From: Lysobacterales bacterium
Lineage (GTDB): Bacteria; Pseudomonadota; Gammaproteobacteria; Xanthomonadales; Xanthomonadaceae
DNA length: 44,730 nt
Assembly: GCA_038235795.1 (NCBI GenBank)
Contig: JBBSTP010000001.1
Coordinates: forward strand, 1-44,730
Reading direction: 5' to 3'
Notes under the pieces: generated by a model
Seen by the model: the letters and a program-made list of their open reading frames with translations, nothing else
What the model was told of the DNA's origin: nothing
Database searches by the model: none
Position numbers and translations under genes: made by a program
In this document: positions 1 to 44,730 of the stretch, piece by piece
Layout of the letters: each line of letters opens with the position of its first letter
Position numbering within the stretch: position 1 is the first letter of the stretch

Positions 1-126
1 GGCCAAATCGATCGCCTGGTGCTGCCCCCAGTCAGGCAGTGGGATGCGCGCTTGAAGCAGCGTGCCACTCCCGGCATTTGAAACGCTTTCACCCTGCCGG
101 ACCAGAAAAACGGCGCGCAGCGTCAC
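1..126 (-). CDS. Histidine-phosphatase-superfamily protein, N-terminal part (runs off window), with RQG instead of RHG
   Basis: Manual translation from GTG at 126 (overlaps the mobC stop): MTLRAVFLVRQGESVSNAGSGTLLQARIPLPDWGQHQAIDLA, which matches the xxLxRHGESxxN...PLTxxGxxQA pattern apart from His->Gln. Confidence 0.5.
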   Translation of the reverse strand, partial: MTLRAVFLVRQGESVSNAGSGTLLQARIPLPDWGQHQAIDLA

Positions 127-413
127 TCCTCAGGCGCTGCGGTGGGTGGCAACGGCTCCAGCCCAAACAGCGCCCGGTCATCCGTGCGGGTCAGCGCGGC
201 GTCCAGCATGGCCAGCAGCTCGTCCTCGGGCCACCTCCCACGCTCGACCTGGGCCAGGATAGCCGCCCCCACCAGGATCTTGCGCCGGGTATCCGAGACG
301 CGCTTTTTCTTGGACTCGATCTTGCGTTTGCGGGTGTCGATCAGGCGCTTCCTGGCCTTCTCCTGCTTGAGCCTCTTTTCCAGTGCCTCGATGTTTACTT
401 CTGGGGCGACCAT
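123..413 (-). CDS. mobC: Relaxosome accessory protein, RSF1010 MobC-like
   Basis: DTRRKILVGAAILAQVERGRWPEDELLAMLDAALTRTDDRALFGL closely resembles RSF1010 MobC as recalled (ETRRKVLVGAMIL...WPEDRL...DRALFGL); divergent from mobA across an oriT. Confidence 0.85.
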   Translation of the reverse strand: MVAPEVNIEALEKRLKQEKARKRLIDTRKRKIESKKKRVSDTRRKILVGAAILAQVERGRWPEDELLAMLDAALTRTDDRALFGLEPLPPTAAPEE

Positions 414-525
414 GCTGCGCGTCCTTCGGGGTCAATGATCCGTCTAGCAGCGCCGATAATACCGGGTGCAGCGGGAGGCGTAAAGGCGTAAGATGCAGAG
501 GCGGGGAAAGACCCGGGCGAAGCTA

Positions 526-558
526 AGGGCGCACTTAGAGTAATCCCGTTGGGATTAC
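526..558 (-). other. oriT, MOBQ/IncQ type (inverted repeat plus nic core)
   Basis: Minus strand reads GTAATCCC-aac-GGGATTAC-tc-TAAGTGCGCCCT: a perfect 8-bp IR (540-547/551-558) directly before the MOBQ nic core (526-537), located between mobC and mobA. Confidence 0.9.
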
Positions 559-611
559 GTGCGGTCAAGGTCTGTCGCCCCTGACAACCCCGGGTCCGGA
601 GCCCCGCTGCC

Positions 612-1961
612 ATGTCCATCTACCACCTGTCGGCGAAACCGATCGGCCGCTCCGACGGCCGCAGCGCCACCGCGGCCGCCGCCTACCGCGCCGGCGTGGA
701 GATCGTGGACGCGCGCACCGGCCTCGTGCACGACTACACCCGCAAGCACGGCATCCTGCACGCCGAGCTCCTGCTGCCGGGCGGCGCAACCCCCGACCGG
801 GGCGCATTCTGGAACGCCGTCGAGCTCCACCACAAGCGCGGCGATGCGGTGCTCGTGCGCGAGGTGGAAGTCTCCCTGCCCACCGAGCTCACCCTTGAGC
901 AACGGCAGGCGCTCGCCGTAGGGTACGCGCGCGAGCTGGCCGACTGCTACGGCGTGGCGGCCGACGTGGCGCTGCATGCGCCGCGCACCGTGACTGCCCG
1001 GGAGCTCGAGAAGAACCCCCACCAGTACCACGAGACCGATCCCAAGACCCGCCGGCAGCACAACGGCAACTGGCATGCGCACATCCTGCTGTCGGCGTGC
1101 TTGGTCCAGCCCGATGGCACGCTGGGCAAGAAAGCCGTGGAGCTCGATCCGATCCACTGCCAGCGGGCCAAGATCCTCAACCTGGCCGACCGGGAGCGGG
1201 CGCGCTGGGGGGAACTCGCGAACGCGGTGCTGGAGCGCTGCGGCCACGCCGCCCGCGTCGACCACCGCAGCCACGCCGAGCGCGGTATTGAAGCCGAGCC
1301 GACCCGCCACCTGGGGCCGGCGGGCGCGGGCTTTGAGCGCCGCACCGGCGAGCCGAGCGACAAGCGCCTGCGGCAGCAGCGGCAGGCCGCCGAACGGCTG
1401 GCGCTGGCCCGGGAAGCGGGCGAACTGGAACGCGAAGAAGAGGCCCTGGAGCGCTCCATCCTCGACCTGTCGGGTGACCTGGAAGCCGCCTTGCGCGAGC
1501 GCGACCGCCAGCGGCAGGCGGCGGTGCTGCAGGCTGCAGCCGACGACCAGGCAGCGCGTGCTCGGAAGAAGCGCGCACTTGAGGAACGGGCCGAGTTGGA
1601 GGCCGACGGCGAGCGCCAAGCCCGGCGGCGCGAGGATCGGCTCGAGATCCTGTTTGAGGTCGACGACGACGTCGAGCGGGGGTTTCGGCGGGCTGTCGCC
1701 GCCGTTCGTGCGTGGAGAAGGCTGCGGGGTCTAAGCGAAGACGCGAACAGGGTTGACGCCGAGGCGGCGAAGGCGATGCTCCAAAGCGATTGGACGACTG
1801 AAGAGGTCCAGACCGGGATGCTGGCGGGCTCGGATGACTTGGGCGGCCGCCACGACGATCCAATCGACTACGTCCGGCGCACCGTTCAGCGGGCCAGCGC
1901 CCAGTTGGCTATTGAGCACATGACAGCGAAGACTGGGAAGGGGTGGCGGGGGCCGTCGTGA
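612..1961 (+). CDS. mobA: MobA/MobL (MOBQ) relaxase with coiled-coil linker and RepB'-like C-terminal helix bundle
   Basis: MSIYHLSAKPIGRSDGRSATAAAAYRAG (catalytic Tyr), REVEVSLP, ALH...NWHAHIL metal-binding His motif, RVDHRSHAERGI, PTRHLG. Confidence 0.93.
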   Translation: MSIYHLSAKPIGRSDGRSATAAAAYRAGVEIVDARTGLVHDYTRKHGILHAELLLPGGATPDRGAFWNAVELHHKRGDAVLVREVEVSLPTELTLEQRQALAVGYARELADCYGVAADVALHAPRTVTARELEKNPHQYHETDPKTRRQHNGNWHAHILLSACLVQPDGTLGKKAVELDPIHCQRAKILNLADRERARWGELANAVLERCGHAARVDHRSHAERGIEAEPTRHLGPAGAGFERRTGEPSDKRLRQQRQAAERLALAREAGELEREEEALERSILDLSGDLEAALRERDRQRQAAVLQAAADDQAARARKKRALEERAELEADGERQARRREDRLEILFEVDDDVERGFRRAVAAVRAWRRLRGLSEDANRVDAEAAKAMLQSDWTTEEVQTGMLAGSDDLGGRHDDPIDYVRRTVQRASAQLAIEHMTAKTGKGWRGPS

Positions 1962-1984
1962 AGGTGGGGGATTATTGGAAGGGA

Positions 1985-2122
1985 CGTCGGCAGATACTCC
2001 CAGAAGTGCTCCTGCACCCGGTGCGGTTCACGCTCGTAGACCTGAGGGTGAGAACTCGTCCGACTTGCTCACGAGGCTGTCCTCCCAGGCGTTGGAGTCC
2101 TCTCAAAATCCAGGGTGTTTCA
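1985..2122 (-). mobile_element. Degenerate left-end remnant of an IS3-family (IS51-group-like) element
   Basis: Minus strand starts TGAAACACCCTGGATTTTGAGAGGACTCCAA, followed by a frameshifted OrfA start MSKSDEFSP/QVYEREPHRVQEH..EY, resembling [26 protein letters not shown]. Confidence 0.55.
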
Positions 2123-2360
2123 CTGTATATGGTGACTTTCAGAGGTCCCCTGCGAAACAGAGCTATCCAGTGCAGGCCACGGTGTCAGCGCTCGGATCAT
2201 TGACCCTCTACTGTTTGAATATTAGCAGGGCGGTGTTTTGCACCTGAATCCTTGGTCAAGATGGAGGCCCCTCTGCTCTAATGCATTCAAATTATTCGTC
2301 AGTTAATTGGCAAAATCCTGAAACTGCGGGTTTAGGGGCGGACTGCAATTCCTCTAATCG

Positions 2361-3053
2361 CTAAGGCGCTGTGGGTCCTCTCACCACAGGCAAATTAAGC
2401 AAGCGCGATGTAGCCTGGGATTGGTGCAACTCATACGTTTTGATTGCCCAGAAGGCCGAGAATGACCAGATCCCGAACCATTCCGCGAGCAATACCACCC
2501 AGCTTTGTCCAATGAGCGTATTGACCGCAAAAGCCACGAGCGGTGAGGCCATCAGTGCAATTGCGCAGATCTTGTAAGCTTTGGCATACATTGATCGCTT
2601 GCCTTGCGGGATCAGTGACAACGTGTCACCAGCACGTCGCCATGCCACGGCAGCTAGGCAGGCAAACATGGATACTGCAAAGGTCCCGTGGGGTGTCCAG
2701 CCTTTAGGGCAGTTTTCGCATGTCCAACGCATTGGGAATACAGCGACCAGAATCGCACAGACGCCCGCGACGTTGAGCCAAAGATTTTCCTCTTCGGTAT
2801 AGCCCCGATAGATGTATAGCGTCGTTCCTACCGCAAATAGCCCGCCAACGAAGGGGACTCGACTGGCGTTGAAGCCATCTTTGGAGGCCCAGTAATACGC
2901 GCTGAGCGAGTCTTGCACGCCGAGATGATCGTCGATCAGCCAGCCGGTAGCGATGACTACCAACGGAAACAGGAAGCCGACTGCGGCAAGTACGATGCGA
3001 AGGTCGAAGTATGTCCCGAAGACGTGCTTTTGCAGCTCGCTGCCTTTTTTCAT
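2361..3053 (-). CDS. Hypothetical multi-pass membrane protein
   Basis: 230-aa ORF with about 6-7 hydrophobic segments and an SLSAYY motif, RBS-like GGAG upstream; lies in a lower-GC patch. Confidence 0.75.
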   Translation of the reverse strand: MKKGSELQKHVFGTYFDLRIVLAAVGFLFPLVVIATGWLIDDHLGVQDSLSAYYWASKDGFNASRVPFVGGLFAVGTTLYIYRGYTEEENLWLNVAGVCAILVAVFPMRWTCENCPKGWTPHGTFAVSMFACLAAVAWRRAGDTLSLIPQGKRSMYAKAYKICAIALMASPLVAFAVNTLIGQSWVVLLAEWFGIWSFSAFWAIKTYELHQSQATSRLLNLPVVRGPTAP

Positions 3054-3324
3054 CGGAGCGTCTCCTTTTTTCCGTTTCTGAATTGTGCTTGGTGCCTGAC
3101 TACATTACAAACATAAAAGCGAGGATCTCATCGGCGACCGGAAATGACTGTCATCAGTCCCAAAACCGGTTGTTTTTGAGACGCCTGTTGAGAGTGCACA
3201 TCTCACTGCAGCTTGGCTCCCACAGCAGCCCGCCATGCATCGTTGAACACCAAAAACCCGTTCCCAATCAACCAGTTACCCTCGACGCGTTTCTGATCAG
3301 TCGATTTGCCACGCAAAAATCGCA

Positions 3325-3350
3325 CGGATGATAATTGGACTTATCATCCG
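3325..3350. other. Perfect palindrome with 6-bp spacer; candidate tyrosine-recombinase crossover (res) site
   Basis: CGGATGATAA-ttggac-TTATCATCCG (10-bp perfect arms). Confidence 0.5.
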
Positions 3351-3370
3351 GAAGAATTGGCTGTCGTGCG

Positions 3371-4177
3371 GGTTCTGTCGCAATAAGGCGGTGCGATCGA
3401 GCGAAGCTGCGAGGCCAGACTCGATTAAAACGCCAGCGAGTAGAACTGATTCGCTGCAGCCGAGGCTCGGTCTTTGATCGCGCTGAGCTGGCCCTTGCGA
3501 ATCATGTGCATCGTTTCGATGCCGGCGAGCAGGACGCGTGCGCAGCGAAAGGTATTGAATCCAAGCATCGGACGGGTGATGCGTTTGATGGCCCGATGGT
3601 CTTGCTCGACGAGGTTGTTGAGGTGCTTCGATTGACGCATCTCTATGGACAAGCCGCTGTCAGCCTGAATGCTCAGGGTGGCGGCCGTGTTGGCTGCGCT
3701 CTTGTCGATCGTGATCTTCTCGGGCACGCCGTGCAGGTCAATGGCTCGATTGAAGAATGCGCGCGTTGCAGCGTGATCCCGCTTGGCGCGAAGCAAGAAG
3801 TCGACTGTACTGCCGTCGCGGTCGACCGCGCGGTACAGGTACTTCCACTGGCCGCCGACCTTGATGTAGGTCTCATCCATGCGCCAGCTCTTGCCGACCG
3901 TCAGCTTGCGCCGACGGCAGACGGCCGCGAGCACTGGCAGCATCTTCATAGCCCAGCGATGAATCGTCGAGTGATCAACCCTCACCCCGCGTTCGGCCAT
4001 CACTTCCTCCAGGTGGCGCAGGCTCAAAGGGTAGGCCACGTACCAGCGCACGCACACCAGCATGACTTCCGCCGGATAGTGCAGCCGCTTGATCACACGG
4101 CGCAGCGCTTAAATCAGCGTTTTCGGGTCAACTCTTATGTGGCAACCGTACCATCCCGCGCTTGTCGCGACAGAACC
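3371..4177 (-). mobile_element. IS6-family insertion sequence (807 bp)
   Basis: Terminal IRs GGTTCTGTCGCAATAAG (3371-3387) and reverse complement of 4161-4177 GGTTCTGTCGCGACAAG (15/17 identical) enclose an IS6 transposase; no flanking target duplication seen. Confidence 0.9.
3425..4096 (-). CDS. IS6-family DDE transposase (N-terminus possibly shortened by a TAA at 4109-4111)
   Basis: WRMDETYIKVGGQWKYLYRAVD, ITIDKS, LNNLVEQDHRAIKR. Confidence 0.9.
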   Translation of the reverse strand: MIKRLHYPAEVMLVCVRWYVAYPLSLRHLEEVMAERGVRVDHSTIHRWAMKMLPVLAAVCRRRKLTVGKSWRMDETYIKVGGQWKYLYRAVDRDGSTVDFLLRAKRDHAATRAFFNRAIDLHGVPEKITIDKSAANTAATLSIQADSGLSIEMRQSKHLNNLVEQDHRAIKRITRPMLGFNTFRCARVLLAGIETMHMIRKGQLSAIKDRASAAANQFYSLAF

Positions 4178-4443
4178 CAGAAAGCACGCTTCATGCTCAC
4201 TGCCAGCAGCGGGGCGGGCAGGACCTACGCCTCGACGGCAGGTGCACGTGAAAGCGCCGATCAAGAAGTTGCGCAGTATGGGGTAGCCGCAGGTGCGCTG
4301 CACAGGACTTTGCATCGTGAAGATGACTTCCATGTCGCTGGCGGGGACCTTCCAAATGAAAACGTCGCCGACGCCGCGCCAGTCGTATTTCCCTGCAGCG
4401 CTCGTGCTGGGGACCACGCCGGGCTGTGCGCGCAGGGTGAGCT

Positions 4444-4704
4444 CTAGTTGTAGGCGCCGGCGTATTGAGGATTGTGCAGTGTGTGAATGGCCGTGGATGC
4501 GTTGAGCGGCCGGAAGATGACGACATCGCGATTGCGCAGTCGACAGGGAAAAGACAGGCCCTTGTTTCGGAACACCTTCACCGTCTGGCACGCTGAGCCC
4601 ACGCGCGAGAAGGTTTCGAAAAAATAGGCGATCGTCTCCCTGATCTGTGAGTCGGGGTCCAGGGCTGCGTTTCCAGCCCCGTCGTACACGAATCCGGTGG
4701 GCAC
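4444..4704 (-). pseudogene. Internal fragment of a large serine recombinase (recombinase domain)
   Basis: PTGFVYDGAGNAALDPDSQIRETIAYFFETF...LHNPQYAGAY matches the P.G(F/Y)..D......DPD...L.NP.YAG recombinase-domain pattern; no catalytic N-terminus and cut exactly at the 258-bp repeat. Confidence 0.7.
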
Positions 4705-4962
4705 ATCACTCGAGTCTTGCTTCCGCGAAGCCTAAGGGCTACAAAACGTCGTTTTGCACGTCTCATGCCGCTGCCTAAGATTGGCTGTTCAAACCCGCCC
4801 GTTTCTTCAACTAGCCGGAGGCTTCATGTCTCAGCACCACGCTGCGATTCAGTGGCAGCGTACCCCTTATCCGCTTGATGGAAGAACGTACCCCCACAAC
4901 CACGTCGCGATCTTGAACGATCAGCAGTCCGTCAACGTTTCGGCGTCCGTCGAATTCAAGGG
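4705..4962 (+). repeat. 258-bp direct repeat, copy 1 (upstream region plus truncated 5' end of an OsmC-family gene, ATG 4826)
   Basis: Ungapped manual alignment to 28651-28908 gives about 27 mismatches in 258 nt (~90% identity); similarity stops after GAATTCAAGGG. Confidence 0.92.
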
Positions 4963-5047
4963 CACCTCAAGTGGCTCTATACGTCGTTGGACGCAACATA
5001 CGATTTTGGAAACAGATACGGAGTTCACGTTAAATTTCAGTTTGAGC

Positions 5048-5977
5048 TTAGACGAGTGGCTTGCCAAGCTGGGGTTCGATCGAGTCCTTCATGTTGATAT
5101 CCAGCAGCCAGTTCTTGAAAGCCGCAATCGGTGGGAGGCTGAGCTTGTCGGGCGGGACAAAAAGATAATAGCCAAAGCCTGTGACCAGCGGTAAATCGAG
5201 GGCCAACTGGAGCACGCCGCTGCGCAACTCGTCCTGCACGAGAAGGCCGGGCACCAAGCCGATGCCGATGCCTGCGGCCACAGCCTGAATAAGGTGGGAA
5301 GTGAATTCGAAATGGGGACCGACGCGCATCGCATGGGGCGATAGGCCTTGCGCGACAAACCATTGCCGCCAGGCGTACGCCCGAGATGCCACCTGAAGCA
5401 ATAGCAGCGGGACCAGGTCCGCTGCTTTTTTCACTTGGTGCGAGCGGGCCAGCGCGGGGCTGATGACCGGTAATAAAATTTCGTCTACCAAGTGGTGGGC
5501 GACCAAGCCGGGCCAAGCGCCGTCGCCTACGCTGATTACTGCGTCCATCCCTGCTTGCTGAAGATCGAACTGGCCGATGCGCGCATGAACGTGCACGAGA
5601 GTTCCTGGGTGCTGGATATAAAACTCGCCGAGTCGAGGCATCAGCCATTTGGCCGCAAAGGTCGGCAGGGCCGCCAAGTGAAACGAGCCGACGCCGCTAC
5701 GGTAGGCAATCACTTGCAATGAAGCGTTTTGGATACGGTTCAGAGCCGCGTGCACTTCACGCTGGTACACCGCGCCCAAGTCCGTCAAGAAAATCTGTCG
5801 ACCCTCCCGGCGAATCAGCTGAACGCCCAACAGCGTTTCCAGCGCCTGAACCTGCCGGCTGACAGCGCTCTGGGTCAGTGACAGCTCGTCGGCGGCCCTG
5901 GTGAAACTCAGGTGCCGCGCCGCAGCCTCGTAGGCTGCGAGCAACGACATGCTCGGGAGAAGGAGTCTGCGGTTCAT
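5048..5977 (-). CDS. LysR-family regulator, GcvA-like
   Basis: PSMSLLAAYEAAARHLSFTRAADELSLTQSAVSRQV HTH; LPTFAAKWLMPRL; divergent from the tctC operon. Confidence 0.93.
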   Translation of the reverse strand: MNRRLLLPSMSLLAAYEAAARHLSFTRAADELSLTQSAVSRQVQALETLLGVQLIRREGRQIFLTDLGAVYQREVHAALNRIQNASLQVIAYRSGVGSFHLAALPTFAAKWLMPRLGEFYIQHPGTLVHVHARIGQFDLQQAGMDAVISVGDGAWPGLVAHHLVDEILLPVISPALARSHQVKKAADLVPLLLLQVASRAYAWRQWFVAQGLSPHAMRVGPHFEFTSHLIQAVAAGIGIGLVPGLLVQDELRSGVLQLALDLPLVTGFGYYLFVPPDKLSLPPIAAFKNWLLDINMKDSIEPQLGKPLV

Positions 5978-6063
5978 TCAAAAAGCTCATGCAGATGCTT
6001 CAAATTTTACGCTTTGGAATTCACGACGGATAGCTAAAACTGACGTCACTCGTTGGAGACACC

Positions 6064-7041
6064 ATGATGCTTTCGCGTCGTCACTTTTCGGTTGCCGTTG
6101 CCGCTGCTTGCCTTGCGCTAGCGGCCTCTGTTACTGCCCAAACCTATCCCACGCGTCCCATCCGCTTGGTCGTGCCCTACGCGCCCGGCGGCTCCACCGA
6201 CATCATCGCTCGCTTGGTCGCTGAGCCGCTCGGGCGAGTCTTGGGCCAGGCCGTCGTTGTCGACAACAAGGGGGGCGCTGGCGGTATGCTGGGAACGGCC
6301 GAGGTGGCACGCGCCGCACAGGACGGCTATACCCTTGGCATCGGCACGGTGAGCACCCTGGTGATCTTTCCCGCTTTGCACCCGAAGCCGGGCTACACCA
6401 TCGACCAGTTCGTGGCGGTCACCAACATCGCCGTCATGCCCAATGTTATTGCGGTCAATCCGAAGTTCCCGGCGAAGGACCTGAAGGAGTTCATCGCGGT
6501 GCTCAAGGCCAACCCCGACAAGTACACTTTCGCGACCTCGGGCCAGGGCAGCATCAACCACATGCTGGGCGAGTCGTTCCAGGCCGGCGCCGGCGTGAAA
6601 ATGATCCATGTTCCCTACCGCGGTTCCGCGCCTGCGATGCAGGACGTGATGGCGGGCCAAGTCGACATTCTGTTCGACCAGCTGCCTTCGTCCAAGAACT
6701 TCATCGACACCGGCAAGCTGCGCCTGATGGGCGTCATCTCGGCCAAGCGCGTTTCGGAGTATCCGAGCGTCATGACCATGGAAGAGGGCGGCATCAAGGG
6801 CTTCAACGACCAGGCCTGGTACGGTGTCGTTGCCCCCGCGAACATCCCCCCTCCGGTGCTGGCCAAGCTGTCTGAAGCCATGAGCAAGGTGATGGCCATG
6901 CCCGAAGTGCGCGCACGGATCGAGAAGGTCGGCGCCATGCCGCTCGGCAATTCGTCTGCGGAGTACGGCGCTCAGATTCGCAGCGAGATCGAAGCGATGA
7001 AGAAACTCGCGAAGACGCGCAACATCTCGCTCAACGAGTAG
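6064..7041 (+). CDS. Bug/TctC tripartite tricarboxylate transporter substrate-binding protein
   Basis: Signal peptide, YPTRPIRLVVPYAPGGSTD, DNKGGAGG, HVPYRGSAPA. Confidence 0.93.
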   Translation: MMLSRRHFSVAVAAACLALAASVTAQTYPTRPIRLVVPYAPGGSTDIIARLVAEPLGRVLGQAVVVDNKGGAGGMLGTAEVARAAQDGYTLGIGTVSTLVIFPALHPKPGYTIDQFVAVTNIAVMPNVIAVNPKFPAKDLKEFIAVLKANPDKYTFATSGQGSINHMLGESFQAGAGVKMIHVPYRGSAPAMQDVMAGQVDILFDQLPSSKNFIDTGKLRLMGVISAKRVSEYPSVMTMEEGGIKGFNDQAWYGVVAPANIPPPVLAKLSEAMSKVMAMPEVRARIEKVGAMPLGNSSAEYGAQIRSEIEAMKKLAKTRNISLNE

Positions 7042-7045
7042 CCCT

Positions 7046-9997
7046 GTGGAAGCTTCCCACTCCGTGGGCGCGCTGGAGCGCGACCTCTCGCAAGCACTCG
7101 GCGCGGCCGTGCGCTTCGACGATGGCCACCGGGCGGTCTATGCCTCCGACGCGTCTCTCTACCGGCAGATCCCGATCGGAGTGGTCGTCCCTAGAACACT
7201 GGACGACTTCGTCAAAGGCATCGAGGTCTGCCGCCGTCACAACGCTCCGGTGCTGATGCGCGGCGGTGGCACGTCGATGTGCGGCCAGACCGTCAACATC
7301 GCCGTCGTGTTCGACCTGTCGGCGTTCTGCGACGCGATCCTCGACGTCGATCCGGTGTCCGGCACGGCCTTGGTGGAACCGGGGGTGGTATGCGACAGCC
7401 TGCGTGACGCGGCCGAGCAGCATGGCCTCACCTTCGCGCCCGACCCCTCCACCCACAGTCGATGCACCCTGGGCGGGATGATCGCCAATAACTCGTGCGG
7501 CCCGCACTCGGTGATGGCCGGCAAGACGCTGGAGAATGTCGAGGCGCTGGAGGTCATGACCTACGATGGCGCGCGCTTCTGGGTCGGGCCAACCACCGAC
7601 GAGGAACTCAAATCGATCATTGCCGCGGGCGGGCGTCAGGGCGAGATCTATGGCCGGCTGCGCGACCTGCGCGACCGCTACGCAGTCCTCATCCGCAGCA
7701 AGTTCCCGGACATCAAGCGCCGGGTTTCGGGCTACAACCTCGACCAGTTGCTCCCAGAGAACGGCTTCAACGTCGCTCGGGCGCTGGTGGGCACGGAGGG
7801 CACTTGCGCCTTGACGTTGCAGGCCAGGGTTCGCTTGGTCAAAAGCCCTGCGAAGCGGGTGGTGCTGGTCCTCGGGTTTGCGGACATCTATGTCGCGGCT
7901 GACGCCGTGCCCGAGTACCAGCGCTTCTCGCCGATCGCCATCGAGGGGCTTGATCGCGCCATCATCCGCGGCCTGCAGGCCCGCAACCTGGCGCAGGCCG
8001 AGATCGACCTGCTACCCGACGGCGACGCCTGGGTGATGGTGGAGTTCGGCGCCGACACCGTGGAGGAAGCCACGGCCCAGGCGCGCCAGGCGGAAGCATA
8101 TTTCAGCGCCCGTCCAGCCGGCCCGGTCCCTTCCGCCTGGGTGGTGACGGACCCGGTAGTGCAAAAGCGCATCTGGTCGATCCGCGAGAACGGCGCCTCA
8201 GCGACCCAGTTGTCGATCGACCCCGATATTCCAGACCCGCAGGTCGGTTGGGAAGATGCGGCGGTCGATCCGCTGCGCCTCGGTGAGTACCTCCGCTCGT
8301 TTCAGGCGTTGGTTGACCGGTACGGCTATTGCACCTCACTGTTCGGCCATTTCGGCGATGGTTGTGTGCACGCCCGCATCACTTTCAACCTGCGTACCGT
8401 CGAGGGCGTGGCGCAGTTCCGCGCCTTCATCCGCGAGGCCGCGCAACTGGTCGTGGACTGTGGTGGGTCGCTGACCGGCGAGCACGGCGACGGTCAGGCC
8501 AAGGCCGAGTTCCTACCGATCATGTTCGGCGATGAACTGATGGAGGCACTGCGCGAGTTCAAGCGCATCTGGGATCCGGAGAACCGGCTTAACCCCGGCA
8601 AAGTGGTCGATGCCTATCGCGTCGACGAGAACCTGCGCATGGGTCCCCAGTACAAGGTCGTCAAGATCGCCACGCGCATGGACTTCCGGAGCGCCGAGGG
8701 CGACGGCTTCCAGCGTGCCGTTGAGCACTGCGTGGGCATGGGGCGCTGCCGCAGCGGCAAGGCCAACACCATGTGCCCGAGTTACCGCGCCACGAAGGAA
8801 GAGCGCTTCTCGACGCGTGGGCGCTCGCGCCTGTTCTGGGAGATGCTGCAGGGCGATGTGATCAAGGATGGCTGGAACAGCGAGTCGGTCAAGGAGGCGC
8901 TCGACACCTGCCTGGCATGCAAGGGCTGTCGCAGTGACTGCCCGACCCACACCGACATGGCTTCTTACAAGGCCGAGTTCCTGTCGCACTATTACGAAAA
9001 GCACATGCGTCCCCGCCAGGCGCTGACGATGGGCCGCATTGGCGACTGGGCCCCGCTGGCCGCGAAGGTGCCATGGCTGGCCAACCTGATGACACAGACG
9101 CCGGTGCTGTCCTCCATCTCCAAACTGGTGGGTGGAGTCGCGTCCGGCCGCGACATGCCCAAGTTCGCCACCGAACCATTTCGCAAGCTTGCGCGAAAGC
9201 GCAAGACGGCGCAACCGGGCGCCCGCAAGGTCATCCTCTGGGTTGACACCTTTTGCGAGCACTTCCACCCGGAGGTCGCCGAGGCAGCCGTCGAGGTGCT
9301 GGGACACGCGGGCTTTGAGTCAGTGCTTCCCGCAACGCTACTGTGCTGCGGCCGACCGCTTTACGACTTCGGCTATATCGACCTGGCGCGCGAAAAGTTG
9401 CGCAAGGTGCTTGACGTTGTGGGGACGCAAATGGCGCAGGACGCCGATGCGCCGATCGCCGTGGTCGGCCTTGAGCCAGGTTGCATGTCGGTCTTCAAGG
9501 ACGAACTGCTCAAGCTGTTCCCGGACGACCCGCGCGCCAAGCGGCTGGCTTCCAGCGTCTGGTTGCTGGGCGACTTCCTGCACGACCACGGCTACCAGCC
9601 GCCGCGTATGGAGATCGACGTGCTGGTGCATGCCCATTGCCACCAGAAGTCGCTGTTCGGCACGAAGGGCGATGTGGCATTGCTCAAGGCCATGGGGGCG
9701 CGCGCAGTGCACCTGGACAGCGGCTGCTGCGGCATGGCGGGATCGTTCGGCTTCAACCCCGAACACATCGAGATCTCGAAGGCGGTCGGGGAGTTGGTTC
9801 TACTGCCCGCGGTGCGCCAGGTCGGCCAGGACACGGTGATCCTCACCAACGGCTTTAGCTGCCGGGAACAAATCCGGCAGGGTGCTGGTCGCGAGGTGAT
9901 GCACTTGGCCGAGTTCCTTCGAATTGCGCATCAGCGCGAGGAAGAGGGTGCCAGTTTGTCTACTCCATCAGCCACCCTCCCAAACCAACGCATGTGA
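7046..9997 (+). CDS. FAD-linked, Fe-S-binding 2-hydroxyacid dehydrogenase (fused GlcD-GlcF / YdiJ-like)
   Basis: RGGGTS, APDPST...CTLGGMIANNSCG, GHFGDGCVH, GEHGDG, CVGMGRC, CLACKGCRSDCP, CCG motifs; 983 aa. Confidence 0.88.
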   Translation: MEASHSVGALERDLSQALGAAVRFDDGHRAVYASDASLYRQIPIGVVVPRTLDDFVKGIEVCRRHNAPVLMRGGGTSMCGQTVNIAVVFDLSAFCDAILDVDPVSGTALVEPGVVCDSLRDAAEQHGLTFAPDPSTHSRCTLGGMIANNSCGPHSVMAGKTLENVEALEVMTYDGARFWVGPTTDEELKSIIAAGGRQGEIYGRLRDLRDRYAVLIRSKFPDIKRRVSGYNLDQLLPENGFNVARALVGTEGTCALTLQARVRLVKSPAKRVVLVLGFADIYVAADAVPEYQRFSPIAIEGLDRAIIRGLQARNLAQAEIDLLPDGDAWVMVEFGADTVEEATAQARQAEAYFSARPAGPVPSAWVVTDPVVQKRIWSIRENGASATQLSIDPDIPDPQVGWEDAAVDPLRLGEYLRSFQALVDRYGYCTSLFGHFGDGCVHARITFNLRTVEGVAQFRAFIREAAQLVVDCGGSLTGEHGDGQAKAEFLPIMFGDELMEALREFKRIWDPENRLNPGKVVDAYRVDENLRMGPQYKVVKIATRMDFRSAEGDGFQRAVEHCVGMGRCRSGKANTMCPSYRATKEERFSTRGRSRLFWEMLQGDVIKDGWNSESVKEALDTCLACKGCRSDCPTHTDMASYKAEFLSHYYEKHMRPRQALTMGRIGDWAPLAAKVPWLANLMTQTPVLSSISKLVGGVASGRDMPKFATEPFRKLARKRKTAQPGARKVILWVDTFCEHFHPEVAEAAVEVLGHAGFESVLPATLLCCGRPLYDFGYIDLAREKLRKVLDVVGTQMAQDADAPIAVVGLEPGCMSVFKDELLKLFPDDPRAKRLASSVWLLGDFLHDHGYQPPRMEIDVLVHAHCHQKSLFGTKGDVALLKAMGARAVHLDSGCCGMAGSFGFNPEHIEISKAVGELVLLPAVRQVGQDTVILTNGFSCREQIRQGAGREVMHLAEFLRIAHQREEEGASLSTPSATLPNQRM

Positions 9998-10049
9998 GAC
10001 ATGCACCCGCCATGTCAACAAATGCCGTCGTGGCAAACCGAAGAGCGAC

Positions 10050-11519
10050 ATGCCGCTAACACTTTCACGCGCTGACCTAATCCGCACCTCCAATTTCATC
10101 GGCGGGCGCTGGATCGCGGGTGCGAGGCGTACGTTCGCAGTGTGCAACCCTGCCGATGACAGCTTGATCGTCGAAGTGGCCGACAGCGACGACGGTGATG
10201 CGAGATCTGCCATCGATGCGGCGGCCGCTGCCTTGCCGTCCTGGCGCGCGGCGCCTGCGCGCGAACGGGCCCAGGTGCTCAAGGGGTGGCACGCACTCAT
10301 CCTGCAGCATCAAGAAGACCTGGCCCGGTTGATTTCACAAGAGCAAGGCAAGCCCTTGGGCGAAGCGCGCGGTGAAATACTCTACGCAGCTGGCTATGTG
10401 GAATGGTTTGCCGAGGAGGCGATCCGAAGCTACGGCGACGTCATCCCTGAGACAGCACGTGGCCGCAAGATGCTGGTGGTAAAGGAAGGTGTAGGCGTCG
10501 TCGCAGCCATCACTCCGTGGAATTTCCCTGCCGCGATGATTGCGCGCAAGCTGGCGCCCGCACTTGCTGCCGGCTGCACGGTGGTGGCAAAGCCTGCAGA
10601 GGACACACCATTGACCTCGCTGGCCCTCGTCGCTCTTGCGGCCGAGGCAGGCGTCCCCGCGGGCGTGCTCAACGTGGTTACCGCGTCACGGGCGCAGGCC
10701 GCCGAAGTCGTCGATGTTTGGCTGGGTGATGCGCGCGTGCGCAAGATCACCTTCACCGGCTCGACGCCTGTGGGCAAGCACCTCGCCCGCGAGTCCGCTT
10801 CAACCCTGAAGCGCCTCTCGCTGGAACTCGGCGGCAATGCGCCGTTCATCGTGTTCGACGATGCCGATGTAGACGCGGCCGTGGACGGCCTCATCGCTGC
10901 AAAATTTCGAAACGGTGGCCAAACTTGCGTCTCGCCAAACCGCGTTTTTGCACAGTCAGGCATCCACGATGAATTTGTCGAGAAGCTGGCTGGGCGCGTC
11001 GCAGCCCTGAAGGTGGGACCTGCGACGGATGAAGCATCCCAGATCGGTCCCATGATCAACCGGCAGGCCGTTCGAAAGATCGCGAGCCACATTGCCGACG
11101 CAGTAGCGCACGGGGCCAAGGTAGTGGTCGGGGGCGCGACTGACGACGCTGAGGCATCGAACTACATCTCCCCGACGGTTTTGGCAGGCGTCACAGACAC
11201 CATGCTGTTGGCGAAGGAAGAGACCTTCGGCCCGGTCGCTGCGGTGTTCCGGTTTGACACCGAGGCCGAGGTCGTCGAAGCAGCGAACGGCACGCCATAC
11301 GGACTTGCCGCCTACTTTTATTCGCGCAACGCTGCGCGGATCTGGCGCGTGGCAGGCGCGATCGAGTGCGGCATCGTAGGCGTCAATGAAGGTCTCATTT
11401 CCTCAGAGACAGCGCCGTTTGGCGGCATCAAGGAGTCCGGCTATGGCCGCGAGGGGTCGCGTCACGGGCTGGATGACTACATGAACATCAAGTACGTTTG
11501 TCAAGGCGGGTTGTCATGA
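10050..11519 (+). CDS. gabD: NAD(P)-dependent succinate-semialdehyde dehydrogenase
   Basis: EQGKPLGEARGE, ITPWNFP, FTGST, SLELGGNAPF, KFRNGGQTCV, EETFGP, PFGGIKESGYGREG; start at ATG 10050. Confidence 0.88.
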   Translation: MPLTLSRADLIRTSNFIGGRWIAGARRTFAVCNPADDSLIVEVADSDDGDARSAIDAAAAALPSWRAAPARERAQVLKGWHALILQHQEDLARLISQEQGKPLGEARGEILYAAGYVEWFAEEAIRSYGDVIPETARGRKMLVVKEGVGVVAAITPWNFPAAMIARKLAPALAAGCTVVAKPAEDTPLTSLALVALAAEAGVPAGVLNVVTASRAQAAEVVDVWLGDARVRKITFTGSTPVGKHLARESASTLKRLSLELGGNAPFIVFDDADVDAAVDGLIAAKFRNGGQTCVSPNRVFAQSGIHDEFVEKLAGRVAALKVGPATDEASQIGPMINRQAVRKIASHIADAVAHGAKVVVGGATDDAEASNYISPTVLAGVTDTMLLAKEETFGPVAAVFRFDTEAEVVEAANGTPYGLAAYFYSRNAARIWRVAGAIECGIVGVNEGLISSETAPFGGIKESGYGREGSRHGLDDYMNIKYVCQGGLS

Positions 11520-11551
11520 ACATCGCCAAGCGCGATTGATAACAACCCGAT

Positions 11552-11579
11552 GCAGCCCCAGAGAGGCTGCCGGTTTTTT
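11552..11579 (+). terminator. Possible weak intrinsic terminator/attenuator after gabD
   Basis: GCAGCC-ccagaga-GGCTGC followed by cggTTTTTT. Confidence 0.3.
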
Positions 11580-11600
11580 AGCTTTCTCAAAGGAGACAAC

Positions 11601-12923
11601 ATGGAAACCGTCCAAGAACGCGCCGTCGTGCGCAAGGTATTCATGCGCCTCGTCCCCCTGCTCATGGGGCTCTACATCATCTCGTACATTGATCGTGTAA
11701 ACGTTGGTTTCGCCGCGTTGACGATGAACAAGGACATCGGCCTCAGCGCCTCGATATTCGGCTGGGGCGCTGGCATCTTCTTCGTCGGGTACTGCCTGTT
11801 TGAAGTTCCAAGCAACCTCATGATGGTGAAGGTTGGCGCGCGCCGATGGATCGCGCGAATACTCTTCACGTGGGGGGTTCTTGCCAGCGCCATGGCGTTC
11901 ATTCAAGGCCCGACCAGTTTCCTCGTGATGCGATTTCTTCTGGGTGTGGCAGAGGCGGGCTTCTTCCCTGCAGTGGTGCTGTACCTGACCTTCTGGTTTC
12001 CAGCGCGGTACAGGGCCCGCATCATTGCAACGTTCTCGCTGGCCATCCCGCTTGCGCTCGCGATCGGTGCGCCGGTATCGACGCTGATCATGGAGATGGA
12101 CGGCGTCTTGGGATACAAAGGATGGCAGTGGCTTTTCTTTCTCGAAGGCATTCCCGGCGTCTTGCTTACTCTCGTGGTTTTGAGGGTCCTGCCGGACAGC
12201 CCGCAGGGTGCCAAGTGGTTGAACGCTGCTGAGCGCAAATGGCTGGCGGACGAACTCGAAAAGGATGTGCAGGCCAGCCCTGCTGCGGGCAAGGATGGCG
12301 CGCATCTTTCTGTTCTACAAGTATTCAAGCACCCAGCCATCCTTACGCTTTGCTTCATTTATTTCTGTGCCACTGCCACCAACCTCGGGGTGTCGCTATT
12401 CCTTCCGCAAATCGTGAAGCAGCAGGGTTTCACCAACATGCAAACCGGCTTGATCTCCGCGGTCCCCTATATTTTTGGCTGCATCGGGATGATTGGAATC
12501 GGGTACCTTTCCGACCGACACAACGAACGCAAGGGGTACGTGATCGCGGCGATGCTGATCGCTGCCGCTGGTCTTGGCCTTGCCGGATGGTTCGGCAACA
12601 CCATCGCCGCCATCGCAGCGCTGTGCCTTGCCACGATTGGCATCTTGGGCATCAAGGGACCGTTTTGGTCATTGCCTTCTGCGTATTTGACCGGTGCGAG
12701 CGCGGCAGCCGGGATCGCCTTCATCAATTCTGTGGGCAACCTGGGTGGGTTCTTCGGACCATCCATCGTGGGTATGGCGCGTGAATTGACCGGTAACTTT
12801 GAAAGTGGGCTGTACGCGCTGTCCGGCTTGGCAGTGGCCGCGGTATTCGTTGCCCTCATCGGCGTGAGATCGACTGCGAAAAGCCGTCGGTTGAGAGAAA
12901 CGGGCCAAGCGGTCGTTGGCTAG
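11601..12923 (+). CDS. MFS transporter, anion:cation symporter (tartrate/phthalate-like organic acid permease)
   Basis: YIDRVNVGFA, FEVPSN, MRFLLGVAEAGFFP, GWQWLFFLEG; AGGAG RBS before ATG 11601. Confidence 0.9.
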   Translation: METVQERAVVRKVFMRLVPLLMGLYIISYIDRVNVGFAALTMNKDIGLSASIFGWGAGIFFVGYCLFEVPSNLMMVKVGARRWIARILFTWGVLASAMAFIQGPTSFLVMRFLLGVAEAGFFPAVVLYLTFWFPARYRARIIATFSLAIPLALAIGAPVSTLIMEMDGVLGYKGWQWLFFLEGIPGVLLTLVVLRVLPDSPQGAKWLNAAERKWLADELEKDVQASPAAGKDGAHLSVLQVFKHPAILTLCFIYFCATATNLGVSLFLPQIVKQQGFTNMQTGLISAVPYIFGCIGMIGIGYLSDRHNERKGYVIAAMLIAAAGLGLAGWFGNTIAAIAALCLATIGILGIKGPFWSLPSAYLTGASAAAGIAFINSVGNLGGFFGPSIVGMARELTGNFESGLYALSGLAVAAVFVALIGVRSTAKSRRLRETGQAVVG

Positions 12924-13212
12924 AAGCGGACGCCCCGAGAGCGTGCGTCTATTCCAAACCCAAAAGTGCGAAGTGTTGTTTCTCCCGCATGCCGTCTTGC
13001 GGCGCAGTGCGAACAAGCGCAAGTCCGATCCCCTGTCGACGCAGCGCTTGCGTTTCTAACGCTATACGGCCCGCGTGTCCACTCCGACAGCCTCTGACAG
13101 CCTCGTTGATACCTTTTTTGTCTGAGGAACTGGTGCGGCAAAAAAAGAGCGAGGCGTTGCCGGTTGCACAAGGGCCGCCTTTCCGTCTGATTGTTCAACT
13201 CAAGGATTTCCC

Positions 13213-14880
13213 ATGAAAGCATCCGACCTGTTCGTCAAAGCCCTGGAGAACGAGGGCGTCGATCGCATTTTTGCGGTGCCCGGTGAAGAAAATCTCGATC
13301 TCGTCGAGTCGCTGCGGCGCTCCAGCATCCAGCTCGTCCTGACACGGCATGAGCAGTCTGCGGCCTTTATGGCCGCAACGCACGGTCGCCTGACGGGCAA
13401 GGCTGGCGTGTGCATGGCCACGCTCGGCCCCGGCGCGCTGAACCTGGTCACTGGCGCAGCATATGCGCACCTCGGTGCGATGCCGATGATCCTCATCACT
13501 GGCCAGAAGGCCATCATGACAGCCCGCCAGGCGCGCTTCCAAATCGTCGACATCGTCGCCACGATGAAGCCGCTGACCAAGGCGTCTCGGCAGATCGTGA
13601 GTGCGGCCAGCATCCCGACAGTGGTGCGTGAAGCGTTCAGGCTAGCGGAAGAGGAGAGGCCTGGCCCCGTGCATCTCGAGCTGCCGGAAGACGTCGCCGG
13701 CGAGACGCTGCCCGACGGCATCACTATCGTCGAAGTGCATCCGGTCGAGCTCCCGGAAGCGCAAGACGCTTCGGTCGAGCGAGCCGCCCAGATGCTGATG
13801 AGGGCACAGCGTCCACTGGTTATGTGCGGCGCGGCCACCAACCGACCGCGGCTCGCCGGCCAACTCACCGATTTCGTGCGCCGCACCGGCATCCCTTTTT
13901 TCAACACGCAGATGGGCAAGGGCACGTTTGCGGCCCTTGGCAACGAGGATGGCGGTACCGAATTGTGGATGGGTACGGCCGCATTGACCGAGCGCGACTA
14001 TGTCCACGAAGCGATCGACCAAGCCGATCTGATTCTGGCCATCGGCCATGACACGATCGAGAAGCCGCCTTTCATCATGGGCGCCAATGGGCCCAAGGTG
14101 ATCCACATCGGCTATACACCAGCCAACGTGGAGCAGGTGTTTTTCCCGCACGCCGAAGTGGTGGGCGACGTTGAATCGAGCTTGGCGCGCTTGGCCGACA
14201 AGGTGGAGGGCAAACTGCCGAACGCGGCCGCGTTGGTGCCGTTGCGGGAAGGCATCTTGAGGCGAACGCTGGACCGAGCCACCGAATCTCGCTTTCCACT
14301 GACGCCGCAACGCATCGTTCACGATGTGCGGGCGGTCATGCCGTTCGACGGTGTGGTGGCGCTTGACAACGGCATGTACAAGATATGGTTCGCGCGCTGC
14401 TACCGCACGCGCAGCGCCAACGCGCTCTTGCTGGACAACGCACTTGCCACGATGGGTGCCGGCTTGCCCTCGGCGATGATGGCCGCGCTGTTGTACCCGG
14501 AGCGACGCGTGTTGGCGGTTTGTGGCGACGGCGGTTTCATGATGAACTCGCAGGAGCTGGAGACCGCCGTGCGGCTGAGGCTCAATCTTGTGGTGCTCAT
14601 CATCCAGGACGACGCCTACGGGATGATCCGCTGGAAGCAGGCGGTCGACAATTTCACAGATTGGGGTTTGACCTTCGGCAATCCGGACTTCGTCAAGTAC
14701 GCCGCGGCCTATGGCGCCGAAGGAAGACGCGTCGAAGGGGCTGAAGGTCTAGCCCCGGCACTCGAAGCGGCATTCCGCGCGGGCGGGGTGCAACTGGTAA
14801 TCGTGCCGGTCGACTATTCGGAAAATGGCCGCGTGCTCGTCGATGAACTCAGGAACCGCGTTCCAGAGGTGGCGCTGTGA
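13213..14880 (+). CDS. ThDP-dependent enzyme, 'acetolactate synthase-like' family; candidate 2-oxoglutarate decarboxylase
   Basis: LENEGV..IFAVPGEENL, TRHEQSAAFMA, TLGPGA, LLDNALATMG, GDGGFMMNSQELET; no ilvH/ilvN small subunit nearby. The family call is solid, the substrate is inferred. Confidence 0.85.
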   Translation: MKASDLFVKALENEGVDRIFAVPGEENLDLVESLRRSSIQLVLTRHEQSAAFMAATHGRLTGKAGVCMATLGPGALNLVTGAAYAHLGAMPMILITGQKAIMTARQARFQIVDIVATMKPLTKASRQIVSAASIPTVVREAFRLAEEERPGPVHLELPEDVAGETLPDGITIVEVHPVELPEAQDASVERAAQMLMRAQRPLVMCGAATNRPRLAGQLTDFVRRTGIPFFNTQMGKGTFAALGNEDGGTELWMGTAALTERDYVHEAIDQADLILAIGHDTIEKPPFIMGANGPKVIHIGYTPANVEQVFFPHAEVVGDVESSLARLADKVEGKLPNAAALVPLREGILRRTLDRATESRFPLTPQRIVHDVRAVMPFDGVVALDNGMYKIWFARCYRTRSANALLLDNALATMGAGLPSAMMAALLYPERRVLAVCGDGGFMMNSQELETAVRLRLNLVVLIIQDDAYGMIRWKQAVDNFTDWGLTFGNPDFVKYAAAYGAEGRRVEGAEGLAPALEAAFRAGGVQLVIVPVDYSENGRVLVDELRNRVPEVAL

Positions 14881-16004
14881 AGACCCGTGCCGCCGTCCTC
14901 TACTCGATGGACTCAAAGCCGCCTTATGCGGTATCCCGACCCTTGCGCATCGAAGAGGTCGACCTGGCACCGCCAGGAGCCGATGAGGTGATGATCAAAG
15001 TCGTTGCCGCCGGCTTGTGCCATTCGGACCTTTCGGTGATCAATGGCGATCGTCCGCGGCCGATGCCGATGGCGTTGGGCCACGAAGCCGCGGGCATCGT
15101 GGAGCAGCTGGGCGAAGGCGTGACGGACCTCAAGGTCGGCGATCATGTGGTCGTGGTGTTTGTGCCGAGTTGTGGCCACTGCGCGCCCTGCGCTGAAGGC
15201 CGGCCGGCACTGTGCGAACCAGGTGCCGCGGCCAATGGTGCGGGAACTCTGCTCTCGGGCGCAAGACGCCTGAGTCTTGGAACGGGAGTGCTTAACCATC
15301 AACTGGGCTGCTCGGTATTTGCTGAGTACGCGACGGTGTCGAGACGCTCGCTTGTCAAGATCGACCCGACCGTGCCGCTGCACGAGGCGGCGTTGTTCGG
15401 CTGCGCGGTGCTCACCGGGGTTGGCGCGGTCGTCAACACGGCCAAGTTGCAATTGGGCGCCTCGGTGGCGGTGATTGGACTGGGCGGCGTGGGGTTGGCC
15501 GCGTTGATCGGGGCGGTTGCAGTCGGTGCGCGCCAGATCATTGCCGTCGATTTGGCCGATGACAAGCTGGAGCAGGTGCTCGCACTCGGCGCGACCCACA
15601 CGGTCAACGCGGGGCAAGCCGACGCGCTGGAGCAGATTCGCGCGCTGAGCTCAGGCGGCGTGGAGTTCGCCTTCGAGTTCGCAGGCTCGGTTCGCGCGCT
15701 CGATCTCGCCTACAAGATCACGCGCCGCGGCGGCATGACCGTCACCGCCGGGCTGCCGCCGGCCGCAGCGCTGTTCCCCCTGCCAGCCGTCAGCCTAGTC
15801 GCCGAGGAGCGCACGCTCAAGGGCAGCTACATCGGCACCTGCGTGCCTTCGCGCGACATCCCGCGGTACATCGAACTCTACAAGCAAGGTCGCCTGCCGG
15901 TGGACAAGCTGCTCACCGGCCGCTTGAAGCTCGAAGACATCAACCATGGATTCGACTTGCTGCACGAAGGCAAGGCGATTCGCCAAGTCGTGGAATTCGC
16001 ATGA
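14877..16004 (+). CDS. Zn-dependent medium-chain alcohol dehydrogenase
   Basis: GLCHSD, GHEAAG, CGHCAPC..C structural Zn site, GCAVLTG, GLGGVG; GTGA overlap with the upstream gene. Confidence 0.92.
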   Translation: MKTRAAVLYSMDSKPPYAVSRPLRIEEVDLAPPGADEVMIKVVAAGLCHSDLSVINGDRPRPMPMALGHEAAGIVEQLGEGVTDLKVGDHVVVVFVPSCGHCAPCAEGRPALCEPGAAANGAGTLLSGARRLSLGTGVLNHQLGCSVFAEYATVSRRSLVKIDPTVPLHEAALFGCAVLTGVGAVVNTAKLQLGASVAVIGLGGVGLAALIGAVAVGARQIIAVDLADDKLEQVLALGATHTVNAGQADALEQIRALSSGGVEFAFEFAGSVRALDLAYKITRRGGMTVTAGLPPAAALFPLPAVSLVAEERTLKGSYIGTCVPSRDIPRYIELYKQGRLPVDKLLTGRLKLEDINHGFDLLHEGKAIRQVVEFA

Positions 16005-16870
16005 CTACGCAAACCGAACAGGCTGACGGCGCCAAGCCATGGGTGGAGGCCTGGGCCCGGAACATGGCGCCGCTCTTGAGGACCGTATTCCCCGGAGCAC
16101 CAGACTCGGCCGCCGACGATGCGAAGTCCCCCATCGAGGAGCATTTCGCGGCGCTCAACGATACCTGGAAGGATTCGATCGAAAAGTGGTCTGCGTTGGC
16201 GAAAGAGGGGGCGCGCCCGGAGGCTCTCACACCCGAAGCCTTGCTGGAGCTTTTCACGCCAGCGCGCTGGAGCGGTCCTGGTAGCGGCGCGTTCGATTCC
16301 GGCTTGAGTGAAGTGCTGAAAGGGCCTAGGTACGCAACGCTGTGGAATATGGATCGCGAACTGCTCCAGCTCCAACAGCGCGCGTACGAGCGCGACAGGC
16401 TGGTTATGGCTTACCAGGCCATTGTCCGGAAAGCGTGGAACAAGGCGTTCGAGCGCTTCTCGCAATCCTTCGCGTCGAACAAGAGCGAAGCTCCGGCAAC
16501 GTGGCGCGCAATGGCCGACCGTTGGCTCGCCGTTGCCAATGAAGTGCTGATCGAGGCACACCGGTCGGACGAGTTCATCGAGGCCCAGACCCGCATGCTG
16601 CGCGCTTCCTCCGAATATCGCCTTCAGGAGCGCCAACTCGCTGAAGGATGGTGCGCCGCCAGCCACATTCCGACGCGCACCGAGATGGATGAGATGCAGC
16701 GCGTCGTCACGGAATTGAGACGGGAGACCCGGCTGCTGCGTCGCCAGGCGGCCTCATCCGCCGAGCCGGCGCCGCGCTCGCCAGCTCCGACGCAGCGCGC
16801 CGCTCGCGCCCCTGCACGCAAGCCGAGCGCTGCCGCTGCCAAAAAGGCACGCCGAGCAACCAAGGCCTGA
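16001..16870 (+). CDS. phaE: Class III PHA synthase subunit PhaE
   Basis: DRWLAVANEVLIEAHRSDEFIEAQ...IPTRTEMDEMQRVVTELRRE (PhaE PTRxE motif); directly before a class III phaC; ATGA overlap. Confidence 0.85.
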   Translation: MTTQTEQADGAKPWVEAWARNMAPLLRTVFPGAPDSAADDAKSPIEEHFAALNDTWKDSIEKWSALAKEGARPEALTPEALLELFTPARWSGPGSGAFDSGLSEVLKGPRYATLWNMDRELLQLQQRAYERDRLVMAYQAIVRKAWNKAFERFSQSFASNKSEAPATWRAMADRWLAVANEVLIEAHRSDEFIEAQTRMLRASSEYRLQERQLAEGWCAASHIPTRTEMDEMQRVVTELRRETRLLRRQAASSAEPAPRSPAPTQRAARAPARKPSAAAAKKARRATKA

Positions 16871-16879
16871 GGAACACCC

Positions 16880-17986
16880 ATGACAGTCCTCAAGAAATCC
16901 CCCGCCGCTGCGGCACTCGCGGAGTTCAGCGACTTCAATCTGAAAATGGCGCGCGGCCAGATGCTGCTCGGCAAGATCAAGGACGAGCACGTCCAGATCG
17001 CCACCGCCGACAAGGAAGTGGTGTTTCGCGAGGACAAGACCACGCTCTATCGTTACAAGCCTACGGCCAAACGGGCCCTGGGTATCCCGGTGCTCGTGGC
17101 CTATGGCCAAGTCGGTCGCTACACGATGACGGACCTCCAGGAGGACCGTTCGATGCTGCGCAACCTGCTGGCGCTCGGCGTCGATGTCTACGCCGTCGAC
17201 TGGGGCAGCCCGACGCGCAGCGACCGTTGGCTCACTTTCGAAGACTACGTCGACGTCTACCTGAACGACTGCATCGAGTTCATTTGCCGCGAACACAAGG
17301 TTTCGGCAATCAACCTGTTGGGCATCTGCGAAGGCGGTGTTTTCTCGCTGTGCTACGCGGCGCTGTACCCTGACCGCGTCAAGAACCTGATCCTCGCGAT
17401 CACGCCCGTCGACTTCCATCAGGACCAAGCCGAAAGCCGAGTCAACCATGGTCTGCTCAACATGTGGGCGCGAGGCCTGAGCGCCGAAGATGTCGATGCA
17501 CTCATCGAGGCCAACGGCAACCTGCCGGGTGAATTGATGAGCCACATCTTCACCCAGCTGACGCCTGGCGCCACCTTGTCCAAGTACAACGTGGGCCTGC
17601 TCGACACGTTCGACGATGAGAAGAAGTTGCTCAATTTCCTGCGCATGGAAAAGTGGCTGTCAGACCGGCCGCACCATCCTGGCGAAGCGGCCAAACAACT
17701 CCTTGTCAACCTCTACAAGAACAACGAACTGATCAGGGGCGAGTTCGCGCTCGGCGGCCGCAAGGTCGATCTAGCCAGCATCCGCATACCCGTCCTCAAC
17801 GTCTTCGCTAAAGACGATCACATCATCCCGCCCAAGACCACGCAGGCATTGCGCGGCGCCGTCGGCAGCAAGGACTACTCGGAAATCGGTCTGGATGGTG
17901 GCCATGTCGGCGTGTTCGTCAGCGGTAAGTCGCAAGGGGTGCTCGGCAAGGGCATTTTCGACTGGCTGAAGAAACGCGATAGGTAG
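16880..17986 (+). CDS. phaC: Class III poly(hydroxyalkanoate) synthase catalytic subunit
   Basis: 368 aa; DLQEDRS, DVYAVDWG, LLGICEGG (Cys), TPVDFH, FLRMEKWL, KDDHIIP (Asp), GGHVG (His). Confidence 0.93.
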   Translation: MTVLKKSPAAAALAEFSDFNLKMARGQMLLGKIKDEHVQIATADKEVVFREDKTTLYRYKPTAKRALGIPVLVAYGQVGRYTMTDLQEDRSMLRNLLALGVDVYAVDWGSPTRSDRWLTFEDYVDVYLNDCIEFICREHKVSAINLLGICEGGVFSLCYAALYPDRVKNLILAITPVDFHQDQAESRVNHGLLNMWARGLSAEDVDALIEANGNLPGELMSHIFTQLTPGATLSKYNVGLLDTFDDEKKLLNFLRMEKWLSDRPHHPGEAAKQLLVNLYKNNELIRGEFALGGRKVDLASIRIPVLNVFAKDDHIIPPKTTQALRGAVGSKDYSEIGLDGGHVGVFVSGKSQGVLGKGIFDWLKKRDR

Positions 17987-18013
17987 CCCGTGGCGCGTCG
18001 ACAAGACAAGGTA

Positions 18014-18949
18014 ATGGAACCTCGGCTGAAGGAGGTTTCGGTGCTGGGTCACGGGGGATTCCGGCGACTCTCGTACGCTGAATGGGGGCCGGAGAAAGCC
18101 GAGCGCACCGTGATGTGCGTGCACGGCGTCTCGCGCACGGGCCGCGACTTCGACGTGCTTGCGGCTGCGCTGGTGGGAGCCGACGATGTTCGGGTTGTTG
18201 CACCCGACCTTCCGGGGCGCGGGCGCAGCGAGTGGCTTTCCAAGCCAGCGCACTACACCGACCGGGCCTACACCGGCGCGCTGTCCACGCTCATTGCGCG
18301 ACTCGATGTGGAGCAGTTGGACTGGATCGGCACATCCCTTGGCGGCCACATCGGTATGCTGATGTCGTCGGAGTACGCGACGCCGATCAGGCGGTTGGTG
18401 CTCAACGACTTCGGCGCACGCGTTTCCGCATCAGCCTTGCGACGCATCGGGGCCTATTTGGGCAAACGTTGGCGGTTTGCGTCTGTCGATGACCTCGAGG
18501 CGCATCTTCGCGAGATCCACGAGCCCTTTGGCAACCTGACGGATGCCCAGTGGCGCCACCTTGCGAAGCACAGCGCGGCACCCGATCCCACCGGCGGGTT
18601 CCGCTTTCATTTCGATCCGGCCATCGGCGCACGCTTTGCCATCCCGATCTACCTGGACGTCGTGCTGTGGCAACTCTGGGACAAGATCGATTGCCCGGTG
18701 CTGATCCTGCGCGGCGAAGACTCGGATCTGCTGTGCGACTCGACGACCCGTGACATGCTCAATCGTGGCCCTGCGGCCAAGGCGGGCAGGGTCACCGTCG
18801 TCGAAATTCTGGAGTGCGGACACGCACCGGCGCTGATGGAAGCGACGCAGATCGAAGTCATCAAGGACTTTCTCCTCTCCCCAACCCCCGTGCAGGCGGG
18901 CGGGCACGCGCGTCAGCCGCAGCGCGCGCTGAGCGTTCAACGTCCCTGA
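18014..18949 (+). CDS. Alpha/beta hydrolase, PhaZc/PhaY2 (hydroxyalkanoate-oligomer hydrolase)-like
   Basis: YAEWG...CVHGVSRTGRDFD...PDLPGRGRSEWL...GTSLGG...LNDFG...RGEDSDLL...GHAP resembles Ralstonia PhaZc as recalled; alternative start GTG 17990. Confidence 0.75.
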   Translation: MEPRLKEVSVLGHGGFRRLSYAEWGPEKAERTVMCVHGVSRTGRDFDVLAAALVGADDVRVVAPDLPGRGRSEWLSKPAHYTDRAYTGALSTLIARLDVEQLDWIGTSLGGHIGMLMSSEYATPIRRLVLNDFGARVSASALRRIGAYLGKRWRFASVDDLEAHLREIHEPFGNLTDAQWRHLAKHSAAPDPTGGFRFHFDPAIGARFAIPIYLDVVLWQLWDKIDCPVLILRGEDSDLLCDSTTRDMLNRGPAAKAGRVTVVEILECGHAPALMEATQIEVIKDFLLSPTPVQAGGHARQPQRALSVQRP

Positions 18950-18956
18950 GCACACG

Positions 18957-20912
18957 ATGAAGCAAGACAAGATGGTCACGGCCGAAGAAGCTGTCGCGTT
19001 GATCCGCGACGGCGACTCGGTCAGTTGCTCGGGCTTCGTGGGCATTGGCACCCCTGAAGCACTGATCGAAGCGCTGGAGCGGCGCTTCGTCGACACACAG
19101 GGACCGCGCGATCTCACACTGGTGTTTGCCGCGGCGCCGGGCGATGCCAAGGAGCGCGGCCTCAATCGGCTGGCGCACCCGGGCCTGGTCAAGCGCGCCA
19201 TCGGCGGCCATTGGTCCCTCGTGCCCAAGCTTGGGAAGCTGGCCACCGACAACCTGATCGAGGCCTACAACCTTCCGCTGGGCGTCGTCTCGCACCTGTA
19301 TCGCGACGTGGCAGCACATCGGGCCGGAAGCCTGAGCAAGGTCGGCATGGGAACCTTTGTCGACCCGCGCCATGGCGGCGGCAAGATCAACGCAAAGACC
19401 ACCGAGGACCTGGTGAGGGTCATGATGATCGATGGTGAGGAATGGCTGTTCTACAAGACCTTTCCGGTCAACGTGGCACTGATCCGCGGCACCACCGCCG
19501 ATGCGTTCGGCAACATCACGATGGAGCGCGAGGCGCTGGTGCTGGATGCGCAGGCGGCTGCGATGGCCGCGCGCAATGCCAATGGACTGGTCATTGCGCA
19601 GGTGGAGCGCATCGCCGCGACCGGTTCGCTGGATGCGCGCAGTGTCGTGGTGCCGGGTGTGCTGGTCGATTGTGTGGTGCTGGCACAGCAGGCTTCACAC
19701 GTTCAGACCTACGGCACCGACTACAGCGCTGCGTTCTCGGGCGAGATCAGGGTGCCGACCGACAAGATCATGCCCGCGCCGCTCGATGAGCGAAAGCTGA
19801 TCGCCCGGCGTTGCGCCTTCGAATTGCCACTGGGCGGGGTGATCAATCTGGGCATCGGCGTGCCAGAGGTGGTCGCTGCCGTTGCAGCGGAGGAGCGCGT
19901 GCTGGACGCCTTGACGCTCACGGCCGAGCCCGGTGTGATCGGTGGCATGCCGCAGGGCGGCCTGGATTTTGGCGCGGCAGTCAACGTTCATGCGCTATTG
20001 CACCAGAATCAGCAGTTCGATTTCTACGATGGCGGCGGGCTCGACCTCGCCTGCCTGGGCATGGCCGAGATCGACCGCATCGGCAACGTCAACGTGAGCC
20101 GCTTCGGGCCGCGCCTGGCAGGTGCGGGCGGCTTCATCAACATCAGCCAGAACGCTCGGCGCCTGGTCTTCGCCGGCACATTCACCGCGGGGGGGCTGCA
20201 GATATCGATCGACGATGGCAAGGTGCGCATCGACGTCGAAGGCAAGGTGCGCAAGTTCGTCGACGCGGTGGAGCAGATCACCTTCAGCGGCGCGCAGGCG
20301 GCAGCCAAGGGCCAGTCAGTGCACTACGTGACCGAGCGTTGTGTCTTCAAGCTTCGGCCGGAAGGGCTGCAACTCATCGAGGTGGCACCCGGTATCGACG
20401 TCGAGCATGACATCGTCGCGCACATGGGTTTCCGACCTGTGATCGGCACCGTGAGCACCATGGATGCGCGCATCTATCGGCCCAAGTCGATGGGCCTGGC
20501 TGCGGTGCTGCAAGACCTTCAACTCTCCGATCGCCTGAGCTATGACGTAGAACGCAACACGCTATTTGTCAACTTCGAAGGCATGGCCATTCGTAGCGCA
20601 GAAGAGATCGAGAGCGTGCGCCGTGTGTTCGAGGCGCTGTGTAGCCAGATCGGCCGCAAGGTGAACCTGATCGTCAACTACGACGGCTTCAAGCTCGACG
20701 AGATGGTGAACGAGGCGTACGAAGAGATGGTTGCCACACTGCGGGCGAAGTACTACGCCACGGCCCGGCGCTACACGACCAGTGCCTTCATGCGTGCCAA
20801 GTTGGGCCCGAATTTGCAGGCCCGCCAGGCTTCGGCGCGCGTCTTCGAGACACGCGCCGACGCGGCCGAGTTTGTTCGCAAGCTGCAGCATTTCACTCCG
20901 ATCGCCGCCTAA
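18957..20912 (+). CDS. Family I acyl-CoA:acetate/propionate CoA-transferase (Pct/YdiF-like) with extra C-terminal domain
   Basis: IEAYNLPLG, GTFVDPR, INLGIG, TAEPG (catalytic Glu), FDFYDGGGLD, GAGGFINISQ, YVTERCVF; about 120-aa C-terminal extension. Confidence 0.88.
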   Translation: MKQDKMVTAEEAVALIRDGDSVSCSGFVGIGTPEALIEALERRFVDTQGPRDLTLVFAAAPGDAKERGLNRLAHPGLVKRAIGGHWSLVPKLGKLATDNLIEAYNLPLGVVSHLYRDVAAHRAGSLSKVGMGTFVDPRHGGGKINAKTTEDLVRVMMIDGEEWLFYKTFPVNVALIRGTTADAFGNITMEREALVLDAQAAAMAARNANGLVIAQVERIAATGSLDARSVVVPGVLVDCVVLAQQASHVQTYGTDYSAAFSGEIRVPTDKIMPAPLDERKLIARRCAFELPLGGVINLGIGVPEVVAAVAAEERVLDALTLTAEPGVIGGMPQGGLDFGAAVNVHALLHQNQQFDFYDGGGLDLACLGMAEIDRIGNVNVSRFGPRLAGAGGFINISQNARRLVFAGTFTAGGLQISIDDGKVRIDVEGKVRKFVDAVEQITFSGAQAAAKGQSVHYVTERCVFKLRPEGLQLIEVAPGIDVEHDIVAHMGFRPVIGTVSTMDARIYRPKSMGLAAVLQDLQLSDRLSYDVERNTLFVNFEGMAIRSAEEIESVRRVFEALCSQIGRKVNLIVNYDGFKLDEMVNEAYEEMVATLRAKYYATARRYTTSAFMRAKLGPNLQARQASARVFETRADAAEFVRKLQHFTPIAA

Positions 20913-20934
20913 CACCGGGCGCACCTTGAAACCG

Positions 20935-21741
20935 ATGCAACTCACAGCCGTCGAGGTACTCGAACACGTGGTCAATAAGCCTGGCGCGGCCGGCGAAATC
21001 GCCAACGCCTACGTGGCAAAGGCCAAGCCGGACGGCTACACGCTCGGCATCGTCAACGTGCCTGCGTTCCTGTATGTCCCGATGGTCAAGAAGTCGCAGT
21101 ACCAGGTCGATGACTTCCGCCTGATCGCCCGCCTGGTCGACGACCCGACGGTGCTGGTCACCCGCGCCGACAGCAAGTACAACACGCTCTCCGACGTCAT
21201 CGGCGAACTGCGAAGCAAGCCCGAGTCGGTCTCGTTCGGGCACAACGGCATTGGCTCCAATGGCGACCTGGCGCTGGTGGCGCTGTCGTCCGCCGCCGGG
21301 GTGAAGGTCAACCCAATTCCGTACAAGGGAACCTCGGCACAGAAGACCGACATCCACGGCGGACACCTGGACTTCGCGGTCATCAGTGCGGGCGAGGTAG
21401 CCGAGCTGCATGGCGGCAAGACGGGGCAGCTCAAGGCAGTGACCCAGCTCTCGGAGAAGCGCTCGAGCGCTCTGCCGCAGGTGCCCACCGGGAGCGAAGG
21501 GAAGTTCGACGTGCTGATGTCGTCCGAGCGCGGCATGGCCGCTCCCGCCAAGATGGCGCCTGAGATCGCCAAGCAACTCCAGGACGCCGTGGAACAGACC
21601 TTGCGCGATCCGGAGTTCATTGCGGCAGCGGGCGGCGACGCACCGGTGCTGGCCTACCTGCCGGGCGGCCAGTGGCAGCAGTCCCTGAAGCAGAACAGCA
21701 AGGCCCTGCGCGCCGTCGCCGACAAGGCGCCCAAGCAATAA
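20935..21741 (+). pseudogene. 5'-truncated Bug/TctC substrate-binding protein
   Basis: Homology starts at VVNKPGAAGEIA...KPDGYTL...IPYKG; the signal peptide and the YP..PI..IVP..PGG..D motif are absent. Confidence 0.8.
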
Positions 21742-21751
21742 GCCGGAACCC

Positions 21752-22678
21752 ATGACACAGAACACCATCCTCATCACCGCGCCCAAGGTGCGCCCGGAAG
21801 CCGCCGACTTGCTGCGCGACCACCGGCTGGTCTGTACCAACGCTTCCGTTACGGAGGACGCCCTAGTCGACTTGTGCATCACCCAGCAACCGGTGGCGAT
21901 CCTCGCCCGCTACGGCCTGTTCAACGAACGTGTGTTGAGCGCTTCCGCGCGGCTGAAGGTCATCTCGCGCCACGGCGTGGGCATGGACGCCATCGACAAG
22001 GCTACTGCGAAGCGGCTTGGCATCGCGGTCGAGGCGGCCATAGGTTCCAACAGCCAGGCGGTTGCCGAACACGCCATCGGACTCATGTTCGCTTGCGCCC
22101 GCAAGCTGGCTTGGCGTGACCAGCACATGCGGCAGGCCCACTGGGACAAGGACGCCTGCCTTGGGATGGAACTGCAGGGCACCACGCTGGGCATCGTCGG
22201 CTGCGGCTCGATCGGACGCCGGGTCGCCGAGTTCGGTAAGGCCATGGCCATGAAGGTGCTGGTCTGCGACCCGTACCTCACGGCGAGTCAGCTGCCTGCC
22301 GACACGGTCAAGGTCGAGTTGGACGAACTGCTTGGAAGCTGCCAAGTTGTCTCCCTTCACTGTCCGTTGACTGCCGAAACGCGCGGCGTGCTCACTGCGG
22401 CCCGGCTGGAGCTGCTCAAGCCAGGGGCCATCGTCATCAACACCGCGCGGGCAGGCCTCTTCGACGAGCAGGCCATGCTGGACAGGCTGCACGAAGGGCG
22501 GCTCAGCCTCGGCCTGGATTGTTTCGACGAGGAGCCCTTACCGGCAAATTCTCCTTGGCTCGCCGCGCCTAACTCCGTGATGACGCCGCATGTCGGCGGC
22601 ACCACCGACGGCGGCATGCGGGGCATGGGTGTGGGCGCGGCGCGCAACATCCTCAAGCACCTGGAGGCACGGTCATGA
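21752..22678 (+). CDS. D-isomer-specific 2-hydroxyacid dehydrogenase (SerA-like, no ACT domain)
   Basis: SRHGVGMDAID, NSQAVAEH, GCGSIG, SLHCPLT, INTARAG, EEP, TPHVGG. Confidence 0.9.
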   Translation: MTQNTILITAPKVRPEAADLLRDHRLVCTNASVTEDALVDLCITQQPVAILARYGLFNERVLSASARLKVISRHGVGMDAIDKATAKRLGIAVEAAIGSNSQAVAEHAIGLMFACARKLAWRDQHMRQAHWDKDACLGMELQGTTLGIVGCGSIGRRVAEFGKAMAMKVLVCDPYLTASQLPADTVKVELDELLGSCQVVSLHCPLTAETRGVLTAARLELLKPGAIVINTARAGLFDEQAMLDRLHEGRLSLGLDCFDEEPLPANSPWLAAPNSVMTPHVGGTTDGGMRGMGVGAARNILKHLEARS

Positions 22679-23349
22679 TCGGGCTGCAGATCCTTCAGCG
22701 CCAGCGGGCCGTGTCCCTTGCCCTGGCCGAACGATTCAAGGCGGTGCCGGTGGCGAACGTCAGCGACCAGATGTTCCGCATGTCGGCCGGCGGCGCGCGG
22801 CTGCGTCCGGTGCACGGCGGCGGTTATATGGCCGGGCCGGCGCTGACGGTGAAGGTTCGGCCCGGGGACAACCTGCTGGTGCACAAGGCCCTGCAGATGG
22901 CGGTCGCCGGCGACGTGATCGTGGTCGATGCCGGCGGCGACCTGACCAACGCCATCATCGGCGATATCATGCTGGGCCACGCGGTCCAGCGTCGGCTCGC
23001 AGGCTTCGTCATCGACGGCGCCGTGCGCGATGCCCACGCCATTCAGGTAGGGTCCTTTCCGGTGTTTGCCGCCGGCGTCACGCACCGGAGACCCTACAAG
23101 GATGGCCCGGGTGAGATCAATGTGTCGATTGCCATCGACGGGATGGTCGTGCATCCCGGTGACCCGATGCTCGGCGACGACGACGGCATCCTCTGCGTGC
23201 CTTTCGAACATGCCGAGGCCCTGCTAGAAGCCGGCATCCGCAAGGGCGAGGCCGAGGCGAAAATGGTCGCGGACATGGCCAGCGGCGCCTATGACGCCAG
23301 CTGGGTTGATGTCAATTTGAAGCGCATCGGCTGGGTGGAGGTAGAGTGA
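22675..23349 (+). CDS. RraA/HMG-aldolase family protein
   Basis: ANVSD, GPALTVKVRPGDNL, GDIM, DGAVRD, GPGEINV, GDDDG. Confidence 0.88.
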   Translation: MIGLQILQRQRAVSLALAERFKAVPVANVSDQMFRMSAGGARLRPVHGGGYMAGPALTVKVRPGDNLLVHKALQMAVAGDVIVVDAGGDLTNAIIGDIMLGHAVQRRLAGFVIDGAVRDAHAIQVGSFPVFAAGVTHRRPYKDGPGEINVSIAIDGMVVHPGDPMLGDDDGILCVPFEHAEALLEAGIRKGEAEAKMVADMASGAYDASWVDVNLKRIGWVEVE

Positions 23350-24773
23350 ACCAAGCCCTTGCACACGAGGCACTGGCGCGTATCGTTGGTCCGGCGCATG
23401 TCCTCACGGGAGACGAAGCGTCGCCCTATTTGACGGACTGGCGCGGCCGCTTTACAGGCCGGGCGCTGGCGGTTGTGCGCCCTGCAAACACAGAAGAAGT
23501 TGCCGGGGTGGTGCGAGTCTGCGCCGAACTTGAGATCCCCATCGTTCCGCAAGGAGGCAACACGGGTCTGTGCGGCGGTGCCACCCCCGATGATTCCGGC
23601 CATGCCGTGGTCCTGCTCACCAGCCGCCTGAAGCGCGTGCGCGAGGTGGACATCGCCAACGACACGATGACGGTGGAAGCCGGCTGCATCCTGCAAACCG
23701 TGCAGCAGCAGGCGCAAGCTGCAGGCCGCTTGTTCCCCCTCTCGCTCGGCGCCGAGGGGAGCTGCACCATCGGCGGCAACCTGGCGACCAACGCGGGTGG
23801 CACCGCGGTGCTGCGGTACGGCAACATGCGCGAGCTGACGCTTGGGCTCGAGGTGGTGGGCGCCGACGGACAGGTGTGGCATGGCCTGCGGGGCCTGCGC
23901 AAGGACAACACAGGCTACGACCTGCGGGACCTGTACGTGGGCAGCGAAGGCACGCTCGGCATCATCACGGCGGCTACCATCAAGCTGTTCCCGCAGCCGG
24001 CGGCGCAATGCACGGCGCTGCTTGCGCTTGACGGCGTCGAGCAGGCTGTGGCCTTGCTGTCGCGCGCACGAGCCGGGTTCGGCGCCGCTCTGACCGGATA
24101 CGAGTTGATGGCGGGGACCTGCCTGCGATTGGTCACGCAGCATTTCCCGCAGCAGCGCCTGCCGTTCGAGGCCGCTTCCGCCGCAGCGCCGTGGTTCGCG
24201 CTGCTCGAGGTCTCCGACTCCGAAAGCGAGCAGCACGCGCGGGAACGCTTCGAGACCGTGCTGGGCGAGGCGATTGAGTGCGGTGATGTGCTGGACGTGG
24301 TCATCGCCGAAAACATGGCGCAGAGCCATGCGCTGTGGCACCTGCGCGAAAGCATCACCCTGGCCGAAGCCGAGTCCGGCAAGAGCATCAAGCATGATGT
24401 CTCACTGACCATCTCGCGCATCGCCCCGTTCTTGGCCAAGGCCGATGCCCGCCTGCAAGAGCGTTTCCCCGGCATCGTGCCGCTCACCTTCGGGCACCTC
24501 GGCGACGGGAACCTCCACTACAACCTGGGCAGCTCCGAGCGCTTCACAGACGACGACTTGATGTCGCGCCAGGCCGACATCTATGCCACGGTGCATGACC
24601 TGGTGAGCGAAATGAATGGTTCCATCAGCGCCGAGCACGGCATCGGCCAGCTCAAAGTCGGCGAAATGGCCCGGTACAAGAGCGCACAGGAGATCAGGCT
24701 AATGACGCTGGTGAAGCAGGCGCTCGATCCGCAGGGCCTGCTCAACCCCGGCAAGGTGCTGCCCTCCCATTGA
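23346..24773 (+). CDS. FAD-binding oxidoreductase, D-2-hydroxyglutarate/D-lactate dehydrogenase-like
   Basis: PQGGNTGLCGGA, FPLSLGAEGSCTIGGNLATNAGG, LRKDNTGYDL, KHDVS, GHLGDGNLHYN, SISAEHGIG, LNPGK. Confidence 0.9.
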   Translation: MNQALAHEALARIVGPAHVLTGDEASPYLTDWRGRFTGRALAVVRPANTEEVAGVVRVCAELEIPIVPQGGNTGLCGGATPDDSGHAVVLLTSRLKRVREVDIANDTMTVEAGCILQTVQQQAQAAGRLFPLSLGAEGSCTIGGNLATNAGGTAVLRYGNMRELTLGLEVVGADGQVWHGLRGLRKDNTGYDLRDLYVGSEGTLGIITAATIKLFPQPAAQCTALLALDGVEQAVALLSRARAGFGAALTGYELMAGTCLRLVTQHFPQQRLPFEAASAAAPWFALLEVSDSESEQHARERFETVLGEAIECGDVLDVVIAENMAQSHALWHLRESITLAEAESGKSIKHDVSLTISRIAPFLAKADARLQERFPGIVPLTFGHLGDGNLHYNLGSSERFTDDDLMSRQADIYATVHDLVSEMNGSISAEHGIGQLKVGEMARYKSAQEIRLMTLVKQALDPQGLLNPGKVLPSH

Positions 24774-24832
24774 AGACAAGCGCATAGGCACGACACCAGC
24801 GCATTAATTGAAACCGAAAGAAGGAAAAAACC

Positions 24833-25825
24833 ATGTTGATTCGCACCCTCAGCTGTCTTGCCGCCGCCGTTCTGGCGGCGTGCGCCACCCAAGCGCCTGC
24901 ACCCACGCAGGCAATGGTGGAGACGCACGTCGAGAAGGCGCGTGCGCTCGCTGGCGCCGACCTACAGTTCCTGATGCCGGTCTGTCGGCCACAGCCCGCT
25001 CGGCGCCCCGATCCAGGCGATCCGGCCATGGAACAGAGGCTTCACCGCGAGATTGCACGCACCCCGCCGGAGCCCGGGCAGGCTTTCGACAACCTGTACT
25101 TCGTGGGATCGGCCTGGGTCAGCGCCTGGGTGGTCAAGACCAGCGACGGCCTGATCCTGATCGATGCGCTGAACAATGCGCTGGAAGCCCAAGGCTTGAT
25201 CGAAGGCGGCATGCGAAAGCTCGGTCTCGACCCCGCGCAGATCAAGTACCTGGTGGTCACCCACGGCCACGGAGACCACTACGGCGGTGCGCCTTCGCTG
25301 GTGGCGAAGTACGGAATGCGGGTCGTCGCGAGCGAGATCGACTGGCGGATGATGGAGACGCAGCTGGAGTTCGACTCGCCGCAGTGGGGCCGACCGCCCA
25401 AGCGCGACTTGGCCGTGTCCGATGGCGACAAGCTGACGCTGGGTGACACCACCGTGACCCTATATGTCACGCCCGGCCATACCCTGGGCACCCTCTCGCC
25501 AGTGATCGAAACTCGCGCGGGCGGGCGCACCCACAAGGCCCTGTTGTGGGGCGGCACCGCATTCAACTTCGGCAAGGACATTCCCCGCCTGGACGGCTAC
25601 ATCGCCGGGACAGAGCGCATGCGCGAAGTGGTCCGGCGCGAGAAGATCGATGTCTTCCTGAGCAACCACCCGGCGTACGACGCCACGGTGCCGAACCTGG
25701 CGGCTATTCGGCAGAACCCGGCCGCACCCAACCCTTATGTCCGAAGCCCTGCGGCTGTTGAAAGGGCGCTGCAGACCCTTGGCGAATGCGCGCGGGCGCA
25801 GCGCGTACGGTTCATGATTTCTTGA
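24833..25825 (+). CDS. MBL-fold hydrolase, subclass B3-like, predicted lipoprotein
   Basis: LAAC lipobox, DNLYFVG, THGHGDH, TPGHTLG, late NH. Confidence 0.85.
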   Translation: MLIRTLSCLAAAVLAACATQAPAPTQAMVETHVEKARALAGADLQFLMPVCRPQPARRPDPGDPAMEQRLHREIARTPPEPGQAFDNLYFVGSAWVSAWVVKTSDGLILIDALNNALEAQGLIEGGMRKLGLDPAQIKYLVVTHGHGDHYGGAPSLVAKYGMRVVASEIDWRMMETQLEFDSPQWGRPPKRDLAVSDGDKLTLGDTTVTLYVTPGHTLGTLSPVIETRAGGRTHKALLWGGTAFNFGKDIPRLDGYIAGTERMREVVRREKIDVFLSNHPAYDATVPNLAAIRQNPAAPNPYVRSPAAVERALQTLGECARAQRVRFMIS

Positions 25826-25863
25826 CCAACGGGTGCTCTGCAGAGTGCACAACGCGTAGCGCT

Positions 25864-26046
25864 TCAGAATTTCGCCTGAGCGACGTCGCGCAGCTTCTTC
25901 GGCCGAGCGCCCAATTTGCCGTTTGCCCGTGCGGCCGCCGCTTTGGCCTGGCTTGCATTCTGGCCACCCGCTTTGCCCATGGACGCGGCCATCCGCGCGC
26001 GCGATCCAAAAAAGCCGTCGAGCAACGCCGGGAGATAGAGATCAGT
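25864..26046 (-). pseudogene. 3' fragment of a DUF2442-like protein
   Basis: Manual translation TDLYLPALLDGFFGSRARMAASMGKAGGQNASQAKAAAARANGKLGARPKK..., preceded by an in-frame stop. Confidence 0.55.
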
Positions 26047-26109
26047 CTACGAGCCGACTCGCTTTGCTTCATGGTGCCGCTACGTGGGAAATGGCCAAAG
26101 TCAAGCTTA

Positions 26110-26126
26110 GAGGGTGTAGACAGAAT
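26110..26126 (+). mobile_element. Possible orphan IS5-family terminal inverted repeat
   Basis: GAGGGTGTAGACAGAAT preceded by CTTA resembles IS5-group ends as recalled; it sits between two gene fragments and has no partner end. Confidence 0.35.
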
Positions 26127-26190
26127 CAACTAAGGGCTGTCAGTCTGCTGGCCAGGATAAGGGCCTCAGCTAGCCACACCCACTTAGACG

Positions 26191-26390
26191 CTGTGGTTCG
26201 CACTGGGACTGGTCGCGCCGGTGGCCGGTGCCGACGCCCTGGTGCGCGCCGCATCGAAGCTTGCCTTCAAGTTCGGCATCTCGCCGCTGGTCGTTGGCCT
26301 GACGGTGGTGGTCTTCGGCGCTAGCGCACCCTGAAACGAAATGACAGCCGCCGTGATGACCGGTGACCAAACTTCCATGCTTGCCTCTTT
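26191..26390 (+). pseudogene. 5' fragment of a Ca2+/Na+ antiporter (YrbG-like)
   Basis: LGLVAPVAGADALVRAASKLAFKFGISPLVVGLTVVVFGASAP* corresponds to the alpha-1 repeat (GTSAPE) and is interrupted by TGA. Confidence 0.7.
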
Positions 26391-26430
26391 GGTGCTTGAC
26401 ACGGCGTTCAAACGAAGACGATGATGAATT

Positions 26431-27345
26431 ATGGATCACCCTTCAACGACTGAAAGAGCCGCGACGAGTTCAGCTTCAAGAGACACCGCACTCGCGTTTG
26501 ATATGAAGTTGTCGACGCCAGCGGCAGGCGCAGAAATCACCGGCATCGATTTGTCCTCCACGCTCGACGAAGCGACGGTTGCAGCGCTTCGTCAAGCGCT
26601 GACCGAGCGCGGCGTCCTCTTCTTTCGCGACCAGCCAATAACCCCGGATCAGCAAGTCGCGCTCGCGCGCCGCTTTGGCCACGTCCCACCGGTCCCGGAC
26701 TCGATGTTTTCTGTCCACACCGACAACCGCTTTGTCTCGGTCCTCGAGAACGACGCCGACTATCCGCCCACGGTCAACAACTGGCATTCCGACTATTCTT
26801 TCGCCGCCGAGCCCGACTTCGCCTCGGTCTTGCGTTCGGTCGACGTGCCGCCGGTTGGCGGCGACACCCTTTGGGTCGGCATGGCTGCTGCCTACGAAGG
26901 CTTGAGCGACGCGATGAAGACGCGCCTCGACGGCCTGACGGCGACGCATGACTTCATGAAGCTCTACGAGCGCACAGCGAAGAAGGCGCTGTGGCAAGGT
27001 GAGCGCGGCCGCCTGATGGAGGCAGCGCGACGGCAGTTTCCCCCGGTCAGCCACTTGGTGGTGCGCGTTCATCCGGAAACCGGCCGCAAGGTGCTATTCG
27101 TCAACGAATCATTCACGCGCCATGTTGACGGGTTGTCTGAGGCCGAAAGCCGCGCCTTGCTCGGCTACTTGTTCGAGCACCTAAAGGCGCCCGAATTCCA
27201 GGTTCGCTTCCATTGGACGTCCGATTGCGTCGCTATGTGGGACAACCGGGCTACAACACACTATGCGGTCGCCGACTTCTATCCTGAGCACCGGCTGATG
27301 CATCGGGTAACTGTGCTGGAACGGGCCCGGGCGGACGAGGGCTGA
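26431..27345 (+). CDS. TauD/TfdA-family 2-oxoglutarate/Fe(II) dioxygenase
   Basis: GAEITGIDL, WHSD (HxD), GGDTLW, HPETGRK, WDNRATTH, HRVT. Confidence 0.9.
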   Translation: MDHPSTTERAATSSASRDTALAFDMKLSTPAAGAEITGIDLSSTLDEATVAALRQALTERGVLFFRDQPITPDQQVALARRFGHVPPVPDSMFSVHTDNRFVSVLENDADYPPTVNNWHSDYSFAAEPDFASVLRSVDVPPVGGDTLWVGMAAAYEGLSDAMKTRLDGLTATHDFMKLYERTAKKALWQGERGRLMEAARRQFPPVSHLVVRVHPETGRKVLFVNESFTRHVDGLSEAESRALLGYLFEHLKAPEFQVRFHWTSDCVAMWDNRATTHYAVADFYPEHRLMHRVTVLERARADEG

Positions 27346-27672
27346 TCTCGCACGCCACTCCCAAAGCAACGGACGTAGTACTGTTTAAGGGTCGGCATCT
27401 CGATCCCGCGATCGCGAGAGCAGTGTCCAATGTGTCTGCTGATCTATGCGCTGCAAGCCGGCCCTGTAGGTTGGTGTAAATGATGGCTGGGCGGGACTTG
27501 TCGATGGCCCATCACTTCCGCCTGAGTGTCAATCGAGATGGAAAGCGGCGAAGGCGTTCTTCCTCAAGACGCCGGGGACGCAAGCCCGCGCAGCCGTGAG
27601 CGGCACGTTGGACTGCGACGCGGCTTCGCGCCGCGTGGTGGTGGGTTGGACGCGCCTCCACTCAGGTGGTGC

Positions 27673-28185
27673 CTACACTTCACCATCTGCCCGGATTAAG
27701 GCTTGTAATTTTTTTAAGCACGCGACCTCCACGCGCAGTCGCTGATCAAGGCGAGTGCGGACCGAGTCGATTAACCGCGTAAGACGAGTTTCACCAGTGG
27801 TATTAGGAAGCTGTTGTTGGATCAACTGCGCCTGCCTACCTTCGCGGTGCGGCGGCACGACGAGTCGCCTGTTTAACCGATTGGCAGCCCGCACGCCCAA
27901 CCGCTTGCAAGCCATGCGTAGACAAGCGTCGATGCCGGCGGCCGTGGCGGCGGACGTTAAAACGTTTCGGTCTTCCAGGTACTGAACGTCCGGCTCGATG
28001 TCTACCACCGGAAAGCGATCTGCCATCGCCTCCGCGAACTCCCAGTGTCTCGTCGTGCGACGACCACTCAGGAGGCCGGCCTCCGCAAGAACGTGCGCGC
28101 TCAAGCACAGATCCACGATCTGTACGCCACGCACATGCGCCTCGCGCCGCGCCTTGAGCAAGTGCTCCGGTAGCCGTTCGGTCAC
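27673..28185 (-). pseudogene. Internal fragment of a GlxA/FtrA-type AraC regulator, joined to an IS3 OrfA-like tail
   Basis: LAEAGLL.GRRTT.HW, VLTSAATAAGIDACL, VVPPHREG.QAQ; HTH missing; ends RLRVEVACLKKLQALIR, which resembles IS3 OrfA C-termini. Confidence 0.75.
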
Positions 28186-28195
28186 GTGACGTCAA

Positions 28196-28599
28196 CTAGG
28201 CACCACGATGGCATCCGCCATCTTCACTGCAACTCTGCAACACGCCGAGTGGGCTATCGCGCTCAGCCTGGCTTTCGGACTCTTCGGCGCAGCACCGGCT
28301 GGCATCGTCATGTCGCTGACAGCCCAATCGATGGCGCCGCAGCGCCGCGCCTTCGGCATGGGCGTTTTCTTGAGTGTCTTTTCCTGATCATGACGGCGGC
28401 GCCGCCGGTGGCCGGCTGGTTGTTCGATTACACCGGCCAGCCCTTCACTGCGATTCTCTTCGCAGCCGGACTGTTCGCTGCGACCGGGCTGGGGTTCGCG
28501 GCGTTCGGGCCCTTCAAGCGATGGCTTGCAGGACGCGCGGCGCGTGCCGAGGCGCCAGACTCGGCTGGATCGGGATCTGAGGCCAAGGTCAAGCCATAG
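28196..28599 (+). pseudogene. 3' fragment of an MFS transporter, frameshifted
   Basis: AFGLFGAAPAGIVMSLTAQSMAPQRRAFGMGVF, then a frame change at the T-run near 28380 into LIMTAAPPVAGWLFDYTG. Confidence 0.7.
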
Positions 28600-28650
28600 C
28601 CCTCGGCGGCCGATCCGAGACTCAGGAGTCGCGCCATTGCGCGTGCGCAG

Positions 28651-28908
28651 ATCACTCGAGACTTACCTCCACTAAGCCTACGAGCTACAAAACATCGTTT
28701 TACGCGTCTCGTGCCGATGCCTAAGATTGGCTGTTCAAACTCGCCCGTTTCTTCAACCAGCCGGAGATTTCATGTCTCAGCACCACGCTTCGATTCAGTG
28801 GCAGCGTACCCCTTATTCGCATGACGGAAAAACGTACTCCCGCAATCACGTCGCAATCTTGAACGGTCAGCAGTCCGTCAATGTTTCGGCGTCCGTCGAA
28901 TTCAAGGG
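28651..28908 (+). repeat. 258-bp direct repeat, copy 2
   Basis: About 90% identical, ungapped, to 4705-4962. Confidence 0.92.
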
Positions 28909-29233
28909 TGATCCCATGTGCGCTGATCCTGAACAGCTGCTGGTCAGTGCGGTCTCGAGTTGCCACATGCTGACCTTCCTCGCCATTGCGGAGTTCCAGG
29001 GCTATCGCGTGGAGCAATACGAGGACTACGCTGTCGGGCACCTTGAAGCGATCCAAGGCGCAGGAACCTCAATAACGCGTATCGAGCTGTCGCCGAAGAT
29101 CACGTTTGGCGGAGAGAAGGTGCCCGATGAAGCGGCACTTAACCGAATCCACGCCGGGGCGCACAAGAACTGCTTCATCGCCAAATCGCTGACGGCGACT
29201 GTGACGGTGGTGAATGAGAAGGCCACGGCCTGA
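28772..29233 (+). CDS. OsmC/Ohr-family protein
   Basis: DPEQLLVSAVSSCHMLTFL and AHKNCFIAKS (two-Cys motif); GGAG RBS. Confidence 0.9.
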   Translation: MSQHHASIQWQRTPYSHDGKTYSRNHVAILNGQQSVNVSASVEFKGDPMCADPEQLLVSAVSSCHMLTFLAIAEFQGYRVEQYEDYAVGHLEAIQGAGTSITRIELSPKITFGGEKVPDEAALNRIHAGAHKNCFIAKSLTATVTVVNEKATA

Positions 29234-29266
29234 CGTTAGTCGCGCGTGAATATGGGAGACACCGTT

Positions 29267-30055
29267 ATGGACATGGATGCGGCTACACCACTGTTGATCA
29301 GGCACGACTCGGACGGTGTGACGACGCTGCAGCTGAATCGGCCGCTGCAGTCCAACGCGCTGTCCGAAGACCTCCTCGATGTACTTCAGCGTGAACTCGA
29401 CACGATCAGCGTCGACATGGATGTCCGGTGTGTCGTGTTGTCGGGTGCGGGCAAGGCATTTTGCGCCGGGCACGACCTGCGTGAGATGCGATTGCAGCCT
29501 CGGCTTTCTTACTACCAGTCCCTGTTCACTCGCTGCAGCCGCGTGATGCAGAGCATCCAGGCATTGCCAATTCCCGTGATCGCACGTGTTCATGGTGTGG
29601 CGACCGCCGCGGGCTGCCAACTCGTGGCGAGTTGCGATCTCGCAATCGCCGCGGAAACGGCGCGCTTCGCCGTCTCTGGCATCAATGTCGGACTGTTCTG
29701 CTCAACGCCGGCAGTGGCCTTGTCGCGCAACATTTCACCGAAGCGGGCGTTTGACATGCTCATGACTGCACGCTTCATTGATGCGGCTACTGCATGTGAT
29801 TGGGGTCTTGTCAACGAGGCGGTACCTGAAGGCGATCTGGATGCCGCCGTGATGCGCAAAACAGCCGAGATTCTCGCCAAGAGCCCGAAAGCCGTTCGCT
29901 ATGGCAAGGCTATGTTCTACCGGCAAAGGCAGATGGCCTTGGGCGACGCTTACGCCTATGCGGGCGACGTCATGGCGCGCAACATGATGGAGGAAGACGC
30001 GTGCGATGGCATTGACGCCTTTCTCGAAAAGCGTCAGCCGCACCGGCGATCCTGA
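29267..30055 (+). CDS. Enoyl-CoA hydratase/isomerase family protein
   Basis: LNRP..SNALS, AFCAGHDL, HGVATAAGCQLVASCDL, GLFCSTP, AFLEKR. Confidence 0.9.
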   Translation: MDMDAATPLLIRHDSDGVTTLQLNRPLQSNALSEDLLDVLQRELDTISVDMDVRCVVLSGAGKAFCAGHDLREMRLQPRLSYYQSLFTRCSRVMQSIQALPIPVIARVHGVATAAGCQLVASCDLAIAAETARFAVSGINVGLFCSTPAVALSRNISPKRAFDMLMTARFIDAATACDWGLVNEAVPEGDLDAAVMRKTAEILAKSPKAVRYGKAMFYRQRQMALGDAYAYAGDVMARNMMEEDACDGIDAFLEKRQPHRRS

Positions 30056-30130
30056 CGGCTTTGGATCGGAATCGATTGAACGACGCTGGCGGTTCACCTG
30101 GTAGCCAACAGCCGAGTAGTCGATTGCTCC

Positions 30131-31291
30131 ATGCGCAAGCCTGCTTCCCCCAAACGTCTTCAACGCGATGCCATCGCGGCGGTGCAAAGTGCGCCTTCGG
30201 CCGATGCCAGCTCGACGCCGACTTGCTTGCCGCAGGATTGCGGCGTGCTGCGGTCGCCCAGCGCGACGCGCCTGCCGCCGCTGATCGCACTGGCGTACTT
30301 CGAAGCCGCAGCGCGCAAGCAGAGTTTCGCTGCGGCCGCCAAGGAGCTGCACGTCACGCCGGCCGCAATCAGTCATCAGGTGAAGGCACTGGAAGAACAA
30401 CTCGGCGTCGAGTTGTTCGTCCGCCACCACCGCAACGTGAGTCTGACGGCGGCGGCCAAAGAGGCGTTGCCGGCATTGCAGGACGGTTTTGCGGCGTTGG
30501 CGCATGGTGTGGAGCAAATCCGGGCCCATATAGAGACACGCTGGGTCATCACGATTTGCGCCGAACCCTTGTTCGCTACCAAGTGGCTGGTGCCCCGCCT
30601 GCATCGGTTCTACGCACGCTGCCCTGAAGCGGAAGTGCGCCTGCAGGCAAGCCTCAGCTCTGTCGATTCCTGTCGGAGCGGGCCGACTGGACCCATATCA
30701 TTTCGTCGCGCGGGGATCGATCTGGCCGTCCGATTTGGTTATGGGGAGTATGCCGAGCTGGATTCGCGCCACTTATTGAAGGTCGCCTTGCTTCCCGTTT
30801 GTTCCCCCGCAGTGGAGGTGGCGACTCGGCCCTCCGCATCACCAGAGGTGTTGCTCCAACTGCGACTTCTGAGCGACAGCACAGCCTACCGTTCTTCCGA
30901 GCGCTTCGGATGGCAGCAATGGTTTCAGTACGCCGGCGTCTCGGTGCCCAACTTGCTGCGTGAGCAGCGCTTCGGTAATGGGCTCCTCGCGCTGGAAGCT
31001 GCAGTTACGGGTCAGGGTCTTTTACTTGCCTGTCCTTCGCTGGTGCAGGCAGAGCTGCAGTCGGGAAAGCTGGTGGTCGCTGCAGACGTGGAAATGCCTT
31101 GTCCTTTAGCCTACTTTGTGGTCTGTCTGCCCTCCGCGCTGGAACGTCCCATCGTGAAGGAATTCAGGGACTGGCTATTCACCGAAGCAGAGTTATCAGC
31201 CAGTACCGTTGCTGCGGCAGACACAACAAGCCACCGAAAGAAGGCCGGGAAGAGCGTCAAACCAACTCACACGCCACTACTGTCCGATTAA
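30131..31291 (+). CDS. LysR-family regulator, GcvA-like (true start uncertain, probably downstream of 30131)
   Basis: LPPLIALAYFEAAARKQSFAAAAKELHVTPAAISHQVKALE; KWLVPRL; IDLAVRFG. Confidence 0.85.
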   Translation: MRKPASPKRLQRDAIAAVQSAPSADASSTPTCLPQDCGVLRSPSATRLPPLIALAYFEAAARKQSFAAAAKELHVTPAAISHQVKALEEQLGVELFVRHHRNVSLTAAAKEALPALQDGFAALAHGVEQIRAHIETRWVITICAEPLFATKWLVPRLHRFYARCPEAEVRLQASLSSVDSCRSGPTGPISFRRAGIDLAVRFGYGEYAELDSRHLLKVALLPVCSPAVEVATRPSASPEVLLQLRLLSDSTAYRSSERFGWQQWFQYAGVSVPNLLREQRFGNGLLALEAAVTGQGLLLACPSLVQAELQSGKLVVAADVEMPCPLAYFVVCLPSALERPIVKEFRDWLFTEAELSASTVAAADTTSHRKKAGKSVKPTHTPLLSD

Positions 31292-31322
31292 ACCTAGCCC
31301 TGTGACTTCTGGAGTTCTCGCC

Positions 31323-33662
31323 GTGAAATCTGATTCAAAACTATTCCCCACCAGTACCCATTGGGGAAATTACTGGATTGAAAAGAACGATAAAGGCGTT
31401 GTGGCCGTGCATCCTGACTCGCGTGATGCTGATCCGTCGCCCATTGGACAGTCTCTGCTCAATACCCGAGATGCCAACGTACGGGTCGCTCGACCGGCAA
31501 TACGCAAAGGATATTTGCGTGATGGCCTGAACAGCGACGGCGCGGCGCGCGGGAGAGAGGGGTTCGTGGAGGTGCCTTGGGACGAAGCATTGGATATTGC
31601 CGCCAACGCAATCCGCCGCACAGTGCATCAGTTTGGCAATGAGGCAATTTACGGCGGCTCTTATGGTTGGTCCAGTGCCGGTCGATTCCATCATGCGCAA
31701 AGCCAGTTGCATCGATTCCTGAATTTCGCAGGTGGATATACCTTCTCGGTCCAGTCTTACTCCACCGGCACTGCCCAGGTGATCCTTCCGCACGTGCTCG
31801 GAACTCCTGCATTGCAATTGATGCGGGAGGCACCGACCCTTGAAGATATCGCCAAAAATGCCCGTCTGGTGGTCAGCTTTGGCGGCATCAGTATGAAAAA
31901 CATGCAGATCAACCAGGGGGGAATTGGCAATCACTCGGCTCGAACTCAATTAACGGCGATGTGCAAGGCCGGGGTAGAAGTGATTTGCGTCAGTCCAGTC
32001 CGCGACGACGTTGCTGAGTTTGTTGGTGCGAAATGGTGGCCCGTTCGGCCGAATTCGGATGTCGCCTTGATGATGGGGTTGGCACACACATTGCATACCG
32101 AAGGTCTGCATGATGAGAAATTTCTTGAGTCGCACTGTACTGGATACAGGCAATTTTCTGACTACCTTGTCGGGGATAGTGACGGGCAACCCAAATCGGC
32201 GGAATGGGCATCACGACTATGCGACATCGATGCTGAACAGATTCGTGCACTGGCTAGGCGCATGGCGTCGCAACCGTGTCTATTGTCGATCAGCTGGTCG
32301 TTGCAACGCACCGAGCATGGCGATCAGCCGTATTGGATGGTGACGGTTTTGTCAGCGATGCTTGGCAATAGCGGCTTGCCAGGACAAGGTGTGGGCTTTG
32401 GATACGGCAGCTTGCACAACTATGGATTTGCAGGGCGCCGACTATTGCCGTTCAGGCCGGCTGCACTCGACCAGGGGCGCAATGCAGTAAAACAATACAT
32501 TCCGGTTGCACGCATTGCAGACATGCTTCTGAATCCGGGCGGACAATATCCGTTCAATGGCGAAACCCGCGCTTATCCGGACATCAAATTGATTTACTGG
32601 GCGGGTGGTAACCCATTTCATCATCACCAGGATCTCAATCGCTTGAGGCAAGCATGGGCTCAGCCACAAACGGTGATTGTTAATGAACCGTACTGGACAG
32701 CGACCGCGCGCCATGCCGATATCGTATTCCCGACAACTACGGCTCTTGAGCGTGAAGATTTCGCTTCCGGCACGTCGGATTCCGCGATTTCAGCGATGCA
32801 TCAGGTATTCGAACCCTATGCGCAATCGCGAGACGATTTCGCCGCTTTTTCTGGGTTAGCGTATCGTCTGGGTTTTGGTGAAGAATTTTGTGAGCAACTT
32901 ACTCCCCGGCAATGGCTTGAAAAGATGTGGGCTGAAACCACAGGCAGGGCGCGCGAGCATGGGTTGGTGTTGCCTGAATTTGATGAGTTCTGGAACAGCG
33001 GTGGTTATCACGCGCCCCTCTCGGCTTTAGCGGAAGAGCGGTTTGCGCTGGAACGGTTTCGAGCCGATCCGGCGACCCACCCTCTGAAAACGCCATCAGG
33101 CAAGATCGAAATATATTCGGAAAAAATCGCCTCGTTTGCGCTTGCCGATTGCCCTGGGCATCCTGTCTGGAACAATAAGCAGGAATTCCTGGGTAGTGAG
33201 CGATCAAAGCAGTTTCCGCTTGCGCTCGTCTCCAATCAGCCGATTACCCGGTTGCACAGTCAACTTGATTTTGGCGCAACCAGTGTCGCCGCGAAGCGAC
33301 AAGGCCGTGAAGTCGTCCGGATCAATCCGACGGATGCGCGGCGCCGCGCGGTTTCAGACAATGATATCGTGCGTATATTCAATGACCGAGGTGCGACATT
33401 GGCCAGTGCTTGTCTTGATGACGGCGTGCGCGCGGGTGTGATCGTATTGCCCACAGGCGCCTGGTTCGACCCGTCCGGGGATGACGATCTGGAAGTACAC
33501 GGTAATCCGAATGTCTTGACCAGGGACGTTGGCACGTCGACCTTGTGTCAGGGAACAAGTGCCCACAGCTGTTTAGTTGATCTGGAACGTTTTGACCAAC
33601 CCTTGCCGGTGATCAACGCCTTCTTGCCTCCGCCATTCGAGCAAAATATGCACAACGCCTAA
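31323..33662 (+). CDS. Mo-bisPGD oxidoreductase, DMSO-reductase family, cytoplasmic BisC-like S-/N-oxide reductase
   Basis: TSTHWG, GGSYGWSSAGRFH, YSTGTA (Ser ligand), WAGGNPFHHHQD, TARHADIVFP, TPSGKIE, RLHSQL; no Tat signal or Fe-S motif; GTG 31323 with GGAG RBS. Confidence 0.88.
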   Translation: MKSDSKLFPTSTHWGNYWIEKNDKGVVAVHPDSRDADPSPIGQSLLNTRDANVRVARPAIRKGYLRDGLNSDGAARGREGFVEVPWDEALDIAANAIRRTVHQFGNEAIYGGSYGWSSAGRFHHAQSQLHRFLNFAGGYTFSVQSYSTGTAQVILPHVLGTPALQLMREAPTLEDIAKNARLVVSFGGISMKNMQINQGGIGNHSARTQLTAMCKAGVEVICVSPVRDDVAEFVGAKWWPVRPNSDVALMMGLAHTLHTEGLHDEKFLESHCTGYRQFSDYLVGDSDGQPKSAEWASRLCDIDAEQIRALARRMASQPCLLSISWSLQRTEHGDQPYWMVTVLSAMLGNSGLPGQGVGFGYGSLHNYGFAGRRLLPFRPAALDQGRNAVKQYIPVARIADMLLNPGGQYPFNGETRAYPDIKLIYWAGGNPFHHHQDLNRLRQAWAQPQTVIVNEPYWTATARHADIVFPTTTALEREDFASGTSDSAISAMHQVFEPYAQSRDDFAAFSGLAYRLGFGEEFCEQLTPRQWLEKMWAETTGRAREHGLVLPEFDEFWNSGGYHAPLSALAEERFALERFRADPATHPLKTPSGKIEIYSEKIASFALADCPGHPVWNNKQEFLGSERSKQFPLALVSNQPITRLHSQLDFGATSVAAKRQGREVVRINPTDARRRAVSDNDIVRIFNDRGATLASACLDDGVRAGVIVLPTGAWFDPSGDDDLEVHGNPNVLTRDVGTSTLCQGTSAHSCLVDLERFDQPLPVINAFLPPPFEQNMHNA

Positions 33663-33910
33663 AGGCGAGGTCTCGAACAGAACTGTCGTCTGCGCTTGGT
33701 TTCTGGGCTCCGCCAGCGACAGCCACCTCGCATACCTCCCTAACGCGTTCTATAGGGACTGTACCCCTAGCAAAGGTCCCGGGACAGACTGCTTCAGCTG
33801 AGTTGAATCAGTGATCCCGATCCAGAAGAGATGCACGTTTGGTCCAAAGCTGCCATACACATTACTGAACAATAATTATTTAGGCGTTCTCCACAGGCAT
33901 GGATGGACTG

Positions 33911-34906
33911 TCAATTCTCTTGTTTGACTGAGCCGTCCAAACCACCTTGTTGGCCTTCGTAAAAGAGCTGCCTGTATGCAGATGGTGAAGTGTGCAGCTG
34001 GCGTGCAAAGTGCTGACGCAGGGACAGCGCGGTGCCAAAGCCCACCTCGGTCGCAAGGCGCTCAATTGACAAATCCGTGGTTTCCAGCAACTGCTGCGCC
34101 CTTGCAATACGCTCGGCAGCCAGCCATTTAACGAAATTGGTGCCCGTGGCTTCACGAAAACGTCGGGTGAAGGTTCGCCGGCTCATGCGCGCTATGTCGG
34201 CCAGCCCATCCAGTGACAGCGGCTCCGCCAAATGCTCGCGTGTCCACTCCAGCGTGCCCGGTAAACGGTTCTCGCTGGGCAGAGCCGGCACCGGCTGCTT
34301 GATGTATTGCGCCTGTCCGCCTTGGCGGTGCGGGGGTGTTACCAGCAGCCTTGCCACACGGTTGGCAACGTCGGCGCCATGACGCTGACGCACAAGGTTC
34401 AGGCAGCAGTCAATCGCCGCTACCGTCCCGGCAGACGTAATGACGTTGCCGTCGTCCACATACAGCACGTCAGGGAGAAAGTTAGCCAGCGGAAAGCGCT
34501 CTGCGAAGAGTTCACGACAGGCCCAATGGGTCGTCGCGCGGCGCCTGTCCAATAAGCCTGCATCACCTAGCACGAAGGCGCCCAAGCACAGGCCGACGAC
34601 CTGGGCGCCGCGAGCGTGGGCCTTGCGCAGGGCATCCGTAAGCGCAGCGGGCGCAACGTTTTCGGGATGGTTCCACGCAGGAACGATGACAAGGTCAGCA
34701 TCGTCCATGTCGTCGAGGCCGTTGGGCACTTCAATCTCCATGCCTCGGTCGCAGCGCACACGGCCGGGCGTTGCCGCGCAGTAACGCACGTCGTACGGAG
34801 GCAGTCCGCTGGGTGGCGGCGCCACGCCGAACACGATGCCTGGCACCGAGAGGTGGAAAAGGCTCACGCCTTCGAAAGCAAGGACTTCGACACGGACGGG
34901 CTGCAT
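33911..34906 (-). CDS. GlxA/FtrA-type AraC regulator with DJ-1/amidase domain
   Basis: GLCLGAFVL, ATTHW, TSAGTVAAIDCCL, PPHRQGGQAQY, MSRRTFTRRF HTH. Confidence 0.92.
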   Translation of the reverse strand: MQPVRVEVLAFEGVSLFHLSVPGIVFGVAPPPSGLPPYDVRYCAATPGRVRCDRGMEIEVPNGLDDMDDADLVIVPAWNHPENVAPAALTDALRKAHARGAQVVGLCLGAFVLGDAGLLDRRRATTHWACRELFAERFPLANFLPDVLYVDDGNVITSAGTVAAIDCCLNLVRQRHGADVANRVARLLVTPPHRQGGQAQYIKQPVPALPSENRLPGTLEWTREHLAEPLSLDGLADIARMSRRTFTRRFREATGTNFVKWLAAERIARAQQLLETTDLSIERLATEVGFGTALSLRQHFARQLHTSPSAYRQLFYEGQQGGLDGSVKQEN

Positions 34907-34932
34907 GGAGCCTCCAGAGACGATGGCTGTAA

Positions 34933-34971
34933 ATTGGCCCGATTTTATCTAATGTTGTCATTTGGGCCAAT
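34933..34971. promoter_or_regulatory. Inverted repeat in the divergent promoter; candidate AraC/GlxA operator
   Basis: ATTGGCCC-N23-GGGCCAAT between the regulator and its divergent operon. Confidence 0.4.
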
Positions 34972-35067
34972 GGTGCGAAACCGGGTCTATCCGCAAAATT
35001 GACCCCAACGCACAAACGGAATCTCCATTGCGCGCAATCAGCAAACTATTGAAAAGGAAAGGTTTTT

Positions 35068-35976
35068 ATGAAAGTCTTCAACCCCTTGCGCAGGGCCGTC
35101 GCTCTGAGTGGCATCGCCATGCTCGTCGCCTGCGGCACAGCCTATTCCGGCACAAGCACATCGACAGCTACCACTTCTGTGGTGAGCTCTGTTGAGGTCC
35201 AGCAAATTCGAAACGCTACCGTCAAGATCGACTTCTCTGGCACCACGTTTCTGGTCGATCCCATGCTCTCACCCAAGGGTGGGTTCCCAGGCTTTGAAGG
35301 CACCTACCGTAGTGAGTTGCGCAACCCATTGGTAGAGCTGCCTTTCTCGGCCGATGAGGTCTTGAAAAGCGTCGAAGCCGTCGTGGTGACCCACACCCAC
35401 ACGGATCACTGGGATGAAGCTGCGCAAAAGCAGATTCCCAAGAACATGCCCGTGTTTGTGCAAAACGAAGTAGATGCCAAAACAATTCGCGGTCAAGGCT
35501 TCAAGGATGTGCGTGTCCTCAATGGCACTGTCACTTTCAACGGCGTGAAGTTGAGCAAGACCGGCGGCCAGCACGGCAGTGACTTGTGGTTTGCAGACCC
35601 TGCACGTGCTGAGGCAATGGGCCCAGTCATGGGGGTCGTGTTTTCTGCGCCTGAAACCAAAACTGTCTATGTCGCTGGTGACACCGTCTGGCGCCCGGAA
35701 GTGGATCAGGCATTGGCGCAGTACAAGCCAGACGTGGTGATCCTGAACACGGGCAGCGCTCTCGTGACCGGTTTTGAGGAGCATCCCATCATCATGGGCA
35801 AGCAAGACACACTGCAGGCCACCAAATCGGCGCCCAAGGCTGCCATCGTGGCCGTGCACATGGATGCCGTGAACCACATGTCGCTCGACCGCAAAGAATT
35901 GCGTGAATTTGTGCAAGAGAAAAAAATTCAGGATCGGGTGATGATTCCTGAAGATGGTGAGGCCATGAAGTTCTAA
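35068..35976 (+). CDS. MBL-fold metallo-hydrolase (exported/lipoprotein)
   Basis: QIRNAT, FLVDPML, THTHTDHWD, GGQHG, AGDTVW, VHMDAVNH. Confidence 0.9.
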   Translation: MKVFNPLRRAVALSGIAMLVACGTAYSGTSTSTATTSVVSSVEVQQIRNATVKIDFSGTTFLVDPMLSPKGGFPGFEGTYRSELRNPLVELPFSADEVLKSVEAVVVTHTHTDHWDEAAQKQIPKNMPVFVQNEVDAKTIRGQGFKDVRVLNGTVTFNGVKLSKTGGQHGSDLWFADPARAEAMGPVMGVVFSAPETKTVYVAGDTVWRPEVDQALAQYKPDVVILNTGSALVTGFEEHPIIMGKQDTLQATKSAPKAAIVAVHMDAVNHMSLDRKELREFVQEKKIQDRVMIPEDGEAMKF

Positions 35977-35985
35977 AGAAATAAA

Positions 35986-36007
35986 GCTGCCTAAAAGTTT
36001 AGGCGGC
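35986..36007 (+). terminator. Possible hairpin/terminator between the MBL and cysteine hydrolase genes
   Basis: GCTGCCTAAA-ag-TTTAGGCGGC followed by a short CTTT. Confidence 0.3.
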
Positions 36008-36043
36008 CTTTCCGATCCCTCAAAACCTGCAAAAGAAAACTCA

Positions 36044-36532
36044 ATGAAAAACGCACTTATCGTTATCGATATTCAGAATGATTACTTTCCTGGTGGCGCA
36101 TTCACACTGGAAAATGCCGGCGAGGCTTGCAAAGGTGCAGTGGAGGCCATTGAAAAAGCGAAGCGCGATGGGTGGCTGGTGGTAGGGGTGCAGCACGTCA
36201 ATTCTTCAGATGCTCTCGCTTTCAAGCCCGACACCGAAGGCGTGAAAACCCACAGCGCCATTGCTGCCGCGTTAGGTGATGCGCCCATCGTTATAAAAAG
36301 CGAAGCCGACAGTTTCTTCAAAACAAATTTGGAGCAAATCGTGCACGATGCAGGCATCACCGACATCTATCTCACCGGCATGATGACTCAGCACTGCGTC
36401 ACCCATACTGCCCTGTCTCCGCAAGCGAGCGGCATGAACGTCCACATCATTGCCAAAGGCTGTGCCGCACCCGCCAAAGCCTTGAGTGACTTGGCCCTGC
36501 AAGGTCTGAGCGCTCGATGCGACGTGGTGTAG
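36044..36532 (+). CDS. Isochorismatase-family cysteine hydrolase
   Basis: ALIVIDIQNDYF, IK..ADSF, GMMTQHCV (Asp-Lys-Cys triad). Confidence 0.9.
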   Translation: MKNALIVIDIQNDYFPGGAFTLENAGEACKGAVEAIEKAKRDGWLVVGVQHVNSSDALAFKPDTEGVKTHSAIAAALGDAPIVIKSEADSFFKTNLEQIVHDAGITDIYLTGMMTQHCVTHTALSPQASGMNVHIIAKGCAAPAKALSDLALQGLSARCDVV

Positions 36533-36562
36533 AACCTTATACAAAGCGGGAAGTCTCTTCGT

Positions 36563-36612
36563 ATTCATTCCAGCCGACCGCTTTGAGCGACGGCTGAATT
36601 TGGTCGTTAGAC
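36563..36612 (+). other. Degenerate integron attC-like site
   Basis: ATTCATTCCAGCCGACCGCTTTGAGCGACGGCTGAATTTGGTCGTTAGAC: hairpin with extrahelical base ending in GTTAGAC (GTTRRRY); the RYYYAAC box is missing. Confidence 0.5.
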
Positions 36613-36775
36613 GTTCCAATTATCATCACCTTACGAGTCACCATAAAGATGAGCGTAGAGCAACAAATCGAGGCAGCAGCGAAGATGCTGCTGGCGGTCT
36701 TTGCCCACGAAATCGCAGCGCTTGCGCCACTTCTAAAACTGGAGTGAGGCGGCTTTTGCTCAGCTGCCATACGGC

Positions 36776-37360
36776 TCAGAACGAGAAAAGACCGAGGACG
36801 TTCTTGTCCGCTTTCATCTCCATATTGCCTCCCAGAGATTCCAGGGTGATCTGCTGCCCCATCGTTTGATTCGTACGCTGGTAAAAATCCAGTGAGTGGG
36901 CTGCTTCTCGCACCTCCCCACGGTGGCCGAACAGTTTTTCAGGACCGAGCCAATGCTGCCCTTTGGCAATTGTGACCCGGTACCGACCAAGCGGCATCAA
37001 CGTCACCGATGTCTCGCCAGCACGTACCGGTATCAGTGCAACCGGGCTGCCACTGCCCCAGTCGTCGAGCCGCACAGCGAAGTTTTTCCCGCTCTTCTGA
37101 GGCGCATACATGGTGAGCGTTGCAATCGCAGGCTGTCTGCTCGCGCTATACCAGAGGACCTCGCCTGTGGGCGGAAACGGCGTTGCCTCATGCCGATCGA
37201 GCATCCGGGTCGACACAGAAAAGATTGCCAACAGTGCCGCAACCCAAAACGCTGCGACCCGTGCAGTAGCCAAACGACCATGCACATGCTGAGTGATCGC
37301 CCTGCGCCGTCCCCGGAATGCGCGCGGCTCATACATGTAGTCGCGATCGGAAAGGCCCAT
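36776..37360 (-). CDS. Hypothetical membrane-anchored protein
   Basis: 194 aa, MGLSDRDYM start, one TM segment, beta-rich C-terminus. Confidence 0.65.
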   Translation of the reverse strand: MGLSDRDYMYEPRAFRGRRRAITQHVHGRLATARVAAFWVAALLAIFSVSTRMLDRHEATPFPPTGEVLWYSASRQPAIATLTMYAPQKSGKNFAVRLDDWGSGSPVALIPVRAGETSVTLMPLGRYRVTIAKGQHWLGPEKLFGHRGEVREAAHSLDFYQRTNQTMGQQITLESLGGNMEMKADKNVLGLFSF

Positions 37361-37449
37361 GCCTGGCAGTCTATTGAAGGGCGGCCAGACGGCACGCCAC
37401 GGATTTCACGCCCGCAGCAACTGCACAAGCACTCATCAACTCTGTGCTA

Positions 37450-37469
37450 TTGATAACATATTTTATCGA
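37450..37469. other. Imperfect palindrome with 6-bp spacer; candidate res site for the downstream tyrosine recombinase
   Basis: TTGATAA-catatt-TTATCGA, same GATAA-N6-TTATC core as 3325-3350, located just upstream of the TA/recombinase genes. Confidence 0.4.
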
Positions 37470-37500
37470 GAATGAGCGTCAACCCGGCGCCAGCACCCCC

Positions 37501-37551
37501 TTGACACCCTCCAGGCCCACCTGCTACAAACCAGCCAGTCAACCAGCTAGC
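37501..37551 (+). promoter_or_regulatory. Sigma70-like promoter and tandem operator of the phd-vapC operon
   Basis: TTGACA (37501-06), 18-nt spacer, TGcTACAAA extended -10; repeats AACCAGCCAG/AACCAGCTAG overlap the start region. Confidence 0.5.
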
Positions 37552-37571
37552 TGTACAGGAGAAGTCTCACC

Positions 37572-37814
37572 ATGCGAGAAGTCGGCGCCTTCGAAGCCAA
37601 GAACAAACTCAGCACCCTGCTGGACTGGGTCTCGGACGGCGAAGAAGTCGTCATCACCCGCCGCGGCAAAGCTGTTGCTCGGCTCGTGCCTGCCGTGCCC
37701 GGCTTTGACCGCGACAAAGCCAAGGCGGCTGCCGACCGCATCCGCACGCGTGCCGTCGGTGTCTCCCTCGGCGGCCTCCAGATCAAAGACCTGATCAACG
37801 AAGGCCGTCCGTGA
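37572..37814 (+). CDS. Phd/YefM-family antitoxin
   Basis: VGAFEAKNKLSTLLD.V..GEEVVITRRGKAVARLVP. Confidence 0.92.
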   Translation: MREVGAFEAKNKLSTLLDWVSDGEEVVITRRGKAVARLVPAVPGFDRDKAKAAADRIRTRAVGVSLGGLQIKDLINEGRP

Positions 37815-38233
37815 CGGTGGTCATCGACAGCTCGCTCACGCTCACCTGGTTCTTCGAAGACGAGCGCACGGATGCCACGCTGGCATTGCTCGACCGCGTT
37901 CAGCAGTCCGGTGCGGTCGTGCCGTCACTCTGGCGGCTCGAAGTCGCCAATGCGTTGCAGATGGGCATTCGCCGCGGACGCATCGATGTCGCGTATCGCG
38001 ATGCATCGCTGCTGGACTTGTCGGCGCTGGACATCACCGTCGATGCAGACGGGGCCGACTTCGCCTGGTCAACGACCTTGCGGCTGGCCGATCGCTTTAA
38101 GCTGACCTTGTATGACGCGGTCTACCTGGAGCTGGCGCAGCGGTTGGGGCTGCCACTGGCGACACTGGACCGGGCGCTGCGCGTTGCAGCAGCCGGTGTG
38201 GATGTGGTTCTGCTGGGCCAAGCGTCCGACTGA
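37811..38233 (+). CDS. vapC: VapC PIN-domain toxin
   Basis: VIDSS, VPSLWRLEVANAL, LTLYDAVYLELA, LATLD; GTGA overlap with the antitoxin. Confidence 0.92.
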   Translation: MTVVIDSSLTLTWFFEDERTDATLALLDRVQQSGAVVPSLWRLEVANALQMGIRRGRIDVAYRDASLLDLSALDITVDADGADFAWSTTLRLADRFKLTLYDAVYLELAQRLGLPLATLDRALRVAAAGVDVVLLGQASD

Positions 38234-38282
38234 GCGTTGGGCACAACGGAGCGGCCAAAGCAACTTGACGAAGGCCACACCC

Positions 38283-38552
38283 ATGACCCTCTTGACCACC
38301 ATCTCCAGTCGCGCCTTCCACCAAGATATCGGCCGTGCCAAACGCGCTGCGGAAGCCGGTCCGGTCGTCATCACCGACCGCGGTCGCCCGGCCTTTGTGC
38401 TGCTGCGCTACGAGGCCTACCGGCAACTCGCTGGCAAGCGCCCCGGCATCCGGCAGCTGCTGGACCAGCCGGGCGTGGAAGCCATCAACTTTCATCCGCC
38501 TCGGCTGGGCGCTGCGCTCATCAATCCGTGGGAGGTGCCCGATGCAGGATGA
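38283..38552 (+). CDS. Second Phd-family antitoxin with no adjacent downstream toxin
   Basis: TTISSRAFHQDIGRAKRAAEAGPVVITDRGRPAFVLL.YE.Y (plasmid-stability Phd type). Confidence 0.85.
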   Translation: MTLLTTISSRAFHQDIGRAKRAAEAGPVVITDRGRPAFVLLRYEAYRQLAGKRPGIRQLLDQPGVEAINFHPPRLGAALINPWEVPDAG

Positions 38553-38622
38553 GGAAAAGCCGCTGAGTCGCGCTATTGCGTCCACCCAGGATGCCGCACG
38601 CCACTGACAATAAGGAGATGTC

Positions 38623-39579
38623 ATGTCCGATGGACTTGTCGCACTGGCCTCGGGTCGGCTGCTGACTGCTGCCGCCTTCCAGCAGCTGGCCGATGTGCCT
38701 CCCGAGCTTGAGTGGTTTGCCAACCTGGGCAGCAAAGCCACCCGTCGCGCTTACGAGAACGCCCTGGCCGATTTCATGCGCTTCACCGGCATCGTGCGAC
38801 CGGAGGAGTTCCGCACCGTGACCCGCGCCCATGTGATTGCCTGGCGCGATGAACTGGCAGGTCGTGCTTTAAGTGGCATGACGGTTCGGCACCGCCTGGC
38901 GGCCCTGTCATCGCTGTTTGAGTACCTGTGCGAGCGCAATGCCGTGACGCACAACCCGGTGAAGGGCGTAAAGCGTCCGGCTGTGGAAAGCTACGAAGGC
39001 AAGACGCCGGCCCTTGGCGATCACCAGGCGCGGGCTCTCCTCGACGCGCCGGAAGGCGACAGGGTGAAGGCCAAGCGCGACCGGGCGATGCTGGCCACCC
39101 TGCTCTATCACGCGCTGCGGCGAGAAGAGCTGTGCAAGCTGAAGGTCAAGGACTTCAAGCAGGAGCGGCGCGGTGTGGCGCACATGAAGATCTCGGGCAA
39201 GGGCGGCAAGACGCGCTACGTGCCGCTGCACCCGGCCGCGGGTGGGCTGATCGTGGACTACCTTGAAGCGGCCGGGCATGGTGCGGAGGATTCCGGTGCC
39301 CTCTTCCGGTCACTGCACCGGGGCCGCATCGAAGGCTGGCCAAAGCCGATGACGCCGGATGCGGTCTACAAGATCGTGCGGGGCTACTCAGGCGCTCTTG
39401 GCTTCGAGGTGGGCGCGCACAGCCTGCGGGCGACAGCGGCGACGAATGCGCTGGATCACCAAGCCGACATCGCCAAGGTGCAGGAGTGGCTGGGGCACGC
39501 GAACATTGCGACGACCCGGATCTACGACCACAGGAAAACCCGGCCGGAGGACAGCCCGACGTTCAAGGTGGCGTATTGA
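38623..39579 (+). CDS. Tyrosine recombinase (plasmid/transposon resolvase type, with SAM-like N-terminal domain)
   Basis: RDRAML..LLYHALRREE, GKGGKTR, HSLRATA, LGHANIATTRIYD (R-K-H-R-H-Y); AAGGAG RBS. Confidence 0.93.
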   Translation: MSDGLVALASGRLLTAAAFQQLADVPPELEWFANLGSKATRRAYENALADFMRFTGIVRPEEFRTVTRAHVIAWRDELAGRALSGMTVRHRLAALSSLFEYLCERNAVTHNPVKGVKRPAVESYEGKTPALGDHQARALLDAPEGDRVKAKRDRAMLATLLYHALRREELCKLKVKDFKQERRGVAHMKISGKGGKTRYVPLHPAAGGLIVDYLEAAGHGAEDSGALFRSLHRGRIEGWPKPMTPDAVYKIVRGYSGALGFEVGAHSLRATAATNALDHQADIAKVQEWLGHANIATTRIYDHRKTRPEDSPTFKVAY

Positions 39580-39851
39580 GAGACAGGTATCGGCCAGAAG
39601 CCGTCGTTCGACATCGCGAGCTGAATGCCAGCAATAGACTGGCTACAGCCGCTCAGGTTCGGCTCTCGAATGACCGCAGCTGCCGATACTTGACTTTGAC
39701 ATTTGCGTAGGCGACCGCCCGCTGCGCCCTTGGAAGCTGTCCTTCGATGGCGGTCGGGTGGATGGGCGTTCAACGGCCGGTGGTTGGGCCCGTCCAACGA
39801 CTGCTTCCGCCGGCAGTGAACTGCAACTCCGACCCAAACCCGACGTTCACT

Positions 39852-40991
39852 TCAGCGCAGGTGAGACTTGAAGAAATCCACCATCTCTTGCGAATACTCG
39901 CCGGCTTGGGCGCCTTCACTGCCAATCGTCACACCCTTGTGCAGAAAGCCGCCCTTGATCGAGTAATCCAGCAGCCCCTGGCTCGTCACCGTGGGGTCGA
40001 CCTTGCCCGTGCGCAGGTTGTAGTAGGTGCCTGCGTCATCCATGTACACCGTGGGGAAGATCGTCGACGTAATGGCGCCAGCGATGGTGGTCGGCGGCAC
40101 TCCAGCGCGATCAAACGCGTGCCGCGCCCCCGGAAACAGCATCATCAACACGTCCTGGCCTGCCACCTGCATCGCGTGCGTCGCGTCCTGGCACTGCAGG
40201 AACGATACCCAGTCGTCCTTGTCGCCCGACAGCACAAGCAAGGCCGTGCCTTTGCCGAGTCGCGCCGAGTGGAACTGAGTGCCGCACCAGGGATATCCCG
40301 CGACGACAGCGCGCAAGCCATTGTCAGCACCAAGCACGGAGTCCGACAGTGGCGCGGCTACAGCCATCATCACGGCGGTGCCGCCGCGGCTGCCGCCGGT
40401 CGCGCCGATCCGCGTGCCGTCGATGTCGCTGCGGGCGCGCAGCCAATTGACCGACGCCAGCACATCGTAGACGCTCGTCGCCCAACTGATTTGTCCGTAT
40501 TGATCGACCATCGTGTTGTCGATGCTGCGCGCAAAGAACGGATCGATCAGGAGTACTGCGATACCAGCGGAGGTCAGCGCCGATGCGTGCGCCATATGGT
40601 GCGGCCCAAGATTGCCGCTTCCGGGGTTTTCGATGACGGCCGCGACGGGGCCAGAAGCGCTGGCAGGCAGGAAGAGTTGCCCGGTGATGTCGACCGCTTT
40701 GCCTAACTCGCCCTTGAGCAGCGGTGCGTAGTCGACCGGGTTGTTCGTCGGGATCGCCACAGGCAGCCCCTTGATGCCGTTCGACAGCATGAAGGGTTCC
40801 TTGGCGAACTGAGCGGAGTCGATTTTGGGCAGTGCTGGTGCTGGTGCTGGTGCTGGTGCTGGTGCTGGTGCTGGTGCAGGTGCAGGTGCAGCCTTTGGCG
40901 CCGCTACGGCCTGAGCCGCAGCAAACGGTGCGCAGCACATACCGACGATTCCCAAGCCAAGACTCAAGATGGAACGCGTTATTGATGTCAT
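39852..40991 (-). CDS. Exported dienelactone-hydrolase-family alpha/beta hydrolase
   Basis: Signal peptide, Pro-Ala linker, GGSRGG (Ser), GDKDDW (Asp), ARHAFD (His). Confidence 0.82.
   Translation of the reverse strand: MTSITRSILSLGLGIVGMCCAPFAAAQAVAAPKAAPAPAPAPAPAPAPAPAPALPKIDSAQFAKEPFMLSNGIKGLPVAIPTNNPVDYAPLLKGELGKAVDITGQLFLPASASGPVAAVIENPGSGNLGPHHMAHASALTSAGIAVLLIDPFFARSIDNTMVDQYGQISWATSVYDVLASVNWLRARSDIDGTRIGATGGSRGGTAVMMAVAAPLSDSVLGADNGLRAVVAGYPWCGTQFHSARLGKGTALLVLSGDKDDWVSFLQCQDATHAMQVAGQDVLMMLFPGARHAFDRAGVPPTTIAGAITSTIFPTVYMDDAGTYYNLRTGKVDPTVTSQGLLDYSIKGGFLHKGVTIGSEGAQAGEYSQEMVDFFKSHLR
40833..40890. repeat. 6-bp tandem repeat encoding a (Pro-Ala)n linker
   Basis: (TGCTGG)7(TGCAGG)2TGCA. 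Confidence 0.95.
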
Positions 40992-41029
40992 GAAAGTTCC
41001 TTCTAAATTAAACAGAGTGCGGACCGCTC

Positions 41030-41977
41030 TCAGCTTGGCGCACCATTAAGTGCCAACGCTCGAGCCAGAAATGCCGCCATCGCCTCCTCGACGGTCGTGA
41101 CGCCATCACGGTCGTGCAGTGCAACGGCTTCGGCGCCGTAGAAATGACCCGCATCCGGTACCACCACCTGCTCGCAGTACAGGCCTGATGTCCTTAGGTG
41201 GTCGACCAGCCCCGGAGTGGCCTCGACGATGTACTCCAAGTCGTTTTGCGCACTCATCACGAGCACTGCCGGGCGGTCGTGTTGTTGCGTGACGTGACGC
41301 TGCAGATCCTCGTGATGCATATAGCCGGACAGCGACACGACTGCGGCAACCGGCACTTTTTCGCCAAATGCAACGTTCAATGCAGTGCGGGCGCCAGCTG
41401 AGAACCCGCCCACGGCGACCCGATCCGGATCGATCCCCCACGTCGATGCACGATCAAGCAGGTAGCACGTCGCTGCCGCCATGTCGTCGCTTGCCGCCTC
41501 AATCCCGCACCACAGCATGTGCGACGTAGCGGGCGGAAGCTGCATCAGCCGGCGCACTACATCAACCCTTGAGGTCGGGATGTTTTCGGGCGACTGGACG
41601 ACTGGCGTGCGGCCGGGGTCCGGGTCTTCAGTGACCAGTCGATAGTCGACGGCGCAGGCCAGGTAGCCCCGTCGGGCAAAGCGCCGACAGTAATCTGCGA
41701 CCGACGTATTGACGCCCTCGGCTTCGAACGAGTCGTTCTCCTTGGAGCCGCGGTGGAACGCGCCGCCAAAAGCCAGAACCAGCACTGGCAACAGTGCATC
41801 AGCGTCTCGCAACCGCGGACGGTAAAGGTCGAGCTTCAGTTCCCTGTTGACGGCACCTTGCGGGTCGCTGCATCGGACGAGACCGCTGCCGTAGACCAAG
41901 TCGCGAATGACCTCCACGTCGTGGTCAGCGGAACCTACTTCGATAGATTGATCGCCGGCGTACATGCCACGTTCCAT
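41030..41977 (-). CDS. Alpha/beta hydrolase (carboxylesterase-like)
   Basis: LKLDLYRP, FGGAF, VDYRL, GIDPDRVAVGGFSAGA, ND, GH; ATG overlaps the tctC stop (TGATG). Confidence 0.85.
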   Translation of the reverse strand: MERGMYAGDQSIEVGSADHDVEVIRDLVYGSGLVRCSDPQGAVNRELKLDLYRPRLRDADALLPVLVLAFGGAFHRGSKENDSFEAEGVNTSVADYCRRFARRGYLACAVDYRLVTEDPDPGRTPVVQSPENIPTSRVDVVRRLMQLPPATSHMLWCGIEAASDDMAAATCYLLDRASTWGIDPDRVAVGGFSAGARTALNVAFGEKVPVAAVVSLSGYMHHEDLQRHVTQQHDRPAVLVMSAQNDLEYIVEATPGLVDHLRTSGLYCEQVVVPDAGHFYGAEAVALHDRDGVTTVEEAMAAFLARALALNGAPS

Positions 41978-42945
41978 CAATCGACCGACGCGCCGGACTC
42001 GCGCGCGGCCTGCCCCCAGACTTGCACGTTCTTCTTGAACGCTTCGCTCCATTGCGCTGCCGTAAGCGCTGGCTCGATCGGTATCGACCCACCATCCAGA
42101 ATCAGCTTGCGCATGTCGGTCCTGGCCATCACCTTGTTCAGGGCCGCGTTGAGCTTGCCGACGACCACTGGCTCCATCCCCGCTGGGCCGAACACGGCAT
42201 ACCAGCCCACCGTGTCGAACGGCACGCCCGCCTCGCTGAGCGTGGGCACGTCCGGCAGCGCGGGGGTGCGCTTCGGCCCCGTGATCGCCAGCGGCTTCAG
42301 GCGTCCTGCCTTGATCAGCGGCGTCATCGATACAACGTCCATGATCGCCAGCTGGATGCGGCCGGAGAGAAGATCGGGAAGCGCGGCTTGTCCGCCTTTG
42401 TAGGGCACGTGCGTCATTTGCATGCCGGTCAGCTTTTTCATTTGCTCGCCAACCAGATGCGGCGGCGCCCCGGTGCCGAATGTTCCGTAGCTGATCGCAT
42501 CGCCGTCCTTTCGGCCGGCGGCGATCAGGTCCGCGATGCTGTTGATCGGCGAATCCGCCCTAGTCACCACCAAGAGCGGCACGATCGCCAGCTCCGCGAT
42601 CGACGTGAAGTCGCTGACTGGATCGAAACCCAGCGACTTGAACACAGCCGGTGCGATCGCAAACGGCGCAGCTGTGAGCATCAACGTGTAGCCATCCGGC
42701 GCCGATCGCGCGACGCTGTCGGCGCCGATGTTGCCGCTGGCGCCTGCCTTGTTGTCGACCACCACCACTTGCCCCAATTCTTCGCGTAGATGCTCTGCCA
42801 ACTTGCGCGCGACGATGTCCGTGCCTCCGCCAGCGGGAAATGGCACCACGAGCTTGATCAGCCGGTCTGGATAGCTTTGACCGTGGGCGATGCCGAAAGC
42901 CAAAGAAAGAGCGGCCGCGAAAAGGCTTCGCTTACTGAGCTTCAT
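41977..42945 (-). CDS. Bug/TctC substrate-binding protein
   Basis: YPDRLIKLVVPFPAGGGTD, DNKAGASG, HVPYKGG. Confidence 0.92.
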   Translation of the reverse strand: MKLSKRSLFAAALSLAFGIAHGQSYPDRLIKLVVPFPAGGGTDIVARKLAEHLREELGQVVVVDNKAGASGNIGADSVARSAPDGYTLMLTAAPFAIAPAVFKSLGFDPVSDFTSIAELAIVPLLVVTRADSPINSIADLIAAGRKDGDAISYGTFGTGAPPHLVGEQMKKLTGMQMTHVPYKGGQAALPDLLSGRIQLAIMDVVSMTPLIKAGRLKPLAITGPKRTPALPDVPTLSEAGVPFDTVGWYAVFGPAGMEPVVVGKLNAALNKVMARTDMRKLILDGGSIPIEPALTAAQWSEAFKKNVQVWGQAARESGASVD

Positions 42946-43035
42946 AGTTGCGTCTCCGGGCATTGCTGAAGAATGGAAGAACCCGATCTTGGATCCGGAT
43001 TGCATAATGATCCAGCACCAATAACTTCTCAATCC

Positions 43036-43050
43036 ATAGCAATCACTTAT
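43036..43050. promoter_or_regulatory. LysR-type T-N11-A box overlapping the regulator start
   Basis: ATAGC-AATCA-CTTAT in the divergent intergenic region. Confidence 0.4.
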
Positions 43051-44008
43051 GCCAAGCGATGCTGATCAGCTGGCATTGCATCTGCGGCGACTGCGATTGC
43101 GGCACTTCGAAATCCTGCTGGCGATCGACCGACACGGCAGCCTGACCGCCACGGCCGAAGCACTCGGCATCAGCCAGCCGGCGGTGTCGCAATCGCTTGC
43201 CGAAATCGAGGAGGCGTTGGGAGTGCAACTGTTTCTGCGCGGCCGGCAGATCAAGCCAAGTCCCAGCCATTCCGCGGTGCTGCGTCATGCGCGGCGCATG
43301 GTGGCTGATTCGTTCCAACTGCAGGCCGAGCTTCGCGCGGTCACAGCCGGCGCGCTCGGAAGCGTGCGCATCGGAACCATGTTGGTAGCAAGCGCTGGCG
43401 TATTGCCACGGGCGCTGCTAAAGATTGGTGCGCAGCCGCAAGCGGTGCAGATCGACGTGGTCGAAGATACCGCGGCGGGCTTGTGGGCGCGCATGGATCG
43501 GCATGAGCTGGACCTCATCGTCGGCCGTCTCGACGAGCGTGCGTTTGCCCCTCAGGTGCGCTGCGAGGCGTTGTTCAACGATTTGCATTGCGTGGTGGCT
43601 GGACGTGAGCACCCATTGTCACGAGCATCCAAGATCGCGTGGCAAAAGGCTGCCAGCTATCCCTGGATTCTTCCGCCGGCAAATACAGCGCTGCGCCGGG
43701 CCATCGACTCGACGTTTCTGGAGCACGGGCTGGCGCCGCCATCGCCGCGGGTTGAATCGACATCCAGCACGCTGATTCAAGAACTCATGCGTCATACGGA
43801 CTGCCTTGCGGTTGTCTCGGGCACGGCTGCACGTCATTTTGAAAGCCTGGGACTGCTCGCGGTCCTGCCACTTGGACTCAAGTACGACATCGGGCCAGTT
43901 GGAATGATCTGGGACACGCCAGATCCAGGTCCGGCGCTCGCGCGGGTTATGCAGGCGTTGCGGGAAGCAGTGGCGCCCGATGAAACTGGACTGCGAACCC
44001 CGGCGTAG
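43049..44008 (+). CDS. LysR-family regulator (PcaQ/GbpR-like)
   Basis: RLRLRHFEIL..GSLTATAEALGISQPAVSQSLAEIE; LDLIVGRL; YPWILPP. Confidence 0.9.
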   Translation: MPSDADQLALHLRRLRLRHFEILLAIDRHGSLTATAEALGISQPAVSQSLAEIEEALGVQLFLRGRQIKPSPSHSAVLRHARRMVADSFQLQAELRAVTAGALGSVRIGTMLVASAGVLPRALLKIGAQPQAVQIDVVEDTAAGLWARMDRHELDLIVGRLDERAFAPQVRCEALFNDLHCVVAGREHPLSRASKIAWQKAASYPWILPPANTALRRAIDSTFLEHGLAPPSPRVESTSSTLIQELMRHTDCLAVVSGTAARHFESLGLLAVLPLGLKYDIGPVGMIWDTPDPGPALARVMQALREAVAPDETGLRTPA

Positions 44009-44730
44009 CTTTGACTGGGCAACAGCGCAATTTGAATCGAAAGGCGCAAACGGCGCTTGCTGCGGCCGCAGTGGCGGGATCCTATGAGCCTGGATCGGGA
44101 AGCTCCAGTGCAGTCGTTGGGAGTGGGCTGCAACTGGCCTGGACGGAAGTTCGAGGCCGAGCCCGGCAGCAGTCTTTCGGCCGCGATCGTTGGGTTGGTC
44201 AACGGCTGCTGTCGGCGACCCGCGCGATCGACGCCTTGCTCGGCGCCGGGATCTATCCCCTGATCGGCGGCGAACAGGAGCGCTCGATGGGCGACGCTTT
44301 GACCGCGGCGCGGCCGGGCTCTGCGTCCACCAAGGTGTCGTAGACGCCGCGAGCCCGCGGGTGCGGGTTCCGCCCCTCTGAGACCAGCGGCGCGAGCCGC
44401 CGTCGCATTCGGCCGAGTTCGATCGTTGGCGCGATTGAATAAACCACTGCTCTTCCGAGCAAACTGAACGACGCGATTTTTGGGTCATCCCTTGCTGGTG
44501 CATAGCCGCTGCGCAAAGAGGTGAGTTGGGTTTGTCTTTTGTGCCCCGTGCGACACTCGTTTGGCTCCGTACCGAGAGAGTCCAGCGCATGAAACCGTCC
44601 TGTCTGTTTGCTTCACTCGTCTTGTTCATCCCGTTGCAGTTGTTGGCGGGGCCGTGCCGGGGGCCCGCCGGCCGCCCGCCCCGCACCCCCCCGGGCCAGA
44701 AACCCGCCGCCGAAGTGGGGGTGCACGCCC

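Follow-up and report, generated by a model that had tools for sequence, protein, structure and literature searches.

What does a polyhydroxyalkanoate (PHA) synthase do when its genes lie between a ThDP-dependent enzyme and a Zn-dependent alcohol dehydrogenase on one side and a CoA-transferase on the other? The question is raised by a locus in the window, by which we mean the whole stretch of 44,730 nucleotides analysed here, from a contig assigned to a Lysobacterales bacterium. The original prediction described six co-oriented genes with overlapping or very short junctions, and the ORFs, their strand and the junctions (a GTGA overlap, an ATGA overlap, then gaps of 9, 3 or 27, and 7 nt) were all confirmed (Table 1). 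The limits proposed for the operon, 13213..20912, are those of a conserved unit, because DNA similarity to three Variovorax copies with a related (clade A) ThDP enzyme begins at 13195–13211 and stops at 20806–20882; the V. brevis copy is 82% identical over 7.7 kb. We consider it likely, with a probability of roughly 75%, that the six genes constitute one conserved unit making a 4-hydroxybutyrate (4HB) polyester from 2-oxoglutarate.

Table 1. Positions and assignments of the operon genes and of the upstream gabD-type gene in the window
Feature	Position	Strand	Basis
ThDP-dependent enzyme, PRK08322 family, clade A; predicted 2-oxoglutarate decarboxylase	13213..14880	+	NCBIfam model over cut-off
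Zn-dependent medium-chain alcohol dehydrogenase; predicted succinic semialdehyde (SSA) reductase	14877..16004	+	Zn motifs, slot position
PhaE subunit, Ala/Pro/Lys/Arg-rich C-terminal tail	16001..16870	+	PF09712 over gathering score
Class III PhaC, separate subclade, box G-I-C-E-G-G	16880..17986	+	TIGR01836; triad by motif
Alpha/beta hydrolase; predicted oligomer hydrolase or depolymerase	17990 (GTG) or 18014 (ATG)..18949	+	Motifs GTSLGG114, GHAP277
YdiF/Pct-type family I CoA-transferase (GhbT homologue); predicted 4HB:acetyl-CoA CoA-transferase	18957..20912	+	2AHU match
CoA-transferase C-terminal extension, predicted STAS/SpoIIAA-like fold	20514..20909	+	AlphaFold model
GabD-type succinic semialdehyde dehydrogenase, outside six-gene unit, upstream	10050..11519	+	TIGR01780

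In line with the noted lack of phaA, phaB and phaJ, no thiolase, PhaB or MaoC/PhaJ match was found among the 36 of 135 window ORFs scanned. A phaB over its cut-off is present elsewhere in the same assembly (contig C11). No icd, acnA or acs adjoins the operon in the window, the only acs of the assembly being on contig C81, and no sigma-70, FNR or strict sigma-54 site was found in the 5′ gap of the operon. The upstream GabD-type ORF, which the ORF tool starts at 9924, has an in-frame ATG at 10050; its product scores 641 bits with TIGR01780, below the cut-off of 646.35. A gene 84% identical to it sits inside the operon in one other copy (L241, genome G426), and the upstream GabD is a possible return route to succinate.

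A synteny search for the gene set, suggested along with the original prediction, showed the ThDP enzyme and a reductase kept beside phaEC in 46 of 80 PhaC-anchored loci, with the CoA-transferase also present in 43 of these 46. The module occurs in alpha-, beta- and gammaproteobacteria and in one actinobacterium, but such counts overstate independence because many loci are kin (Bradyrhizobium, Methylobacterium). Four long module loci (L024, L031, L032 and L069) have no ThDP gene directly upstream; in one of them, from Caballeronia pedi (L024), genes for a luciferase-like monooxygenase, a flavin reductase and an aldehyde dehydrogenase take its place. Among all 80 loci, the alpha/beta hydrolase gene is present in 39 and SSADH-like genes in 18. 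Moreover, icd, acnA, a PRK10406 permease, a citrate transporter or araD/kdgD flank 19/46 module loci versus 0/23 non-module loci. A Bosea plasmid carries the order acnA-icd-ThDP-FeADH-phaE-phaC-CoAT-phasin-hydrolase-acs-ppa-adk-citrate symporter, and in several loci icd immediately precedes the ThDP gene. The AcnA and citrate symporter neighbours exceed their cut-offs, and the icd-like gene reaches the cut-off of neither the isocitrate nor the homoisocitrate dehydrogenase model. The flanking genes encode isocitrate dehydrogenase, aconitase, 2-oxoglutarate/citrate transporters and pentonate dehydratases.

The ThDP enzyme had been assigned to an OgdA-like group. It does belong to the PRK08322 family (802.9 bits, cut-off 509), whose model cyanobacterial OgdA orthologues also pass. 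However, it is not a strict OgdA orthologue: with 41–42% identity to these proteins, it falls into a sister clade (clade A) that quick trees separate from the OgdA clade with 100% support. The N-terminal motif LENEGV..IF..PGEENL, cited for the OgdA-like assignment, is common to both clades. In the suggested phylogeny against OgdA, AlsS and IlvB, the OgdA side was favoured (92–94% SH-aLRT), but grouping of clade A with AlsS was not rejected (p-AU 0.136, with the long-branch row L223 left out of the AU test). Clade A is exchanged in the ThDP slot for another clade, B, even between copies within one Variovorax genome; in clade B, 19 of 20 rows show 53–59% identity to the cyanobacterial reference, most of these enzymes being 55–59% identical to OgdA orthologues.

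That reference (L123) matches 17/17 numbered residues of the assayed Microcystis KGD (MaKGD), an enzyme for which the substrate contacts come from docking, not from a structure. The window enzyme keeps 12 of the 17 positions (E47, K390, A412, M414, GDGG 438–441, D466, Y469, K475 and Y535), among them the equivalents of E50, K386, D435, D462 and K471 in KGD, and departs at Q254, V382, A384, H385 and L467. The lysine equivalent to K386 is found in 34/34 clade A and 20/20 clade B operon rows versus 0/5 AlsS and 0/5 IlvB/IlvI-type rows; AlsS proteins have H, S or Y at the K390 position of the window enzyme. The K471-equivalent lysine is present in every clade A row and is Q in AlsS. AlsS/BudB is the nearest outgroup (31–34% identity), yet the window enzyme differs from it in active-site loop residues, scores 411.6 bits with the AlsS model, below the cut-off of 510, and has no budA neighbour or any budA in the window, whereas AlsS genes adjoin budA in 5/5 fetched cases. 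Most clade A enzymes are encoded without phaEC, which accompanies 4 of 80 ThDP-anchored metagenome loci; where enough downstream DNA was available (53 loci), the clade A gene is followed by a Zn-ADH in 7, an aldehyde dehydrogenase in 12 and other genes in 34. We found no assay of a clade A enzyme, or of any other enzyme of the window, in the literature. From its family, its identity to OgdA and the KGD positions that it keeps, the window enzyme is predicted to be a 2-oxoglutarate decarboxylase (2-oxoglutarate to SSA and CO2).

A parallel is provided by the cyanobacterial OgdA/KGD-SsaD bypass (SYNPCC7002_A2770-A2771, sll1981, MAE_06010), whose decarboxylase has the family, the catalytic Glu, the GDG motif and both docked lysines in common with its counterpart from the sister clade. 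In both systems the ThDP gene is paired with a known or predicted SSA-consuming enzyme, an aldehyde dehydrogenase adjoining the ogdA-type gene in 13/14 cyanobacterial loci. In the bypass SSA is oxidised to succinate, whereas in the route proposed here it would be reduced and stored.

The Zn-ADH combines PF08240 and PF00107 and carries the motifs CHSD48, GHE68, C99–C113 and GLGGVG201. Its score with TIGR02818, the model of glutathione-dependent formaldehyde dehydrogenase (class III ADH), is 306.3 against a cut-off of 543.95. Neither its 120 best matches nor PDB included a characterised close relative, and homologues of 56–67% identity also occur in unrelated gene contexts. The reductase slot is occupied by a Zn-ADH in 13 and by a GhbD-type Fe-ADH in 33 of the 46 module loci, never by both; full-length matches to GhbD of S. 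meliloti HM006 in these loci show 51–82% identity, and the window has none, its Zn-ADH taking the slot. Purified HM006 GhbD reduces SSA in vitro, with a Km of 0.11 with NADH (PMC12636752). From its slot position and Zn motifs, the window Zn-ADH is predicted to be an SSA reductase.

The polymerase subunits resemble those of canonical class III phaEC loci (Allochromatium, cyanobacteria, Xanthomonadales). PhaE scores 81.5 with PF09712 (gathering score 25.7) and 76.6 with TIGR01834 (cut-off 154.95), and PhaC, with the motif-assigned triad C150/D313/H342, scores 374.3 bits with TIGR01836 (cut-off 365.3). Unlike the canonical proteins, however, the window PhaC belongs to a separate branch within class III with the box G-x-C-E-G-G instead of G-x-C-Q-G-G, and its unit lacks phaA and phaB. 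This subclade and its C-E box track the module (66/66 versus 0/30 outside). HM006 PhaC2, 51% identical to the window PhaC, is in the same subclade.

The CoA-transferase, a CoA_trans family member 57% identical to the HM006 transferase GhbT, matches YdiF (best PDB match 2AHU, E 7.5e-130, residues 6–514 aligned) and not the AbfT/Cat2 family. It is a fused alpha-beta chain, and the glutamate of its TAEPG motif, E324, aligns with that of YdiF TVETG, the catalytic residue of YdiF. YdiF/Pct-type transferases have a broad substrate range. Only loci L050 and L037 encode an AbfT/Cat2-type transferase; that of L050, from the actinobacterium Nostocoides, has 3EH7, a 4HB CoA-transferase, as best PDB match (E 1.6e-107).

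We infer from these comparisons both what each protein of the window does and which monomer the polymer contains. SSA would arise from 2-oxoglutarate through decarboxylation by the ThDP enzyme and then be the substrate of the Zn-ADH, which would yield 4HB. With acetyl-CoA as donor, the CoA-transferase would turn 4HB into 4HB-CoA, which PhaEC would join into a polymer by itself or together with 3HB-CoA from the host; the hydrolase and upstream GabD would lead stored 4HB back to succinate. Such a route would use one NAD(P)H and bypass 2-oxoglutarate dehydrogenase, and would therefore be a carbon and reductant sink. Together with acnA and icd, it would turn citrate (C6H8O7) into 4HB (C4H8O3) and 2 CO2 in a redox-neutral overall reaction, and the acetyl-CoA donor would be restored by the products of acs, ppa and adk where these genes are present. 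The product had been envisaged as an omega-hydroxyacyl-CoA, either of 4HB or of 5-hydroxyvalerate. The 4HB version gains support from synteny, SSA reduction by GhbD in the same slot, the supply genes and the AbfT/Cat2-family transferase of one relative, while 5-hydroxyvalerate is now the weaker alternative.

Part of this layout has been described. The rhizobial pha/ghb cluster ghbD-phaE-phaC2-ghbT-acs is known from S. meliloti HM006 pSymA, USDA1963 and R. johnstonii 3841 pRL10, and a 2025 preprint proposes for it a P4HB cycle with GABA as the SSA source (PMC12636752). In that work GhbD raised GHB in nodules, the phenotype was obtained with ghbD alone, and its text shows polymer granules by TEM and Nile red only (PMC12636752); no chemical identification of the polymer was found in the literature covered. 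Since the preprint already proposes this cycle for the rhizobial part, the window operon is a fuller variant and not the first; the view that no such natural operon had been described holds for the decarboxylase-containing form, for which the full-text literature, subscription papers and patents lying outside its coverage, yielded no paper. The two share the PhaC subclade, the C-E box, the order reductase-phaE-phaC and the proposed chemistry from SSA through 4HB to P4HB. They differ in several respects: in the window the ThDP gene is intact, a Zn-ADH replaces GhbD and a hydrolase gene is added, but acs is not adjacent and, among the 36 ORFs scanned, there is no attL or annotated attM, although a gabD lies upstream. 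The genes upstream of rhizobial ghbD, labelled pseudogenes (PMC12636752), form a conserved split decarboxylase, and the preprint's main text mentions neither decarboxylase, acetolactate synthase nor oxoglutarate (PMC12636752). New here are the decarboxylase as likely origin of SSA, the broad distribution of the module, its supply genes and the split decarboxylase. As had been pointed out, engineered strains share the steps, combining OgdA, 4HB dehydrogenase, 4HB-CoA transferase and PhaEC (PMC7147479): P4HB or P(3HB-co-4HB) production in Synechococcus 7002 and Halomonas uses ogdA, gbd/4hbD, cat2/orfZ and phaC (PMC7147479, PMC8659255). The window, in contrast, holds a natural single operon with its own synthase subclade, and a YdiF-type transferase and Zn-ADH in place of clostridial or Porphyromonas enzymes. 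Hydrogenophaga pseudoflava makes 4HB units from L-arabinose, but is not among the named matches for the window PhaC or ADH.

Could the polymer branch be right and the source of SSA wrong? GABA transamination, exogenous 4HB or butyrolactone might supply SSA, with the clade A enzyme serving, for example, acetolactate synthesis or carboligation, as the GABA proposal, the phenotype of ghbD alone (PMC12636752), the unrejected grouping with AlsS and the module loci without a ThDP gene would allow. We find this unlikely, given that two different PRK08322 clades occupy one slot, that icd directly precedes the ThDP gene in several loci, and that AlsS, with its budA neighbour, lacks both lysines and has a model that the window enzyme fails to reach. 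A polyester of another omega-hydroxy acid (5-hydroxyvalerate from 2-oxoadipate, or 3-hydroxypropionate from oxaloacetate/malonic semialdehyde) fits the chemistry equally, and both the homoisocitrate dehydrogenase matches of the icd-like gene and the replacement genes in Caballeronia pedi could be read this way. It seems quite improbable, however, since SSA is a substrate of GhbD and nodule GHB increases (PMC12636752), the AcnA and citrate symporter neighbours are over their cut-offs, and a cyanobacterial KGD took 2-oxoglutarate alone of six 2-oxo acids, a set that did not contain 2-oxoadipate or oxaloacetate.

The synthase might also be a conventional additional PHB synthase that draws on host PhaAB; the ThDP enzyme and ADH would then belong to acetoin or alcohol fermentation, and the CoA-transferase would act on acetate or 3HB. 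The acetolactate synthase annotation, the breadth of YdiF/Pct-type transferases and their frequency without phaEC, the phaB of the source assembly (G000) and the naming of R. leguminosarum 3841 PhaE-PhaC2 as a PHB synthase (PMC5852556) agree with this. Against it, the window has no budA, every slot swap points to SSA/4HB, and the PhaC subclade with its C-E box tracks the module, making this explanation very unlikely. Hardly credible is a purely catabolic or salvage unit that stores 4HB from outside and later oxidises it to SSA and succinate: hydrolase and SSADH are frequent companions and SSADH and attKLM-type genes lie near the cluster in rhizobia, but the decarboxylase, icd, acnA and citrate uptake would be left unexplained, and GhbD raised GHB in vivo (PMC12636752).

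The 2-oxoglutarate-to-4HB reading can be extended, more speculatively and with the odds against it, to a mobile, widespread operon that makes P4HB homopolymer de novo from citrate/2-oxoglutarate with a 4HB-selective G-x-C-E-G-G synthase subfamily. In that case the clade A 'acetolactate synthases' of proteobacteria would decarboxylate 2-oxoglutarate, and a working two-chain version, encoded by the 'pseudogenes' that precede rhizobial ghbD, would supply SSA in bacteroids. According to reviews, a supply of 4HB monomer is missing from most microbes, which depend on precursors or engineering for it, and P4HB is the only PHA with FDA approval for medical use (PMC7147479, PMC8659255). A natural operon whose synthase subfamily evolved alongside 4HB supply genes would offer testable components for making P4HB or P(3HB-co-4HB) from one cassette. 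If correct, our reading would also explain what a large family now labelled acetolactate synthase does, suggest genes behind the alpha-ketoglutarate decarboxylase activity that has been reported from Bradyrhizobium (cited in PMC10418658), and propose a candidate for the step that provides SSA in the rhizobial cluster, which lowers nitrogen fixation on alfalfa.

The host contig (C1) is atypical: its GC content is 61.8% versus 64.6 ± 1.3, its tetranucleotide profile is the second most distant of 89 contigs, and a search of 52 congeners did not recover its ThDP gene. This may reflect recent transfer or mis-binning. Its depth of ~30x equals that of another contig, and reads of one sequencing run, which may be the source, cover the operon at ~30x, no alternative letters being listed.

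The C-terminal extension of the CoA-transferase was considered as an operon marker, but within the Variovorax family 71/401 genomes encode long-form transferases, and no module gene lay within 1.5 kb in 26 of 30 inspected loci, which ruled it out. The extension has no Pfam match and no Foldseek match at E<=0.001. Its AlphaFold model (pLDDT 77.9) aligns with 7O0I (VIA Z 9.6, rmsd 4.0, 111 aligned) and 2Q3L (Z 9.1), from which a STAS/SpoIIAA-like fold is predicted.

The operon's genes belong, by profile search, to the PRK08322 family of ThDP enzymes and to the Zn-ADH, PhaE, class III PhaC, alpha/beta hydrolase and YdiF-type CoA-transferase families. Re-derived ORF coordinates bore out the original prediction of six ORFs on a shared strand, together with their junctions. 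The proposed limits hold as well, since DNA similarity to Variovorax copies starts and stops within ~100 bases of them. The reported absence of phaA, phaB and phaJ was likewise recovered: no PhaA, PhaB or PhaJ was found among the 36 ORFs scanned, picked as probable genes from the 135 window ORFs of at least 100 aa; phaB is present in the same assembly on a different contig. The proposed pathway from 2-oxoglutarate through succinic semialdehyde (SSA) and 4-hydroxybutyrate (4HB) to a 4HB polyester is the best-supported reading, with a probability of about 0.75, and the operon is proposed to work like the engineered OgdA route. The domain predicted at the C-terminus of its CoA-transferase (see table) is frequent throughout this CoA-transferase family.

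The operon is not the first of its kind but a variant of a recently proposed one, the rhizobial P4HB cluster. According to the available text of a 2025 preprint (PMC12636752) on the Sinorhizobium meliloti HM006 cluster ghbD-phaE-phaC2-ghbT-acs, purified GhbD, an Fe-ADH, reduces SSA with NADH or NADPH, nodule SSA and 4HB are raised, granules are cluster-dependent, and the authors propose a P4HB cycle. Protein identity to the window (PhaC 51%, CoA-transferase 57%, ThDP pieces 57–61%) marks the HM006 locus as homologous to the operon. The window operon is a fuller, differently equipped relative, and without GhbD and acs it is not strictly a member of the rhizobial cluster. Among the 46 module loci, those with a ThDP enzyme and a reductase beside phaEC, 13 use a window-type Zn-ADH as reductase and the other 33 an Fe-ADH, and no locus has both; the Fe-ADHs share 51–82% identity with GhbD. 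No characterised close relative of the Zn-ADH was found among its 120 best matches or in the PDB, and its assignment as a predicted SSA reductase comes solely from this slot replacement.

Conservation of the gene set was assessed with fixed identity filters at loci anchored on the best 80 of 592 PhaC matches in GTDB genomes. A PRK08322 gene lies upstream in 47 of the 80 loci, and ThDP enzyme, reductase and phaEC are conserved together in 46, as the original prediction required, with the CoA-transferase present too in 43 of these; such counts express linkage and carry no statistical test, because kin loci are not independent. No module gene at all occurs at 23 loci; ten others have module genes but no ThDP gene, and in six of these the contig stops short. 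Among the carriers are Variovorax, Caballeronia, Xenophilus, Bradyrhizobium, Methylobacterium, Microvirga, Amylibacter, Arenicella, the actinobacterium Nostocoides and a Bosea plasmid. In Variovorax the operon is patchy and multicopy (3/148 genomes, with 3, 2 and 2 copies). On Caballeronia, Paraburkholderia and Skermanella plasmids (L249, L250, L251), the CoA-transferase, ThDP enzyme and Zn-ADH occur without intact phaEC within 9 kb, with a phasin in two cases; these sets look like a monomer-supply form. Among these loci and L257, which likewise has no intact phaEC nearby, a methyltransferase and a phasin twice accompany the module, and the Skermanella module adjoins araD and kdgD, genes leading to 2-oxoglutarate. 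The replacement genes of Caballeronia pedi (see table) stand upstream of Zn-ADH and phaEC and may provide another semialdehyde source for the same synthase.

Is the ThDP enzyme of the OgdA type, as originally predicted? It belongs to PRK08322, but it is not a strict OgdA orthologue. The operon ThDP genes split in trees into clade A, which includes the window enzyme and is 41–45% identical to cyanobacterial OgdA, and clade B, which is close to OgdA, with 19 of its 20 rows at 53–59%. In clade A the GDG motif is intact, as are the catalytic Glu and the two lysines of Microcystis KGD whose 2-oxoglutarate contacts are, in the available text of PMC10418658, docking placements; clade A deviates at five other named positions. 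Trees group clade A with OgdA at 92–94% support; an AU test does not reject its grouping with AlsS (p-AU 0.136), and both lysines are absent from five AlsS and five IlvB/IlvI-type rows. Cyanobacterial PRK08322 genes occur in 14 of 41 genomes, one apiece, and 13 of the 14 adjoin an aldehyde dehydrogenase, the same pairing as ogdA-ssaD; the cyanobacterial locus L123 matches 17/17 numbered residues of the assayed KGD, as given in the available part of PMC10418658. Within V. rhizosphaerae, operon copies that are otherwise near-identical differ in having a clade A or a clade B gene. The majority of clade A genes have no link to PHA (phaEC at 4/80 metagenome loci), and an aldehyde dehydrogenase lies downstream at 12 of the 53 loci with enough sequence. 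This distribution would fit a general SSA-forming enzyme recruited to the PHA unit. A divergent PRK08322-like gene on a Dinoroseobacter shibae plasmid overlaps gdhA (see table).

Supply-type genes (acnA, icd, permeases and kin) flank 19/46 module loci versus 0/23 others. The Bosea operon runs acnA, icd, ThDP, Fe-ADH, phaE, phaC, CoA-transferase, phasin, hydrolase, acs, ppa, adk, citrate:proton symporter. Its AcnA and citrate symporter exceed model cut-offs, as do PRK10406 permeases of other loci, which we take to be the KgtP 2-oxoglutarate permease family; the icd-like gene falls below its cut-offs. Mass and redox both balance for the conversion of citrate to 4HB and 2 CO2, and acs-ppa-adk would regenerate the acetyl-CoA donor from the acetate that the transferase releases. 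The Nostocoides CoA-transferase is of the AbfT/Cat2 family, which also includes butyryl-CoA transferases. The genes directly upstream of the window operon (see table) could serve 2-oxoglutarate supply or SSA removal.

The genes upstream of ghbD are treated as pseudogenes in the available text of PMC12636752, where no decarboxylase is mentioned. In HM006, USDA1963 and TA1 as well as the two 3841 copies, the ThDP gene at this place is interrupted at a common position, about codon 165–175, close to where the N-terminal domain ends, which leaves two long open frames. Three of these five copies, taken as annotated-length ORFs, have a purine-rich site and overlapping or adjacent start and stop at the junction; the HM006 junction sequence is common to USDA1963. 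At a dS of ~0.5, those halves that were compared are free of internal stops, retain E47, K390, GDGG and K475, and show dN/dS of 0.36–0.65 versus 0.27–0.59 for ghbD and phaC. D466 is Asn in three copies, the TA1 copy has a stop near its C-terminal end, and clearly decayed copies occur on other plasmids. A working two-chain 2-oxoglutarate decarboxylase is possible.

Module PhaCs form one class III branch (100% local support; FastTree, 75 rows), which also holds ten module-less loci. The catalytic Cys is followed by Glu in 66/66 module PhaCs and all 120 best database homologues, and by Gln in 30/30 PhaCs outside the branch and 8/10 module-less ones inside; at the sequence level, this Glu is a marker of module PhaCs. 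At L073–L080 and L089, loci with Gln-type PhaCs inside the branch and no module, an AMP-binding acyl-CoA ligase mostly precedes.

Features of the window and of comparison loci
Feature	Location	Remark
MobQ-like relaxase	window 612-1961	RepB primase C-terminal domain
LysR, TctC, 983-aa FAD/Fe-S oxidoreductase, GabD, MFS permease	window 5048-12923	oxidoreductase weakly like D-2-hydroxyglutarate dehydrogenase YdiJ (472 vs 1350 bits)
CoA-transferase C-terminus	window 20514-20909	predicted STAS/SpoIIAA-like domain, no Pfam match
5'-truncated tctC	window 20913-21741	directly after operon; matches residues 66-281 of 6064-7041 TctC
Metallo-beta-lactamase fold	window 24833-25825	closest to subclass B3/CAR models, far under cut-offs (168.6 vs 500)
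BisC-like molybdopterin S/N-oxide reductase	window 31209-33662	low-GC stretch (54%)
Tyrosine recombinase	window 38623-39579	XerC/D-like
Split ThDP gene	L224:6500-8148	
Split ThDP gene	L102:5509-7160	
Split ThDP gene	L104:6207-7822	
Split ThDP genes	L101:8194-10072 and 20246-21873	
Hydrolase, flavin reductase, luciferase-like monooxygenase, aldehyde dehydrogenase	L024:2089-8198	Caballeronia pedi; in place of ThDP gene
PRK08322-like gene and gdhA	L223:6637-9620	gdhA (glutamate dehydrogenase) a 2-oxoglutarate-linked neighbour

The window is the entire contig C1 of a 2.3-Mb assembly that is 85.5% complete. The operon's closest kin are in Variovorax; host relatives' own PhaCs reach at most 48% identity among full-length class III matches and cluster with Rhodanobacteraceae sequence. 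With its relaxase and recombinase, C1 resembles a plasmid or another mobilisable element, and it was either acquired recently or mis-binned. The truncated tctC at the operon end suggests an insertion or deletion junction.
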